Assembly (NCBI RefSeq): GCF_017302975.1
Contig: NZ_JAFIMT010000003.1
Direction: 5' to 3' (one strand)
DNA: 64,000 nt
Source: Corallococcus exiguus
GTDB taxonomy: Bacteria; Myxococcota; Myxococcia; Myxococcales; Myxococcaceae
Shown here: positions 1 to 64,000 of the stretch, one piece after another
Layout of the letters: each line of letters opens with the position of its first letter
Position numbering within the stretch: position 1 is the first letter of the stretch
Made by a program: the position numbers and the translations under genes
The notes under the pieces: generated by a model
Seen by the model: the letters and a program-made list of their open reading frames with translations, nothing else
What the model was told of the DNA's origin: nothing
Database searches by the model: none

Positions 1-535
1 AACTGGTGCGGCGTCAGTCCGACCGCGTGGCCCACGACGGGGAAGACGAACAGCGCCACCGCGTTGAGCAGGAACACCGTGCCCAGGGCCACGGACGTCT
101 CGTGCTCCTGGGGCCGCAGCACCGGCACCACCGCCGCGATGGCGCTCCCGCCGCAGATGGCCGTGCCCACGCTGATGAGCAGCCCCGTCACGCGGGGAAC
201 ACCGAGCAGCCGGGCGAGCCCCACCCCCAGCGTCAGGCACACCGCGATGCCCACCACCGTGTAGCCCAGCCCCTCACGCCCCGCGGTAATCACCGTGCGC
301 AGGTCCATGCCCGCGCCCAGCCCCACCACCGCCAGGGACAACAGCCGGGGCGTCAGGGCCCGCGTCGTCGTGGCGAACGGATTGCCCACGGTCAGCGCCA
401 CGCACAGCCCCGCGAGCAGGGCCACGCCGGTGGAGACAGAAGGCAGCAGGCAGAGCGCCGCGCACAGCGGCACCAGGACATGTCCGGCAGTCCAGGTCCG
501 GGGTTGGACAACGGGAAGCGATGGAGGCGTTTCCA
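1..535 (-). CDS. Putative YeiH/UPF0324-family (sulfate-exporter-type) integral membrane protein, N-terminal part; gene runs off the window start
   Basis: Reverse-strand translation from the ATG at 533-535 gives a continuous ORF to position 1: METPPSLPV...VGLGAGMDL...ICGGSAIAAVVPVL...LGTVFLLNAVALFVFPVVGH. It is highly hydrophobic and multi-helical, with a motif pattern reminiscent of UPF0324. The plus-strand ORF 6..800 is Arg/His-rich antisense junk. Confidence 0.5.
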
Positions 536-593
536 TGCGCCAGGACATGTGCCGGGCGGCCTCCGGACACCAGATGTCAGAAGCGATAAGGCA

Positions 594-1385
594 TCAGTTT
601 TCTGGATGGCTCACGGGGATGAGCAGGGACAGCTCGTTGGGAGTGAGGATTTCGCAGCCGTCGCGGGTGACGAGCACGGTGTGCTCGAACTGGGCGGACA
701 GGCTGCCGTCCGCGGTCACGACGGTCCACCCGTCCGGCATCATCCGGATGTCCGCGCGCCCCAGATTCACCATGGGCTCGATGGTGATGACCATCCCTGA
801 TTTCAGCGTGATGCCCGTGCCCGCCTTGCCCACGTGAGGCACGTGCGGCTCCCCATGCATCTGCCTGCCAATGCCGTGGCCCCCGAACTCCTCCACGATG
901 CTGCACCCCTCCGCCTTCGCCAACGCCATCACCGCCGCGCCAATGTCCCCCAGCCGCGCGCCGTGCCGCACCACGGACACGCCCGCGTCGCGGCAGCGCC
1001 GAGCCACGTCCACGACGTGCTTCGCGTCCGCGGAGACCTCGCCAATCATGAACGTGGCGGACGTGTCGCCGTGGAAGCCGTCCAGGTGCGTCGTCACGTC
1101 CACGTTGACGATGTCGCCGGGCTTCAGCACTTCATCCGTGCGCGGGATGCCATGGCACACCACGTGGTTGCGGCTGGTGCACACCGTGGCCGGGAAGCCC
1201 TTGTAGCCCAGCTGACTGGGCGTCCCACCCCGCCGCGCCGTGTCCTCGCGAACCCACGCGTCGATGTCCGCCGTCGTGACGCCCGGCTGGAGCCGGGACG
1301 CCACGTGCGCCAACGTGCCCGCCGCCGCGCGGCCCGCGAGCCGCAACCGCTCCACTTCACTGCCCTTGAAGAGAGGAATTCCCAT
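594..1385 (-). CDS. map: Type I methionine aminopeptidase
   Basis: Full-length pita-bread fold homology (FHGDTSATF...HGIGRQMHGEPHV...ITIEPM) with metal-ligand Asp/His/Glu in the expected places. The likely true start is the ATG at MGIPLFKG (codon 1383-1385) rather than the upstream TTG. Confidence 0.9.
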   Translation of the reverse strand: MGIPLFKGSEVERLRLAGRAAAGTLAHVASRLQPGVTTADIDAWVREDTARRGGTPSQLGYKGFPATVCTSRNHVVCHGIPRTDEVLKPGDIVNVDVTTHLDGFHGDTSATFMIGEVSADAKHVVDVARRCRDAGVSVVRHGARLGDIGAAVMALAKAEGCSIVEEFGGHGIGRQMHGEPHVPHVGKAGTGITLKSGMVITIEPMVNLGRADIRMMPDGWTVVTADGSLSAQFEHTVLVTRDGCEILTPNELSLLIPVSHPEN

Positions 1386-1486
1386 GCCGGGCAAGGTGGC
1401 ACCCGCCCGTCCGGAGCGTCCAATGCTGTTCTGGCATGACGCGGCCTGGGTGCACGGCGCGCACGACTCGCGCTAACCTCCCGCTC

Positions 1487-1780
1487 GTGAGCATCACGCA
1501 CCTCCAGTCCTTCGTCGCGGTGGCGGAAGAGGGCCACGTGGGCCGGGCCGCGCTCCGGCTGCACATCACCCAGCCGCCGCTCAGCCGCCACATCCTCGCC
1601 CTGGAGGATGAGCTGGGCACGCCCCTCTTCGAGCGCGTCCCCAAAGGCATGCGCCTGCTGCCCACCGGCGAGGCCCTGCTCCACCACGCGCGCCGCATCC
1701 TCGCGGAGGTGGAGGTCGCCACCCTCACCGTGCGAGAGGCGGCCCAAGGCTCCGGAGTTTCCAAGCCGCCCCCCGCCTGA
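1487..1780 (+). pseudogene. LysR-family regulator remnant: HTH domain only, truncated where the helicase gene begins
   Basis: ITHLQSFVAVAEEGHVGRAALRLHITQPPLSRHILALEDELGTPLFERVPKGMRLLPTGEALLHHARRIL is a canonical LysR N-terminal wHTH plus linker. The ORF stops at 1780, which is 3 nt from the 3' end of the convergent helicase gene, and no substrate-binding domain follows in any frame. Confidence 0.55.
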
Positions 1781-1783
1781 CCG

Positions 1784-4345
1784 TCAAGACCAGGCGGCCA
1801 TGCCGCCAATCCGGCGCAGCATCAGGATGGGGCCGTCGTCCATGCGGCGGCCGCGCAGATCAATCTCACAGTCGATGACCCAGTCCCCATGGCCCTCCGG
1901 GTCCATGATGCGCTGCTGGGCCTCCCACTGGCGCGTGCCCGCCTCCTTGAGCTGCGTGTTCGCCGGCTTGCGCGCCTGGGGAGTGAGCACCACCAGCTTG
2001 TGCTCCTCGAAGTACGGCGCCATGGCCTGCTCCAGCTTCGGCGCGGTCCACTCGCCCAGCGCGTTGTCCAGCATGCCCAGCGCGTCCAGGTAGCGGCGCT
2101 GGCCCAGCGCGCGCAACAAACGGTGCAGCTCTTCGCGCACGCGCGCGGCGAAGGCCTTGGGGTCCTCCGTGAGCTCCTTGGGCTTGAGGTCCACCACCGG
2201 CTTCACTTCGACGGGGGCCTCCGGGTTGCGCATCCGCTCCCACTCATCCAGGAGGCTGGAGTCCACCTGACGCAGCGTCGCGCGAAGGTGGTCGAGGATG
2301 TCGTCCAGGTCCTCGTTGCGGAACTTCTCCGGCACCGTCTGCACCAGCGACTTGTAGACGTCACCCACGTAGCGCAGCAGCACGCCCTCGCTGCGCTGCA
2401 GGCCGTACTCGCGCACGTAGTCGTGGAAGGACATGAAGCGCTCGAACATGTCCCGGACAATGGACTTGGGCCGGATGTTCTCCTCGCCCACCCACGGGTG
2501 CTTCTTCGCGAAGGCGTTGAAGGTGCCGTAGACGAACTCGCGGTTCGGCTTGGGCCACTCCAGCTTCTCCAGCTCCTCCATGCGGTCGTCGTACTCCACG
2601 CCCCGCGCCTTCATCTCCTGGATCTTCTCCCCCTTCAGCTGGTGCAGCTGCGCGTACAGCACCACGTCCGGGTTCTCCAGGATGGACTCCACCAGCGTGA
2701 CGACGTCCAGCGCGTACGTGTCCAGCGTGGGGTCCAACAGCTCCAGCGTCTCATGCAGGTACAGCGACAGCGTGTGGTTGAGGCTGAAGTCGCGCTGCAG
2801 GTCCTCCGACACCTCCACCGTCGCCGAGTGCTTCTCCCACTGCACCACCTTCACGATGCCCGCGTCGCGCAGCGTGCGGAAGTACATCGCCGCGTCCTTC
2901 AGGAGCTTCTTCTTCGTGTAGTCGGAGCTGTGCGAGCGCATCACCAGCTGCACCAGCCGCTTGTAGCCGCCGCTGCCCTCCGTCTTGTCGCTCTGGAGCA
3001 GGTTGAGCAAGAGGCCGTGGCTCACGTCGAAGCGAGACTCCAGCGGCTCCGGCATCCCGTTCTGGAGCCGCTCGAAGGTGCTCTTGTCGTACTGCACGAA
3101 CCCCTTCTGCGGCGGCTTCGCCTTGGGCGACTTCTTCTTGCCCGCGGCCTCCTTCGCCGCCTGGCGGATGTTCTCGACCATGTACTCCGGGGCCTGCGCC
3201 ACCACGCTGCCCTCGGTGTCGAAGCCCTTGCGGCCCGCGCGGCCGGAGATCTGCTTGAAGTCGCGCACGCTCAGCGTCGCCAGCTTCTCTCCGTTGAACT
3301 TGAACAGCTGCGTGAAGAGCACCGTGCGGATGGGGATGTTCACGCCCACGCCCAGCGTGTCCGTGCCGCTGATGACCTTGAGCAGACCCTGCTGCGCCAG
3401 CTTCTCCACCAGCAGGCGGTACTTGGGCAGCAGGCCCGCGTGGTGCATGCCGATGCCGTGGCGCAGGAAGCGCTGGAAGTCCTTGCCGTAGGGCGTGTCG
3501 AAGGGGGCGTCCAGCAGCGCCTGGCGGATCTCCTCCTTCTCTTCCTTGGTGTTGAAGTCCACGGACATCAAATTCTGCGCCTGCTCGGCCGCGGCCCGCT
3601 GCGTGAAGTTCACCAGGTACACGGGGTACTTCCCGCGCGCGATGAGGTCCTGGATGGTCTCGTGCAGCGGCACCTCGCGGTAGTCGAAGTCCAGCGGCAC
3701 GGGGCGCTCGGAGCTGCGCACCGTGGCCACCTCGCGGCCGGAGAGCTTCTCCAGGCTCTGCTCGATGACGTGCGTGTCGCCCAGCGTGGCGGACATCAGC
3801 AGGAACTGCGTCTTGGGCAGCGCCAGCAGCGGAATCTGCCAGGCCACCCCGCGCTCCTTGTCGGAGTAGTAGTGGAACTCGTCCATCACCACCGCGTCCA
3901 CGCGCGCGGAGGCGTCACGCAGCGCGAGGTTCGAAAGAATCTCCGCCGTGCAGCAGAGGATGGGCGCCTCGCGGTTGATGGACGCGTCGCCCGTCAGCAT
4001 GCCCACGTTCTCCGGGCCGAAGGCCTTGGAGAGCGCGAAGAACTTCTCGTTCACCAGCGCCTTGATGGGGCACGTGTAGAACGACACCTTGCCCTCGGCC
4101 ATGGCCTTGAAGTGGAGCGCCATGGCCACCAGCGACTTGCCGGAGCCCGTGGGCGTCTTGAGGAACAGGTGCTTGTCGCTCAAGAGCTCCAGGATGGCCT
4201 CCTCCTGGGCGGAGTACAGGCTCAGGCCGTTCGTGGCCACGTAGCCCACGAAGCGGTTGAGGATCTCGTCGGCATCGAGAGGGGGCTCGCCGGGCTTCGG
4301 CAACAAGGCGGCGAGCGGGGCGCGGGTGTCGGCGGGGGCACTCAT
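1784..4345 (-). CDS. Superfamily-2 DEAD/DEAH-box helicase with C-terminal DUF3516-like domain
   Basis: Walker A TPTGSGKS, DEAD-like box VVMDEFH, SAT motif, and helicase C motifs (ISGRAGRKG). There is a long C-terminal extension typical of DUF3516 helicases. The ATG is at codon 4343-4345 (MSAPADTRA). Confidence 0.85.
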   Translation of the reverse strand: MSAPADTRAPLAALLPKPGEPPLDADEILNRFVGYVATNGLSLYSAQEEAILELLSDKHLFLKTPTGSGKSLVAMALHFKAMAEGKVSFYTCPIKALVNEKFFALSKAFGPENVGMLTGDASINREAPILCCTAEILSNLALRDASARVDAVVMDEFHYYSDKERGVAWQIPLLALPKTQFLLMSATLGDTHVIEQSLEKLSGREVATVRSSERPVPLDFDYREVPLHETIQDLIARGKYPVYLVNFTQRAAAEQAQNLMSVDFNTKEEKEEIRQALLDAPFDTPYGKDFQRFLRHGIGMHHAGLLPKYRLLVEKLAQQGLLKVISGTDTLGVGVNIPIRTVLFTQLFKFNGEKLATLSVRDFKQISGRAGRKGFDTEGSVVAQAPEYMVENIRQAAKEAAGKKKSPKAKPPQKGFVQYDKSTFERLQNGMPEPLESRFDVSHGLLLNLLQSDKTEGSGGYKRLVQLVMRSHSSDYTKKKLLKDAAMYFRTLRDAGIVKVVQWEKHSATVEVSEDLQRDFSLNHTLSLYLHETLELLDPTLDTYALDVVTLVESILENPDVVLYAQLHQLKGEKIQEMKARGVEYDDRMEELEKLEWPKPNREFVYGTFNAFAKKHPWVGEENIRPKSIVRDMFERFMSFHDYVREYGLQRSEGVLLRYVGDVYKSLVQTVPEKFRNEDLDDILDHLRATLRQVDSSLLDEWERMRNPEAPVEVKPVVDLKPKELTEDPKAFAARVREELHRLLRALGQRRYLDALGMLDNALGEWTAPKLEQAMAPYFEEHKLVVLTPQARKPANTQLKEAGTRQWEAQQRIMDPEGHGDWVIDCEIDLRGRRMDDGPILMLRRIGGMAAWS

Positions 4346-4531
4346 CGGGCCCGACTCTAGGAGGAGCCGCCCCATCCCCGTGAAAAATCGCGCGTCCCCA
4401 GTCCGACACTCGCACCCGGAGAGGCCCCCTGCCTGCCCGGCCTGTGCACCCGGGCACAGTGGCAACGGCTGGGACGCGCATGGCCATGAACGGAGGGCCT
4501 CCCCATCCTGCCTCCGCGACATTCACGGGGG

Positions 4532-5170
4532 TTGAACATGCGGACAGCGAAATTCTGGATGGGGACACTGCTGGCGGGCGCGCTGGCGCTGGGCTACGGC
4601 TGCGGAAGCGAGGCGAACAAGGAGCCCACGCCGCAGGACGTGCCACAGCAGCAGGTCCCGGACGCGGGCATCGACGCGGGCGTGCTCCTGACGCTCACCG
4701 ACGCGCAGATCGCCCGCGTCCTGCAGGTGGCCAACGACAGCCTGGTGATGCTGGCCCAGTACGCCGCGCCGCTCTCCAGCGACCCGGCCATCATCGCCTT
4801 CAACAACCAACTGGTGACGGATCAGACCGCCGCGAGACAACGGCTGGACGCGCTGCTCACGGCCCAGGGCATCACACCCGAAGACTCCGCGCTGAGCCTC
4901 CAATTGCAGACCGAGGCCCAGCAGATCATGCAGACCCTCGCCGGTCCGAACGCACCGGCCGCGGGCCCCGAGCTCGACCTGGCGTTGACCAGCGCGCAGC
5001 TCGCCCTGCACACGCAAATCGGCTTCCTCAACGACAGCCTGCTGTCGACCCAGATCGTCAACCCGGCCCTGACGCAGGAGGCGCTCACCGAGCGGCAGGC
5101 CGTGCAGCAGAACATCAACGCCGCCGTGGTCACCCAGTCGAACCTGGTGCTCCCACCCGTCACGCCGTAG
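4532..5170 (+). CDS. Lipoprotein, helical, possibly DUF4142-like
   Basis: Signal peptide plus lipobox (LALGYGC), then an Ala/Gln/Leu-rich helical body with internally repeated AQ..L segments. Confidence 0.6.
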   Translation: MNMRTAKFWMGTLLAGALALGYGCGSEANKEPTPQDVPQQQVPDAGIDAGVLLTLTDAQIARVLQVANDSLVMLAQYAAPLSSDPAIIAFNNQLVTDQTAARQRLDALLTAQGITPEDSALSLQLQTEAQQIMQTLAGPNAPAAGPELDLALTSAQLALHTQIGFLNDSLLSTQIVNPALTQEALTERQAVQQNINAAVVTQSNLVLPPVTP

Positions 5171-5203
5171 CGGGAGCGCTTTCCGTCGCTGGATAAAAAT
5201 ACA

Positions 5204-5234
5204 GCTCGGGCTCTCAGAACCTGAGAGCCCGAGC
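5204..5234. terminator. Perfect 14-bp inverted repeat hairpin (gctcgggctctcag/ctgagagcccgagc), candidate intrinsic terminator
   Basis: Seen directly 34 nt downstream of the lipoprotein stop and upstream of the kinase gene. It is a GC-rich stem with a short loop and no U-tract, as is common in high-GC genomes. Confidence 0.45.
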
Positions 5235-5318
5235 GCGTTCACACGACCCGTGGGGGAGGATTCGACCCAGGTGCTTTCCAATCGTGTCGGACCGGTCTAG
5301 TAGGAATTTGGACCGCCG

Positions 5319-6977
5319 ATGCAAAAGCCAACCGAACCGACCTCCGCGCAGAGCGAGCCGTTGACCACGGGACGGGTCCTGCGCTCCACGTATGAGATTG
5401 GCACCGTGCTCGGCAAGGGTGGCATGGGCGCGGTGTTCCTCGCGCGCCACCTGCGCCTGCCGGGCAAGCAGGTCGCCATCAAGGTGCTGCACGGCGCGGA
5501 GGAGGTGTCGGAAGAGGTGGCGCTGCGCTTCCGGCGCGAGGCGGAGATCGCCTCCCGGCTGGGGCACCCGAACATCGTGGAGGTGCTGGACTTCGACACC
5601 CTGGAGGACGGCACGCCCTTCATGGTGATGGAGTACCTGCGCGGGGAAGGCCTGTCGCGCCGGCTGCGCAAGCAGAAGCAGCTGCCGCTGGAGGAGGTCT
5701 TCTCCATCACGCGGCAGATGGGCGCGGCGTTGCAGGCGGCGCACCGCGCGGGCGTGGTGCACCGCGACCTGAAGCCGGGCAACGTGTTCCTCGTGCCCAC
5801 GGAAGCGGGCGGCGTCGTGGGCGAGCGCGTGAAGCTGCTCGACTTCGGCATCTCCAAGCTCGTGGACTCGCGCACGCTGATGACGCTGGACTCCGTGCTG
5901 ATGGGGACGCCGCAGTACATGGCCCCCGAGCAGGCCATGGGCCACAACAGCAACGTGGACGCGCGCACGGACCTCTTCGCGTTCGGCTGCATCGTCTACG
6001 AGATGATCGCCGGCCGGCCGCCCTACTCCGGCGACAACGTCGCGGAGCTCATCTACCAGATCGTCCACCTGGAGCCCCCACCGCTCCTGTCGCTCGCGCC
6101 CGAGACGCCGCCGCACGTGGTGACGGCCATCTCCCGCGCGATGGCGAAGAAGCCGGACGACCGCTACCCGGACGTGGGCTCGTTCATCCTGGACCTGACG
6201 GGCAGCCCGCTCCAGACGCTCGCGGAAGTGAAGCCGGAGCAGCGCTCGCGTCCCGCCAATCCCACGGCCCCGCCGTCGGTGCCGCGTCCGCCGGACCGCG
6301 AGGAGCACATCCCCACGGTGGGAATGCGCCCCCACGCCGGCCACGATACGTCGTCCCCTGCTCCTTCCGCCGATCCTCGGACGGCGTCCCTGGCCGCCCA
6401 GCCGCTGGCTCCCGCCCGAGCGAAGTGGCCGGTGGCCGTGGCCGTGGGGATGGCGGTCATCATCGCGTTCGCCGTCGCCTTCTTCTGGAAGCGACCGGGC
6501 GTGACGGCGCCCGCCGTCGTGGTGGTGAATCCCCCGTCTCCCCCGGTCCAGCCGCAGCCCCAGCCCACGGAGCCCGTCACCCCGACCGCCGTGGTCGTGG
6601 CGCCGCCGGAGGACGTGAACAAGCCCGTGGATCCGGAGCCCCAGCCGACGCAGCCGACGGAACCGGAGAACTCCACGCAGCCCACGGTGAACGCGAAGCC
6701 GAAGTCTCGCGTCGCCCCTGAGTCCATGCCGGACAGCGTCCGCGAGGACCTGGCGGCGGCCCAGAAGGCACTGGACGCGTCGAACACGACGGAAGCGCTG
6801 CGTCACATCCGGCGCAGCCAGCGCACGAAGATCACCGGCCTGTCGTTCTCGCTGCTCACCCGCGTGTACTGCCAGCAACACGACCTGGCGAACTCGCGGG
6901 CACAATGGACCCGCGTACCGGCAACGGAACGTCCAAGGGTCCGACAATACTGTTCGCGGTACGATATCGACCTTTAG
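5319..6977 (+). CDS. Hanks-type Ser/Thr protein kinase with TM segment and Pro/Thr-rich extracytoplasmic tail
   Basis: GKGGMGAVF (G-loop), VAIKVL, HRDLKPGNVFL, DFG, YMAPE and DLFAFG are all present. There is a hydrophobic TM (VAVAVGMAVIIAFAVAFF) and a PxP-rich C-terminus. Confidence 0.9.
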   Translation: MQKPTEPTSAQSEPLTTGRVLRSTYEIGTVLGKGGMGAVFLARHLRLPGKQVAIKVLHGAEEVSEEVALRFRREAEIASRLGHPNIVEVLDFDTLEDGTPFMVMEYLRGEGLSRRLRKQKQLPLEEVFSITRQMGAALQAAHRAGVVHRDLKPGNVFLVPTEAGGVVGERVKLLDFGISKLVDSRTLMTLDSVLMGTPQYMAPEQAMGHNSNVDARTDLFAFGCIVYEMIAGRPPYSGDNVAELIYQIVHLEPPPLLSLAPETPPHVVTAISRAMAKKPDDRYPDVGSFILDLTGSPLQTLAEVKPEQRSRPANPTAPPSVPRPPDREEHIPTVGMRPHAGHDTSSPAPSADPRTASLAAQPLAPARAKWPVAVAVGMAVIIAFAVAFFWKRPGVTAPAVVVVNPPSPPVQPQPQPTEPVTPTAVVVAPPEDVNKPVDPEPQPTQPTEPENSTQPTVNAKPKSRVAPESMPDSVREDLAAAQKALDASNTTEALRHIRRSQRTKITGLSFSLLTRVYCQQHDLANSRAQWTRVPATERPRVRQYCSRYDIDL

Positions 6978-7037
6978 GGTCGTCCGGGCGCGCGGAAGCT
7001 CCAGAGCGGGGGCGCGCCCGCAATCCAAGGAGTTGTC

Positions 7038-7871
7038 GTGAGAGTGCTACTGGCAGTGGGGGTCGTGGCGCTGTCCCTGGGGTGTTCCCGGGGCGTGCGG
7101 CCCGACAGCGAGGTGGCGGGTACGAAGCCCACCACCGGCAAGGTGTATTCCAACGAGGCCGGCGAGAAGATCACCCTCATCGCGCTGGAGCCCGGTGACG
7201 CGAAGAAGGCGCTGGTCGCTTTCGAAGGCACCAAGAGCGAGCTGGACGGCCAGGTGCTGGTCGCGTGGGTGGACACGCAGCAGCGGCGCTCCGTGGAGTA
7301 CTGGACGCTGTGGCGCGGCAGCAAGCAGCGCTTCGTCACCCTGCATGATCGGGGCGGCTACGAGGACCTGGTCTTCAGCGGCGTGAACCACTCGGGATAC
7401 ACGCACCTGAAGCCGGACACGGCCAAGACGGGCGCGCTGAAGGTGGAGAAGGTCTTCGAGCGCTACCAGGACCTGGAGGGCGACAAGAAGTACCAGGGCC
7501 TGCTCGCGTTCGACCGCAAGTTCTGGACGAACCAGGCGGAGACGCAGCTGTCCGAGGCCCTGGCGGCGACGAACAAGGCATGCGGCTCGAAGCTGACGTC
7601 CACCGTGGCCTGGGACGCCATCACCAACGAGCAGATCAACAAGATGTCCTTTGGTAGCTACTGCGTGGGCCCGATGGAGTCGCTCCAGAAGCTGTGCGAG
7701 CGCTCCGACGAGGCCAAGCGCGCCGTCCAGCAGAAGATCCAGGCGGTGGAGTGCCGCATGGACGCCAAGGCCGCGCTGAAGCTGGAAGCCCAGAAGGTCA
7801 TCTGGTCCGTGACCTCGGATCGGACGGTCCAGTCCGACGAGACCACCACCTTCTTCACCGACAACCTCTAG
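7038..7871 (+). CDS. Hypothetical lipoprotein
   Basis: Signal peptide plus lipobox (LSLGCS), a GGAGG-like RBS (aaggag) upstream, and myxobacterial codon usage. Confidence 0.65.
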   Translation: MRVLLAVGVVALSLGCSRGVRPDSEVAGTKPTTGKVYSNEAGEKITLIALEPGDAKKALVAFEGTKSELDGQVLVAWVDTQQRRSVEYWTLWRGSKQRFVTLHDRGGYEDLVFSGVNHSGYTHLKPDTAKTGALKVEKVFERYQDLEGDKKYQGLLAFDRKFWTNQAETQLSEALAATNKACGSKLTSTVAWDAITNEQINKMSFGSYCVGPMESLQKLCERSDEAKRAVQQKIQAVECRMDAKAALKLEAQKVIWSVTSDRTVQSDETTTFFTDNL

Positions 7872-7889
7872 AACGAAAGCCCACCGACA

Positions 7890-8705
7890 ATGACGCTTCG
7901 ACGCATGGTCATCGCCCTGGGGCTCGTCCTGGCCCCGCAAGCCGCGCTCGCGCTGGATCCGCCCTGGAAGCAGGAGCAGAAGCTGCGCGACCGCATGGTG
8001 CTGGAGTCCGCCAAGGTCTGCGCGGACGGCAAGGGTCACTACACGGTCCTCATCCCCCAGACGCCCGAGCACGAGGGCGACCTGTTCTACGGGGACGGCA
8101 AGACGTTCACGCAGGTGGTGCCCGTGGGCTACCCGTCCTCCACGGACGGCGCCTTCTTCGAGCCCCGCTTCTTCAACCCCAAGGCCAACGACAACTTCCG
8201 CGGCACGGACTACCGCGTCGTCTCCGACGTGAAGCTGAGCGAGGACTTCAAGACGTGCGCGCTGCGCTGCGGGGAGAAGAACCTGCCGCAGCAGCCGGTG
8301 CCGGCGGAAGAGGCCAAGGAACTCTTGCGCAAGGCCACGTACCAGCCCAGCCCGGTGAAGTTCCAGCCGTACGCGCTGCTGCGCGACGACAAGGGTGTGT
8401 ACTACCTGGTCGAGCGCGGCATCGGCGCGGACAACAAGAGCTTCCGCATCTTCACGGGCCAGCGCGGCCAGGTGAAGCAGCAGAAGATGCTCAACGTCGT
8501 CACCGACTCGCAGGGAGAAATCTTCTCCACGCAGGGCGGCGACCTGCGCCTCGTGGTGGACCGCGAGGAGCCGTCGTTCTGGGTGGTGAAGAGCAAGCGC
8601 CAGAAGCTGCGCGCGGTGCCGGTGGGTGAGAACCTGCCCTTCATCTACAACGAGCTGGGCGTCTACACGGGCGCGCGGCTGGGCACGCCCTGCGACGACG
8701 TGTAG
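7890..8705 (+). CDS. Hypothetical secreted protein
   Basis: N-terminal signal peptide (LVLAPQAALALDPP). The ORF follows the previous gene after an 18-nt gap. Confidence 0.6.
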   Translation: MTLRRMVIALGLVLAPQAALALDPPWKQEQKLRDRMVLESAKVCADGKGHYTVLIPQTPEHEGDLFYGDGKTFTQVVPVGYPSSTDGAFFEPRFFNPKANDNFRGTDYRVVSDVKLSEDFKTCALRCGEKNLPQQPVPAEEAKELLRKATYQPSPVKFQPYALLRDDKGVYYLVERGIGADNKSFRIFTGQRGQVKQQKMLNVVTDSQGEIFSTQGGDLRLVVDREEPSFWVVKSKRQKLRAVPVGENLPFIYNELGVYTGARLGTPCDDV

Positions 8706-8735
8706 TTCCGTAGCACCGGGGAGCCCCGGGCACGG

Positions 8736-11504
8736 TCAGCCGTTGAGCACCTTCACGGCCTTCACCATGTCCGGGGCCAACTCCTCGTGTTCCACGAGGG
8801 TGAACCCCAGCTTCTTGCTGACGGCCTGCATGCCGCGGTTGCGCGTGAGGATGTCCGCGACGATGCGGCGCAGGCCCCAGTCCCTCCCAATGTCCACCAG
8901 CCGCCGCAGCAGCTCCGTGCCCAGGCCCAGCCGCTGGGCGGGGTCGCTGACGGTGATGGCGAACTCCGCGTCCTTCGTGCCGCGCAGGCGCGTGAGCCGG
9001 CCCACCGCGACAATCTCTCCCCCGCCCTTCCCGTCCGGCGACGGCCGCTCGGCGACGAGCGCCATTTCACGCGCGTAGTCGTTGAAGCAGATGCGCGCCA
9101 GGCGCTCATGGGCCACGCGCTGGCTGAGCTTCATCAGGCCCGCGTAGCGCATGAACACGGTCTGCTCGGAGAGGGCCTGGTGGAAGCGGCCCATGGCGGG
9201 CTCGTCCTCCGGGCGGATGGGGCGCACCAGGAGCTGCTCGCCGTTCTTCAGCGTGAGCACCTTCGCGTACTGGTGCGGGTACGGTTCGATGGCGAGCTTC
9301 GGCAGCGCCGAGGCCGGGACCTCCGGCGGGTGCAGCACCACGCGCGCATCCAGCGCGATGATGCGCTCGCCGGAGACGAGCAGCGGATTGATGTCCAGCT
9401 CGCGGATGAGCGGCTGCTCCACCACCAGCTGGCTGAAGCGAACCATCAGCCGCTCCAGCGCGCCCATGTCCACGGGGGCCCGGCCGCGCACGCCCTTGAG
9501 CGCGTGGTGGATGCGCGTGCGCTCCATCATGCGTCGCGCCAGCGTGGTGGTGAGGGGCGGCAGGCCCAGGGCGCGGTCCTGCATCACCTCCACCAGCGTG
9601 CCGCCCGCGCCGAAGAGCAGCACCGGCCCGAACTGCGCGTCCAGGCTGCTGCCCAGAATCAGCTCGTAGCCGTCCAGCTTCGCCATGGGCTGCACGGTGA
9701 CGCCCTGGAACGCGTCCTGGAGGCCCCGCTCCGTGAGCGCGTCGCGGATGGCGCGCCAGGCCTCCCTCACCTGCGCCTCGTCGCGCAGGTCCAACCGCAC
9801 GCCGCCCACGTCCGTCTTGTGCGTCACCGTGAGCGAGTTCAGCTTGAGCACCACGGGGAAGCCCAGCGCGCGGGCCTTCTCCACCGCCTCGTCCTCGGAC
9901 GTGGCGAGCCACGTCTCCACGGTGGGGATGCCGTAGGCGGCCAGGAGGCGCTTGGACTCGTATTCGGACAGGAGGGTGCGGCCGGAGGCGCGGGCTTCGT
10001 CCACCAGGGCGCGCGCCACGTCGCGCGCTCCGCCGGTGGGCTCCTCCGCCAGCGTGGGCGTCTCATAGAGCCCGGCGATGTTGTCCGAGTAGCGCCACAT
10101 GTAGTTGAAGACACGGGCCGCGGTGTCCGGGTAGCCGAAGGTCGGGATGCCCGCGTCGTTGAGGATGCGCTCGCCGGCGGCGACTTCCGAACCCCCCATC
10201 CAGCTGGCGAGCACGGGCTTGCCGGGCAGCTTCGCGTAGCCCTTGAGGCGGTCCGCCGTCTTGGTGGGCTCCGTCATGTCCTGCGGCGTGAGGATGACGA
10301 GCAGGCCGTCGCTGTTGGGGTCCGCGCCGGTGGTCTCCAGCGCCTTCGCGTAGCGCTCCGCGTCCGCGTCTCCCAGGATGTCCACCGGGTTGGCGTGGCT
10401 CCACGGCGGCGGCAGGAAGCCGTCCAGCTGCTTCTTGGTGTCGTCGGACAGCACGGCCAGCTCACCGCCACCGGACACAAGCGCGTCCGTGGCGAGCACC
10501 GCGGGGCCGCCCGCGTTGGTGAGCAGCGTGAGCCTGCGGCCGGAGGGCCGGGGCTGGCGGGCCAGCACCTCCGCCATGTGGAACAGGTCCTCGATGGAGT
10601 CCACGCGCAGCACGCCCGCGCGGCGGAAGGCGGCGGAGAGGACTTCGTCGCTGCCGGCGAGCGTGCCGGTGTGGGACGCGGCGGCCTGCGCGGCCTGCGC
10701 GGTGCGGCCGGCCTTGATGACGATGATGGGCTTGGTGAGGGCCACCTCGCGCGCGGCGGACAGGAAGGCGCGCGCGTCGCCGATGGACTCCATGTACAGC
10801 AGGATGGAGCGCGTCATCGGATCATCCGCGAGGAAGTCGATGAGGTCTCCCCAGCCCACGTCCAGCATGGAGCCCACGGAGACGAAGGCGCTGAAGCCCA
10901 CGGCTTCGCGGAGGCTCCAGTCGAGGATGGAGGTGAGCAGCGCGCCGGACTGGCTGATGAAGGCCACGTTGCCGGGGCGGGCCATGCCCTTGGCGAAGGT
11001 GGCGTTGAAGCCGCTCGTGGGGCGCATCACGCCCAGGCAGTTGGGGCCGATGATGCGCAGGTTCGCGGCCTGGGCAATCTGCAGCACCTCCTGCTCCAGC
11101 TTCGCGCCCTCCGGGCCCGTCTCCTTGAAGCCCGCGGAGATGATGATGGCGCCCTTGACGCCGACCTCCGCGCACTCGCGGATGATGGCCGGCACGGACT
11201 TCGCGGGCGTGACGATGACGGCCAGGTCCACGGCTTCCGGCAGCGCGCGCAACGAAGGCCACGCCTTGATGCCGAGCACGTTGGGGCGCTGCGGGTTCAC
11301 CGGGTAGACGGTGCCGCCGAACGGGCTGCTGATGAGGTTCCAGAGGACGGTGCGGCCCACGCTGCCGGGGCGCTCGCTCGCCCCCACCACCGCGACGCTG
11401 CGGGGGGAGAAGATGACCTCCAGCGGCTGACGGGTCCGCTGGTGGAGCAGGTCGATGGAAGGGTCCGTCCGGGCCGGGGGCGTGGCGGGGCGTTGCTCGT
11501 CCAT
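8736..11504 (-). CDS. Bifunctional ADP-forming acyl-CoA synthetase (CoA-binding + ATP-grasp) / GNAT acetyltransferase, Pat-like protein lysine acetyltransferase
   Basis: The N-terminus has a CoA-binding/succinyl-CoA-synthetase-like Rossmann domain ([14 protein letters not shown]). The middle is an ATP-grasp domain and the C-terminus is a GNAT domain ([30 protein letters not shown]). The start could be the ATG at 11504 or the GTG at 11567. Confidence 0.8.
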
Positions 11505-11642
11505 GGTGCGCTCGTATTCGGTGGGTGGCCGTACCGGAGCAATCTCCGGCAGGCCCCCATCGTGCACCAGTCGTGAGGAAGGGGACGGGGCAGCGGACGT
11601 TTCCCCATCCTGTTCCTTATGCGAGCGAACGGGCGGACGCCG

Positions 11643-12536
11643 TCACGACGCGCGCGCCTGCTCCACCACCGGCTTGAGCACGGTGCTGGCGAACTCCGCC
11701 AGCGTGGTGGGCGTGGTGGTCTCCTTCGAGCGGGGCTCGGCCGGATCCATGCGCCCGTCCTGGATGGCGCCGTACATCTCCACGAAGGTGTCCGCCGCGA
11801 AAGCGGGCATGCCCGCGCCCGTCATGCCCTTGCGCAGGTCGTCCAGGCCCACCCGCACGTACTTCACGGGCTGGCCCAGCACCTGGGTGAGGATGCTGGC
11901 GACCTCCGGATAGGTGAGGTCCTTGGGCCCGTGGACGCCCACATAGCGGTGGCCCGTCCACGACGGATCCAGGAGCACCTCGGCGGCCTTGGCCGCGATG
12001 TCCGCGGTGGCGACCATGGGGAAGGCCTTCGTCTCCGGGCTCGCGCTGAAGAGCGCGCCGGCCTTCGCCAGGCCGTGCACGTCGCGCAGCAGGTTCTCCA
12101 TGAAGAAGCCCGCGCGCAGGCTGACGACGTTGGGCGCCGCCGCCTGGAAGGCCTCTTCAATGGGCTTCAGCACGGACACCGGCCCCGTGCCCGCCCCGCT
12201 CTGCGCGCCGACGCTGGAGAGGATCACCACGCGCTTCACGCCGTGCGCCTTCACGCGCTCCGCGGCCAGCCGGCCGTTGGCCTTCGCCCAGTCCTGGAAG
12301 TCCGGGCGGATGGCGGGCGGCGACAGCCAGAACAGCGCCTCCGCGCCCACGAGCGCCGCGTCCAGCGTGGCCTGCTCCTCGATGGAGCCCTGCACCACCT
12401 TCGCGCCCAGCTTCACCAGGTCCGCCACCTTCTCCGGGGTGCGCGAAATGATGGTGACCTGACGGCCCGCCTTCAGCAGCTTCTCCACGAGGGGACGACC
12501 GATGTTGCCATTCGGGGTGTTGATGACGATGGACAT
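11643..12536 (-). CDS. NmrA-family NAD(P)H-binding protein
   Basis: MSIVINTPNGNIGRPLVEKLLKAG is an N-terminal Rossmann GxxGxxG motif, and length and topology match NmrA/atypical SDR. It is divergent from a LysR gene. Confidence 0.8.
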   Translation of the reverse strand: MSIVINTPNGNIGRPLVEKLLKAGRQVTIISRTPEKVADLVKLGAKVVQGSIEEQATLDAALVGAEALFWLSPPAIRPDFQDWAKANGRLAAERVKAHGVKRVVILSSVGAQSGAGTGPVSVLKPIEEAFQAAAPNVVSLRAGFFMENLLRDVHGLAKAGALFSASPETKAFPMVATADIAAKAAEVLLDPSWTGHRYVGVHGPKDLTYPEVASILTQVLGQPVKYVRVGLDDLRKGMTGAGMPAFAADTFVEMYGAIQDGRMDPAEPRSKETTTPTTLAEFASTVLKPVVEQARAS

Positions 12537-12607
12537 GGGGTTTGCCTCCAGCGACAGCGAGATGGCGCAACAGTGCTCCCGCGTCATTCATGAGGCCACT
12601 GCATGCT

Positions 12608-13621
12608 ATGCATACACCCATGCGCCGCGCTCATGAAACCCCAGCGGCCTCCCCCGCGGAGGTCGACCTCTCCGGCATCAACCTCAACCTGATGGTGACG
12701 CTGGACGCGCTGCTGAAGGAGGCGCACGTCACCCGCGCCGCCGCGCGCGTGGGCCGCACCCAGTCCGCGATGAGCCATGCGCTCGCGCAGCTGCGGGAGT
12801 TGCTGGGCGACGCACTGCTCATCCGCGGCCGGGGCGGCATGGTGCTGACACCTCGCGCGCAGCAGCTGGCCGCGCCGCTCAAGCGGGGGCTGGCGGAGCT
12901 GCGCCGGGCCCTGCGCGACGAGCCCGCGTTCGAGCCCGCCACCGCGACCCGCCGCTTCACCGTGGCCACTCGCGACTTCTTCGGGTCAGTACTGCTGCCA
13001 GGCGCGCTGGAGCTCCTGGGCCGTGAGGCGCCCGGAGTGGACCTGTCCGTACTGCACGTGGACAGCAACACCTTCGCGGGACAACTGGAGACGGGAGAAG
13101 TGGACCTGGCCATCATCGTCGCGCCCGTGCCGACCGGGCCGGGCCTGCGCCAGCAGAAGCTACTTACCGAGGACTTCGTCTGCGTGGTGCGCAAGGACCA
13201 CCCCACCGTGCGCCGCACGCTGGACGTGGACACCTACCTGAAGCTGTCCCACATCCTCATCAGCCCCAAAGGCGACGGAGTGGGCGCGGTGGACCTGGCC
13301 CTGGCCCAGCGCGGCCTGCCTCCGCGCCGCATCGCCGTGCGCGTGCCCTACTTCCTCATCGCACCGCTGGCGGTGTCGCGCTCCAACCACATCCTCACCG
13401 CGCCCCGCCGCCTCATCGCCGAGTTCCGCGACGCGTACGAACTCCAGGTCTTCCCTCCGCCCATCCCCTTGCGCCCCTTCGACATCCTCCAGGTCTGGCA
13501 CGAGCGCTTCGACGGAGATCCCGCGCACCAGTGGCTCCGCGAACTGGTGGCGCGGTCCGTCAACACAGGGTCTGAAAACACCCGGAGTTCACGAAGGGTG
13601 CGGCGCGCGCCAGCTTCCTGA
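12608..13621 (+). CDS. LysR-family transcriptional regulator
   Basis: N-terminal wHTH (LNLMVTLDALLKEAHVTRAAARVGRTQSAMSHALAQLRE) plus a C-terminal substrate-binding domain. It is arranged divergently from the NmrA gene. Confidence 0.85.
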   Translation: MHTPMRRAHETPAASPAEVDLSGINLNLMVTLDALLKEAHVTRAAARVGRTQSAMSHALAQLRELLGDALLIRGRGGMVLTPRAQQLAAPLKRGLAELRRALRDEPAFEPATATRRFTVATRDFFGSVLLPGALELLGREAPGVDLSVLHVDSNTFAGQLETGEVDLAIIVAPVPTGPGLRQQKLLTEDFVCVVRKDHPTVRRTLDVDTYLKLSHILISPKGDGVGAVDLALAQRGLPPRRIAVRVPYFLIAPLAVSRSNHILTAPRRLIAEFRDAYELQVFPPPIPLRPFDILQVWHERFDGDPAHQWLRELVARSVNTGSENTRSSRRVRRAPAS

Positions 13622-13691
13622 CACTCGGGGGACGCGACACTGAACGTCAGTACACAGGTGGGGGAGCATCGCATGGGGGGCTTCGTGTAGG

Positions 13692-14318
13692 GTGCTCCCC
13701 ATGAATCCTGAGAAGCTTGTCTTCGCCCAGACCGTGGACGCGCTCTTCGTCCGCGCGCTGGAGAACCGCCTGACGCCAGCGTGCCGCGAGCACCTGAAGC
13801 GGGCGGGGCTGGACCTCGACAAAAAGCTGGAGCGCTCCTATTCGCTGGAGCAGTGGCGGGAATTCCTGCGAATCGCGGCGGGCCACGTCTATGGCGGCGT
13901 GCCGGCGGAGGCCGCGTACTACTCCCTGGGCGAGCGCTTCATGGACGCCTACTTCGGCACCTTCTTTGGCCGAGCGCTCCTGGGCGTGGGCCGGCTGGCC
14001 GGTCCCCGGCGGATGCTGCTGCGGGCGGACCTGGGCTTTCGCGCCGGCAACAACTTCAGTGAAATCAAAATCGTGGAGCGCAGCGCGACATCGCTGGAGC
14101 TCTGGATGAACGACGTGCTGGCGGATCAGCCGACGTTCGCGGCGGGGCTGCTCGCGCGCGCGGTGGCGCTGTGCGGGGGCTGGCGGGTGGTGGCGCTGCC
14201 GGAGGAGTTCGACGGCACGGCGGCGACGTTCCACCTGCGCTGGAGCGAGGCCTCCGCGGAAGGGGCGCTCAGCGCCACTGAGGATGGGTCCGGAGGCGAC
14301 GCTCGACCTCAGGCGTGA
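13692..14318 (+). CDS. DUF2378 (TIGR02265, Myxococcus paralogous family) protein
   Basis: About 200 aa with the pattern LVFAQTVDALF...LDLDKKLERSYSLEQWREFLRIAA typical of this myxobacteria-restricted family. Confidence 0.6.
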   Translation: MLPMNPEKLVFAQTVDALFVRALENRLTPACREHLKRAGLDLDKKLERSYSLEQWREFLRIAAGHVYGGVPAEAAYYSLGERFMDAYFGTFFGRALLGVGRLAGPRRMLLRADLGFRAGNNFSEIKIVERSATSLELWMNDVLADQPTFAAGLLARAVALCGGWRVVALPEEFDGTAATFHLRWSEASAEGALSATEDGSGGDARPQA

Positions 14319-15120
14319 GGGTGCCCCCGTGCGGGGCCCGGGAGGACGAGCGCTCCCAGCGCTCCAGCCACCGGGTCCCCAGCGGGGCGGCCAGTGTTTC
14401 ATAGCGGGTCGAGGCCACGGTGGTCTCCCCCTTGGTGCCGGTGGACACGCCGGCGCCCACGTAGAACCCCGCGAGCAGCAGCGTGACGCGGGTGGGCGTG
14501 GCCGCGCTGTAGGTCATCAGCAGGGCGCCCTCTCCGTCTTCCCGGCAGTGCCGGCGCACCCGGGCGAGGACGGCTTCGGTCCACATGTCCGGGTTGGACG
14601 CGGGTGAGAACGGATCGAAGAAGACGAGGTCCGCCAGGGGCAGCTGCGCGTCCGGCTCCAGGAAGGGCACCGCGTCCCCCAGCTTGAGGGTCCACTGGAT
14701 GCCGGGCTCGCTCCAGGCGCCGTGCTTCATGAGGCTCTCGGCGGCTTCGCGGAACGGCTGGAGGAAGGGGAAGCCCTCCGCGTCCGCGAGCGCGAGCCGC
14801 AGCGGGGCCAGGTCCACCTCGAAGCTGACGATGTGCAGGTCGCGGGCGCGGTCCGGGCCCAGTTCCCGGGCGCGGGTGAGCGCGGCGACGGCGTTGGTGG
14901 CGGCGCCCAGGCCCACGTCATGGATGACGAGCGGCGGGCCGGGCTGGCGCAGGCGGTCCGCGAGGCCGGGCTGGTCGACGTAGAGGCGCAGGGCCTCCTG
15001 CCACGGGCCCACCGCGGGATGCATGACCTCGCCATGGCCCAGGTGGCGCACGGCGCGGTGGCCGTTGCGAAGGGTGACGAGCTCGAAGTCGCCGTCGCGC
15101 GGATGGGAGGGCTCGGACAT
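14269..15120 (-). CDS. MnmC-like SAM-dependent methyltransferase domain protein (DUF752; tRNA mnm5s2U-type methyltransferase domain, standalone)
   Basis: ...DVGLGAATN...LHIVSFE...FFDPFSPASNPDMWTEAVLARV...GALLMTYSAA matches the MnmC methyltransferase domain signature (DGFAPAKNPDMW in E. coli). It was recovered as the 3' 283 codons of the 573-aa ORF, with the ATG at 15118-15120. Confidence 0.7.
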   Translation of the reverse strand: MSEPSHPRDGDFELVTLRNGHRAVRHLGHGEVMHPAVGPWQEALRLYVDQPGLADRLRQPGPPLVIHDVGLGAATNAVAALTRARELGPDRARDLHIVSFEVDLAPLRLALADAEGFPFLQPFREAAESLMKHGAWSEPGIQWTLKLGDAVPFLEPDAQLPLADLVFFDPFSPASNPDMWTEAVLARVRRHCREDGEGALLMTYSAATPTRVTLLLAGFYVGAGVSTGTKGETTVASTRYETLAAPLGTRWLERWERSSSRAPHGGTLTPEVERRLRTHPQWR

Positions 15121-15168
15121 GGGGCTCCTGGCCTGGAGGGGATGTGTGGGAAAGGATGGGTGCCTAGC

Positions 15169-16164
15169 ATGACGACTCCAGGGCAGGAACATCGGGGCGC
15201 GCTTCACGGGGAGGACGTCCGGCACGGGGAGGCTCCGTTCGAGGGCGGCCAGGTGAGGCTGTCGCTGCGCGTGGAGGCAGGAACGCGCACGGTCTTGGCG
15301 GCCGCGTGGGAGGCGTCGGTGGAAGCCTCGGTGGACGCGGGGCATCCGCTGGCGGCGTGCCTGGAGTCGCTGTGCCAGAACGCGGTGGGCATGGCGGTGG
15401 ACGTGTTCCTGCGCTTCGACGACTTCCACTTGCGCGCGGGGTGTCCGGACGGGCTGGAGGCGACGGAGGAGGCGGGGCTGGCGGTGCGGGTGTTCCGGCT
15501 GGCCTTCAGCCAGTTCCACCCTCGGGCCACGGGGCCCGCGTATCTGTCGAGCGGACTGGTGCTGGCGAAGCTGCCCCGGGGCGCGAGTCCGGAGTGGGAC
15601 GAGCCGGGGTTCTACTTCGCGCACTACTACCGCGAAGAGCTGTGGGCCGCGGCGGTGGAGGAGGCGCGCCGGGGCGGCGTGCTGGGACCGCGAGCGGCGT
15701 GTGCGTACATCGATGCGCTGCTGGCGAAGGCGGATGACACGGTGGAGCTGGACTGGCCCGTGGAGCAGGGCACGGCGACCTGGGACTGGTTGACGCGCGT
15801 GTGCCTGCCGGCGGTGACGGGGGGCGCGGAGCGGACAAGGCGGTTGCTGGAAGGGGGGTACGGGGGCGCGAGCGGCACGGGGAGCTTCCCCTTCGGGCAC
15901 CTGGACGGAGGGTTTTGGCATCCGCCGGTGGGGCTGCCGGAGCCCGAGGACGTGGGGCACGCGGAGTTCATCCTCGGGGATTTGGAGCACCTGTTGCCGG
16001 AGCTGCCGAAGGACGGCGTGTTGCTGGCCGCGCCCCGGTGGATGGCGGTGGGACAGACACAGGACTCCCCTGCCCTGCGCCGGGCGGACATCTCAAGTGA
16101 GGAGGCCGGGGGCTTCGGCCTGTTCAACGCGGCGGCGCACGACGTGGGTGAAGACGATGATTGA
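15169..16164 (+). CDS. Hypothetical protein (acidic, Trp-rich)
   Basis: Clean ORF from the ATG at 15169 with coding-like composition. The 5' part of the 480-aa track ORF was rejected. Confidence 0.5.
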   Translation: MTTPGQEHRGALHGEDVRHGEAPFEGGQVRLSLRVEAGTRTVLAAAWEASVEASVDAGHPLAACLESLCQNAVGMAVDVFLRFDDFHLRAGCPDGLEATEEAGLAVRVFRLAFSQFHPRATGPAYLSSGLVLAKLPRGASPEWDEPGFYFAHYYREELWAAAVEEARRGGVLGPRAACAYIDALLAKADDTVELDWPVEQGTATWDWLTRVCLPAVTGGAERTRRLLEGGYGGASGTGSFPFGHLDGGFWHPPVGLPEPEDVGHAEFILGDLEHLLPELPKDGVLLAAPRWMAVGQTQDSPALRRADISSEEAGGFGLFNAAAHDVGEDDD

Positions 16165-16897
16165 TGGGCGCCTCCTGGGTGGGCTGGTGGCTCTGATCTG
16201 TCTGTCGTGCGCTTCGGGTCCAAGGCAGTACGCGCAGACCACGGACTCCGCGACCAATGGATGTCTGCGCAATCCCACCTGCTACACGCAGCCGGGGGAT
16301 GAGGCGTTCCTCCCGTGGGTGGACAAGGCCGTGAGGGCAGCGGCTTCCGCGGGAGCCACGATGAAGCTCCTGGAGGCGGCGGATGTGGCCCGCATCGAGC
16401 ACCTGTTGGTGGAGTGCGCCAAGGAAGCGGACTTCATCGTCAATGAGCGTGAGTACGGCGAGGGGAAGTATCCGGACGACAAGGAGTGCTTGCGCGTGGT
16501 TGGCCAGGACAAGGACGGCAAACCCATTTGGCGGCAAGCAGAGCTGGGGAAGTTGAAACACGCGGTTGCCTTCGCATGCGTTCAGCGAGAAGTCCGTCGA
16601 CTCTTTCCCGATAACGTCTCAATCGAGCCTCGCTACGGGACCTCCCCTACGTCAGGTGGCCCCACAATGACGAACATATGGAAGGGCTCGAAGAAGCCCG
16701 ACATCGTCCTTCATGCCACTGGCCAGCCACTCCAGATCCAATGCATTTTCGACCTCAAGTTCCCGTGCACGCTGAAAAGCAAGGGCGACCCCCTCTCCAA
16801 CGACGGAACCCGTGAACAAATGTCCCGCTACGCGGAGCTGAGAGGAAAGTGCAAGCCCGCGATCATCACGCCCCAGTTTGGAGTCTTGCGTGAATAA
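16157..16897 (+). CDS. Cys-rich lipoprotein of unknown function (candidate exported toxin-like protein)
   Basis: MIDGRLLGGLVALICLSCASG carries a lipobox, and the mature protein has at least 10 Cys. GC is locally lower, and the gene is translationally coupled to the next gene (overlap GTGAATAA). Confidence 0.6.
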   Translation: MIDGRLLGGLVALICLSCASGPRQYAQTTDSATNGCLRNPTCYTQPGDEAFLPWVDKAVRAAASAGATMKLLEAADVARIEHLLVECAKEADFIVNEREYGEGKYPDDKECLRVVGQDKDGKPIWRQAELGKLKHAVAFACVQREVRRLFPDNVSIEPRYGTSPTSGGPTMTNIWKGSKKPDIVLHATGQPLQIQCIFDLKFPCTLKSKGDPLSNDGTREQMSRYAELRGKCKPAIITPQFGVLRE

Positions 16898-17894
16898 GTA
16901 TCCGCTCCTTCAACACTTCTCCACGACGCTCCCCCGGGTCCAACTGGTCCTGCGCATCGTGTTCTATCTGCCGCATGACCACCGAGTGTTGGCCCCCGTC
17001 CTACGACAGGTCCTCAACACCTATCTTGGATTCATTGCGGCCAGTGGTGGGGCACTGACCTCTGGCTATGATCCCGACATCAGTGAGGATTCCTTCCCAC
17101 TCACTCCTGACACCTGGGAAGAGGTCCACACGGAGTTGGAGAAGGCTCGCTTTGGGCCTCTGGAGGACATGGACCAGGACTCCTTCTGGTTTTGGACCCT
17201 GACCAAGAGGAACTACGACACATGGGTTCTTCTCAAGGGAGGACATTCGGAGCCAGATGGCTACGAATTCAGTTTCGAGTCTCGGATCCCATGGAGAGAA
17301 CCCACTTCCGAGCACAGCGTTCTGAGCGTGAAGCTCCCAATAAGCTTCCTGGAGACGCAGGGGCCCGAGAAGGCCTTTGCACTGGCACGGTCCCTGGCGG
17401 AGCTTCTTCCGTTCTCCACGGGCCATGCCGGGCTGTCGCTCTCATTCACGCGCGGGAGGTCGAAGCTCCTTCCCCTTCTCAAGGAGCAGCTGTCCAGGCA
17501 TCCCGGCTGGCACGTTCCGCCTCCGCTGACGTGGGGCTTGGGACCGTGGATCGACGACGTGCACTGGCTGAACTTCCTGGGCCCTCCCCTGCTCGAAACC
17601 GTTGGCGGCATCCAGGCGCTTCGCTCGCACCTGAGCCATCCGGAGACCACCGTCCAGGAGCTCACCGGAGGCCGTGCCCTGATCAGCCTGGGCGCCGAGC
17701 CGCTCGCGGGGGACACAAAACGGGGTGAGACACTGCCGGCGTATCGCGAACTGGCCCGGTTCCTGGAGCCCTGGCTCCTGCCCTTCCCCCACGTCAACAC
17801 CTGGGACGGCTACACCGACGACGAGGCCCGCCTCTGGTGGCGCCGCTTCCTGGAGGGCCCTCCCGAAAAGATATCCGTTCCACGGGATGGGTAA
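16890..17894 (+). CDS. Hypothetical cytoplasmic protein coupled to upstream lipoprotein (candidate immunity-like partner)
   Basis: A GTG start overlaps the upstream stop by 8 nt. There is no signal peptide, and it shares the lower-GC segment. Confidence 0.55.
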   Translation: MNKYPLLQHFSTTLPRVQLVLRIVFYLPHDHRVLAPVLRQVLNTYLGFIAASGGALTSGYDPDISEDSFPLTPDTWEEVHTELEKARFGPLEDMDQDSFWFWTLTKRNYDTWVLLKGGHSEPDGYEFSFESRIPWREPTSEHSVLSVKLPISFLETQGPEKAFALARSLAELLPFSTGHAGLSLSFTRGRSKLLPLLKEQLSRHPGWHVPPPLTWGLGPWIDDVHWLNFLGPPLLETVGGIQALRSHLSHPETTVQELTGGRALISLGAEPLAGDTKRGETLPAYRELARFLEPWLLPFPHVNTWDGYTDDEARLWWRRFLEGPPEKISVPRDG

Positions 17895-18023
17895 CCGCGC
17901 CGGATTTTTTCACGCATTGCCCCAGCACCCGGCGCACTGATAATCCGCAACCCGGAGTGTTCACGTCGAGCGGCAGGCCGACGGTCGTGGTCGCGCCAGC
18001 CCTCGCGGATCGGGGTTTCATCG

Positions 18024-21000
18024 ATGCGGTCACAACGCGCTGTCTGGAGCAGGCTCCTGTTGTTCGCCGCGAGCCTGGGCCTTCTTTCCTGCGGCGGGAA
18101 CGAGCGCCCGGCGGCATCCGAGGGCATCCGCACCACGCACGCCCGTCTCGCGACGGCACCGGCCTGGTACGCCACCCCGTCCATGGCGACGGCACGCGGG
18201 CAACACGCGGCCGTCCTGCTCCCCAACGGCAAGCTGCTCGTCGTCAACGGCGTCAACTCGTCCGGATTCGTGGGCACGGCGGAGACCTACGATCCCGCCA
18301 CCAGCACCTGGGCCTCCGCGGGCCCCTCCAGCCTCACGGGCAACGTCACCCTGGCCGTGCTCCTGCCCACGGGCCGGGTGCTGGTACTGACCGATGGCTC
18401 GCAGGGGGGACGCCTCTATGATCCCGTCGCCAACACCTGGGCCGCCACGGGCAACATGTCCACGACCCGCGCCCTCCCCACGGCCACGCTGCTGGCCACG
18501 GGACAGGTCCTCATCGCGGGCGGCACCGGCGGTGGCGGCGTCCGGCTCACGACCGCGGAGATCTACGACCCCGCGACCAACACCTTCACCACCACGGGCG
18601 CCATGACCGTGGGCCGCGGCGCGCACATGTCGACGCGGCTGCGTGACGGGCGGGTGCTCGCGGTGAGCGGCTTCAACGGAAGCGGCGAGGTGCCCGGCGC
18701 CGACCTCTACGATCCGGCCAGCGGCACCTGGTCCGCCGCCGCGCCCCCGCTGGTGGCCCGCCACTACTCCACCAGCACCCTGCTTCCCGACGGCCGCGTG
18801 CTCGTCGCGGGTGGATTCACCGCGAGCGGTGTCACGGCCCAGTCGGAGCTCTACGACCCGGCCGCCAACACCTGGACCGCGACCGGCAGCCTCGCGTTCC
18901 CGCGCGCCAGCCACATGGCCACGTTGCTGCCCGATGGCCGCATCCTCGTCACCGGCGGTTCCAACACTTCCAGGGCGGCGCAGATCGAATCGGAGCTCTA
19001 CGACCCCGCCACCGGCACCTGGACCGCCGCGGGCACGATGAACATCGCCCGCGAGAACCACACCGCGACGCTGCTGCCCACGGGCAAGGTGTTCGTCACG
19101 GGCGGGTTCGCCCAGAACCCCAGCCTGACCTTCTTCGCGCAGACGGAGGTCTACGACCCCGCCGCGAGCCAGTGGTCCCCGGCCGGCGCCATGGGCACGC
19201 CCCGGACGGATCCCATGGTGGCTCTGCTGCCTGGTGGCCAGGTGCTCGTCGCGGGAGGCCGTGGTGTCAGTTCCTCGGCGGCGGTGGAGGTGTATGACCG
19301 CGCGAGCAACAGCTGGAGCGCCGCGCCCGCGCTCGCCGTGCCCCGCGAGCGCGCGACCGCGACCGTCCTGCGCTCCGGCCAGGTGCTGGTCGCGGGTGGA
19401 CGTAACGGGACCACCTCGACGGCTTCCGCCGAACGCTACGATTCCACCACCGGGACCTGGCTGCCCACCGCCGACCTCCTCGGCACGCGGCACCTCCACT
19501 CCGCCACGCTCCTGCCGGATGGCCGGGTGTTCGTGTCCGGCGGACAGCGCAACGCCGCGGTGCTCGCCTCCGCGGAGCTCTACTCGGCCGACACCAACAC
19601 CTGGAGCGCGGCGGCGCCCCCCACCGTCGCGCGCGCGAGCCACGGCGCGGTGCTGCTCCATGACGGCCGGGTGCTCGTCGCCGGCGGCCATGACAACAGC
19701 GGCGCGGAGACGGCCTCGGCGGAGCTGTACGACCCCGCCACGAACACCTGGTCCCCCGCGGCGAACCTCGACAACGTCCGGGACGAGCTGACGCTGACGC
19801 TGCTGCCCTCGGGCCAGGTGTTGGCGGCGGGAGGAAAGGTGGGCCTCACGTACCTCACGTCCGCGGAGCTGTACGACCCCGCCACGAACACCTGGACCCC
19901 GGTGGGCCCGCTCGCGCAGTCGCGCATGCACCACACCGCCACGTTGCTGCCCTCCGGCAAGGTCTTGATCGCGGGCGGCCTGACCGACCTGGGCGCCTAC
20001 GTCGACACCGCGGAGATGTTCGATCCCCAGCTGCGCATCTTCACGACCGTCGCGGACCCCACCACGCGCGGAGGGCTGATCTCCACCGCCCTGCCTTCAG
20101 GCGAGGCCCTCCTCGTGGGAGGCGTGGGCCCGCCCGACGCGGAGCTGTTCAACGAGAACGGCGCCCAGCCCGCATGGCGGCCCACGGTGACGAATCCGGT
20201 GACCCTCGTCGCGGCCTGCCCCACCGTCCTGGAGGGCATGCTGTTCCGGGGCATCTCCGGAGGCAGCAGCGGCAGCTACTCGGACTCCTCCACCGACTTC
20301 CCCCTGGTGCGGTTCCGCGCCGCGGAGGGCGGCCGTCTCTGGACGCTCCCCTCCAGCAACACCTCGGCCACGCGCGCGACGGTGACCGTCCCCGCGGACG
20401 TGCCGGTGGGCACCTACGGGCTGACTGTCTTCGCCAACGCCATCTCCGGCGGGCGGATGGTGACCGTCGTCGCCAACCGTCCTCCGACGGCGGCGGACCA
20501 GACGGTCGTCGTTCCGAAGGACACGGTCACGGCGATCGCCCTGAGCGGCACGGATCCGGACCCCGGCCAGGTGTTGAGCTGGACCGCGGTCACCCAGCCG
20601 CAGCACGGCACGCTCGGCACCAGCGCGCAGGGGACGCTCGAGTACACCCCCAACCCCGGCTTCGTGGGCACGGACAGCTTCACCTACCGGGTCCGTGACT
20701 GCGCCGACGACAGCAACATCGCGACCGTGACCCTCAACGTGACCGAGGACGCGGTGCCCACCACCCTCACCTGCCCCGCGAACCTCACCGTGGAGGCGAC
20801 GGATCCGGACGGCGCGCTCGTGACCTACGACCCTGCCGTGCTGGAGCCGGCGGGAGGGCTCCCGGTGAGCTACTCGCAGCCGTCAGGCTCGCTGTTCCCG
20901 ATTGGCACCACGACGGTCACCGCGACCTCCACCGGCCTCACCTGTACGTTCCAGGTGACGGTGCAGGACACCACGGCGCCCACCCTCACCTGCCCCGCGG

Positions 21001-21323
21001 ACATCACCGTGGCGCCGAACACGCAGGTGACGTTCACGCCCACGGCCACGGACGCGGTGACGGCCAATCCGACCGTGACGTCTTCGCCCGCGTCGGGCAG
21101 TGAGTTCCCCGCGGGAGCCACGCAGGTCACCGTCACCGCCACGGATGCGGCGGGCAACACCGCGCAGTGCACGTTCCAGGTCCGGGTCCAGGCGCAGGTC
21201 GTGGAGATTGCCGGCGGTGGCTGTAACAGCACCGGTGGCACCACGTCCGCGCTGGCGCTCCTCGCCGCCCTGGCGGCCTGGGGCTCGTCGCGTCGCCGTC
21301 AGAACCCGGCCCGGGGGAACTGA
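18024..21323 (+). CDS. Kelch-repeat (multi-blade beta-propeller) lipoprotein with two HYR-like domains and MYXO-CTERM anchor
   Basis: Lipobox LLSCGG. There are at least 13 repeats of the ...YDPA(T/S)(N/G)TW(S/T)..A..M... Kelch motif, then PTLTCPA...TCTFQV HYR-like modules. The C-terminal GGGCNSTGG + hydrophobic stretch + RRRQ is a MYXO-CTERM sorting signal. Confidence 0.85.
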   Translation: MRSQRAVWSRLLLFAASLGLLSCGGNERPAASEGIRTTHARLATAPAWYATPSMATARGQHAAVLLPNGKLLVVNGVNSSGFVGTAETYDPATSTWASAGPSSLTGNVTLAVLLPTGRVLVLTDGSQGGRLYDPVANTWAATGNMSTTRALPTATLLATGQVLIAGGTGGGGVRLTTAEIYDPATNTFTTTGAMTVGRGAHMSTRLRDGRVLAVSGFNGSGEVPGADLYDPASGTWSAAAPPLVARHYSTSTLLPDGRVLVAGGFTASGVTAQSELYDPAANTWTATGSLAFPRASHMATLLPDGRILVTGGSNTSRAAQIESELYDPATGTWTAAGTMNIARENHTATLLPTGKVFVTGGFAQNPSLTFFAQTEVYDPAASQWSPAGAMGTPRTDPMVALLPGGQVLVAGGRGVSSSAAVEVYDRASNSWSAAPALAVPRERATATVLRSGQVLVAGGRNGTTSTASAERYDSTTGTWLPTADLLGTRHLHSATLLPDGRVFVSGGQRNAAVLASAELYSADTNTWSAAAPPTVARASHGAVLLHDGRVLVAGGHDNSGAETASAELYDPATNTWSPAANLDNVRDELTLTLLPSGQVLAAGGKVGLTYLTSAELYDPATNTWTPVGPLAQSRMHHTATLLPSGKVLIAGGLTDLGAYVDTAEMFDPQLRIFTTVADPTTRGGLISTALPSGEALLVGGVGPPDAELFNENGAQPAWRPTVTNPVTLVAACPTVLEGMLFRGISGGSSGSYSDSSTDFPLVRFRAAEGGRLWTLPSSNTSATRATVTVPADVPVGTYGLTVFANAISGGRMVTVVANRPPTAADQTVVVPKDTVTAIALSGTDPDPGQVLSWTAVTQPQHGTLGTSAQGTLEYTPNPGFVGTDSFTYRVRDCADDSNIATVTLNVTEDAVPTTLTCPANLTVEATDPDGALVTYDPAVLEPAGGLPVSYSQPSGSLFPIGTTTVTATSTGLTCTFQVTVQDTTAPTLTCPADITVAPNTQVTFTPTATDAVTANPTVTSSPASGSEFPAGATQVTVTATDAAGNTAQCTFQVRVQAQVVEIAGGGCNSTGGTTSALALLAALAAWGSSRRRQNPARGN

Positions 21324-21326
21324 GAC

Positions 21327-23072
21327 ATGCGCTCCCTCTTTTCTCGAATGGACCTCTCCTTGCGTACGAAGGCTCAGAGCTGGGCGCTGGCCGCGCTGCT
21401 GGCCACCGCCGTCACCCCCGCCGCGTTCGGGCAGACCACCACGAGCCCGCTGAGGCCGCTGGACCTGGAGCGCCTGCGCTTCACGCCCGCGGCGACGGAC
21501 TCGATGCTGGTGGACACCGGCCGCGTGCTCCCCGAGGGCGGCTACCGCCTGCTCCTCATGGTCAACTACGAGCGCGGCATCCTCCTGCTCCAGGGCAGTG
21601 ATGGACTGGAGCGCTCCATCCTCCACTACCGCACCGCGGGCTGGCTGGCCGGTGCGTGGTCGCCGGTGGACCGGTTGGAGTTCTCCGCGAAGCTGCCCGT
21701 CATCATCGCGCAGGGCGGTCACGGCGCGGAGCAGCTGGTGGGCGTGAGCGAGCCGGACTCGTTCGGCCTGGGTACGCCGGAGCTGGGCGTGCGCTACGAG
21801 CTGCTGCGGCGCGAGGAAGGCGCGCCGGTGTTCCTGGGCCTGGGCCTGGACATCGGGATTCCGGGAGGCACGGCGGACGCGTTCGGCCGTCAGGCGGGCT
21901 GGGCCGGGTTCCAGTTCGCGCCCCGCGTTTCCATCAGCCGCGAGGTGGGCCCCGTGGTGCTGGGCGCCAACGCGGGCATCCGGATCCGCTCGCGGGAAGT
22001 GGAGCCGGGCCGCGACGTGGGCACGGAGCTGGAGCAGGGCGTGGTGGTGGCCACGCGCGGCAAGGGGCTGCGCGCCGAAATCGCGCTGCAGGCCGCCGAG
22101 TCGCTCGTGGAGTCGGACCTGGCGCTGGAGCTCTTGGGCGGCGTGCGGCTGCCGGTGGGCGCGGGCTTCGAGGCCTTCGCGATTGGCGGGCACGGCTTCA
22201 CGGACATCCCGGGCACGCCGTCGTTCCGGCTGGGCGCGGGCATCGCGTACGCGAACGAGCCCGAGCCCGTGGACCGGTGCCGCACCGGCCGCAGCCACAC
22301 GCCGGAGCAGTGCCCGAACGAGGACGACGACGGCGACGGCGTGGCCAACAAGGACGACCGCTGCCCGCTGGAGGCCGGCTCCGTGGAGAACAACGGCTGC
22401 CCGGACAAGGACTCGGACGGCGACGGCGTGGTGGACCGCGAAGACCAATGCCCGAACGAGGCCGGCCCCGCGTCCGAGCGTGGCTGCCCGGTGAAGGACA
22501 CGGACGGAGACGGCGTGCCGGACAAGGACGACGCCTGCCCGAACCAGGCCGGCCCCGCGTCCGAGCGTGGCTGCCCCGTGAAGGACACGGATGGCGACGG
22601 CGTGCCGGACAAGGACGATGCCTGCCCGAACGAGGCCGGTCCCGCGTCCGAGCGTGGCTGCCCCGCGAAGGAACAGCCCAAGCCCGAGGAGCCCAAGCCC
22701 CAGCCCCAGGAGAAGCCCGCGGAGACGACGTCGCCGCTGGAGCACATCGTCCAGTTCCCGGTGAACCAGTCGGAGTTCCAGGAGAACGAGCAGCGGCAGC
22801 TGGATGACATCGCGGCCTACCTGAAGGCGAACCCGAAGCTGAACGTCCGGATTGAAGGCCACACGGACAACAGCGGTCCGGAGGAAGCCAACCGCACGCT
22901 GAGCCAGCAGCGCGCGAACCGCGTGCGCGCGTACCTCATCCAGCAGGGCATCGCGGGCTCGCGGCTGGAGGCGAAGGGCTTCGGCCCCGACCGTCCGCGC
23001 GTGTCCAACGAGACGCCGGAAGGCCGCAGCGCGAACCGCCGCGTGGAGTTCGTCCCCGTCACGGGGAGCTGA
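21327..23072 (+). CDS. OmpA-family outer-membrane protein with thrombospondin type-3 (Ca-binding) repeats
   Basis: Signal peptide, then a beta-strand-rich N-domain. Repeated DxDxDGxxDxxDxCP (TSP3) units follow, and a C-terminal OmpA_C domain (NVRIEGHTDNSG...NRTLSQQRANRVRAYL...GFGPDRP). Confidence 0.85.
   Translation: MRSLFSRMDLSLRTKAQSWALAALLATAVTPAAFGQTTTSPLRPLDLERLRFTPAATDSMLVDTGRVLPEGGYRLLLMVNYERGILLLQGSDGLERSILHYRTAGWLAGAWSPVDRLEFSAKLPVIIAQGGHGAEQLVGVSEPDSFGLGTPELGVRYELLRREEGAPVFLGLGLDIGIPGGTADAFGRQAGWAGFQFAPRVSISREVGPVVLGANAGIRIRSREVEPGRDVGTELEQGVVVATRGKGLRAEIALQAAESLVESDLALELLGGVRLPVGAGFEAFAIGGHGFTDIPGTPSFRLGAGIAYANEPEPVDRCRTGRSHTPEQCPNEDDDGDGVANKDDRCPLEAGSVENNGCPDKDSDGDGVVDREDQCPNEAGPASERGCPVKDTDGDGVPDKDDACPNQAGPASERGCPVKDTDGDGVPDKDDACPNEAGPASERGCPAKEQPKPEEPKPQPQEKPAETTSPLEHIVQFPVNQSEFQENEQRQLDDIAAYLKANPKLNVRIEGHTDNSGPEEANRTLSQQRANRVRAYLIQQGIAGSRLEAKGFGPDRPRVSNETPEGRSANRRVEFVPVTGS
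22452..22680 (+). repeat. 87-bp near-identical tandem repeat (about 2.6 copies) encoding TSP3 units CPNEAGPASERGCPVKDTDGDGVPDKDDA
   Basis: Direct reading: the 22452-22538 and 22539-22625 units differ at only a few bases, and a third partial copy follows. Confidence 0.8.
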
Positions 23073-23169
23073 CCGCGTCAACGGGACGCCGCTTCGTGGT
23101 CACCCACGAAGCGGCGCATGGATGTTTCAGTAAGACGGGCGTGGAGGCCTCCTCCACGCCCGTTTTGCG

Positions 23170-23943
23170 TCAGGCCTCTTCAGGGTGCAGCTGCACCAGC
23201 GCGGGAAGCTCCGCCGCGCGGTCACGCAGCCGCGCCTTGGGGCGGATGGCCACCGGAACGCGGGAGGCCGCGAGCAGCTCCAGGTCGAACACGTTGTCGC
23301 CGAACGCCGCGTAGAGCGGCCGGTCCGTCCGCAGCCTCAGGCTGTTCACCTTGCCGGGGCCGTAGGGCACGGGCTCGAAGACGGACGTCAGCAGCCGTCC
23401 ACCCTCCTCTTTCGGCGTGCAGGCCACCACGAAGTCAGGCGTGATGCCCACCTCGCGCACCGCGGCCTCCACCACCGCGCGAGGCGACGCGCTGACCACG
23501 TAGCAGTCCACGCCCTGCCCCCGCGCCCACTCCACCACGCGGCGGGCTTCTGGATGGACGCGGCCGGCCACGCCCCTCCGGGCCACCACGTCGAGCGCGA
23601 AGCCGCGCATCTCCTCCGCGTGCCAGCCGGCGAAGATCCACGCCATCATCTCGTAGGTGTCCTTCTCCGGCAGCCGCCCGGCCTCGAACGCCTTGAACAG
23701 CGCGTGCGCCAGCGTCACCACGTCCGGATGCGACTCCACGCCATGGCGGGCCCCCAGCTGCTCCAGCGCCACGCGGGCCTCGGGGCGCACGCCGCCGTGC
23801 TCCAGCAGGGCCATGAACAGGTCATCCCCCACGTCCCCGCTCCACAGCGTGCCGTCCCCATCGAAGGCCAGCACGCCGTCCGGCGTCCGCTCCACCTCGC
23901 GACGGATGCGCTCCAGCGTCTCCTCGACCCGCTCAATCCTCAT
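23170..23943 (-). CDS. HAD-superfamily (IB-like) hydrolase
   Basis: LAFDGDGTLWSGD carries motif I DxDGT. The downstream motifs are YVVSASP and a C-terminal GDNVFD. Confidence 0.75.
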   Translation of the reverse strand: MRIERVEETLERIRREVERTPDGVLAFDGDGTLWSGDVGDDLFMALLEHGGVRPEARVALEQLGARHGVESHPDVVTLAHALFKAFEAGRLPEKDTYEMMAWIFAGWHAEEMRGFALDVVARRGVAGRVHPEARRVVEWARGQGVDCYVVSASPRAVVEAAVREVGITPDFVVACTPKEEGGRLLTSVFEPVPYGPGKVNSLRLRTDRPLYAAFGDNVFDLELLAASRVPVAIRPKARLRDRAAELPALVQLHPEEA

Positions 23944-24047
23944 GGGCGGCATCCTCGCTGGCCGCACTGGCCGGTGTCACCCGTGGCCGCGAAGCCGGGA
24001 GGCGGGCTGTTCACCATCCCGGGGAACGGGTGTCTACTCTTCAGGGC

Positions 24048-24608
24048 ATGGCACGAACCGAGAAAGAGAAGATGCTCGCGGGCGAGTTGTACGTCGCCGT
24101 GGACCCGCAGCTGACCGCCGAGCGGAGCCGCGCCCGGAAGCTCCTGCGCTCCTACAACCAGTCCACCGAGGACGAGCTGCCGCTGCGTGAAAGCCTGCTC
24201 ACCGAGTTGCTGGGCAAGGTGGGCGCCGGAACGTGGATCGAACCGCCGTTCCTCTGCGACTACGGCGAGCACATCCGGCTGGGCGAGCGCGTCTTCATGA
24301 ACTTCCAGTGCGTCATCCTGGACTGCAACACGGTGACGATTGGCGACGACGTGTCCTTCGGCCCGAACGTACAGGTCTACGCGGCCACGCATCCGCTGGA
24401 CCCGGATGAGCGCATCAAGGGCCCGGAGCTTGGGCGCCCCGTCACCATCGGTTCGAAGGTGTGGATTGGAGGCGGGTCCATCATCTGCCCGGGAGTCACC
24501 ATCGGAGAGGGAACCACGATTGGCGCGGGCAGCGTGGTGACGCGGGACATTCCGCCGTATGTCTTCGCCGCCGGCAATCCCTGTCGCGTCATCCGGAACC
24601 TCCGGTAG
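24048..24608 (+). CDS. Maltose/galactoside O-acetyltransferase family (left-handed beta-helix) acetyltransferase
   Basis: The N-terminal MAT/LacA-like helix (EKEKMLAGELY) and hexapeptide repeats (VTIGDDVSFGPNVQV...VTIGSKVWIGGGSII) are both present. Confidence 0.85.
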   Translation: MARTEKEKMLAGELYVAVDPQLTAERSRARKLLRSYNQSTEDELPLRESLLTELLGKVGAGTWIEPPFLCDYGEHIRLGERVFMNFQCVILDCNTVTIGDDVSFGPNVQVYAATHPLDPDERIKGPELGRPVTIGSKVWIGGGSIICPGVTIGEGTTIGAGSVVTRDIPPYVFAAGNPCRVIRNLR

Positions 24609-24650
24609 CGCACTGTCCTTGCGGCCCGGAATCGAGCAAGACTCAAGGCC

Positions 24651-25388
24651 ATGAGCCTGAGATTGCTGCCGCCAGCGAAGAAGGTGCCCTTGCTCTGGGA
24701 ACGGCCCGAGCCGGCCCCCCCGCCTGGCTCGGTCCCGCTGCGATGGGCAGCCATCGCACGGGCGGCCGTGAGCCTCGCCGACAAGAAGGGGCTCGGCGCC
24801 GTCACCCTGCGCACCGTGGCGGCGGCGCTGAAGGTGGACTCGAAGCGGCTTCGCGAGCGCGTGTTCTCAAAGGAGGAGTTGCACGAGCTCATGGTGGACG
24901 CGTTCTACCAGGAGCTGCTCGCGGACAGCCTCTACGGCGGAGACTGGCGTCAGATCCTTCGCGAAGTCGCCCAACAGTCGCGGCGGGCCGTGCACAAGCA
25001 CCTGTGGTTCACCGACCTGCAGGGCCCTCGGTTCAGCATGGTTCCCCACGCACTCGTGTACATCGATACAACCCTGGACGCGTTGGCGGATGAGCCCGGG
25101 TTCGAGAACATCGGCAGCGCCTTGCGGATCCTGCAGAACGTCAGCGCCTACGCCACGGGCGCCATCGTCGGAGAAGCCACCGAGGTGCGCTGCGAGCGCC
25201 GGTTCGGCAAGGAATGGATGGAGATGCGGGACACCCTGGGGCCCTACTACCGGCGGAGGCTCGCAACCGGCCGGTTCGCGAGGATCGTCCAGGCGGTCGA
25301 GGACCCTTTGGGGACGTCCCTGGACGTGTTGTTCGACCAGGGACTGGAGTTCATGATCGACGGGATCGCCGCGCGGCTCTCACACTGA
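24651..25388 (+). CDS. TetR/AcrR-family transcriptional regulator
   Basis: The N-terminal HTH is LGAVTLRTVAAALKV, and the helical C-terminal domain is ligand-binding-like. Confidence 0.65.
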   Translation: MSLRLLPPAKKVPLLWERPEPAPPPGSVPLRWAAIARAAVSLADKKGLGAVTLRTVAAALKVDSKRLRERVFSKEELHELMVDAFYQELLADSLYGGDWRQILREVAQQSRRAVHKHLWFTDLQGPRFSMVPHALVYIDTTLDALADEPGFENIGSALRILQNVSAYATGAIVGEATEVRCERRFGKEWMEMRDTLGPYYRRRLATGRFARIVQAVEDPLGTSLDVLFDQGLEFMIDGIAARLSH

Positions 25389-25400
25389 GGCGGCGTGACT

Positions 25401-26162
25401 TCAGCCCACGGCCTGGTGGGTCTCGGTGACGCCCTGGTACTGGTAGGCGCCGCTGTCATACGGGGTGATGGCGTCGTCGGCCTTCTTGGTGCAGGCCGCG
25501 GCGGTGGGGTCGAAGGCCTGGAACTGGCCCTTGTCGTCCTTGAACTCCACCCACGCATGGGCGCCCCGGTCCGTATTGCCGAAGACGACGCGCGCGTCCA
25601 CGCCGGCCTGCTCGAAGCGCTGCTCGGCCTCGATGGCCATGTCCACGCAGACGCCGGACTTGGACGCGTCGAAGTTGCTGGAGTTCTTCATGGCGGCATC
25701 CCACGTCTTGCCACCCGAGTAGTCGTACTTCCAGGACGTGGCCTCCTTCGCGATGTCCTGGGCCACCGCATCCGCGCTCTTGCCGGAGGACGGTCCCTTC
25801 GCGCCCTGCGCCTGCGTGGGAGCGGGAGTCGGGGCCGGAGCGGGCTGGGGCTTCTGGGCCTGGGCCTTGGAAGGCTCGAAGCTGTCGCGCTGCCAGTTCT
25901 GCTGGAAGCTCTGTGAGCCGCCGGTGGGCTTCGGGCCCTGGGCCTTCACGCCTTCGCCCTTCAGCAGGGACTCCTTCGTCAGGCCCAGCTCCTTCAGCAG
26001 CTTGGCGAACTCCTGGGGCTGCTTCGCGGAGTCCACCGTCTTCACGGGAGAGCCGTCCGCGTTGACGACCTTCACCACGACATTCCGCGGGGCCTGCGCG
26101 GCTTCGGGGGACACCTTCGCGCACGGGCTGGAGGACGGACGCGAGAGGGAGGAGATCGCCAT
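25401..26162 (-). CDS. Hypothetical protein with Pro/Gln-rich linker and C-terminal transglutaminase-like (Cys-His-Asp) domain
   Basis: In the C-terminal 100 aa, KSGVCVDMA...GAHAWVEFKD...FDPT matches the order and spacing of transglutaminase-like cysteine-peptidase cores. Confidence 0.45.
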   Translation of the reverse strand: MAISSLSRPSSSPCAKVSPEAAQAPRNVVVKVVNADGSPVKTVDSAKQPQEFAKLLKELGLTKESLLKGEGVKAQGPKPTGGSQSFQQNWQRDSFEPSKAQAQKPQPAPAPTPAPTQAQGAKGPSSGKSADAVAQDIAKEATSWKYDYSGGKTWDAAMKNSSNFDASKSGVCVDMAIEAEQRFEQAGVDARVVFGNTDRGAHAWVEFKDDKGQFQAFDPTAAACTKKADDAITPYDSGAYQYQGVTETHQAVG

Positions 26163-26341
26163 GGGTCAGGGCCTCGAAGGAACAGCGGGGATGCCTGTCC
26201 CATAAGCACGGCGTGTGCCAGCGCTCGTGCTCCCTGGGGTGAACGCCAAACCCCTGTGTTTCCAAGGCCCGAAGGCCTGCCCTCGTCAGCGCAAGCCCGC
26301 GCCGCTGATGACAGCCGTGCGCAGGGTGATGTCCGGCGTCA

Positions 26342-27526
26342 TCACCCCGCCGGCTCGGAGGCGACGTCGGGCTCCGGTTCGTCCGGCCCCTCCACGGTGC
26401 GCTCCAGCGTGCGAGCGAGCGCGGCCCGCGCCTCCGCCGCCTCCTCGAAGGGCTCATCGCTCCCGGCCCGCGCGGGGGCAGGCACCGTCGCATCCAGCTC
26501 CGCCGGGTGCAGGCGGAACCACTTCGCGACGAGCATCACCTCCTGGGCCTCCTGAGCGCGGAGGCCAATCGCCTCCGGCTCCGGCACGTCGAAGATGTCC
26601 CGCACGCGTGCGTCCAGCGCCGCCTGCTCCTCCGGCGTCCGGGGCGTGGGCACCTCCGCGCGGATCCGCCCCCGCCGCAGCACATACGTGCGGTCCTCTC
26701 CGGCATGCCCGCGCACCGTGTAGACCAGCGACAGCCGCCGCAGCGTGCGCCCCAGCTCGACGATCCACGCCTGCACGTTCTCCAGCCGCTCCGCGCGATC
26801 CCTCAGCTCCGCCGCGTATTCGAACTGGAGCCGCCGCGCCGCCATCGCCATGCGCTCGCGCAGGATGACCAGCGGCCGGTCCGACTCGCCGTTGAGGAAC
26901 GCCCGAGCCAGCGCGACCTGCGCCAGGTACTCCGCCGTCGTGCACCCGCCCGCGCACGGCGACAGGCACCGCGCCGTCTGCCCGCGCATGCACCGCGGGT
27001 CGTCCTTCAGGGGGAAGAGCTGGATCTGATCCGCCAGCCGCATGGGCGTCTCGGACGGGCAGTCGCGCAGCTCCAGCAGGTCGTTCACCGCGCGCACCAC
27101 GTCCGCCATGGTGTGCCGTCCGTGGAAGGGCCCGAAGTACTCCGCGCGCCCGCCGCCACCGGGCTGGCCCACCACGCGCAGCCGGGGCACGGCCTCGCGC
27201 GTGAGCTGGAGGAAGCAGTGCGCGCGGTCGCGCTTGTGCTCCACGTTGTAGAGGGGCCGGTGGCTCTTGATCAGCCGGAACTCATGGAGCAGCGCCGCGA
27301 ACTCGCTGGCCGTGTACTCCCACTCCACCTGATGCGCCTGGGCGACGATCTCCCAGGCCTTCTCGCCCTCGTCCGCGCGGAAGTACGACAACAGCCGCGT
27401 GCGCACCCGCACGGACTTGCCCACGTAGAGCAGCTCCCCGGCGGGACCGAAGAACCGGTACACGCCGGGCCGGTTCTCCGCGCTTGAGCGGACGTGACTC
27501 AGGAGGGTGGCGACGCGCGGGTCCAT
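26342..27526 (-). CDS. UvrC-homolog GIY-YIG excinuclease (Cho-like)
   Basis: The GIY-YIG motif is GVYRFFGPAGELLYVGKSVRVRTRLLSYF. It also has UvrC-like Cys-rich and middle domains, but lacks the UvrC C-terminal HhH and RNaseH-like parts. Confidence 0.75.
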   Translation of the reverse strand: MDPRVATLLSHVRSSAENRPGVYRFFGPAGELLYVGKSVRVRTRLLSYFRADEGEKAWEIVAQAHQVEWEYTASEFAALLHEFRLIKSHRPLYNVEHKRDRAHCFLQLTREAVPRLRVVGQPGGGGRAEYFGPFHGRHTMADVVRAVNDLLELRDCPSETPMRLADQIQLFPLKDDPRCMRGQTARCLSPCAGGCTTAEYLAQVALARAFLNGESDRPLVILRERMAMAARRLQFEYAAELRDRAERLENVQAWIVELGRTLRRLSLVYTVRGHAGEDRTYVLRRGRIRAEVPTPRTPEEQAALDARVRDIFDVPEPEAIGLRAQEAQEVMLVAKWFRLHPAELDATVPAPARAGSDEPFEEAAEARAALARTLERTVEGPDEPEPDVASEPAG

Positions 27527-27635
27527 GCGGCAGGTAGCGCCACAGGCTAACCCGCCACGTCCCGCCACACCGCCGTTCGCGTGCCGCCCGTCACAACCCG
27601 GCCGGAGGGCGGGCGAAGGGCCACCCGCCCGGACT

Positions 27636-29039
<1,404 letters not shown>

Positions 29040-29088
29040 TTACCGCGCGTCTTGGGTCGCCGCGCCATTTCCGTTACAAGCCGCCGCC

Positions 29089-30687
29089 ATGTTCAACGTC
29101 ATCAACGTCTCCAAGGCCTATGGGCCCAAGAAGCTGTTCGAGGAGGTCAACGTCGCCTTCTCGCCGGGCCGCCGCTACGGCCTGACCGGTCCGAACGGGG
29201 CCGGCAAGTCCACGTTCATGAAGATCCTCGCGGGAGACGAGGAGCAGGACATGGGCGACATCATCCGCCCGCGGAAGCTGGGCATCCTGCGCCAGGACCA
29301 CTTCCGCTACGAGAACGATCGAGTCATCGACGTGGTGCTGATGGGCAACCGCCACCTGTGGGCGGCGATGGACGAGAAGAACAAGCTCCTGGCCAAGTCC
29401 GACATCACCGAGGAGGACGGCAACCGGCTGGGTGAGCTGGAAGGCGTCATCGCGGAAGAGGACGGCTACTCGGCGGAGAGCGACGCGGCCACGCTGCTGG
29501 CGGGCCTTGGCATCGAGGAGTCCTTCCACGAAGAGCCCATGCGCCAGCTGACGGGCGGCCTGAAGCTGCGAGTGCTGCTCGCGCAGGCGCTGTTCGGCAA
29601 GCCGGAAGGGCTGCTGCTCGACGAGCCCACGAACAACCTGGATATCGACTCCATCCGCTGGCTGGAGAACTTCCTGCATGTGTACGAGGGCGTGCTGATC
29701 ACCATCAGCCACGACCGGCACTTCCTGAACTCGATTTGCACGCATATCGCGGACATCGATTACGAGACGATCATCCAGTACACGGGTGGTTACGACGACA
29801 TGGTCCGGCAGAAGTCGCAGCTGCGGACCCGGGTCGAGTCCGAGACGGCGGAGAAGAAGAAGAAGATCGCCCAGCTGCAGGACTTCGTGGCGCGCTTCCA
29901 CGCCGGTACGCGAGCGTCGCAGGTGCAGAGCCGCATCAAGCAGATCGACAAGCTGAAGACGGAGGACCTGAAGCGCTCGAACATCGCGCGGCCGTTCATC
30001 CGGTTCGACCAGAAGGTGGTCAGCGGTCGTCAGACGCTGATGTTCGAGGGCCTGAAGAAGTCCTTCGACGGGGTGCCGGTCATCAAGCCGTTCACGGGCC
30101 TGGTCTGCAAGGGCGAGCGTATCTGCGTGATTGGCCGCAACGCGGTGGGTAAGTCCACGCTGGTGAAGATGCTGGCCAACCAGCTGGAGCCGGACGCGGG
30201 GACCATCACCTGGGGCCACCAGGCGACGGTGGGCTACCTGCCGCAGGACCACCACGGCGTCATCCACAAGGGCACGACGTGCTTCGGCTACCTCCGGGAG
30301 ATCAGCGAGAAGCTGACGAACGAAGAGATTTCGGGCGTGTTGGGCCGGATGCTCTTCTCGGGTGAAGAGCGGATGAAGGCGACGGACACGCTCTCCGGTG
30401 GTGAGACGGTGCGCGTGCTGTTGTCCAAGCTGATGATCACGCAGGACAACGTGCTGATTCTGGACGAGCCGACGAACCACCTGGACCTGGAGTCCATCGC
30501 GGCGCTGGCGGAAGGCCTCTCGAAGTTCGACGGCACCGTCATCTGCGTGACGCACGACCAGGAGCTCATCTCCGAGGTCGCGACCCGCATCTGGAGCCTG
30601 GAGGCGGGCAAGGACGTGCTCGACTTCAACGGGCCCTACTCGGAGTTCATGGAGAAGCACGCGGACGCGGCGCTGAAGCGCCGGTAG
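29089..30687 (+). CDS. ABC-F family ATPase (two ABC domains, no TMD)
   Basis: It has two Walker A motifs (GPNGAGKST; GRNAVGKST), two LSGG signature motifs and an inter-domain linker. The start is the ATG at MFNVIN. Confidence 0.9.
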   Translation: MFNVINVSKAYGPKKLFEEVNVAFSPGRRYGLTGPNGAGKSTFMKILAGDEEQDMGDIIRPRKLGILRQDHFRYENDRVIDVVLMGNRHLWAAMDEKNKLLAKSDITEEDGNRLGELEGVIAEEDGYSAESDAATLLAGLGIEESFHEEPMRQLTGGLKLRVLLAQALFGKPEGLLLDEPTNNLDIDSIRWLENFLHVYEGVLITISHDRHFLNSICTHIADIDYETIIQYTGGYDDMVRQKSQLRTRVESETAEKKKKIAQLQDFVARFHAGTRASQVQSRIKQIDKLKTEDLKRSNIARPFIRFDQKVVSGRQTLMFEGLKKSFDGVPVIKPFTGLVCKGERICVIGRNAVGKSTLVKMLANQLEPDAGTITWGHQATVGYLPQDHHGVIHKGTTCFGYLREISEKLTNEEISGVLGRMLFSGEERMKATDTLSGGETVRVLLSKLMITQDNVLILDEPTNHLDLESIAALAEGLSKFDGTVICVTHDQELISEVATRIWSLEAGKDVLDFNGPYSEFMEKHADAALKRR

Positions 30688-31116
30688 TCTTTCGGCACTC
30701 CAGGCAGTGCCTACGCCGCCCGTTTCCGGTGCTCCGGAAGCGAGGCGGCGTTTTCGTGCGCGTGTCAATTCTTCCTGTACGCTGTCACCCAGCTCAACGT
30801 ACGAAGGCACTTGGAGGAGAGAGTTAAAGAACAGGTTGTCCTCACCACCACAGCGAGGCTGCGCGAGGTGTCGCTGGTAAATGCAGGTGAAGGAGCGCTG
30901 GTGGGCGTACAGGCGGCGACAGCCGAAGGGGCCGGTGCTCTGCGAGGTGGTTCATGCGCAAAGGCTTGAGGCCTGTGCCGCACTGCGCGAGAGCGGGCTC
31001 CGTGGCTTCGTAACCACCGGGTGTGAGACTCAAATCTTTCCTGTAGGGGCGGGCTTGTAGATCTGCAACGCTTCCGCAACCCGCCCTCTCCTGGGACGAG
31101 GTGAAGGAGCCAAGCA

Positions 31117-32052
31117 ATGCCTGACGGAAGACTGAAGCGCCTCGCTGACATGAAGCCGCTGGCGGATCTGTCTAGCCCCCTGACTCCGCCAAGTCTGGAG
31201 GCTGAGAGGAACCACGAACCGGGGTACTTCAAGGGACGCCGAGGGTTCAACCCGAACTTCATCCCTGAATTCCAGGTCGAACTCCCAACGCTATCCAAGT
31301 CGCTCAGCGACGACGCGGCGCCGCTAGTCACTGACGCGAACAAGCACGTCCTCGACTACGAGAACTTCTCGCTCGTGATGTCCAAATCGCGGCGGCTGGC
31401 CATCTACACCGCGTGCAACATCGAAGGCGAGCAGAGTAAGCGCGACAAGGTGGCGCGCCAGGGCAAGGACGAGTGGTTCTATGACCTACGCATCAGCCCT
31501 CATCACCAGATTGGCGAAGACCTCTACCGAGACAACGAACTCGACCGCGGTCACCTCGTCCGCCGCGAGGACCCCGTCTGGGGAGACAAGGCCGTCCACG
31601 CCAACGACGACACTTTTCACTTCACCAACTGCTCGCCGCAGCACTCGGGCTTCAACCAGAAGACTTGGCTTGGGCTGGAGAACTACATACTCCAGAACGC
31701 CCGACTGCACGAACTGAAGGCCACGGTCTTCACGGGCCCCGTCTTCACCCCCAATGACCCACTGTATCGTGGCGTGCGGATTCCCCGCTCGTACTGGAAG
31801 GTTGTCTCCGTCTTCAGCGAGGAGCAACGTTCGGCAACCGCCTATGAAATCAAGCAGGACCACCTCCTGGAAGGGCTTGAGTTCCTCTACGGCAAGTACA
31901 AGACGCACCAAGTGAGCATCCACAAGGTCGAGCGTATGACGGGGCTCAAGTTCGGCCCACTCTCCACCTACGACGGCTTTTCGAACGAGGAGGCCACCGT
32001 CGGCTCCGAGGTCAGCATGCCCTTGTCGGACTGGCGCGCGATCCGGATTTAA
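31117..32052 (+). CDS. Non-specific DNA/RNA endonuclease (Endonuclease_NS / Serratia-EndoG-like, beta-beta-alpha-Me, DRGH motif), no signal peptide
   Basis: LDRGHLVRRED is the catalytic DRGH motif, and the FTNCSPQ and Asn metal site lie downstream. There is a strong RBS (gaaggag) 6 nt before the ATG. GC is lower than in the flanks. Confidence 0.85.
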   Translation: MPDGRLKRLADMKPLADLSSPLTPPSLEAERNHEPGYFKGRRGFNPNFIPEFQVELPTLSKSLSDDAAPLVTDANKHVLDYENFSLVMSKSRRLAIYTACNIEGEQSKRDKVARQGKDEWFYDLRISPHHQIGEDLYRDNELDRGHLVRREDPVWGDKAVHANDDTFHFTNCSPQHSGFNQKTWLGLENYILQNARLHELKATVFTGPVFTPNDPLYRGVRIPRSYWKVVSVFSEEQRSATAYEIKQDHLLEGLEFLYGKYKTHQVSIHKVERMTGLKFGPLSTYDGFSNEEATVGSEVSMPLSDWRAIRI

Positions 32053-35000
32053 GCCCTCGCGGGGAATCCCCTGATCGCCACCAGGGAGTGGAGGAACTCG
32101 TCCCAGTCTTGGAGAGACTCCGCGAACCTCTGGGCTGCGGAGTCCTCCGTTGCATAAGTGGAGACATGAACCAACTCGAGAAGTTGCCCACACTCGTCCG
32201 CGTGATTGACGAGCTCGCGTGCTTGGTCCTTCAGGCGCATGCGGAAGAACGTTTTCATCCTATCGGCAGGAAGAAACTTCTCGGCGAGTGTGGGCCATCT
32301 CTTTCCCCCTCCCTTAAGGAGCGCGAAACGCGCGGGCACCCTCCACTCCACATGCCGCGCCACCAGCAGCCTTTTCACGACCGTGACGGTGGCCGCTGAC
32401 TCCTCCATCACGAGTGCGAATAACCACTCGTGGAGGGCGTTCACCAGTTCCGGGGGCACCTGATCGAACGTGACGAGGTCTGCCTTGGACGATGTGTTGA
32501 TGCTGAATGGCGTCCTGACGAGCTTCAGCAACTGGTGAATCCGGTCCGCCCACCCCCTAGCGCCAAAGTCCAGGAGCGTCTCGATCGTGAATTGTTCGCC
32601 AGCATTTAACGACGTCAGCGGCGCTGCCCGGAAGTACTCGGCAAGCAACGAACGAACGTCACCGGGAGCAAAGAGAACGAGTCGACGGAGCAGCCCAGGG
32701 GCCTGACGCGACACCATCCGCCGAAGCTGATTGGCGACATGCAATGCGCTGTCCGCCAATGAGGGACTACTCAAGCCAGCCCGCCGTAACGCGCCCACTT
32801 GGCCCGTGAGGCATTCGAGCAGCGCCATCTGGGTTTCCCGCTCGTGCGCCAGACTGGCTCCTTCATCAAAGAGTTTCTCGGACCTCCGATCCCCCATCTT
32901 GAACAGCAACTCCGCATGGGCCCGGATTAGTTGAAGGCGCTCGAACCCGCTCGAATGTGAGTCTGAATGACCGCGCTCGTACGCCTCCAACGCCATGTCG
33001 AATTCCGCCATGTCGGAGAGTGCCGTACCCAGCAGCCTGCTCCATTCAGCCCCTTGACCGGATGGAGCCCGACTTGTGAGCAACTCGCGCACGAACTCGG
33101 GCTTGCCACGGCGCATGTCCTGCTCGGCCCGCTGCTTAGCGTACTGAGTCCAAACGCTGGAACTCAGCATCTCGCGCTCCTCCGGGTCCAGCACTTGGCC
33201 GAGCTTGGCCTTAAGAAAGGCGCGCGCCTGTGGCTGGAGGTCGGGGACCGCAGTCTTAAGGAGAGGCTCTGCATCCTCCGACCAACGCAGCTCAGCACGG
33301 TCGATCTTATCCAAGAGCAGATGATGGTAGAGTTCTTCAGCATGGTTGGCTGGACCTACGCGCTCAGCGTAGTAGGCGGCCGCGCGCTCATTGATCTGCC
33401 TGAACTTTCCGGGGTCGGAACGCTCCAAGTCGTCGCGGATCAACCCCAGCATAAAGGTCCGGATATCGCGACGATGCACGAGTACGTCGCCTCTGCGCGT
33501 CACCAGCGCGACTTCCTTTGCCATCTTCTCGAAGAGGGCGCGTGCTTTGACCTCGTCCACGTCTTTCAAGCCGCAAGGCTCCGCAAGCACCTTGGAGATC
33601 AGCTCGGGCGTAAGCTGCCGGAGGATTAACCCCGGATGTGCCAGTCGGGCGACCTCTTTGTCCACGTGAGAGAGAGTCCGGGTGAAGAGCTGCACCGCGA
33701 CATTCTCAGAGTCGTATTGTCCGAGCACGCGGGCGAGCCCCCCCCGCCTCACGCCGACGAGTTCCCCCATCACCAGCTCCGACTCGGAAACTCGTGTGAG
33801 TTCCTTGCGGACGAGGCCCACTGCCAGCTTGAGAGAGAGTGGGCTCGTCCCCACGTGAGACACTATCTCGTCGAGCATCTCTCGTGGCAGCGCCAGCCTA
33901 TTCTTCAGGAACTGGACAGCGGACCGCCGGTCCAATCCCTTGAGCCAAAACCCCTCGGCACTAGGCTCCGCAAGAGGAGCCCGACCGGAGATGACAACCC
34001 GCAGTTCCCCCCAGTCTCCGTTGTCGCTAAGGGTCTGCAACATCGAGAGAACCTCCGCCACGTCTCCATCCCCCGCGCGCTGCACCTCCTCGAACGTATC
34101 GAGAACAAGGAGGAGCGGTCTTCCGTCCCGAGTTAAGGGACGTACGGCGTTGCGCAACTGGCGCGCACCCTCATGCACAAGACGTGGGTCTCGCACCACC
34201 TCCTCCACATCAATGCTGGCGAACTCGGAGGAGCGGGCGCTCCGGTGTCGCTCGCGAAGCAGCCTCTCGAAGCGTTCGCGCTGCCGCCCCCCAAAGCTCT
34301 TGAGTTCCGTCCCGAGATGCGGGAACTGAAACGCAAGCTGTTGCGCCATCTCCTGCAAGAGGGATATGGGCTGGCGTGGCAGAAGGGTCGCCCGATCAAA
34401 GTCAAGGTAGACGAACGGAAACCGGCGCTCCGGATCCTGACGCGCATGTTCGACGAGAAACTGCGCCATCAATGTTGATTTGCCGATGCCCCCTGCCCCA
34501 TAGACAACAAAAGGTTGATAGTGAGAGTCGGCCCACCTCCGAACGGTCCGCACTAAGGATTTCAGCTCACGGCGTCCCCAGCCAGCCCAGGACTCAGGAG
34601 GCTGCACACCAACGTAGTCACTAAGCTTTCTCAGCTCTGTCGTGCGGCCAGCGAAACCCTCTCGAAGCAGCTCATCGAAGGGCTTGAGGATCTGCGCGAA
34701 CCCGAGCTGCTGGCGGACCCGCTCCGGGTTCGGCATCTCGACCGGTGTGCCCTCCAACCATTCACAAATCACTGCAGTCTTCGCAAGTTCGTCGACACTC
34801 TGCTGTTGGATCGGTGGTGCGGAACCATTGAGATATTGAGACAGTGCCTCCGACAGCTCGTCATCCGAGGCCGAGCTGCCCATGCGGCCCACCTCCAAGC
34901 GGATCTCCTTGGCTGACAGGGACCGCAGGACCTCCTTTCGAGGCGCTTCCTTGAGCATCCATCGCCGGTACCCCCGACGCGTGGTCACCGTGCTCTCCCT

Positions 35001-35234
35001 TAGGAGGCGGTCTAGCACCCCTCGTCGATGTTCCATCGATAGCTGCGGGGGCAAGAGCTGCGTTGGGTCGAAAGTACCGACCAAGGCGGCGCGCTTGCGC
35101 ACGGCACCATAGAGGTCGTCCACGACTCCCGCCTCCGGCAGGGCGAACGACTTTTCCAGTGTGCCGCGTATCGCCTCTCGCAGTTCCTCCGGAATCAGAG
35201 ACAGCGCTTCGTCAATGGGGCTCTTGCCTGCCAT
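32049..35234 (-). CDS. STAND/NB-ARC-like P-loop NTPase with approximately 230-aa N-terminal helical domain and approximately 550-aa C-terminal helical (TPR-like) repeat sensor region
   Basis: Walker A is VYGAGGIGKSTL and Walker B is RPLLLVLDTFEEV, followed by a GxP-like segment. There is a long Leu/Ala/Arg-rich helical C-terminus. A GAGGA RBS sits 6 nt upstream of the ATG, and the gene is the last of a three-gene operon. Confidence 0.8.
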   Translation of the reverse strand: MAGKSPIDEALSLIPEELREAIRGTLEKSFALPEAGVVDDLYGAVRKRAALVGTFDPTQLLPPQLSMEHRRGVLDRLLRESTVTTRRGYRRWMLKEAPRKEVLRSLSAKEIRLEVGRMGSSASDDELSEALSQYLNGSAPPIQQQSVDELAKTAVICEWLEGTPVEMPNPERVRQQLGFAQILKPFDELLREGFAGRTTELRKLSDYVGVQPPESWAGWGRRELKSLVRTVRRWADSHYQPFVVYGAGGIGKSTLMAQFLVEHARQDPERRFPFVYLDFDRATLLPRQPISLLQEMAQQLAFQFPHLGTELKSFGGRQRERFERLLRERHRSARSSEFASIDVEEVVRDPRLVHEGARQLRNAVRPLTRDGRPLLLVLDTFEEVQRAGDGDVAEVLSMLQTLSDNGDWGELRVVISGRAPLAEPSAEGFWLKGLDRRSAVQFLKNRLALPREMLDEIVSHVGTSPLSLKLAVGLVRKELTRVSESELVMGELVGVRRGGLARVLGQYDSENVAVQLFTRTLSHVDKEVARLAHPGLILRQLTPELISKVLAEPCGLKDVDEVKARALFEKMAKEVALVTRRGDVLVHRRDIRTFMLGLIRDDLERSDPGKFRQINERAAAYYAERVGPANHAEELYHHLLLDKIDRAELRWSEDAEPLLKTAVPDLQPQARAFLKAKLGQVLDPEEREMLSSSVWTQYAKQRAEQDMRRGKPEFVRELLTSRAPSGQGAEWSRLLGTALSDMAEFDMALEAYERGHSDSHSSGFERLQLIRAHAELLFKMGDRRSEKLFDEGASLAHERETQMALLECLTGQVGALRRAGLSSPSLADSALHVANQLRRMVSRQAPGLLRRLVLFAPGDVRSLLAEYFRAAPLTSLNAGEQFTIETLLDFGARGWADRIHQLLKLVRTPFSINTSSKADLVTFDQVPPELVNALHEWLFALVMEESAATVTVVKRLLVARHVEWRVPARFALLKGGGKRWPTLAEKFLPADRMKTFFRMRLKDQARELVNHADECGQLLELVHVSTYATEDSAAQRFAESLQDWDEFLHSLVAIRGFPARA

Positions 35235-35241
35235 GGCGTCC

Positions 35242-37092
35242 TCAGCTCAAACCCGTGGCGAACGCGGCGACTCCTCTCGCCAGCGCCTTGGAGAACGGCT
35301 CATCCTGGAGCTTGTTTGCACTCGCCATCATCACGAGGCCAGGCGCTATCTGGCTCAGCAGCGTGCGCGGAGTCTGCTTGCCGTGATGTTCCACATAACG
35401 CGCAAGGTACTCCGCCACCTCGTCGGAGCCGGGCGCCCGGGTGCGATCCACTTCCACGAGCGAGGCGAGCACCGTCAAGAGACTCGGTGGCCCGCCGATG
35501 AGGAGCCAGCGAAGTGCGGCGAGATGTGGCACCTCTCGCAATAACCGCACCAGGATGTCGAGCGTCTCGTCGTTCACGAACGTCTTCCGGTTGAAGTTAT
35601 CCAGCGCAATCCAGATCGAGAAGGATCCATTCACCTCCGCCGGGTAGCGGAGTGCGAATGCCGCAGTGAACCAGTCGAATAGGAGGGTGCTCGCCCAGCG
35701 CGCAGACTGACGGTCCACGGGTCGAGCTGGCGCGCCCTCCACCGGCAGTTTCAGGTCGCGTGCCAAGTCCATCAGGAACGCGTCAGGTGCCTTGTCCTGA
35801 ATCGCCGACATATCGTAGTCCATGACCACGTCCGGGCGCCCGGAGAACAGCCCTTTCATGATGTCGATGGAGAACGAGCACCCCGAGTCGTCATCACCTT
35901 CCACCACCAGGATGCGCTTTGGTGAGTGCGCCGCTCCCATTGTCCAGAGGATCTGCTGGAACTCAATGCGACCCAGAACTGGTGCCCCGGACGGCAATTG
36001 CCAGAGCGGCACGAATCCAGGAAGGTCCTGAGACTCAAACCCACCCTTCGACTGGATGTGGTCGCGGATCAACCAGATGGGTACCCCCTGGTTTAACTGC
36101 TGGTTCTGCACTTCCGCGTGGTGGAGCGCGACAAGCCCGAACCGGATATCGAAGCATGGTGCGCCGGAAGCCCCCTTCATCGTGTTCACGGCGTAGCGCA
36201 ACCGCGCTTGGCGGGTGTCCATGGCCTTGAACGGTCCAAAGGCAATGTGGAGCGCATGACCCGCCGGGTGCTGCCCGATGACCAGCGGCTGGTCCGGTTC
36301 GAGCGTCATGGTCGTGGAGGACCCGGCAGGGAACTCCACCCAACCGCGCTCCTGCCCCCCACCCGTGCCGACGGGCGCCCTTCCCACGGGTTTGGCGAGG
36401 TTGAGCACCGCGTAGTCCAGCAGCGTCAGGCAGTCCGGTGGATTGGGCAGTTCCAGGACAATGCCGTCTTCCGGGTGTCCCGGGCTCATCGGTCCCAGCC
36501 AGTCGTCCCGCAGCGCCACGGCTGTTCCCGGGAGCAGCTCAGTCCCATCCGCGAGAGCGACGTAGTCGAAACGGCATCGGATCTTCTCTCCGACGCTCGG
36601 CAGGGGCGCCCCCTCCGCGTCGAAACACGTCGCGATGACGTGATAGGCTGTGAGCACGCGATCCGGCGCGATGAGCACACCGGTTCCCATCGCATTCGCT
36701 TCCACCTCAATCCGGCAGATCTGCTGCCCGCGCTTCTGCATCTGGGCCGAGAACACAGTCCAGGGCGCCATGGGTCCGTTGTAAGTGATGAGGCTTTGTA
36801 GGGGAGAGGCGTCGGCAGCCTGAGTCCCCAGCCGCGACAGGAATTGCATTAGCCTGGGCGTCTTAGGAGCATCTCGCAGCAGATAGGCGATTAGCTTAGC
36901 AGTGGCCCCGTTGAGCGTCACCCAATCAAGCAGCACCCCCGGCCCGGATTCCTCGGACGCGCCGGGCGCGATGACGTCCAGGCTCTGCTTGAACCACATC
37001 TCGATGAGAGCGCGCAGCTTTGGGCCTTCCAATTCTGCGGACAGGATGGAGGCCAGCTCGGTACGTTCCTGAGGGGTGAGCGCCAGTTGCAT
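35242..37092 (-). CDS. Three-module protein: N-terminal small helical domain (EAD-like) + trypsin-like serine peptidase + C-terminal domain of unknown function
   Basis: His motif is GTGVLIAPDRVLTAYHV, Asp is in DYAVLNL, and Ser motif NTMKGASGAPCF is GDSGGP-like. The roughly 100-aa N-terminal helical module is MQLALTPQERTELASIL...LRALIEMWFKQ. The C-terminal approximately 280 aa have no recognisable motif. The gene lies 9 nt after the upstream protease gene. Confidence 0.75.
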   Translation of the reverse strand: MQLALTPQERTELASILSAELEGPKLRALIEMWFKQSLDVIAPGASEESGPGVLLDWVTLNGATAKLIAYLLRDAPKTPRLMQFLSRLGTQAADASPLQSLITYNGPMAPWTVFSAQMQKRGQQICRIEVEANAMGTGVLIAPDRVLTAYHVIATCFDAEGAPLPSVGEKIRCRFDYVALADGTELLPGTAVALRDDWLGPMSPGHPEDGIVLELPNPPDCLTLLDYAVLNLAKPVGRAPVGTGGGQERGWVEFPAGSSTTMTLEPDQPLVIGQHPAGHALHIAFGPFKAMDTRQARLRYAVNTMKGASGAPCFDIRFGLVALHHAEVQNQQLNQGVPIWLIRDHIQSKGGFESQDLPGFVPLWQLPSGAPVLGRIEFQQILWTMGAAHSPKRILVVEGDDDSGCSFSIDIMKGLFSGRPDVVMDYDMSAIQDKAPDAFLMDLARDLKLPVEGAPARPVDRQSARWASTLLFDWFTAAFALRYPAEVNGSFSIWIALDNFNRKTFVNDETLDILVRLLREVPHLAALRWLLIGGPPSLLTVLASLVEVDRTRAPGSDEVAEYLARYVEHHGKQTPRTLLSQIAPGLVMMASANKLQDEPFSKALARGVAAFATGLS

Positions 37093-37101
37093 GGGTAATC
37101 G

Positions 37102-38274
37102 TCAAGGTACGAAGTGCAGGCCGAATTCCTTGAACCTCGCCTCAGCAATCATCTTCGCCATGAGCACAGCCTCATTTTGGCTGAGTTGGGTTCCCCGAAA
37201 GTGAAGCCCCACTACCTTATTCGTGGCTAGCCGCACCACGCACGAGCCAGATGAGCCCTTGAGCGTACTGCAATCGTGTTGCAGGGAGCAGGTGGACGCA
37301 TCCAGCGCTGTGATGACGCCTGGCGCTAGGCGCTTGCGTCCGTAGATTCCCCCAAAAATCTGTTCCAGGACCTCGGACTCGTGCGTGTCGTCGAAGCCTG
37401 GATAGCCAATCGTGTACACGTGGTCGTCGCTTGTGCGAACCTCGGCGTCATTCGAGGCGATGGGGAGCGGGGCCGGAAGCGTCTCACCGGCCGCGTTCCG
37501 GGTCTCGACCTCCAGCAGGGCGAGGTCCGGATGACCCGCCGCGCCATCCTCCACGTGGAGGATTCGCTTCACCTCGAACTCCAGAGTCTTCGCATTCTGC
37601 TCCTCGACAAGGAAATCGACCCATACGCGCGTTCCCTCGTGCAAATTCCAGCCATCCCCAGACTTCTTCCCAAGATGCGGGTCCACCACATGGCGGTTCG
37701 TCACGAGGACCCCGGAACCTGCGACCCAGGCCGTTCCAATGCCCCTGCCATTTCCTCCCTTCGATCCGAAGTACACCCGGCCCACGCTCTGGAGGGTGCG
37801 CTTGATCTTATTGCGGTTCAGGTCGAGCGCGAGGTGCTCCCAGCTCTTGTCCAGCGGCCCATTGAAGTCTCCCTGCTGGATGAGCATTGAAGGCCGGCCC
37901 GTCAGGCGGACGATGGCTTCCAGTGAGGCGAGCTGTGGCAGGGTGAGAGCTGCCCGCGTCCCATCCTTTGAAATCTCCGCGAGCGCGGTCGCCGCAGTCC
38001 GAACGAGCGAGACTCCCTTCGCTGTGAGTTCCTTCTCGGTCTTGCCCCGAACCCCGTCCACGCATACCAAGTCCAACAGGAGCGCCGTCTTCTGCGGGTC
38101 GTTTTTAACAGCCTCCGCGAGTTCTTCAGCACGCTTAGAGGACAGCGCCCCCTGGGCCACGGTCTCCTCAACGGGAGCGCCAGCGGCTTCCAGCGACTCC
38201 ACTGTTCGACCGCCCAAAACGTACATGGCGCGCGCTATGAACTGACTTGGCTCAAACAGGCCATTGTTTCCCAC
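37102..38274 (-). CDS. Trypsin-like serine peptidase with approximately 170-aa N-terminal helical domain
   Basis: His motif is GTAWVAGSGVLVTNRHVV, Asp is in HPDLALLEV, and the Ser motif is TLKGSSGSCVV. It is the first gene of the island operon. The listed start is a GTG at 38274, with an alternative ATG at 38226. Confidence 0.75.
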   Translation of the reverse strand: MGNNGLFEPSQFIARAMYVLGGRTVESLEAAGAPVEETVAQGALSSKRAEELAEAVKNDPQKTALLLDLVCVDGVRGKTEKELTAKGVSLVRTAATALAEISKDGTRAALTLPQLASLEAIVRLTGRPSMLIQQGDFNGPLDKSWEHLALDLNRNKIKRTLQSVGRVYFGSKGGNGRGIGTAWVAGSGVLVTNRHVVDPHLGKKSGDGWNLHEGTRVWVDFLVEEQNAKTLEFEVKRILHVEDGAAGHPDLALLEVETRNAAGETLPAPLPIASNDAEVRTSDDHVYTIGYPGFDDTHESEVLEQIFGGIYGRKRLAPGVITALDASTCSLQHDCSTLKGSSGSCVVRLATNKVVGLHFRGTQLSQNEAVLMAKMIAEARFKEFGLHFVP

Positions 38275-38307
38275 ACTGCCCCCGTTGCAAATGGCTCACA
38301 TGCGAAG

Positions 38308-38532
38308 ATGACATATCCGCGCCACATCCCAAAGCGCGGAGTCGTGGCGCCGATGGAGGACCGATTCTCTCTCTACCTCGTCGTCCAGAAACAGCCTGAT
38401 GGCTCCGTGACGGCATTCATCCGCCCCCAGAGCGGAACTTCTCACCCATTCGGCGCAAGGTGGCCACCGAGCTTAAACGACTGGTGGCTCAGAAGCCGGA
38501 TGCGACGGTGCGCGAGGCATCAGTGGGTATGA
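38308..38532 (+). pseudogene. Decayed internal fragment of a paralog of the serine-hydrolase gene at 41090-42841
   Basis: Nucleotides 38335-38440 align to 41466-41570 at roughly 85% identity (VAPMEDRFSLYLVVQKQPDGSVTAFIR versus VAPLEDRFSLYLVVQKQPDGSVKAFIR). No N- or C-terminal remainder of the gene is present. Confidence 0.65.
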
Positions 38533-38541
38533 TGCACGGCC

Positions 38542-39984
38542 ATGTACCCGAGACGCCGTCTTCTGGCCCGTGGACCGTGGCTGTTTGATCTCAGACCGCA
38601 TCAGCTCACCGTCTTCCACGGTGCCGAAGGCGTGCGCCGGGAGGTCAGTGGAGACGTGCCGAATCCACCGACCGCGCCCGTGGTGCTCGCCGCGCTGGAT
38701 GAAGCAAAGTACGTCTGGGTGGGATGCGGGGATCGGCGTGCCTTCTCCGTGGGGGCGAGCGCTCCCGTCCAGGCCTTTCCGAGGGAGTGCTTCGATCTAA
38801 TCTCTGATGGGAACCGGCTCATCGGAACGGAGGTGGACGGCGCCCTCAAGCTGAGCACCCTCTTCACGACCGATGGGTCCGGGCAGCGATGGGAGACCAT
38901 GACCTTGCTCAAGCCCGTGTCCGCCAGGCACGGGTACGGATATAGCGAGGGGCGCCCCCACCGTCAGTCCCCTGATGGGGCGTTCCTCGACACGAGCCCC
39001 TTTGGCATCACTGTCGTGGAAAAGGGCCGAGGCCGTGTCTACGTGCTTCGCCCGGGCGCGGCTCAGCCAGAGGGAGCGCTCCAGGTGGAGCCGGGCCATG
39101 AGCAGGACATCTGGCGGGCCCTGGCCACTCCTCACGGCGTGCTTCTCCTGCTCGTCATCAACTACCGGCAGACGGTGCTCCTCCACTTCGTGCTCGACGG
39201 CACCTTGCTCGGCTCCATCCCGGCTCAGGACGATGAGGACGATGAGGATGATGAACTGACCTGGGGCGGTGCCGGGGTGTGCGTCCTCGACGCGGACCGG
39301 GCGCTCCTCTTCGTCCAGGACAAGGTCCTCCTGGTGTCCCTGCCCGGGCTCCAGGTGATGGAGACGCTCGCGGGGGAATGGCCCCGCTTCGTGTCCGTGA
39401 CGCCCGCAGGGGCTGATCGGTGGTGGGTGGGCCCCGAGGACAGTGACGCGCTCTTCCTGCTCACCGCGGAGCCCGGACACCCCTTGCGCCTCGACGCCTC
39501 GAACCGTCCGGTGAGCCCGGGCGCGCCGCTCATGCACGTGGGCTACAAGACGCCCGCGATCCACTGGACCGAGTACATTTCGGCGCCGCTGACCGTTTCC
39601 GCTCCCGTGACCGAGACGTGGCGGGCGGTGGTACGCAATGACGGGACCGCGTGTGAGGCGGTGCGGATCCGGGTGTCCGGGGTGCTCGTCGGTGCTCGCG
39701 CGGTGGACGTGAGCGTGCGGTATCGCGGCCAGCCGCTCCCGATGGTGGAGGAGTTCCGCGTGAACGCCGTCGGCGTTACCGCTGGACTGGAGGGAGGGGC
39801 CACCGCGGAGCTGGAGGTGAGCTTCAAGCCTCGGGGCGAGGGCTCAGGACCGCTGACCATCACCGTCGAGCCGTGCTCCTGGCAGTCGCAGGGCAAAGAG
39901 TGGCAGTGGGACAAAGAGGAGCCTCGCGTCCTCGCGGTGACGGGTCATCCAGCATCCGCCCAGTTCCTTCTCACGGTGGAGTAG
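38542..39984 (+). CDS. Hypothetical protein (beta-rich, no signal peptide recognised)
   Basis: Long ORF from an ATG with coding-like composition and an acidic DDEDDEDDE linker. Confidence 0.5.
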   Translation: MYPRRRLLARGPWLFDLRPHQLTVFHGAEGVRREVSGDVPNPPTAPVVLAALDEAKYVWVGCGDRRAFSVGASAPVQAFPRECFDLISDGNRLIGTEVDGALKLSTLFTTDGSGQRWETMTLLKPVSARHGYGYSEGRPHRQSPDGAFLDTSPFGITVVEKGRGRVYVLRPGAAQPEGALQVEPGHEQDIWRALATPHGVLLLLVINYRQTVLLHFVLDGTLLGSIPAQDDEDDEDDELTWGGAGVCVLDADRALLFVQDKVLLVSLPGLQVMETLAGEWPRFVSVTPAGADRWWVGPEDSDALFLLTAEPGHPLRLDASNRPVSPGAPLMHVGYKTPAIHWTEYISAPLTVSAPVTETWRAVVRNDGTACEAVRIRVSGVLVGARAVDVSVRYRGQPLPMVEEFRVNAVGVTAGLEGGATAELEVSFKPRGEGSGPLTITVEPCSWQSQGKEWQWDKEEPRVLAVTGHPASAQFLLTVE

Positions 39985-41068
39985 CGCGAACCTTCTCGGG
40001 CTCGGGTGCGGCGCTCATCCTCCAGAGCAGGGCGCCGCCCCCAAGCAGGAGACCCAAGCCCACTGCCGCCACGAGGATCCAGCCTCGTCCCACGCGGGGC
40101 CGGGCCTGGCTCTCCGGGCCGTCTGGAGCCGGGGCGACGACGGCCGGGTCGTCACTTGGAGAGACCTGCTGGACGAGCTGGGCCACCTGCTGGGATGTCA
40201 CCGGCTCCCCAACCGAACGGATGAAGGCCTCCAGGTCCTTCCGGAACGCGTGGCAGTCCGGGTAGCGCTCGTCCCGATCCTTCACGAGCGCCCGGGCGAG
40301 GATGGCTCGAAGGGCATCGGGTAGGTCCGGCCGGTGCTGCTCCGCGGGCACCATGGGCTCGTTTGCGACGGCCCGAAACAAGTTGAATTCGGACACGGAT
40401 TCAAAAGGTCTGTGCGTGGTGAGCAGTTCGTAGAGCACCAGACCGAGTGAGTAGACGTCCACCCGCCGGTCCGGCGACACGCCCATGATCTCCTCGGGCG
40501 CCATGTACCTGTACTTGCTCATGTCGGGGTAGTGGTACTCGGGGGCCCACCGTACCCGGAAGTAGTCGATGCCGAAGTCCACCACCTTGGCCGTCCCCTG
40601 GCGCGTCAGGAGAATGTTGTACGGCCGGACGCAGCGGTGGATGAGCCGCAGCGACTCGTTCGTCTTGGGATCGGTGAGGTCGTGGGCGTAGGCGAGCCCC
40701 TCGCAGGCTTGCGAGATGATGCGCGCGCACAGGGTCGCCGGCAGCATCATCCGCTGGGCCACCACGTGCTTGATCACCCTGCGCAGGCTGGGCCCATCGA
40801 TGTGCTCCCTGGCGAGGAAGTACGTGCCGTCCGTCTCACCCACGTCGACGACCTTCGCAAGGTGCGGATGCGTGAGCCGGGCGGCGTCCCTCGCCGTGTC
40901 GAGGAACATCTCCGGGAAATCCGTCTGCTCGGCCATGTCCGAGCGGAGGCACTGGAGCACCAGCGTCTTCTCGATGCCCTGAGGGTTGGCGGCCGTGGCC
41001 AGAGAATCTTCGATGATTCCTTCGACCAGCGGGCGGATGCGCTGGTATTTGCCGACGTGGGATGTCAC
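39971..41068 (-). CDS. Membrane-anchored pseudokinase (Hanks fold with degenerate G-loop, missing beta3 Lys and HRD Asp)
   Basis: The kinase-fold motifs DFG, YMAPE and DVYSLG are present. The catalytic loop reads HRCVRPYN, with Cys replacing the catalytic Asp and Arg replacing Lys. The G-loop position reads RPLVEGIIEDS with no glycines, and VAIK is replaced by TLVLQ. A C-terminal TM helix is present. The start was chosen at the GTG at 41068 to avoid overlap with the divergent gene. Confidence 0.6.
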   Translation of the reverse strand: MTSHVGKYQRIRPLVEGIIEDSLATAANPQGIEKTLVLQCLRSDMAEQTDFPEMFLDTARDAARLTHPHLAKVVDVGETDGTYFLAREHIDGPSLRRVIKHVVAQRMMLPATLCARIISQACEGLAYAHDLTDPKTNESLRLIHRCVRPYNILLTRQGTAKVVDFGIDYFRVRWAPEYHYPDMSKYRYMAPEEIMGVSPDRRVDVYSLGLVLYELLTTHRPFESVSEFNLFRAVANEPMVPAEQHRPDLPDALRAILARALVKDRDERYPDCHAFRKDLEAFIRSVGEPVTSQQVAQLVQQVSPSDDPAVVAPAPDGPESQARPRVGRGWILVAAVGLGLLLGGGALLWRMSAAPEPEKVRATPP

Positions 41069-41089
41069 GGAGCGTATGAATAGCAGACC

Positions 41090-42841
41090 ATGACCCGGTA
41101 TCGCTTCCTTGGGCTTCTGCTGGCGCTGCTTCCGCTCCATGTCGGCGCTGTCCCCATTCCCGCGGAGCAGTTGGTGGGCATCTGGGGCGGTGAGCGCGTC
41201 CTCGGGCCTCAGGTTCGCGGAGAGCTGACACTGGTGCGGGCTGGGAACTCCTGGCACGCGCGCATCGCAGGCGTCGACGTCCCGGCCCGGGTCGAGGGTC
41301 GGAAGGTGTCCGTCATCTTCCCAGGAGGCGAACTCCGAGCGACGTTGGCGGAGAACGGGCAGAGCATCACGGGCCACTGGATCCAGCCGCGTGTGCTCAT
41401 GAGCGGCATGAAGTTCGCCACTCCCGTGGAACTGCGCGCGCTTCAGCCGGGTGTCTGGCGCGGCAACGTGGCGCCGCTGGAGGACCGGTTCTCGCTGTAT
41501 CTCGTCGTCCAGAAGCAGCCTGACGGCTCCGTGAAGGCGTTCATCCGCAACCCGGAGCGGAACTTCGGCAACCGGATGCTCTTCCGTGTCGACCTCCAGG
41601 GCCGCACGGTCCGGCTCACGTCCACCAAGGACAACACCCAGATCGAAGGCACGTTCGACGCGGAGTCCGGACGGCTGTCGCTCCCCTACCCTCCCTTCGA
41701 CACGACGTTCGACTTCACCCGCCGGGACCGGTCGCAGGCCGTGGGGCTCTACTCCCGCACGCCCGCTCCCGGCCCCTACGCCTACCAGAAGCCCATCGGG
41801 GAGGACGATGGCTGGACCACGGCATCCCCCGCCGACGTCGGCATGGACATCCAGCCGATCCAACAGCTCGTGCAGCGCATCCTCGACCAGGAACCGAGCC
41901 CGGAGTCCGTCCCCGCCATCCAGGGGCTGCTCATCGCGCGCCACGGGAAGCTCATCGTCGAAGAGTATTTCCAGGGCTTCGACAAGGAGCGCCCCCACGA
42001 CCTGCGCTCCTCCTCCAAGTCCTACGCGTCCCTGCTGATTGGCATTGCCCTGGACCAGGGTGCCCCCTTCACCGTGGACACGCCCGTCGCCTCACTCTTC
42101 CCCGAGTACAAGGGCAAGCTCTCCCACCTGGACGCGCGCAAGCGCAAGCTCACCGTCGCGCACTTGATGACCATGGCGACGGGCCTGGCCTGTGACGACG
42201 ACAATCCGGATTCACCCGGCAACGAGGACCGGCTCGAGGACTCCGTACCGGATTGGTACAAGTACACGCTGGACCTCCCCATGGTCCGTTCTCCCGGCGA
42301 CGGGAAGGCCGTGTACTGCTCCGCGAACATCAACCTGCTGGGCGGCGTCCTCCGCAACACCACCCGCACCTGGATCCCCGAGTTCTTCACGAAGAACGTC
42401 GCCACGCCCCTGCAGATGCGCGGCTACCACCTGGACCTGATGCCCGACGGCGAGCAGTACCTCGGCGGCGGCATCTACATGCGCCCGCGCGATGCCCTGA
42501 AGCTCGGGCAGCTCTACCTCTCCGGTGGCACTTGGAACGGGAAGCGCGTGGTCAGCCAGCGCTGGGTGGAACGCTCCGTCGCGAACCAGGCGACGATGCC
42601 GGACGGACGAACCTATGGCTACACGTGGTGGCGCCATGAGCTTCGCGTCGGCGACCGCGTGTATTCGCAATACGAAGCCAGCGGCAACGGTGGCCAGCTG
42701 GTGATGGTCGTCCCGGAGCTGGACCTTGTCGTGCTGTTCACCGCGGGCAACTACAACCACGTCGCCATCTGGCGGAAGTTCCGCGAGGAACTCCTGCCTC
42801 GATACATCATGGCCGCGGTCTCCACGCCCCCGCGGCCTTGA
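41090..42841 (+). CDS. Secreted beta-lactamase/transpeptidase-family serine hydrolase with N-terminal extra domain
   Basis: There is a signal peptide and the SxxK motif SSSKSY. A YxN-like motif and a C-terminal beta-lactamase fold (GYTWW...GNGGQ) are also present. Confidence 0.8.
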   Translation: MTRYRFLGLLLALLPLHVGAVPIPAEQLVGIWGGERVLGPQVRGELTLVRAGNSWHARIAGVDVPARVEGRKVSVIFPGGELRATLAENGQSITGHWIQPRVLMSGMKFATPVELRALQPGVWRGNVAPLEDRFSLYLVVQKQPDGSVKAFIRNPERNFGNRMLFRVDLQGRTVRLTSTKDNTQIEGTFDAESGRLSLPYPPFDTTFDFTRRDRSQAVGLYSRTPAPGPYAYQKPIGEDDGWTTASPADVGMDIQPIQQLVQRILDQEPSPESVPAIQGLLIARHGKLIVEEYFQGFDKERPHDLRSSSKSYASLLIGIALDQGAPFTVDTPVASLFPEYKGKLSHLDARKRKLTVAHLMTMATGLACDDDNPDSPGNEDRLEDSVPDWYKYTLDLPMVRSPGDGKAVYCSANINLLGGVLRNTTRTWIPEFFTKNVATPLQMRGYHLDLMPDGEQYLGGGIYMRPRDALKLGQLYLSGGTWNGKRVVSQRWVERSVANQATMPDGRTYGYTWWRHELRVGDRVYSQYEASGNGGQLVMVVPELDLVVLFTAGNYNHVAIWRKFREELLPRYIMAAVSTPPRP

Positions 42842-42848
42842 CCCCATC

Positions 42849-43508
42849 TCAATCCCGGTCCGGCGCTCCCAGCGGGAAGAGCGGCCGGTACGGCCTCCCT
42901 CCATCCACCGCCCGAGCCACGGACGGACGCGCGAGCAACCTCGCGCGATAGGCGCGCAGCTGGGGACACGACTCGGGAATCCGGTGCGTCCAGTCCGCAT
43001 AGAACAGCGACGGCGCCGCCGCACAGTCCGCCAGCGTGAAGTCGTTGCCCGCGGCCCAGGCCCTGCCACCCAGCTGCCCTTCAATCCAACCGTAGGCGCG
43101 CTCCAGCTTCTCCACGGCCATCTTCATGCCGTCCTGGCGCTTCACCGGGTCCCCCGTCAGCGCACCGTCCACGGCGTGCTGGGCCGCGTTCATCACGTGC
43201 AGGTCGAAGAAGCGGTCGAGGAACCGCACGTCCAGCGCGGCCAGCGGATCCTCGGGCAACAGGCGCACCGGCCCGGGATGCTTCAGCTGGAGGTACTCGA
43301 TGATGATGCTGGTCTCGACGACGTTGCGCTCGCCGTCCACCAGCAGCGGGAACTTGCGCAGCGGCCAGCGGCGCAGCCATTCGGCTGAATGCTCCGGTGT
43401 CTCCGGGCTGATGCTTCGAAACTCGAAGGGCGTACCGTTCTCGTACAGCGCGATGAGCACCTTCTGCGTGTACGAGGAGAAATAGTGACCGTAGACCGCG
43501 AGCGACAT
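42849..43508 (-). CDS. Glutathione S-transferase family protein
   Basis: N-terminal thioredoxin-like GST fold (YGHYFSSYTQKVLIAL) with an alpha-helical C-domain. It is divergent from an HxlR regulator. Confidence 0.8.
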   Translation of the reverse strand: MSLAVYGHYFSSYTQKVLIALYENGTPFEFRSISPETPEHSAEWLRRWPLRKFPLLVDGERNVVETSIIIEYLQLKHPGPVRLLPEDPLAALDVRFLDRFFDLHVMNAAQHAVDGALTGDPVKRQDGMKMAVEKLERAYGWIEGQLGGRAWAAGNDFTLADCAAAPSLFYADWTHRIPESCPQLRAYRARLLARPSVARAVDGGRPYRPLFPLGAPDRD

Positions 43509-43605
43509 CGTCGGACCTCTCCATTCGACCACTTGCGTTTCACAACGGGTTGAACCGTATTTGCACTACTTGCATACTGCAAGCAGAAACCCCAGGAGCA
43601 CGGCC

Positions 43606-44112
43606 ATGCCGCAGACAGGGCGCTCCGGCTGCCCCATCAACCTGACGCTCGAACAGCTCGGCGACCGTTGGAGCCTGATCGTCATCCGTGACGTCATGTT
43701 CGGGAACCGGCGCAGCTACGGCGACCTGCTCTCGCGGAGCGAAGAAGGCATCGCCTCCAACATCCTCGCGGACCGGCTCAAGCGCCTGACCGCGTCCGGC
43801 CTGCTGTCGCGACGCCCGGATCCAAACCACCAGCAGAAAGGCATCTACAGCCTCACGGAGGCGTCCATCCAATTGGTGCCCCTGCTCGCGCACATGGGTG
43901 CCTGGGGCCGCCGGCACACGCAGGTGAGCGAGGAGCTGTCGGTGCGCGCGGAGCTGCTGGAGAAGGGCGGCCCGCCCCTCTGGAACGCGTTCATGGAGGA
44001 GCTGCGCCACCTGCACCTGGACGCGCCACGCCCTTCCCGCTCGGTGTTCCGTGAGCTTCAGGCCGCCTACGAGATGGCCGTCGCTCGCAACGCTCGGGAC
44101 GGACGGACCTGA
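43606..44112 (+). CDS. HxlR-family winged-helix transcriptional regulator
   Basis: CPINLTLEQLGDRWSLIVIRDVMFGNRRSYGDLL...IASNILADRLKRL is the HxlR signature. Confidence 0.85.
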   Translation: MPQTGRSGCPINLTLEQLGDRWSLIVIRDVMFGNRRSYGDLLSRSEEGIASNILADRLKRLTASGLLSRRPDPNHQQKGIYSLTEASIQLVPLLAHMGAWGRRHTQVSEELSVRAELLEKGGPPLWNAFMEELRHLHLDAPRPSRSVFRELQAAYEMAVARNARDGRT

Positions 44113-44135
44113 AGCGGGTAGCGTTCACCGCGCTC

Positions 44136-44756
44136 ATGAAAGTCATCGGCTGGTGGATGTTCGTCCTGATGTGCGCGCTGTGGCTCCCCGCCTGCGGTCC
44201 CTACGACTGCACCGCGGAGAACTGCGCGGACGGATGCTGCTCCGCGCTCAATGAGTGCATCCGCTACCGGAGCGACTCGGAATGCGGCCCCAATGGCGGC
44301 AGCTGTGAAGCCTGCGCGGAAGGCAGTGTCTGCCGGTTGGACCAGCGCGCCTGCTACGCGGGCGTGATGCGCACCTACGTGCAGCCCCGGCGGGCCGTCA
44401 TCGCGGACGTCGACCCGGACACGGGCGAGGACTGGGACTCCGACGGCTCCCCGCCGGACGTCGTCGTGGAGATGAAATGCCCCTCCGCGCCCGATCGCTC
44501 CCGCACCCCCGAGGACGAGAGCTGGGAGCCCGAATGGCGCTCCGGCGGCTGCCAGGTCATCTCCTCCAACCTCCTGCGTTACCCGCTCGAAATCTCCATC
44601 TTCGACAACGACGACTTCACCTTCGATGACGAGTTCGGCGGCCTCTCCTACCAGGTCACCCGCGCGGACCTGAACCTGGGCCGCATCGAGCTCTCCATCC
44701 CGCCCATCGTGAAGACGCTCGTCTTCGACCTGAGCCACAACTACGCGCCGCAATGA
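44136..44756 (+). CDS. Secreted Cys-rich hypothetical protein
   Basis: Signal peptide plus lipobox-like LPACG, followed by at least 14 Cys in the first 90 mature residues (CxxC pairs). Confidence 0.55.
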   Translation: MKVIGWWMFVLMCALWLPACGPYDCTAENCADGCCSALNECIRYRSDSECGPNGGSCEACAEGSVCRLDQRACYAGVMRTYVQPRRAVIADVDPDTGEDWDSDGSPPDVVVEMKCPSAPDRSRTPEDESWEPEWRSGGCQVISSNLLRYPLEISIFDNDDFTFDDEFGGLSYQVTRADLNLGRIELSIPPIVKTLVFDLSHNYAPQ

Positions 44757-44804
44757 GCCGGGCCCGGCTGTAACCGTCCCCTCGCCCCCGGCGTAGTCCT
44801 GGCC

Positions 44805-45290
44805 ATGCGCGCCCACGCACTGCCGCTCCTGGTCCTGTTCGCCTCCGCCTGTGGTCCCTCTTCCTCCGTGGACGAGGGGCTCGGCGTCGTCCAGGGCATC
44901 GACACGTCCGAGAACGGCATCACCGCCTTCGTCCGCTCGGGCCAGTACAGCTCCTGGCTCGCGGAGCCCTCGGTCCACGACACGCGCGCTCCCCACGGCA
45001 GCAAGGTCCGCGTGTTCTTCAACGACGTCGTCGCGCGCTCGCTTCGCGACGGCAACGCCACGCACCCCGTGGGCAGCATCCTGGTGAAGGAGCTCTTCGA
45101 GGACGACGGGAAGACGCTCCGGGGCCACGCGCTGGACGTGAAGGTCGCGGAAGGCCCCGGCAAGGACACCTGGATCTTCTACGAGGGCTTTGGCCCCGAC
45201 TACACCCGGAACTACTACGGCCGCGCCCACTCGACCTGCCACGGCTGCCACTCGGACGGGACGGACTACGTCACGTCACCCCTGCCCTGA
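44805..45290 (+). CDS. Cytochrome P460-like lipoprotein (C-terminal CxxCH haem-c site)
   Basis: Lipobox LFASACG. It is about 160 aa with a single CHGCH (CxxCH) near the C-terminus, the arrangement characteristic of cytochrome P460/c'-beta. Confidence 0.5.
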   Translation: MRAHALPLLVLFASACGPSSSVDEGLGVVQGIDTSENGITAFVRSGQYSSWLAEPSVHDTRAPHGSKVRVFFNDVVARSLRDGNATHPVGSILVKELFEDDGKTLRGHALDVKVAEGPGKDTWIFYEGFGPDYTRNYYGRAHSTCHGCHSDGTDYVTSPLP

Positions 45291-45343
45291 AAATGACGAC
45301 GGGCGGCCCCCTTTCGAGGACCGCCCGCCGCTAAACACCATGC

Positions 45344-46384
45344 CTATCGCGCCGTGGACTTGCGGCGCATCAGGAACACGCCCAGGCCCACGCCTGCGGC
45401 CAATTTCGCCGCGGCGGCCAGCGGCGTCTTGCTCAGCGGCACCGGGCGGCTCTCGTACTGCGGCTGGGGCGGAACCGGACGGAAGTCCGTGGCGCCGGGG
45501 AGGTTCGCGCCGCCCTCCTCCGCCTCCGTCTTTGTCACGTTCGGTCCCGGCGCATCCGGATCCCGCGACCCCGGCGCCTTCCCGTCCGGCGACTTGTGCT
45601 CGAGGATGCCGTTGATCTCCGCGCCCAGCAGCACGACCATGCAGGAGATCTGCATCCACAGCAGCATCACGATGACACCGCCGATGGCGCCGTAGTTCAC
45701 GTCATACGAGCCGAAGTTCGCCACGTACTTCGAGAAGCCCCACGAGGCGATCACCCAGATGACCACGCTCACCACCGACCCCGGCGTGATGAACTTGAAC
45801 TTCTGCTTCACGTCCGGAAGCACGTAGTACAGCACCGCCAGCAGCAGCATCATCAGGATGCCCGCCACCGGCATGCGCAGCCACAACACGATGCCGGTGA
45901 ACGGATCGCCCAGCTTGTCGGCAATGGCCGGCGTCACGATGGCGACGAGGGCCGCCAGCACCACCGTCACCGCCGTCCCCAGCGTCGTCAGCAGCGCGAG
46001 TCCACGCTTCTTCCAGAACGGGCGCTTCTCCGTCACGCCGTAGACCGTGTTGAGCGCGTCCATCAGCGCCACCACACCGCCGGATGCCGCCCAGACGGCG
46101 CCCACGCCACCGATCGTCAGCAACCCTACCGGGTTGCTGGTCGCCAACGCCTCCAGCCGCTCGCCCAGGATCTTCGTCACCTCCTGCGGCGCTACCTTCG
46201 ACAGCTCCTGGATGAGCTGCTGCGCCTGGTGCGGATCAATCAGCACACCGGCCAGTGACACGAGGAACAGCAGGAACGGGAACAGCGCCATGATGGCGGA
46301 GAACGTCAGCGCCCCCGCGACGTTGCTCACGTTGTCGCGTCCCCACTCGTCCTTGAGGGACTTGAAGAACTCCTTCCAACTCAT
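45344..46384 (-). CDS. YihY/BrkB-family (virulence-factor BrkB/'RNase BN'-like) integral membrane protein
   Basis: Six TM helices with the family pattern ALTFSAIMALFPFLL...GSYDVNYGAIGGVIVMLLWMQIS. The ATG is at MSWKEF. Confidence 0.8.
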   Translation of the reverse strand: MSWKEFFKSLKDEWGRDNVSNVAGALTFSAIMALFPFLLFLVSLAGVLIDPHQAQQLIQELSKVAPQEVTKILGERLEALATSNPVGLLTIGGVGAVWAASGGVVALMDALNTVYGVTEKRPFWKKRGLALLTTLGTAVTVVLAALVAIVTPAIADKLGDPFTGIVLWLRMPVAGILMMLLLAVLYYVLPDVKQKFKFITPGSVVSVVIWVIASWGFSKYVANFGSYDVNYGAIGGVIVMLLWMQISCMVVLLGAEINGILEHKSPDGKAPGSRDPDAPGPNVTKTEAEEGGANLPGATDFRPVPPQPQYESRPVPLSKTPLAAAAKLAAGVGLGVFLMRRKSTAR

Positions 46385-46550
46385 TCCCCTGCCGGGCAGG
46401 ACCATGCGTCTCCTCCTTGGAGGAGATTGGGCATTCCATCCCCCGGCTGGCTTCCTCCCCCAGGACGGAGCTCGCCCCCCTGCCTGCTCACCGCGCAGGG
46501 GGCGGGGAATGACAAGCCCCCGCGCCACGCCTGCCCGGCCGCCCTTCGCG

Positions 46551-47096
46551 TCAGAAAACGGGCAGCACGGGCGCGTCCTTCAACCGGGGCGCGCGCTGAT
46601 CCTTCGCCGACAAGAGCGGCTGCTTCACCGGCCACGGGATGGCCAGGTCCGGATCATCCCAGGCCACGCTCCGCTCGGACTCCGGGGAGTACAGCGCGGT
46701 GCACTTGTAGAAGAAGTCCGCCGAGTCGCTCACCACGCAGAACCCGTGCGCCAGGCCCGCCGGCACCCAGAGCTGATGCTTGTTCTCGCCCGTCAGCTCC
46801 GCGGCCACCCAGCGGCCGAACGTGGGCGAGCCCTTGCGGATGTCCACCGCCACGTCCCACACCGCGCCCGCCAGGCACTGCACCAGCTTGCCCTGCGCGT
46901 TCGGCTCCTGGAAGTGAAGGCCTCGCAGCGTGCCCTTCACCGAGCGCGACAGGTTGTCCTGCACGAACGGGCCGACCACCCCCACGTCCGCGTAGCGCTT
47001 CGCGTGGAAGGACTCGAGGAAGAAGCCCCGGTCGTCGCCGAACACCTTCGGCTCGATGAGCAGGACGTCCGGAATCGCCAGCGGGGTCACCTTCAC
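46551..47096 (-). CDS. rmlC: dTDP-4-dehydrorhamnose 3,5-epimerase
   Basis: Cupin RmlC motifs ([22 protein letters not shown]). Its GTG start overlaps the rmlA stop (GTGA). Confidence 0.9.
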
Positions 47097-47974
47097 GACA
47101 CCGCCCCCCGCTTCTCCACCAGGTCCAACAGGTACTGGCCGTACTCGTTCTTGCGCATGGGCTCCGCCAGCGCCGTCAGCCGCTGCTCGTCGATGTAGCC
47201 CATGCGGAAGGCGATCTCCTCCGGACAGGCCACCTTGAGGCCCTGACGGCGCTCGATGATCTCGATGTAGTTGGATGCCTGCATCAGCGACTCGTGCGTG
47301 CCGGTGTCCAGCCACGCGTAGCCGCGTCCCATCAGCTCCACGTTGAGCTGGCCGCGGCGCAGGTACTCCGCGTTGACGTCGGTGATCTCGTACTCGCCGC
47401 GCTTGCCCGGCTTGAGGTTCGCCGCGATGTCGATGACCTGGTTGTCGTAGAAGTACAGGCCGGTGACGGCGTAGTGCGACTTGGGCTTCGTCGGCTTCTC
47501 CTCGATGCTGACGGCCTTGTGCTGGGCGTTGAGCTCCACCACGCCGTAGCGCTCCGGATCCTTCACGTAGTAGCCGAACACCGTGGCGCCCTGCGTGCGC
47601 TTCGACGCGCGCTGGGTGAGCTCCCCCATGCCGTGGCCGTAGAAGATGTTGTCACCCAGGATGAGCGACACGGGGTCGTTGCCCACGAAGTCCCGGCCGA
47701 TGACGAACGCCTGCGCCAGGCCCTCCGGACGCGGCTGCTCGGCGTACTGGAGGCGGATGCCCCACTGCTCTCCGTCGCCCAACAGCTCGCGAAAGCGCGG
47801 CAGGTCCTGCGGCGTGGAGATGACGAGGATCTCCCGGATGCCCGCCAGCATCAGCGTCGTCAGCGGGTAGTAGATCATCGGCTTGTCGTAGACGGGCAAC
47901 AGCTGCTTGCTCACCACGCGCGTCAGTGGATACAGGCGCGTGCCCGAACCCCCGGCCAGAATGATTCCCTTCAT
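47093..47974 (-). CDS. rmlA: Glucose-1-phosphate thymidylyltransferase
   Basis: [18 protein letters not shown] plus full-length RmlA homology. Confidence 0.92.
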
Positions 47975-48046
47975 GAGTTCTCCCCTGTGTTCCACGGCCC
48001 GGCCGCGAAACGGATGCGCGCGGCCCGGCCGCCACGCGCGGATGCT

Positions 48047-48946
48047 CTAGCTGGCGCGGTGCGCCTTCCAGGCCGCGTGGAAGCGCGCCAGGGACTCCGC
48101 CAGCTCCAACGGCTGGGCCTTCAACTCCGTGCGCACCTTGTCCGTCTTGAGGCCACTGCGCAGCGGACGGGGGCTGGCCAGCTTCAGGTCCGCCATCCGC
48201 GTCGGCGTGATCAGCGACGAGTCGAAGCCGAACACCTCGCAGAGCGCCCGGCCAAAGCCCACCCGGTCGATGACCGTGCCGCCGCAGGTGTTCCACACCC
48301 CACCGAGCCGCCGCTCCCCCAGCTCCACCAGCATGGCGGCCACGCTGTCCGCGAAGCTGGGGGACACCACCTGGTCCTCGAAGAGCTTCACCGGCTGGCC
48401 CTTCTCCAGCGCCCCCACCAACCACGCCCCGAAGTTGGGACGCCCCGCCGCGGGCCAGCCATACACCACCGCCGTGCGCGCGATGGCGCAGCCCGGCGCG
48501 AACACGCGTGCCGCCTGCTCGGCCATGTGCTTGGTCAGCGCGTACACGCCACGCGGGTTGGGCAGCGCGTCCTCGGAATACGGCCCGGCGTCTCCGTCGA
48601 AGACGTAGTCCGTGGAGACGTGCACCAGGTGCGCGCCAGCGAGCTTCGCTGCCCGGGCCACCGCGGCCGTGGCGTGGACGTTCGCCGCGTAGGCCGCGTC
48701 CGGGTCCTTCTCACACGCGTCCACCTCCGTCATGGAGGCGGGGTGGATGATGGCCTCCGGACGCGCCTGGGCGATGGCGGCGGCCACGTCCTGCTCGCGC
48801 GTGAGGTCCACCTCCACGTAGCCGTGAGTGCCACCCGTGCGCCGGGGACCCCGCCCCAGGCCCACCACTTCATGTCCGCGCTCGGTCAGCTGCGCGCAGA
48901 CGCGGCTGCCCACCAGACCGTTGGCTCCCGTGACGAGAAAGCGCAT
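48047..48946 (-). CDS. rmlD: dTDP-4-dehydrorhamnose reductase
   Basis: MRFLVTGANGLVG Rossmann motif, a YxxxK site and RmlD length. Confidence 0.88.
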   Translation of the reverse strand: MRFLVTGANGLVGSRVCAQLTERGHEVVGLGRGPRRTGGTHGYVEVDLTREQDVAAAIAQARPEAIIHPASMTEVDACEKDPDAAYAANVHATAAVARAAKLAGAHLVHVSTDYVFDGDAGPYSEDALPNPRGVYALTKHMAEQAARVFAPGCAIARTAVVYGWPAAGRPNFGAWLVGALEKGQPVKLFEDQVVSPSFADSVAAMLVELGERRLGGVWNTCGGTVIDRVGFGRALCEVFGFDSSLITPTRMADLKLASPRPLRSGLKTDKVRTELKAQPLELAESLARFHAAWKAHRAS

Positions 48947-48950
48947 GGCG

Positions 48951-49976
48951 CTAACCCCTCCCCTTCAGCCGGGCCTTGTACTGGGTGTCGAAGTACTGGC
49001 GATAGGCGCCGCTCGTGACGCGCTCCCACCAGGCGCGGTTCTCCATGTACCAGGTCACCGTCTCCTCCAGCCCCTGCTCGAAGGTGTGCTTCGGCTGATA
49101 GCCCAGCTCCGTGCGGATCTTCGTGGGGTCGATGGCGTAGCGGCGGTCATGGCCCGGCCGGTCCGCGACGTACTGGATGAGCGACTCGGGCTTCTTCAAG
49201 AGGCCCAGGATGCCCTTGACGATCTCGATGTTGCGGCGCTCGGAGCCGCCGCCGATGTTGTAGACCTCGCCCGCGCGGCCCTTCTCCAGCGCCACCAGCA
49301 GGCCCTGGCAGTGGTCCTCCACGTGGAGCCAGTCGCGCACGTTGGCGCCGTCGCCGTAGACGGGCAGCGGCTTGTCGTGCAGCGCGTTCACCACCATCAG
49401 CGGGATGAGCTTCTCCGGGAACTGATAGCGGCCGTAGTTGTTCGAGCAGCGCGTCACCACCACGTCCATCTTGAACGTGTGGTGGTAGGCCAGCGCGATC
49501 AGGTCCGAGGACGTCTTGGAGGCCGAGTACGGGCTGGAGGGCTGCAGCGGAGAGGTCTCCGTGAAGGCGCCCGTGGGGCCCAGCGAGCCGTAGACCTCGT
49601 CGGTGGAGACCATCAGGAAACGCTTCACGCCCCGGGCGCGGCAGGCTTCCAAGAGCTGCTGGGTGCCCAGCACGTTGGTGTTGATGAACACCTCCGGGCC
49701 CAGGATGGAGCGGTCCACGTGGCTTTCGGCCGCCAGGTGCATCACCGCGTCGACACCGTGCTGGACGATGAGGTGTTCCACCAGCTCCCGGTTGGCGATG
49801 TCGCCGCGCACGAAGACGTGCTTCGGGTCACCTTCCAGGTCGGCGAGGGTCTCGAGGTTGCCCGCGTACGTGAGCTTGTCGAGGTTGATGATCTTCCAGT
49901 CGGGCCGCTCGCGGCGCAGGTACTTCACCAGATTGGAGCCGATGAAGCCGCAGCCCCCTGTCACCAGGACGTTCAT
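48951..49976 (-). CDS. rmlB: dTDP-glucose 4,6-dehydratase
   Basis: MNVLVTGGCGFIGSN plus YSASK, full-length; recovered as the 3' 342 codons of the 970-aa track ORF. Confidence 0.92.
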   Translation of the reverse strand: MNVLVTGGCGFIGSNLVKYLRRERPDWKIINLDKLTYAGNLETLADLEGDPKHVFVRGDIANRELVEHLIVQHGVDAVMHLAAESHVDRSILGPEVFINTNVLGTQQLLEACRARGVKRFLMVSTDEVYGSLGPTGAFTETSPLQPSSPYSASKTSSDLIALAYHHTFKMDVVVTRCSNNYGRYQFPEKLIPLMVVNALHDKPLPVYGDGANVRDWLHVEDHCQGLLVALEKGRAGEVYNIGGGSERRNIEIVKGILGLLKKPESLIQYVADRPGHDRRYAIDPTKIRTELGYQPKHTFEQGLEETVTWYMENRAWWERVTSGAYRQYFDTQYKARLKGRG

Positions 49977-50090
49977 TGACAAGCCACCACTCGCACTTCG
50001 AGAGAAAGCGCCCTCCGTAGCGGAGGGAAGGATCCCCGTCAAGGCAAGCGCGCGACCACTTGTGGCCGGTCCGGGCCAGGGGTAAATGCC

Positions 50091-51737
50091 ATGCCCAACG
50101 TGAGCCTCTGGAACAGCAAGCGAGGGACCGCGTCCTCGAGCGCCGGAGCAGTCCACCAGCTCGTGCCGCGGCTGGCCTGGGGCGACGCCGTGGGCAACCA
50201 GGTGCGCTACCTGCGAAACCTCCTGCGCGGATGGGGATACGCGTCGGAGATCTACGCCGAGCAGTGGGACGAGGCGTGTCGCGACGAGGTGCGCCCCGCC
50301 CTCGACTACGCGCGCGACGCGGGCCGGGACACCGCGCTGCTCGTCCACCACAGCTTCGAGTCGCGGCTGGTGCCGCTGGTGGCCAAGGCGAAGGGCCGCA
50401 AGGCGCTGCTGTACCACAACGTCACGCCCGAACGGTTCTTCGAGGGCACGGACCGCCACGTCGCCCGCGGCTGCATGCTGGCGCGCGAGGAGCTGCTCCA
50501 GCTGCGCGAGCACGTGACGCACGCCTGGGCGTACTCGCACTTCAGCGTGGAGGAGCTGTCCGCCGCGGGCTACCCGGACGCGAGCGTCCTGCCCTTCGCG
50601 GTGGACTGGAACGCGTTCAACGTGCCGCCGGACCCGGCCCTGCGCGAGCAGGTGGAGGACGGGTGCGCCAACGTGCTCTTCGTGGGCCGCACGGTGCCCA
50701 GCAAGCGGTTGGAGGACGTGCTGCGCGTCTTCACCGCCTACCAGCGCCTGTACCAGCCCAAGAGCCGGCTGCTGGTGGCGGGCACGCTCTACAGCAGCGC
50801 GCCCTATGACGCGTCCGTGCTGGCGCTGCGCGAGCAGCTGGGCCCGGATCGCGTGGTGTTCCTGGGCCGGGTGGACGCCGCCCAGCTGTCCGCGTGCTTC
50901 GCGTCCGCCACCGCGTACCTCTCCATGAGCCGCCACGAGGGCTTCGGCGTGCCGCTGCTGGAGGCCATGTACCGGGGCGTGCCGGTGGTGGCCTACGGCG
51001 CCGCGGCGGTGCCGGAGACCATGGGCGGCGCGGGCCTCACCACCCTGTCGGACGACCCCGCGCAGGTTGCGGGGCTGCTGGCGGTGCTGGAGCGAGACCC
51101 CGCCCTGCGCTCGCGGGTGGTGGAGGCGCAGCGTCAGCGACTGGCGTCCCTGGACCAGCAGTCCGTGGCCCAGCGGGTGCGCGAGGCGCTCATGCCCTTC
51201 CTCCAGGGGAATGCGTCCCCGGCCCGTCCGCCCGCCTCGCCCGCCGTCACCGTGGTGTGCCCGGGCTTCGACGCCGCGCCGGATGCGCCCATGTCCCAAC
51301 TGGCGCGCGCGGTGGTGGACCGGCTGCCGGACGCGAGCCTGTGGACGGTGCGCCGTCAGGTGATGCCCCTGCAGCTGGCCCCGAGCGATGAGCGCGACGG
51401 CGTGACGCGGGTGCGGCGCTTCACGCCGGACGAGCCGTGCTTCGGGTTGGACGGGGTCAGTCCGCCGTCGTCGTCGCTGGAGACGGGCGTGCGGTGCGCC
51501 CCGGGGCCGTTGCTGTTCGCGGGGGCCGGTGAAGAGGTGGCCCGGCGCACGGTGTCCCGGCTGCCGCCGGACATGCGCGTCGCGGGCATCTGGGAGCCCC
51601 GCCGCGCGCCGGACGCGGGCGTCAAACAGGTCCTGGGAAAGAGGCAGTGGGAGCTCACCCCGGGGCGCGACCTGACGTCGCTGGCGGCGGAGCTGGCAAG
51701 AGAGCTGGACGTGGGAGGACACCCGCATGCGCGCTGA
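50091..51737 (+). CDS. Glycosyltransferase family 1 (GT4-like) with approximately 180-aa C-terminal extension
   Basis: GT-B C-domain motifs (FVGRTVPSKR, EGFGVPLLEAMYRGVPVV). Confidence 0.8.
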   Translation: MPNVSLWNSKRGTASSSAGAVHQLVPRLAWGDAVGNQVRYLRNLLRGWGYASEIYAEQWDEACRDEVRPALDYARDAGRDTALLVHHSFESRLVPLVAKAKGRKALLYHNVTPERFFEGTDRHVARGCMLAREELLQLREHVTHAWAYSHFSVEELSAAGYPDASVLPFAVDWNAFNVPPDPALREQVEDGCANVLFVGRTVPSKRLEDVLRVFTAYQRLYQPKSRLLVAGTLYSSAPYDASVLALREQLGPDRVVFLGRVDAAQLSACFASATAYLSMSRHEGFGVPLLEAMYRGVPVVAYGAAAVPETMGGAGLTTLSDDPAQVAGLLAVLERDPALRSRVVEAQRQRLASLDQQSVAQRVREALMPFLQGNASPARPPASPAVTVVCPGFDAAPDAPMSQLARAVVDRLPDASLWTVRRQVMPLQLAPSDERDGVTRVRRFTPDEPCFGLDGVSPPSSSLETGVRCAPGPLLFAGAGEEVARRTVSRLPPDMRVAGIWEPRRAPDAGVKQVLGKRQWELTPGRDLTSLAAELARELDVGGHPHAR

Positions 51738-52266
51738 GGACCTCATCACCGGCGACCCCACCGTGAAGGCGGTGCTGGAGTCCCTGGAGCGGCTGCCCAC
51801 GCCCGAGCCCGAGAAGGTAGAGGCGCTGCGCCGACGCCTCGCCGCCACCCAGGGCCCGGCCACCAGCCCCGCGTGGCCCCCGTTCCTGGAGGGCGCGCGG
51901 CTGAAGCGCGACGCGCGCTACGCGGACCCGCCTTCGTCCCACCGGCCCGTGGTGGGGCCCGCGCTGGTGATGGCCAAGCGCGCCTTCCGGCTGGCGTTCC
52001 AGCCCTTCATCAACGAGGCGCTCCGGCGGCAGGTGGAGTTCAACGAGGCCATCCTGGACGCGCTCGCGCTCATCCATGAGCACCAGCGTGTCCAGGCGCG
52101 CACGCAGTCCCTGTGGCGCCAGGAGGTGGAGCGCCAGCTGGAGCAGCTGACGTCACGCCCGCCTGCCGCGACGCCGGAGCCTTCGCCGAAGCCGGCACCA
52201 GAGCCGTCGCCGGAGCCCGCGGGGGAACCGCCGCGCCGAGGGCCCTCGCGGCGACGGGGCCGCTAG
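51727..52266 (+). CDS. Hypothetical protein with Pro-rich C-terminus
   Basis: An ORF that overlaps the GT1 3' end by 11 nt. It has no motif, and its coding status is uncertain. Confidence 0.35.
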   Translation: MRAEDLITGDPTVKAVLESLERLPTPEPEKVEALRRRLAATQGPATSPAWPPFLEGARLKRDARYADPPSSHRPVVGPALVMAKRAFRLAFQPFINEALRRQVEFNEAILDALALIHEHQRVQARTQSLWRQEVERQLEQLTSRPPAATPEPSPKPAPEPSPEPAGEPPRRGPSRRRGR

Positions 52267-52318
52267 CCGGCCTGGGAGCCTGGCGGACACGTGACGGGGG
52301 ACACGCGGAAGCGGTAGG

Positions 52319-53242
52319 GTGCCGCCCCCTATGTCCGCCCCCTCCTGTCCCGCCTGCGCTTCGTCCTCGCTCCGACCGTCCTTCCAGGGGCCCCGGCTGG
52401 ACGTGGAGACCTGCGCGAGCTGTGGCCACCGAGTGGCGACCCACCGCGCGCCGCGCAACACCGCCGACTACCACGCGCAATACGACAGCGGCGGCTTCAT
52501 GGACTCGCTGCGCGTCACGCGCCAGCGCCAGGCCCGGAGCATCGTCGAGCGTCTGCGCCGCCACATCCCCCAGCCCTCGCGGCTCCTGGACTTCGGTGCG
52601 GGCCGGGGCTGGTTCCTGGAGGGCTGCCGCGAGGCGGGCGTCCAGGAGCTGGCCGGCGCGGACATCTCCGAGCTGTCCGTCAACCTGATGCGCGACGCGG
52701 GCATCCCCGGCATGCGCCTGCCCCTTCCGGAGGGCGGACAGTGGCCCCTGCCCCTCCAGGACCTGCCCTTCCGTCCGCGCATCCTCACGCTTCTGGACGT
52801 CGTGGAGCACTTCCCGGGTGCGCACCTGGCGGACATGGTGCGCCACCTCGTCACACAGCTGGCGCCCGAGCTGGAGTGGGTGGTGCTGAAGGTGCCGGTG
52901 GCCAGCGGCCTGCTCTACCGCGTCTCCCGTGCCATGGCCGGCGTGGCCTCGTCGGGGCTGCTGGAGCAACTCTACCAGGCCGGCACCTTTCCTCCGCACG
53001 AGAGCTACTTCACCCACGACTCCATGGAGGCCCTGCTCCCGCGCGTGGGCCTGGAGCGCGTGGACGCCTTCGGGGACCTGGACTTCGAGGCCGACAGCCT
53101 GGCGGACCGGGCGCACGCCCTGCGGAAGCTCCCCCGGCCGCTCGTCTCCCTGGCGGGCCAGGGCCTGGGCGCGGTGGCCCGGGGCCTGAGCCTGGAGGAC
53201 GCGGGTATCTTCATCGCGCGCGTGAGCGGGAACCGGGCGTAG
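52319..53242 (+). CDS. Class I SAM-dependent methyltransferase with N-terminal Cys4 zinc-ribbon
   Basis: The zinc-ribbon is CPACAS...CASCGH. The SAM motif I is LLDFGAGRGWF and the acidic motif II is LLDVVEH. Confidence 0.75.
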   Translation: MPPPMSAPSCPACASSSLRPSFQGPRLDVETCASCGHRVATHRAPRNTADYHAQYDSGGFMDSLRVTRQRQARSIVERLRRHIPQPSRLLDFGAGRGWFLEGCREAGVQELAGADISELSVNLMRDAGIPGMRLPLPEGGQWPLPLQDLPFRPRILTLLDVVEHFPGAHLADMVRHLVTQLAPELEWVVLKVPVASGLLYRVSRAMAGVASSGLLEQLYQAGTFPPHESYFTHDSMEALLPRVGLERVDAFGDLDFEADSLADRAHALRKLPRPLVSLAGQGLGAVARGLSLEDAGIFIARVSGNRA

Positions 53243-53301
53243 CGGGTTGTTCGTGCGGGCCGGGAAACGATAGAAGCCCGGAAGACGCAGGAGGGGGCTG
53301 A

Positions 53302-54000
53302 ATGGACACCCGACAGGGCCTCATCGTGTTGCTGGCCTTCAACGAGGAGGAGTGCATCGGCTCGACGGTGGCGGAGCTGCGCGAGGCGCTGCCGGAGTTC
53401 GACGTGCTCGTCGTGGACGACGGCTCACGCGACGCCACGGCGCAGCGCGCGCGGGACTGCGGAGCGCGGGTGCTCACCCATCCCTTCAACCTGGGCGTCG
53501 CCGCGGGCGAGGCCAGCGGCCTGCTGTTCGCGTCCCGCAACGGGTACGAGCACGTCATCCGCATGGACGGCGACGGACAGCATGACCCGGCGTCCGTGCC
53601 CGCGCTGCGCGAGGCGCTCCAGTCGGGCGTGGAGCTGGTCATCGGCAGCCGCTTCGCGGGCGTCACCAGCTTCCGCTCCACGTGGCTGCGCCGCTTCGGC
53701 AACCGGTTCCTGGCGAACCTCCTGTCCACGCTGAGCCGCCACCGCATCACCGACCCCACCTCCGGCTTCCGGGGCTTCGGTCCGCAGGCGATCCGCTTCT
53801 TCGCGCGCGTCCACCCGCATGACTACCCGGAGCCGGAGAGCGTGCTGATGGCGGCGCGGCAGGGCTTCGCCATCGCGGAGGTGCCGGTGCGCATGCGGCC
53901 GCGCCTCACCGGCACCAGCTCGCTGACGCCGTGGAAGTCGGCCTTCTACATGGCGAAGGTGTCCTTCGCCCTGCTCATGGAGCGGGTCCGTCCCGTCTGA
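53302..54000 (+). CDS. GT2-family polyprenyl-phosphate glycosyltransferase (DPM1/GtrB/ArnC-like catalytic domain)
   Basis: The family motifs are VVDDGSRD, DGDGQHDP and the downstream acceptor loop. Confidence 0.85.
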   Translation: MDTRQGLIVLLAFNEEECIGSTVAELREALPEFDVLVVDDGSRDATAQRARDCGARVLTHPFNLGVAAGEASGLLFASRNGYEHVIRMDGDGQHDPASVPALREALQSGVELVIGSRFAGVTSFRSTWLRRFGNRFLANLLSTLSRHRITDPTSGFRGFGPQAIRFFARVHPHDYPEPESVLMAARQGFAIAEVPVRMRPRLTGTSSLTPWKSAFYMAKVSFALLMERVRPV

Positions 54001-54416
54001 TGCCCATGCTTCGCTCCAGCCTCATCGGCGTGGCCTTCGCGGCCGCCTTCGCCTTCAGCGTCCTGTGGTCGGCCCGGGGCCGGCGCACCAGTGAGCGGCA
54101 CACCTTCGCGTGGCTGCTGGTGGCGGTGGCCATCGCGGGCCTGTCGCTGTGGCGCCATGGCATCGACGCGCTGGCGTCAGCCATGGGCATCTACTACGCC
54201 CCGTCCGCCCTCTTCTTCATCGCCCTGACGTGCCTCATGTGGCTGGTGTACCGGCTGAGCCTCCAGGTGGCCGACCAGCGCCAGCAGCTCAAGCGGCTGG
54301 CCCAGGAGGTCGCCCTGCTCACCTCCGCGGAGGCCGAGCGCGCCGCGCGTGCGCAGCCCCGTCCGGAAGTCGTCTCCCCCGCCGTCGCCGCCCGTCGCGA
54401 CTCGCACGCCGTCTGA
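54000..54416 (+). CDS. DUF2304-family small membrane protein (GT2-associated)
   Basis: Its ATG overlaps the GT2 stop (TGATG). It has three TM helices and a C-terminal charged tail, the standard GT2 + DUF2304 pairing. Confidence 0.65.
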   Translation: MPMLRSSLIGVAFAAAFAFSVLWSARGRRTSERHTFAWLLVAVAIAGLSLWRHGIDALASAMGIYYAPSALFFIALTCLMWLVYRLSLQVADQRQQLKRLAQEVALLTSAEAERAARAQPRPEVVSPAVAARRDSHAV

Positions 54417-54443
54417 GGGCCCACCGGGCCCCATCCGTCCTCC

Positions 54444-55841
54444 ATGCTTCCGTCTTCACCGCCCCCGTCCCCGCTGCGTCCATTCTTCATCGCGCCCGTC
54501 GTGGCCTTCCTCGTCGTGGCCGCCGTGCTGGGCGCGGTGCTGAGCTTCCTCACGCCCCCGTTCCAGGTGGCGGACGAGCCCGCGCACTTCTACCGCGCGT
54601 ACCAGGTCTCCGAGGGACAGCTGACGGCCACGCGGATCCCGGTGGGGGACGCGGGCGGGCAGCTCCCGCGCAGCATCGTGCGGGTGGCGCAGGAGGTGTC
54701 CGACGGCGTGGGCGGCCATCCCGACGTGCGCCAGGACCGGCAACGCCTGAGCGACGCGATGCACGCGGCGCTGGCGCCCCAGGACACCCAGGAGTGGCGC
54801 TTCGCCGCGTCCGCCATCTACTTCCCGCTGGTCTACTTCCCGCAGTCGCTGGGCATGGTGCCCGCGCGGCTGTTGGAGGCGTCCCCGGTGGCGGTGCTGT
54901 GGGCGGGCCGGCTGGGCAACGTGCTGGTGGCGCTGCTGCTCACCGCGCTGGCGCTGCGCCTGATGCCCTTCCAGCGGTGGGCCTTCGCGCTGCTGGCGCT
55001 CACGCCCATGGTGCTCTTCCAGCGCGCGTCGGTGTCCGCGGACCCCATCACGATGTCGGCGTGCCTGCTGCTGGTGGCGCTGTCGCTGCACTACACCTTC
55101 GCGCACCCGGGCCCGCTGGGCGCGAAGCAGCTGGGGCTGCTGCTGGCGAGCGCGGTGTTCGTGGCGCTGTGCAAGCAGGCCTACCTTCCGCTGTCGCTGG
55201 TGTTCCTGCTGCTGCCGCTCACCCGGCTGGGGACGCGCGGCCGCTACGCCCTGGCCCTGGCCGCCATCGTCGCCGTGCCCGCGCTGCTCCAGTTCGCGTG
55301 GTCCTCCACCGTGCGGGACATCTTCCGCCCCAGCGAGGTGGTGGCGCAGGTGGCCCACATCCGCGCGCACCCCTTCCAGGTGCTGGGCGTGCTGGTGAGT
55401 GACTTCTGGAGGCGGCTGCCGGACTTCCTGCATCAGGGCGGCGGCGTGCTGGGCTGGCTGGACACCCCGGTGCCCCGCCCTGCCCTCTTCGCCCTGGCCG
55501 CGTTGCTCCTGGGAGTGATGGCGCTGGACGCCGACGGGGCCGCGCCGAAGGTGGGCTGGCGCGAGCGCGCGGTGGCGCTGGGGGTGGCGGTGGCGGGTGT
55601 GCTGGCCATCCAGGCCATGCTGTACCTGGCGTGGACGGCGCCGGGCGCGAACCACGTGGACGGGGTGCAGGGCCGCTACCTGTTGCCCTACACGCCGCTG
55701 CTGGTGGTGGCGCTGGCCCCGCCCGCCTGGGCACCGCGCGCGCTGACGCGCTTCAAGCCAGTGCTCATCGCCTGCTTCATCCTGCTCACCGCGGCGGTGA
55801 CGCTCACCACGGTGTACCAGCGCTACTACGGCCCCGCGTAG
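54444..55841 (+). CDS. DUF2142-family polytopic membrane protein (GT-C-like candidate glycosyltransferase/polymer-modifying enzyme)
   Basis: At least 10 TM helices and an early periplasmic loop with acidic residues (VADEPAHFYRAY), consistent with DUF2142/GT-C-like topology. Confidence 0.6.
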   Translation: MLPSSPPPSPLRPFFIAPVVAFLVVAAVLGAVLSFLTPPFQVADEPAHFYRAYQVSEGQLTATRIPVGDAGGQLPRSIVRVAQEVSDGVGGHPDVRQDRQRLSDAMHAALAPQDTQEWRFAASAIYFPLVYFPQSLGMVPARLLEASPVAVLWAGRLGNVLVALLLTALALRLMPFQRWAFALLALTPMVLFQRASVSADPITMSACLLLVALSLHYTFAHPGPLGAKQLGLLLASAVFVALCKQAYLPLSLVFLLLPLTRLGTRGRYALALAAIVAVPALLQFAWSSTVRDIFRPSEVVAQVAHIRAHPFQVLGVLVSDFWRRLPDFLHQGGGVLGWLDTPVPRPALFALAALLLGVMALDADGAAPKVGWRERAVALGVAVAGVLAIQAMLYLAWTAPGANHVDGVQGRYLLPYTPLLVVALAPPAWAPRALTRFKPVLIACFILLTAAVTLTTVYQRYYGPA

Positions 55842-55904
55842 GGCCTGAAGGCTTCTTCACCGCCAGGATCCACCCCGCCTCCAGGCAGGGTGGATCCGGC
55901 CAGC

Positions 55905-58900
55905 TCAGCGACTGACTGCCGTGGCGCTGGCGTCTTCGCGGGCCGCGCTTCGAGCGGGCGGATTCACCAGACCGGACAGCAGCCCGTGGAGCTCCTTGGC
56001 CTGGGTCTCGTAGTCGCGCACGGTGGTGCGCTGGGAGCTCGGGGCGCGCGACAGACGCTCCGGGTGGGCCACCAGGTCGCGCAGCACGCGGCGGAAGCCG
56101 TCGGCGTCCGTCATGTCCACGACGTTGCCGTTGACGCCCTCCACGATGTCCTCGCTGACGCCGCCTGACGCCGTGGTGACCACCCACACGTTACGGGCCA
56201 TGGCCTCGCGCACCGTCAGGCCGAAGCTCTCCTTGCACTGCGAGGGCATCAGCAGCACGTCCACCCCGTCGAAGAAGGCGTCCATCCCGTCCTGATCATA
56301 CGGACGCACCACCTCCACCTGCCCCTTCACCTTCCATTCCTTCGCGTCGATGGAGGCCGACCCCATGCGCAGCTGGATGTCGGTCATCTTCAGGACCCAG
56401 CCGGACTCCGGCACCGACTCCAGGATGTCCTTGAGCCAGAAGTACCCCTTGTGCACCGCGTGGCCGCCCAGGTAGGCGAAGCGCACGGGGGCGTTGGCGG
56501 GGCGCGGGGCGCGCGCACGCGTGGGCAGCAGCACGCCGTTCTTGTTCACGACGATGCGCTCCGGCGCGACGCCGTTGGCGATGTAGAGCTGGCGCTGGAA
56601 CTCGCTGGGCGCCATCAGCAGGGCCGCGCCGTCCAGCACCTTGCGCAGGGCGAACGTGCGCTTGAAGGTGTAGCGCGAGTCCGGCACGCACTTGGTGCAC
56701 ACGCGCAGGTCGATGCCCTTCTGGCCGCAGTACGTGGCGTCCTCGCGGACCATGAACTGCCGCTCGCACAGCCACCACGCGTCATGCACGGTGATGGTGT
56801 ACGGGATGCCCTCCGCGGCGCACGCCGTGGCGAGCGTGGAGGTCAAGAGCTGGATGGAGTGGAAGTGCACCACGTCCGGGCGCACCGCCTTGAGCACCTG
56901 GGTGAAGGTCTCCCCCATGCGCGGGTTCTGGTACTCCTGGGCGCGGTCGGTGAGGGCCGGCACCTGGGTGGCGATGACCGGCAGGCCCAGCGCCTCGTAG
57001 CGCACCACCGAGTAGGCGGGCAGCGGCGAGTTCAGGATGCCGGTGAACACGGTGACGTCGCAGCCCTCCGCCTTCAGCTGGTGCGCCAGCTGCTCCGCCA
57101 CGACGGTCGCCCCGCCGAAGCTCAAGGGCGCGAAGAGGATGTTGGCCTCCAGGACCTTCAGGCGCGGAGGCGGCGCGGGCGGCAGGTGCTGGAGGATGGG
57201 CTGGAGCCGCTCCGTGGCCACCACCGCCGGGTGGTAGCGCGCCATCACGCTGCGGTGGGCCTCCTCGCCCATGCGCTTGCGCAGTGACGCGTCCTGCACC
57301 AGCGCGGACAGCCCGGACTCCCACTCCTCACGGGTGGTGGCGACGAAGCCGTTGCGGCCGTGGTCGATGATCTCCCGGAACGGCCCGGAGCCGGAGCACA
57401 CCGCGGGCACGCGGAAGATGGACGCCTCGATGAACTTGATGTTGCTCTTGGCGTCGTTGAAGACCGTCGTCTCCAGCGGCGCGATGGAGATCTGCCAGGA
57501 CGCAAGCGCGCGCAGGTAGTCGTCCGCGTCCAGGAACGGGATGCGGAAGACGCGGTCGGAGAAGCGCTCGAAGCCCGCCGGCAGCTCCAGGAAGCCGTGG
57601 ATGGCCAGGCGCACGTTCGGATGGCGCTCCATCACCGCGAGGATGGCGTCCGCGGCGATGGCGAAGTCTGCGTCGTGCGTGCGGGTGCCGCTGCCGTAGC
57701 CGATGGTGACCGTGTCCGCGTCCACTGCGGGCGGGCGCGCTTCCATCTCCCGGGCCAGCTCCAGGATGCCGTCGTCCAGGCAGTTCTCGACGACGTAGAC
57801 CTTGCCGGAGATGACGCGGGCCATCTGCTCCGCGATGGTGGGCGTGCTGGCGATGGCGTGCTCACACAGGCTGAGAGCCTTGCGGTAGAGCTTCGCGCCG
57901 TTGAGCAGCAGCTCGCGCTCGTTCTCCGGCAGCCGCTGCACGTTGGTGTTCTTCTGGTACTCCTCCACGTCGAAGATGAGGTCGTCGACGTCGAAGAAGT
58001 GCGGGAGGCCCAGGCGCTTCGTTTCCGCCAGCAGCTCCTCCACGCCAGGGAACGCGGGCACCCGGTAGTAGATGACCAGGCCGTGGAACTGGAGCGCGGC
58101 CTTGCACTCCTCGTGGTCGTTCCAGCGCAGGACGGTGACGTCGTACCCGAGCCGGTGGAACATGGCGACCTTCTGATCCACGCGGTAGCGCTTGCACTGG
58201 GGCAGCGACAGCTCCGCGATGATCAGGATGCGCCGGCCCAGGCTGGCCTGGGAGAGCTGCGTCAGCGGCGCGGTCCACGGAGCCGGAGGCGCGAGCGGCG
58301 CGCTCGGGGCCACGACCGCGGCGATGGGGGCGGCGGGTGCGACAGGGGCGGCCGGCTTGAGGGCGGCCTTGGCGGCGCGCAGCGCCTTGAGCGCGCCCTG
58401 CTTCGCGGGCAGCTTGATCAGCTTCGCGCCCACCTTGTGCAGGGTGCCCTTGCTCTTCTGGTAGAGGTGGCCGCGCTTCGTGCCGGGGGGCAGCACGCGC
58501 TCACGCATGGACCAGTAACGGTTGATGGCCTTCCACGCGAGGCTTCCGTTGATGTGCGCCAGCTCCGAGCCCTGGCGCGCCACGTGCGCATCCAGTTCGT
58601 AGATGCGGGCGTTCTTGCGGCCCAGCTCCTCCTGGAGCATCCGCTGGGCCAGGCCCTGCCGCGCGAGCCGGCCTTCGAACTCGCGCAGGGTGCTGGCGGT
58701 GTCGCGCGCCGCTTCACGGGCGGCGTCCAGCTCCGCCTGGAGCTGCTGCGCCTGGCGCGCATGGTCCGCGGCCTGCTGTTCCTTCTGTCCGTAGGCGTCG
58801 CGCAGGTGCTGCCGGTGCAGCAGGAGCGTCAGTCGCCCGCCCAGCGTGGCGAAGGCCTGCCGCACGTGTTCACGCTCCGCGTCCCGGGTGCTCGTCAGGG

Positions 58901-59522
58901 CAAGCATCCCTTCCGGCTGCTCCGGGCCCACGGCGAGCACGCCCAGACCGAAGCCGTGCTCGAACTCGAAGGAGGGATACTGGCCCTTGAGTTCCTCCCA
59001 CAGTTGCCAGACGCCGAAGTTGCGCTCGTGCACGTGGGTGTCGTGGAAGAGGATGACGCCGCGCGCGCTCATCTTGGGGCGCCAGTGCTCGAAGTCCGCC
59101 TTCACCTGGGCGTATTCGTGGCAGCCGTCGATGTGGAGCAGGTCGATGGAGCCGTCCGCGAACTGGCCGAGGGCCTCGTCGAAGGTCACCTGGTGCAGTT
59201 GGGAGAACCGGCTGTAGAGCGGGTCATGGTGCGCGCGCAGGTCCGCGAGCACGTCCGGCCCGTAGAAGCCCGCGTGCGGGTCACCCTGCCAGGTGTCCAC
59301 CGCGTGGCAGCGCGTCTCCAGCTTCAGCGCGTCCACCGCCTGGCAGAACGCGGAGTAGGACACGCCGGTGTGCGCGCCCAGCTCCACCAGCGTCGAGGGA
59401 CGCAGCAGGTCCACCAGGAACATCGCGAACGGGACGTGCTCCACCCAGGCTGAGGAGGCCAGCAGCCGCAGGGGCTGCGTGAGGCAGAGGGGGTGTTCCA
59501 GGGGATTGAGCTGTGGATGCAT
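55905..59522 (-). CDS. 1200-aa fusion: class I SAM methyltransferase + coiled-coil spacer + two GT-B (GT4-like) glycosyltransferase domains
   Basis: The N-terminus has a TylF/CmcI-like MTase (HIDGCHEY...ILFHDT). A roughly 130-aa heptad-rich region follows ([29 protein letters not shown]...). Two GT-B modules with E-x7-E-type motifs come after ([12 protein letters not shown]; the second is around [12 protein letters not shown]). A TTG at 59561 is an alternative start. Confidence 0.75.
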
Positions 59523-59672
59523 GTTCGTGGCGTCCGGAAGGCAGACCCTCGCAGCAGGCAAGGCACGCCCCCCTCTCCTTGGCGGATGTCCTCCATGTCA
59601 CCCCCCTCCGGGAGCGTCAAGGCTGGCAGCCCGCCCGCTCCCCATGGGAGGAGGCGCGTTCGCTGTTCATTT

Positions 59673-62189
59673 CTACGGTGTCTGGAGAAAGCCGAGGCGC
59701 GGATGTCCGGTGGGGTCGGTCCGTCCCGCGCGGACCCACGCTTCACGGAGCCGGTCGGCGTCGTGGGTGGCCTCGGGTGCGTCGTCCTGGGAATGGGTGC
59801 GCACGAGTCGCGCATGGGGAGCGTAGAGGACGCGCAGCCCGGCTTCGCTCGCGCGCAGGCACAGGTCCACGCCCCGGGCCTCGTCGGACGTGAAGGCCGC
59901 GTCCCAACCTCCGAGCGACTCCAGGACCTCGCGGCGGATCATCGCGCAGGCACTGGAGACGGCGCGCACGTCCCGCGGCCAATGCGAGCCGCCGAATGCG
60001 CCGAGCGTGGGATCGAACATCCCCGCGAAGGGACGCAGCACCCGGCCCTCGGCGTCGAAGCGCAGCCCGGCCTCCAGCACCAGGCCCCAGGGAGAGACGA
60101 TGCGCGCGCCCACCACGCCGACGCCGGGGCGCGAAGCCTGCGACGCGAGTTCCCGCAGCCACCCCGGTCCGGTCGGAAGCGTGCCTGCCTCCAGGACGAG
60201 GATGAGTTCGCCCCGGGCCTCGCGCAGCAACTGGTTCGCCACGGCGCCCGGGGTCGCGGCCGCGTCTACCTGGACGCGGATGGCGTTGCCGGTGGAGGAA
60301 GCGGCTGGATACGAAACAGGGACGCTGACCTCCACGTCCAGGTCGTCCGTGAAGGCGAGGAGCGCCGTGAGCTCGTCCTCGGTGGGCGCCTCCGAGAGCA
60401 GCACGGACACCCGGGGACGGCCCACGAGCGGGTGGCGGATCCGGTACAGACCTGGCGAGACCGTCTCCGCGGAGCCGCCCTCCCCCATTCGCACCAGATG
60501 CTCCGCCACGGCCCTGCGGCCTGCTTCGGAGGCCGCGGGCTTCGCGCTCGCGTCCGTGGCCGTGGAGCCGGGCAGCGTCCTCCAGTGGTAGAGCACGCGG
60601 GGGATGTGCTCGAAGCGCCCAGTGCGCTCCATCAGGCGAAGCAGCAGGTCGTGGTCCTGCGCTCCCTCGAAGCCAGGGCGGATACCGCCCACCTCGCGCA
60701 GCAGCGATGTGCGCACCACGAGGAAGTGGCACACGTAGTTCACCGCGCGCAGCAACTCCGGAGACAGAGAGGGCTTCAGGTATGGCGCGAAGCGCAGCCC
60801 CTGCGCGTCCACCTTGTCCTCATCCGAGTAGACGACGTCCGCGGCTGGCGCCTCACCAAGCCGCAGCACGACCTCGGCCAGCGCGTGCGGCGCCAGCAGG
60901 TCGTCGTGGTCGAGGAAGCCTACGTACTCGCCGGTGGCCAGAGCCAGCGCGGCGTTGGTCGCGCGTGCGATGCCCTGGTTCGACTCCAACCGCTCGAAGC
61001 GAATCCGCGCGTCGCCGGCCGCGGCCTCTCGCAACGTGTCCGCCACCGCCGACGAGCGCGACCCGTCGTCGACGATGCACAGTTCCCAGTGCGGATACAC
61101 CTGAGCACGCACGGACGCGACGCATGCGCGGAGGACGTCCACCGGCGTCTCCCATGCGGGCGTGACCAGACTGATCCGCGGCCGACGCTCCAGCCGTGCC
61201 AGCGCGGCGGTCGCGTCGCGGACCTCGAGGGCTTCTCGCTCCAGGGCGTCGCGCGTGTACCCGACTGGCGCGGGCAAAAGCACGGCCGGACGGGCCACGC
61301 CCAGGAGGTGCCGCAACAGTCGGACGGTCGCGTGATTGAAGGCGACCTGCCGCCGCCACAGCTCACGCCACAGGGGCAGGCCCACTGCGCTAGCCTCTTG
61401 CGACAACACGTCGCAGCGAGCCTCCAGCGCGTCCAGTGCCTCGGCGGCGCCTTCGGTCCGGAGAGGCCATCCAGGTCTGGATAGCAGGGCCACGACCGCG
61501 AGGTTCCAGGCCCGCTGCGCCTCCAGCCCCGGCACGGAGGGAAGCCAGCGGCCCACCGCGCCCACGGGCCGCGGATCCGCGAGTCGCCCGAGTTCCTCGC
61601 GGGCCAGCTCCGGCAGTGTCCGCTCCGGTTGCCTGATCAACGCCCTCAGCTGCAGGTCGAAGCGCAGCTGGCGGTCCAGCACCCAGCGCTGCAAGGGCGA
61701 AAGCCCCCGCGTCCCCAAACGTTTGGCGGCGGTGATGACCGGGCCCCAGCGCGCGCGGTGCGACCGAGGCACGTCGAAGCCCAACACCTCGACGAAGAAA
61801 TCGCGCGGCGGATGCGCCCCGCTGCCGGGAGGTCCCGCTGTGGCCTGCGCGGCGGAGGATGACTTCCGGTCGCCCGGAGCCAACGTCGAGTCCTGCGCGG
61901 CGGAGGATGACTTCCGGTAGCCCGGAGCCAACGTCGAGTCCTGCGCGGCGGTGGATGACTTCCGGTCGCCCGGAGCCAACGTCGAGTCCTGCGCGGCGGA
62001 GGATGACTTCCGGTAGCCCGGAGCCAACGTCGAGTCCTGCGCGGCGGTGGATGGATTCGGGTCGGCAGGAGCCAACGTCGTGACCTCCGCAACGGAGGAC
62101 GACTTCCGGTCGGCCGCGTCCAAAGTCGCGGCCTCGACGCCCGGCGTCGCCCGCGAGCCACGTGGGCCGTCACTGTCGGCGGTACCCAT
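59673..62189 (-). CDS. Tandem double-GT2 glycosyltransferase with repeat-containing N-terminal region
   Basis: Two GT-A modules are present (ISLVTPAW...IVDDGS...DHDD; RVSVLLS...). An N-terminal low-complexity region is encoded by the 48-bp repeats. The ATG is at MGTADSD, 4 nt after the upstream stop. Confidence 0.7.
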   Translation of the reverse strand: MGTADSDGPRGSRATPGVEAATLDAADRKSSSVAEVTTLAPADPNPSTAAQDSTLAPGYRKSSSAAQDSTLAPGDRKSSTAAQDSTLAPGYRKSSSAAQDSTLAPGDRKSSSAAQATAGPPGSGAHPPRDFFVEVLGFDVPRSHRARWGPVITAAKRLGTRGLSPLQRWVLDRQLRFDLQLRALIRQPERTLPELAREELGRLADPRPVGAVGRWLPSVPGLEAQRAWNLAVVALLSRPGWPLRTEGAAEALDALEARCDVLSQEASAVGLPLWRELWRRQVAFNHATVRLLRHLLGVARPAVLLPAPVGYTRDALEREALEVRDATAALARLERRPRISLVTPAWETPVDVLRACVASVRAQVYPHWELCIVDDGSRSSAVADTLREAAAGDARIRFERLESNQGIARATNAALALATGEYVGFLDHDDLLAPHALAEVVLRLGEAPAADVVYSDEDKVDAQGLRFAPYLKPSLSPELLRAVNYVCHFLVVRTSLLREVGGIRPGFEGAQDHDLLLRLMERTGRFEHIPRVLYHWRTLPGSTATDASAKPAASEAGRRAVAEHLVRMGEGGSAETVSPGLYRIRHPLVGRPRVSVLLSEAPTEDELTALLAFTDDLDVEVSVPVSYPAASSTGNAIRVQVDAAATPGAVANQLLREARGELILVLEAGTLPTGPGWLRELASQASRPGVGVVGARIVSPWGLVLEAGLRFDAEGRVLRPFAGMFDPTLGAFGGSHWPRDVRAVSSACAMIRREVLESLGGWDAAFTSDEARGVDLCLRASEAGLRVLYAPHARLVRTHSQDDAPEATHDADRLREAWVRAGRTDPTGHPRLGFLQTP
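61838..62085. repeat. 48-bp tandem repeat, 4 near-perfect + about 2 degenerate copies (unit ctgcgcggcggaggatgacttccggtcgcccggagccaacgtcgagtc)
   Basis: Directly visible. Copies alternate the variants tcgccc/tagccc and gag/gtg, so there is also 96-bp super-periodicity. It encodes (AAQDSTLAPG[DY]RKSSS)n in the minus-strand GT2 frame. Confidence 0.85.
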
Positions 62190-62193
62190 CGTC

Positions 62194-63615
62194 TCAGCGC
62201 CCGCTGCCGGATTTGAGCCGGTTCGCCAGGGCCTTGAGCGTGCCGTGGACCCAGGGGATGCCGTGGACGCGGGCATTCAGCATGTCCACCACCCGGTGGC
62301 GGAACTCCCTGGCCTGGAGCGTCTCTTCGCGGATCCGCGACACGGCATCCACCCAGGCATCCAGCGGGCGCACCAGCCAGGTCCCCGGCGCCACGGCGAC
62401 GGCCGGTGGCTCGCGCGGACCGCGTACCTCGCACGAGGCGATGCCGCCCAGGAACACCGGAGGAAACAGCGCCCCCATCCGCGCGGGCAGGTCCCCGAGC
62501 CCCGACTCCATCGCCACCGGGAAGGGCCCGATGCGACTCCGGTCGATCACCATCGCGTGGACGAGCTCCGGGTGGACCACCAGGTGCTCCACCTCCAGCC
62601 GCTCCCCCAGCGGGAACGGCACCTTCGCGCGCACATACGGAGGGGTCCCCTCACCGGACGCCCACTCGGTGCGGAACGCCCGCGCCAACGCCCAGGCCTC
62701 GCGGCCCGTCTGGAGCGCACGCACCAACTCCACGTAGTGCCGCGGGTACACCAGACACCGCGCGTCCACGAACGCCAGGTACTGTCCCCGGGCCTCGCGC
62801 ACGGCCTCCGCGTACAGAGCCCCCGAGGGCGCGCGCACGGTGCGCGCCTGGAACGACCCCAGCCTGCCGTAGCGCTCCAGCGCCGCCTCCGCAGCGGACA
62901 AGTCCACGCCCTCATGCGCCGCGAGCAGCAGCTCCAGGGGCTGCTGCTCCTGACAGGCCAGCGCGAAGAGGGCCTCGTCGAGCGCCGCGTCCTGCGTCCC
63001 CGGCTCCACCGTGACGACGACACTGAGCAGCCCCGCCACCGGCGCGCGCACGGGCCCATCCGGCACCGCGACGTAGAGCCCCTCCTCCACCTGCGTGGAC
63101 GGCGCCAGCTGGGCCAGCAACGCCCGCAGCGCCTGAGCGGTGTCCTCCGCCAGCGCCGTGCCCCCAGACACGCACGGCACCACCTCACGGTGCGCCACGC
63201 GGTAGCCAGCCTCGGCCAGCCGCCGCAGCATCCGCTGTTCGGAGAGCCCCGCGCGCACCGGCGCTTCACCCGTCAACGCGCCCAGCAACGCCCGCGCCGA
63301 ACCGGCGTTGCGCAGGCTGAACACCAGCTCCGCCCCCGGTGCCTCGCGCCGCAGCGCCTCCAGCCCCGCCTCCAGTACCCGTTCGACGGCGTCGCCCTCC
63401 AGCACCACGAGCGTCGGCGTGGGCCCCTTGCCCCGCTTCCACTCCGGCCCCGGCAGCTCCCGCACGGAGCCGCCCCGAGCCCGCAGGGCCTCCGCCAGCG
63501 CAGGCGACGCGCCCACCAGGCACACCGCCGCGCCCGCGTGCGCACGCGACAGCACCAGCTCCATCCACCGCGCGGACGCGGCGGACGGAGGCGCCTCTTC
63601 GGACAGAGCGTTCAC
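62194..63615 (-). CDS. Hypothetical protein, possibly a GT-A-like/nucleotide-sugar-binding protein
   Basis: Its GTG start overlaps the upstream stop (GTGA), and it lies in the operon between GT2 genes. YLAFVDARCLVYPRHY resembles a DxD region, but assignment is weak. Confidence 0.45.
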   Translation of the reverse strand: MNALSEEAPPSAASARWMELVLSRAHAGAAVCLVGASPALAEALRARGGSVRELPGPEWKRGKGPTPTLVVLEGDAVERVLEAGLEALRREAPGAELVFSLRNAGSARALLGALTGEAPVRAGLSEQRMLRRLAEAGYRVAHREVVPCVSGGTALAEDTAQALRALLAQLAPSTQVEEGLYVAVPDGPVRAPVAGLLSVVVTVEPGTQDAALDEALFALACQEQQPLELLLAAHEGVDLSAAEAALERYGRLGSFQARTVRAPSGALYAEAVREARGQYLAFVDARCLVYPRHYVELVRALQTGREAWALARAFRTEWASGEGTPPYVRAKVPFPLGERLEVEHLVVHPELVHAMVIDRSRIGPFPVAMESGLGDLPARMGALFPPVFLGGIASCEVRGPREPPAVAVAPGTWLVRPLDAWVDAVSRIREETLQAREFRHRVVDMLNARVHGIPWVHGTLKALANRLKSGSGR

Positions 63616-64000
63616 CAGCGCCTCCGAGCGAACTCCAGATGGTGCCTGAAGTCCGCGATGCCCGCGAGCCGCCGCCCGGGCTTGAGGATGTCGGGCGTCT
63701 GGAATGGCTCGCCGCCCAGCTGCGCGTACTCACGCAGGCGGGCGTTCGTGAAGGCCGCGTCACCGTACTTCGCCCCGAGCAGGGCCGCGCTGCGGCGGAC
63801 CATCCGCTCGCGCACCGGGCTCTCTTCCCGGGTGACGGTGTAGTGGTGCACCAGCGCGGAGGGCGCCACCCGGACGGACAGCCCGGAGGCCCTCGCCCGC
63901 CACGACAGGTCCACGTCCTCGCAATACATGAAGAAGCGCTCGTCGAAGCCGCCCACCGTCGCGTGCAACTTCTTCGTCACGAGCAGCACGCAGCCGCTGC
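63612..64000 (-). CDS. GT2-family glycosyltransferase, C-terminal part (N-terminus beyond window end)
   Basis: GGFDERFFMYCEDVDLSWRARASG is the classic GT2 acceptor/ED motif. The minus-strand ORF is open to the window edge. Confidence 0.75.
   Translation of the reverse strand, partial: SGCVLLVTKKLHATVGGFDERFFMYCEDVDLSWRARASGLSVRVAPSALVHHYTVTREESPVRERMVRRSAALLGAKYGDAAFTNARLREYAQLGGEPFQTPDILKPGRRLAGIADFRHHLEFARRRW

What the first reader, a model, noticed from the sequence alone, without database searches (positions are those of the whole stretch)
61838..62085. Near-perfect 48-bp tandem repeats in the 5' end of a double-GT2 polysaccharide gene (potential length-variation/contingency site)
Four almost identical 48-bp units plus about 2 degenerate ones are present, with alternating single-base variants giving a 96-bp super-period. 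Identity this high implies recent expansion or ongoing slipped-strand/recombinational copy-number change.

In the gene's frame the repeats add (AAQDSTLAPG[D/Y]RKSSS)n to the N-terminus of a glycosyltransferase. There is no Met between the repeats and the first GT-A domain, so they are either translated as a variable linker or lie in a 5' leader whose length varies. Either way it is a candidate for strain-to-strain or phase-like variation of a surface-polysaccharide enzyme.
Basis: seen in the sequence. Interest (0 to 1): 0.5.

Follow-up and report, generated by a model that had tools for sequence, protein, structure and literature searches.

The report
Variable 16-residue repeat in glycosyltransferase tail
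A real, recently expanded 48-bp in-frame tandem repeat lengthens the floppy N-terminal tail of a probable O-antigen glycosyltransferase in Corallococcus; its copy number differs between strains (0 to 9), but it cannot switch the gene on or off, so it is an ordinary coding minisatellite in an unusual host protein.

Summary
On the minus strand, 61854-62045 holds four 48-bp units that are 46-48/48 identical. They are flanked by two older degenerate units (62046-62141) and a relic unit (61806-61853).

The units lie in frame in a gene at 59673-62189. Each encodes 16 residues, AAQDSTLAPG[Y/D]RKSS[S/T]. The gene's ATG sits 4 nt after the stop codon of the upstream gene. AlphaFold2 predicts residues 1-129 as disordered, followed by a helical domain and two GT-A domains.

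The window matches a Corallococcus exiguus protein. Syntenic relatives place the gene in a cluster of wzt (with Wzt_C), GT2, a 473-aa gene, this gene, and a methyltransferase/GT4 gene. This is an ABC-transporter-type O-antigen cluster like M. xanthus wzm-wzt-wbgA.

Twelve Corallococcus alleles carry 0, 1, 2, 3, 4, 6 or 9 units. C. aberystwythensis has an independent 96-bp array at the same site. Every allele, including at least five indels that are not whole units, keeps the frame from the conserved ATG, so the tail is translated.

Strain-to-strain length variation is therefore supported. Phase or contingency switching is not: the unit is 16 codons, and isolates with identical or near-identical gene bodies share the same allele. 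The peptide is weakly constrained apart from a TL..DRK.SS core. Any functional effect is untested. This is a new member of a known kind, of modest interest.

The parts
61854..62045 (-). Four near-identical 48-bp units (u4-u7) encoding AAQDSTLAPG[Y/D]RKSS[S/T]. They form two 96-bp blocks that differ by 1 nt.
   Evidence: 46-48 of 48 identical.
62046..62141 (-). Two older, diverged units: u2 GVEAATLDAADRKSSS and u3 VAEVTTLAPADPNPST. Both are shared with other C. exiguus strains. u3 carries GGAGG, then 8 nt, then TTG at 62075, the start used in the public annotation of the identical protein P0134.
61806..61853 (-). Degenerate terminal unit (AAQATAGPPGSGAHPP). It is conserved as [AS]A[QRK]A.SG.PG.RAHPP in all alleles that carry repeats. 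It precedes the conserved domain start RDFFVEVLGFDVP.
62142..62189 (-). Head of the tail (MGTADSDGPRGSRATP), with the ATG at 62189-62187, 4 nt (GACG) after the TGA of the upstream gene. The ATG and the MGT[AP]DS head are conserved in the Corallococcus loci examined (MGA and MSA variants occur).
59673..62189 (-). Glycosyltransferase gene (838 aa). Residues 1-129 form the disordered tail, about 149-330 a helical domain, 339-590 a GT-A/GT2 domain with invariant DD, DHDD and EDK motifs, and 593-830 a second GT-A domain with E-A-G at the DXD-equivalent position.
62194..63615 (-). Upstream gene in the same apparent operon (473 aa, weak GT2-like match). Its stop is 4 nt before the ATG of the repeat-bearing gene.
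   Evidence: synteny.
55905..59522 (-). Downstream gene (about 1205 aa): Methyltransf_24, a helical Q/A/E/R-rich segment, Glyco_trans_1_2, then GT4/GT1. This is the probable chain terminator/polymerase partner.
   Evidence: gene models; architecture compared with K. pneumoniae O7 ORF6.
63612..64000 (-). 3' part of a 283-aa GT2 gene. In syntenic relatives wzt (ABC_tran + Wzt_C) lies just beyond the window edge.

Best explanation
The feature is an in-frame coding minisatellite (VNTR). A 48-bp (16-codon) unit sits inside the N-terminal, intrinsically disordered tail of a WbgA/RfbC-like glycosyltransferase with two GT-A domains. The gene belongs to an ABC-transporter-dependent O-antigen-type cluster of Corallococcus exiguus.

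Translation starts at the ATG at 62189, coupled to termination of the upstream gene, and runs through the whole array.

Copy number changes by replication slippage or unequal homologous recombination between units. In this strain an ancestral 4-unit array of diverged units had its third unit (AAQD.TL.P..RK.SS) amplified. The unit first became a Tyr/Asp pair. A 96-bp duplication of that pair then followed, and one point change came after it.

Because the unit is a whole number of codons, the changes only lengthen or shorten a flexible Ser/Ala/Pro/Thr/Asp-rich spacer ahead of the conserved helical domain. They do not switch the gene on or off.

**Shown:** the anatomy, the maintained frame, between-strain polymorphism, predicted disorder and the cluster context.

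**Inferred:** the mutational mechanism, the start codon, and that the phenotypic effect is small (spacer length) or neutral.
For: **Array anatomy:**

**Translation from the ATG:**
- All 10 Corallococcus loci read at the DNA level have an ATG 3-4 nt after the upstream stop, in frame with the body. Tails run from 24 to 178 aa.
- At least five indels are not whole units, and all are multiples of 3: head deletions in L085, L087 and L081, a 30-aa deletion in L084, and a 9-aa deletion in L086. The chance of this without a coding constraint is about (1/3)^5.
- The further-upstream ATG at 62276 is not conserved; L081 and L001 read TLES and TRES there.
- GC3 is the highest of the three codon positions in the gene frame (0.82-0.86).

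**Polymorphism:** 0 units (P0123, P0124, P0127, P0132), 1 (P0131, P0135, P0003, P0147), 2 (P0121, P0140), 3 (P0126/L085), 4 (P0128, P0130), 6 (window = P0134) and 9 (P0148). C. aberystwythensis has an independent 96-bp x 4 array at the same site.

**Recency:** core units differ by 0-2 of 48 nt, against about 5% divergence between strains in the gene body. Window units u2 and u3 are orthologous to L080 u2 and u3, and the amplified unit corresponds to L080 u4.

**Disorder:** pLDDT is 25-31 with no secondary structure for residues 1-129, against a mean above 85 for the rest. Composition is A/S/P/T/G/D-rich, with GRAVY -0.71.

**Enzyme and cluster:** Pfam GT2 hits; dual GT-A polymerases PmHS2 and K4CP are the top fold and sequence matches; synteny with wzt carrying Wzt_C; M. 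xanthus wzm-wzt-wbgA-sgmR-wbgB as the model.

**No RNA signal:** fold z-score -1.06; no Rfam hit.
Against: - The ATG at 62189 has almost no Shine-Dalgarno pairing (-3.4 kcal/mol). The in-frame TTG at 62075 has a strong one (-10.2), and NCBI used it as the start of the identical protein.
- Codon-position entropy across 23 distinct units is flat (0.50/0.62/0.55). Nonsynonymous codon differences outnumber synonymous ones 4.5:1. The substitution pattern does not by itself show purifying selection on a peptide.
- A rare TTG Leu codon is invariant in all units. This could reflect a constraint at the nucleotide level.
- There is no expression, proteomic or LPS phenotype data.
- The exact copy number in a 192-bp near-identical stretch could be mis-assembled if the source assembly used short reads.
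Confidence: 0.75

Rival explanations
1. Alternative start or leader. Translation of the glycosyltransferase begins mainly at an internal TTG. The best candidate is 62075 in unit u3, with GGAGG 8 nt upstream. Part of the region (62076-62189), or in the extreme all of the array, would then be an intercistronic leader whose length varies.
For: - Anti-Shine-Dalgarno duplex energy is -10.2 kcal/mol for TTG 62075 against -3.4 for ATG 62189.
- Public annotation of the identical protein P0134 starts at this TTG (MAPADPNPST). Several C. coralloides records also start at a unit's TTG.
- Every unit in every strain keeps a TTG codon even though TTG is only 6.7% of Leu codons nearby.
- Units in Corallococcus sp. 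M7 carry GAGGAGG, then 8 nt, then TTG.
Against: - The ATG and the head MGT[AP]DS[DE]G are conserved, and every indel upstream of the TTGs keeps the frame in 10 of 10 loci.
- The 0-unit allele (L084) has no internal TTG before the conserved domain and must start at the ATG.
- The four amplified units have only CAGGAC upstream of their TTG (-4.0 kcal/mol).
- Even a start at 62075 leaves all four near-identical units translated.
- No start codon lies between the last unit's TTG (61883) and the conserved FVEVLGFDVP.
Confidence: 0.15
2. Functional tether or ruler. The repeat is a multivalent short linear motif (T-L-x-x-x-D-R-K-x-S-S) or a length-setting spacer. It positions the polymerase relative to the neighbouring methyltransferase/GT4 terminator protein or the Wzm/Wzt exporter. 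Copy number would then tune O-antigen chain length or amount between strains, in the manner of the H. pylori FutA/FutB heptad repeats.
For: - A TL..DRK.SS core is retained in all units across strains that differ by 5-11% in the gene body. A DRK core is retained even in the independently formed 32-aa unit of C. aberystwythensis.
- The site has expanded repeatedly in the genus.
- The gene sits in an ABC-transporter O-antigen-type cluster, where chain length is set by the geometry of polymerase-terminator complexes.
- There is precedent for a repeat-number ruler in LPS fucosyltransferases.
Against: - The tail is predicted disordered, not a rigid coiled coil.
- Alleles with 0 units exist in four isolates and appear tolerated.
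- More distant Corallococcus and other genera lack the tail entirely.
- The substitution pattern is near-neutral.
- No other protein with the motif was found in a search of 5.8 billion sequences (weak, because that search sees only cluster representatives).
Confidence: 0.1
3. Contingency locus. The array mutates at high frequency within clonal populations and gives reversible phase-like variation of the surface polysaccharide.
For: - Near-identical units are good substrates for slippage or recombination.
- Copy number differs between strains.
- Glycosyltransferase genes are classic contingency loci in other bacteria (own knowledge; for the H. pylori fut C-tracts).
Against: - The period of 48 is a multiple of 3, so there is no frameshift.
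- The array is not in a promoter: no sigma-70-like site was found and the gene is coupled to the one upstream.
- Alleles are shared by isolates whose gene bodies differ by 0-25 residues. No pair with identical bodies has different copy numbers.
- The same 2-unit allele was recovered from three independent assemblies.
Confidence: 0.05
4. The copy number is an assembly artefact. The array exists, but the count of four near-identical units is wrong, collapsed or expanded by a short-read assembler.
For: - The near-identical stretch is 192 bp with a 96-bp super-period, and u4 is identical to u6. Reads of 150 bp cannot span it.
- Many Corallococcus genomes are Illumina drafts, as their contig names show.
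Against: - The identical protein sequence is in NCBI on a 1.99-Mb contig.
- The alternating Tyr/Asp variant and the single Thr variant give unique anchors.
- Diverged multi-unit arrays in other strains (4 and 9 units) cannot be collapse artefacts.
Confidence: 0.1

Closest known systems
In-frame coding VNTRs/minisatellites of bacterial proteins, such as the S. aureus spa X-region 24-bp repeats, the clf/sdr Ser-Asp repeats and the group B Streptococcus alpha C protein repeats (own knowledge)
   Same: Head-to-tail units that are a whole number of codons. They encode a low-complexity or spacer segment. Copy number is polymorphic between strains through slippage or unequal recombination. Units are homogenised within an array.
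   Different: Those examples are secreted or wall-anchored surface proteins in which the repeats span the envelope or are antigenic. Here the host is a predicted cytoplasmic-face glycosyltransferase, and the repeats form its extreme N-terminal tail.
Helicobacter pylori FutA/FutB alpha-1,3/4-fucosyltransferase heptad repeats, the 'enzymatic/molecular ruler' (PMC2583950, read)
   Same: In-frame tandem repeats inside an LPS O-antigen glycosyltransferase, with a number that varies among strains and sub-isolates (2-17 heptads).
   Different: The Fut repeats are 7-residue units at the C-terminus that have been proposed to form a dimerisation domain. Their number correlates experimentally with the size of the fucosylated O-chains, and the same genes also carry a frameshifting poly-C tract. 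The Corallococcus units are 16 residues, Pro/Gly/Ser-rich, predicted disordered and N-terminal. There is no phenotype data and no frameshifting tract.
Coiled-coil molecular rulers of ABC-transporter-dependent O-antigen assembly: E. coli O9a / K. pneumoniae O3 WbdD with the WbdA polymerase, K. pneumoniae O12 WbbB and O7 ORF6 (PMC11231755; PMC3482155 listed)
   Same: The pathway type matches: wzt with Wzt_C, multi-GT polymerase proteins, and a neighbouring methyltransferase-plus-GT protein. In that pathway the length of a protein spacer sets glycan chain length, and polymerase modules are recruited into a complex.
   Different: The known rulers are rigid coiled coils in the terminator protein. 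They are not reported as tandem DNA repeats with strain-variable copy number. The variable element here is a disordered tail on a polymerase-type protein.
Myxococcus xanthus WbgA (RfbC, MXAN_4621) in the wzm-wzt-wbgA-sgmR-wbgB O-antigen locus
   Same: Homologous helical N-domain plus two GT2 domains. Myxococcus homologues of about 1240-1270 aa align at 39-40% identity over 83-84% of the query. A Stigmatella homologue is named RfbC. The gene lies next to wzt.
   Different: The Myxococcus-type proteins carry an extra C-terminal WsaF/GT1 region and an extra N-terminal helical segment. They show no 16-residue repeat tail. Orthology to MXAN_4621 itself was not tested directly.
Phase-variable LOS/LPS glycosyltransferase genes, such as Neisseria lgtA/C/G and Haemophilus lic2A/lgtC (own knowledge), and the H. 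pylori fut poly-C tracts
   Same: Repeats in the 5' part of a surface-glycan glycosyltransferase gene.
   Different: Those repeats are 1-5 nt units that shift the reading frame and switch expression. A 48-bp unit cannot do this.

Membership tests
In-frame coding VNTR / minisatellite | Head-to-tail tandem copies of one unit, well above chance | tested here: met
   TRF period 48, 5.7 copies, score 434. The unit occurs 4 times with up to 1 mismatch, against 0 expected.
In-frame coding VNTR / minisatellite | Unit length is a multiple of 3 and the reading frame is kept through the array in all alleles | tested here: met
   48 bp is 16 codons. All 10 loci are open from the conserved ATG to the conserved domain, and all indels that are not whole units are multiples of 3.
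In-frame coding VNTR / minisatellite | Copy number is polymorphic among strains | tested here: met
   0, 1, 2, 3, 4, 6 and 9 units among Corallococcus isolates.
In-frame coding VNTR / minisatellite | The array is actually translated | tested here: inconclusive
   Comparative evidence is strong (conserved ATG, maintained frame). No proteomic or ribosome data exist, and a competing TTG start at 62075 has the better Shine-Dalgarno pairing.
Contingency (phase-variable) locus | A change in repeat number shifts the frame or promoter spacing and switches expression on or off | tested here: not met
   The unit is 48 bp and all alleles are in frame. The array lies inside the ORF, 4 nt-coupled to the upstream gene, and no promoter-like site was found.
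Contingency (phase-variable) locus | High-frequency, reversible change within clonal populations | not testable with these tools
   Indirect evidence only. Isolates with identical or near-identical gene bodies share the same allele, and the same allele was recovered in three assemblies.
GT2 (GT-A fold) glycosyltransferase | Match to the GT2 profile above the curated threshold | tested here: met
   PF00535 scores 103.9 bits against a cut-off of 23.3 at residues 340-455. PF13632 scores 40 bits against 27 at residues 744-820.
GT2 (GT-A fold) glycosyltransferase | DXD and acidic catalytic motifs | tested here: met
   In domain 1, D374-D375, D427-H-D429-D430 and D456-E457-D458 are invariant in 40 homologues.
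Dual-GT-A bifunctional polymerase (K4CP / PmHS2 type) | Two catalytically competent GT-A domains in one chain | tested here: inconclusive
   Two GT-A folds are predicted, and the top Foldseek hits are 8vh8 and 2z86. The DXD-equivalent of domain 2 is E667-A-G and is not conserved. TM-scores are low (0.23-0.38) because the domains are arranged differently.
ABC-transporter-dependent O-antigen cluster (Wzm/Wzt) | Adjacent wzt encoding ABC_tran plus the Wzt_C glycan-cap-binding domain | tested here: met
   Found in all syntenic Corallococcus loci fetched, two genes upstream of the 473-aa gene. In the window itself wzt lies beyond position 64000.
ABC-transporter-dependent O-antigen cluster (Wzm/Wzt) | The product is LPS O-antigen | not testable with these tools
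   Inferred from homology to Myxococcus/Stigmatella WbgA/RfbC-type proteins and the M. xanthus model.
H. pylori Fut-type repeat ruler | Heptad repeats proposed to form a dimerisation stalk | tested here: not met
   The unit is 16 residues and rich in P/G/S, with no predicted helix and pLDDT 25-31.
H. pylori Fut-type repeat ruler | Repeat number correlates with O-chain size | not testable with these tools
   Needs LPS gels of isogenic copy-number variants.

The most novel reading that the evidence does not exclude
The 16-residue unit is a functional, multivalent linear motif (TL..DRK.SS) or an entropic spacer. Its copy number would set how the dual-GT-A polymerase docks onto the neighbouring methyltransferase/GT4 terminator or the Wzm/Wzt exporter. 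Natural copy-number variation (0-9 units) would then tune O-antigen chain length or density between Corallococcus strains. That would be a disordered, DNA-repeat-encoded counterpart of the coiled-coil rulers of enterobacterial O-antigen assembly, with possible consequences for kin recognition, phage sensitivity or predation.
Probability: 0.08. Interest if true: 0.6.

Novelty: new member of a known kind. Interest (0 to 1): 0.3.

Why it matters
If the tail length had a phenotype, it would be a simple natural handle on O-antigen chain-length control in myxobacteria. LPS O-antigen matters there for gliding motility and development. It would also be a second example, after the H. pylori fucosyltransferases, of repeat-number tuning of an LPS enzyme.

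As it stands, the practical value is more modest:
- It is a length-polymorphic marker that could type Corallococcus exiguus/coralloides strains.
- It shows that public annotations of this gene use at least three different start codons.
- It shows that a repeat in the 5' part of a glycosyltransferase gene is not automatically a phase-variation switch.

Tried and rejected
- **RNA element in a leader.** The 411-nt region folds no better than shuffles (z = -1.06). Rfam at gathering thresholds finds nothing in the whole window. Rejected.
- **Promoter-spacing repeat.** No sigma-70-like site lies in 59-64 kb, and the gene is 4 nt from the upstream stop. Rejected. The scan does not cover non-sigma-70 promoters.
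- **Longer ORF from ATG 62276** (867 aa, used in some GenBank records). The ATG is not conserved in L081 or L001, and the ORF would overlap the upstream gene by 83 nt. Rejected.
- **Gene on the opposite strand or in another frame.** ORFs are open in several frames, as expected at 69% GC. None has homologues or conserved starts. Not pursued further.
- **Search for the repeat peptide elsewhere.** A search of the 5.8-billion protein set with the tail returned nothing at E <= 0.01. That search sees only cluster representatives, so it is a weak negative.
- **Metagenome scan** for two consecutive units (GACCGGAAGNNNTCNTCC-N15-ACGTTGG) gave 0 hits.
- **The look-up of encoding contigs** for P0134 and P0131 returned no record. 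The window's own strain could not be re-fetched from another assembly.
- **Selection test on codon positions.** The result was flat. It neither proves nor disproves translation, so the argument rests on frame conservation instead.
- **Literature.** Searches for tandem repeats in Corallococcus or in O-antigen glycosyltransferases found no description of this array.
Full report
**1. Observation**

Tandem Repeats Finder reports a single strong array at 61844-62116: period 48, 5.7 copies, 89% matches, no indels, score 434. It is the only near-perfect long-period repeat in the window. The repeat finder gives six copies at exact 48-bp spacing.

Read on the minus strand in the phase of the gene, the array has these parts:
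- Four core units at 61998-62045, 61950-61997, 61902-61949 and 61854-61901, encoding AAQDSTLAPG[Y/D]RKSS[S/T].
- Two diverged units 5' of them: 62094-62141 (GVEAATLDAADRKSSS) and 62046-62093 (VAEVTTLAPADPNPST).
- A relic unit 3' of them: 61806-61853 (AAQATAGPPGSGAHPP).

Core units match each other at 46-48 of 48 positions. The first and third are identical, and the two 96-bp blocks differ by one base. The unit with up to 3 mismatches occurs four times, against 0.00 expected in shuffles.

**2. The gene**

The ORF on the minus strand ends at 59673. The longest ATG-started ORF begins at 62276, but it would overlap the upstream gene by 83 nt. That ATG is not conserved in related genomes.

An ATG at 62189 lies 4 nt (GACG) after the TGA of the upstream 473-aa gene. 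It gives an 838-aa protein.

Pfam places GT2 (PF00535, 1e-29) at residues 340-455 and Glyco_trans_2_3 at 744-820. NCBIfam gives only sub-threshold GT2-type hits.

An AlphaFold2 model built on 40 homologues has mean pLDDT 80.5. Residues 1-129 have pLDDT 25-31 and no secondary structure. A helical domain covers about 149-330, and two GT-A domains cover 339-590 and 593-830.

The best structural and sequence matches in the PDB are the dual-GT-A polymerases heparosan synthase 2 and chondroitin polymerase K4CP.

Domain 1 has invariant DD, DHDD and EDK motifs. The DXD-equivalent of domain 2 is E-A-G and is not conserved.

**3. Organism and locus**

The closest proteins are Corallococcus glycosyltransferases. 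P0134 (C. exiguus, MBN8471219.1 / WP_206883466.1) is identical to the window protein from residue 39 onward.

In every syntenic Corallococcus locus fetched, the order is wzt (ABC_tran + Wzt_C), a 283-aa GT2, the 473-aa gene, this gene, and a roughly 1205-aa Methyltransf_24/GT4 protein. The window ends inside the 283-aa GT2 gene.

More distant homologues include a Stigmatella protein named RfbC. They also include Myxococcus proteins of about 1240-1270 aa with an added WsaF/GT1 part. In M. xanthus, O-antigen is made by the ABC-transporter pathway, encoded by wzm-wzt-wbgA-sgmR-wbgB.

The downstream protein has a methyltransferase, a helical Q/A/E/R-rich segment and then GT modules. This has the same layout as K. 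pneumoniae O7 ORF6, a terminator-ruler-polymerase protein. That resemblance is by architecture only.

**4. Comparison among strains**

Cluster members of the top hits, together with DNA of ten loci, give the tail from the ATG to the conserved motif VLGFDVP.

| Units | Alleles |
|---|---|
| 0 | P0123, P0124, P0127, P0132 (tail MGTADSDGPRGSRETHPPRD...) |
| 1 | P0131, P0135, P0003, P0147, L086 |
| 2 | P0121, P0140 |
| 3 | L085 |
| 4 | P0128, P0130 |
| 6 | the window |
| 9 | Corallococcus sp. M7, P0148 |

C. aberystwythensis has a different array at the same site, with a 96-bp (32-residue) unit in four copies.

C. praedator, C. terminator, Pyxidicoccus and other genera have only 12-30 residues before the conserved motif.

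Window units u2 and u3 are orthologous to units 2 and 3 of the 4-unit allele in L080. The amplified unit corresponds to L080 unit 4, and L080 unit 5 is absent from the window.

Gene bodies of the C. exiguus-group strains differ by 2-6%. The amplified units differ by 0-4%, and the 96-bp blocks by about 1%. The last duplication is therefore younger than the split from every sampled strain.

**5. Is the array translated?**

Evidence for translation:
- All ten loci have an ATG 3-4 nt after the upstream stop and in frame with the body.
- The head MGT[AP]DS[DE]G is conserved.
- At least five indels that are not whole units are all multiples of three.
- The 0-unit allele has no other possible start before the conserved domain.
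- GC3 is the highest of the three codon positions in this frame.

Evidence against, or neutral:
- The ATG has almost no Shine-Dalgarno pairing (-3.4 kcal/mol). TTG 62075 has -10.2 and is the annotated start of P0134.
- Variation across 23 distinct units is spread equally over codon positions (0.50/0.62/0.55).
- Nonsynonymous codon differences outnumber synonymous ones 1737 to 386.

The peptide is thus weakly constrained apart from a TL..DRK.SS core. Even with the TTG start, all four near-identical units are inside the protein. No start codon lies between the last unit's TTG (61883) and the conserved motif.

**6. Is it a contingency locus?**

The unit is 16 codons, so no frameshift is possible. 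The array is inside the ORF and not in a promoter.

Isolates with identical bodies (P0121/P0129 and P0131/P0001) have identical tails. So do isolates with slightly different bodies (P0128/P0130, 12 differences; the 0-unit group, 4-25 differences). The 2-unit allele was found in three independent assemblies.

Copy number therefore changes on roughly the time scale of 1-3% protein divergence. Within-clone instability could not be tested.

**7. Other readings tested**

The RNA of the region is not unusually structured (z = -1.06), and Rfam finds nothing. Searching the tail against the large protein set found no other protein with the motif, and a metagenome scan for two adjacent units found nothing. 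Both are weak negatives. Literature searches found no description of this array.

**8. Mechanism**

- *Shown:* an in-frame 48-bp array in a predicted disordered N-terminal tail, polymorphic in copy number, and recently amplified in this strain by a two-unit (96-bp) duplication.
- *Inferred:* slippage or unequal recombination as the mutational process; initiation at the coupled ATG; and a role as a passive flexible spacer whose length is close to neutral.
- *The more interesting alternative:* tail length or motif valency may tune assembly of the polymerase-terminator-exporter complex and hence O-antigen chain length. This has a precedent in the H. pylori FutA/FutB heptad repeats. It also fits the logic of the coiled-coil rulers of ABC-transporter O-antigen systems. 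But the tail is disordered, dispensable in natural 0-unit alleles and absent from other genera.

**9. Unexplained**

The Leu codon is TTG in all 23 distinct units, although TTG is only 6.7% of Leu codons in the neighbouring genes. Some units have a strong Shine-Dalgarno-like GAGG(AGG) 8 nt upstream of it. Internal initiation, a rare-codon pause or simple descent cannot be told apart here.

**10. Verdict**

Noticed in passing
window 22321-22672 (+), inside ORF 21324-23072: A second in-frame tandem repeat: 87 bp x 4.0, 83% matches, rich in GACGGCGAC. It lies in a 582-aa protein with thrombospondin type 3 repeats and a C-terminal OmpA domain. It looks like a structural calcium-binding-type repeat rather than a young VNTR.
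   Followed up: partly
window about 31000-39000: This stretch has lower G+C (0.60-0.64 against a window mean of 0.686). It encodes a DNA/RNA non-specific endonuclease (31117-32052 +), a 1061-aa STAND-type NTPase with AAA_16/NACHT (32049-35234 -) and two trypsin-like peptidase proteins (35242-37092 - and 37102-38274 -). It may be an acquired defence-type island.
   Followed up: partly
window 55905-59522 (-): The downstream neighbour is a protein of about 1205 aa. It has an N-terminal Methyltransf_24 domain, a Q/A/E/R-rich helical segment (roughly residues 240-340 of the ORF), and then Glyco_trans_1_2 and GT4/GT1 modules. The layout matches K. pneumoniae O7 ORF6 (methyltransferase terminator, coiled-coil ruler, GT modules). 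The coiled coil was judged by eye only.
   Followed up: partly
window 62075, 62189 and 62276; proteins P0001, P0131, P0134, P0002, P0004: Public annotations of this one gene use at least three kinds of start: the far-upstream ATG (MPASTASP...), the coupled ATG (MGTADSDG...), and internal TTG codons of repeat units or later. Database protein lengths (628-882 aa) therefore mix annotation choice with real copy-number differences.
   Followed up: yes
L006 6101-6492 (C. aberystwythensis): An independent array sits at the same site. Its unit is 96 bp (32 residues, for example PGHRDDMDMTDRKSSHGAPVASGDADGRAPPM) in about 4 copies at 76% matches. The duplicated block includes the GRAHPP/RD segment that lies outside the 48-bp unit of the other species. 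The site has therefore expanded more than once in the genus.
   Followed up: partly
L081 about 3037-3468 (Corallococcus sp. M7): Nine 48-bp units that match each other at 39-47 of 48 positions. Each contains an in-frame ATG and GAGGAGG 8 nt upstream of the unit's TTG. The units resemble one another more than they resemble units of other strains, which indicates concerted evolution.
   Followed up: partly
window 61854-62141 and units in L080, L081, L082, L085: The rare Leu codon TTG is invariant in 23 of 23 distinct units, although it is only 6.7% of Leu codons in the neighbouring genes. The A-ending codon after AAG (TCA/CCA/GCA/CAA) varies at its first base rather than its third.
   Followed up: partly
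window protein residues 664-669 (about 60183-60200, -): The second GT-A domain has E667-A-G where a DXD motif would be expected. That position is not conserved among 40 homologues (E/D/N/H/Q, then x, then G/D). The domain may be non-canonical or non-catalytic.
   Followed up: partly
proteins P0124, P0123 and P0126: The 0-unit allele P0124 has a gene body closer to the 3-unit allele P0126 (11 residue differences) than to the other 0-unit alleles (25 differences). This suggests mosaic alleles produced by recombination within the gene.
   Followed up: no
window 54417-55841 (+) and 48951-51917 (-): A DUF2142 membrane protein (1e-68) lies nearby, as does an ORF whose C-terminal 300 residues are an NDP-sugar 4,6-dehydratase/epimerase domain. 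Both fit a glycan-biosynthesis neighbourhood extending leftwards from the cluster.
   Followed up: no
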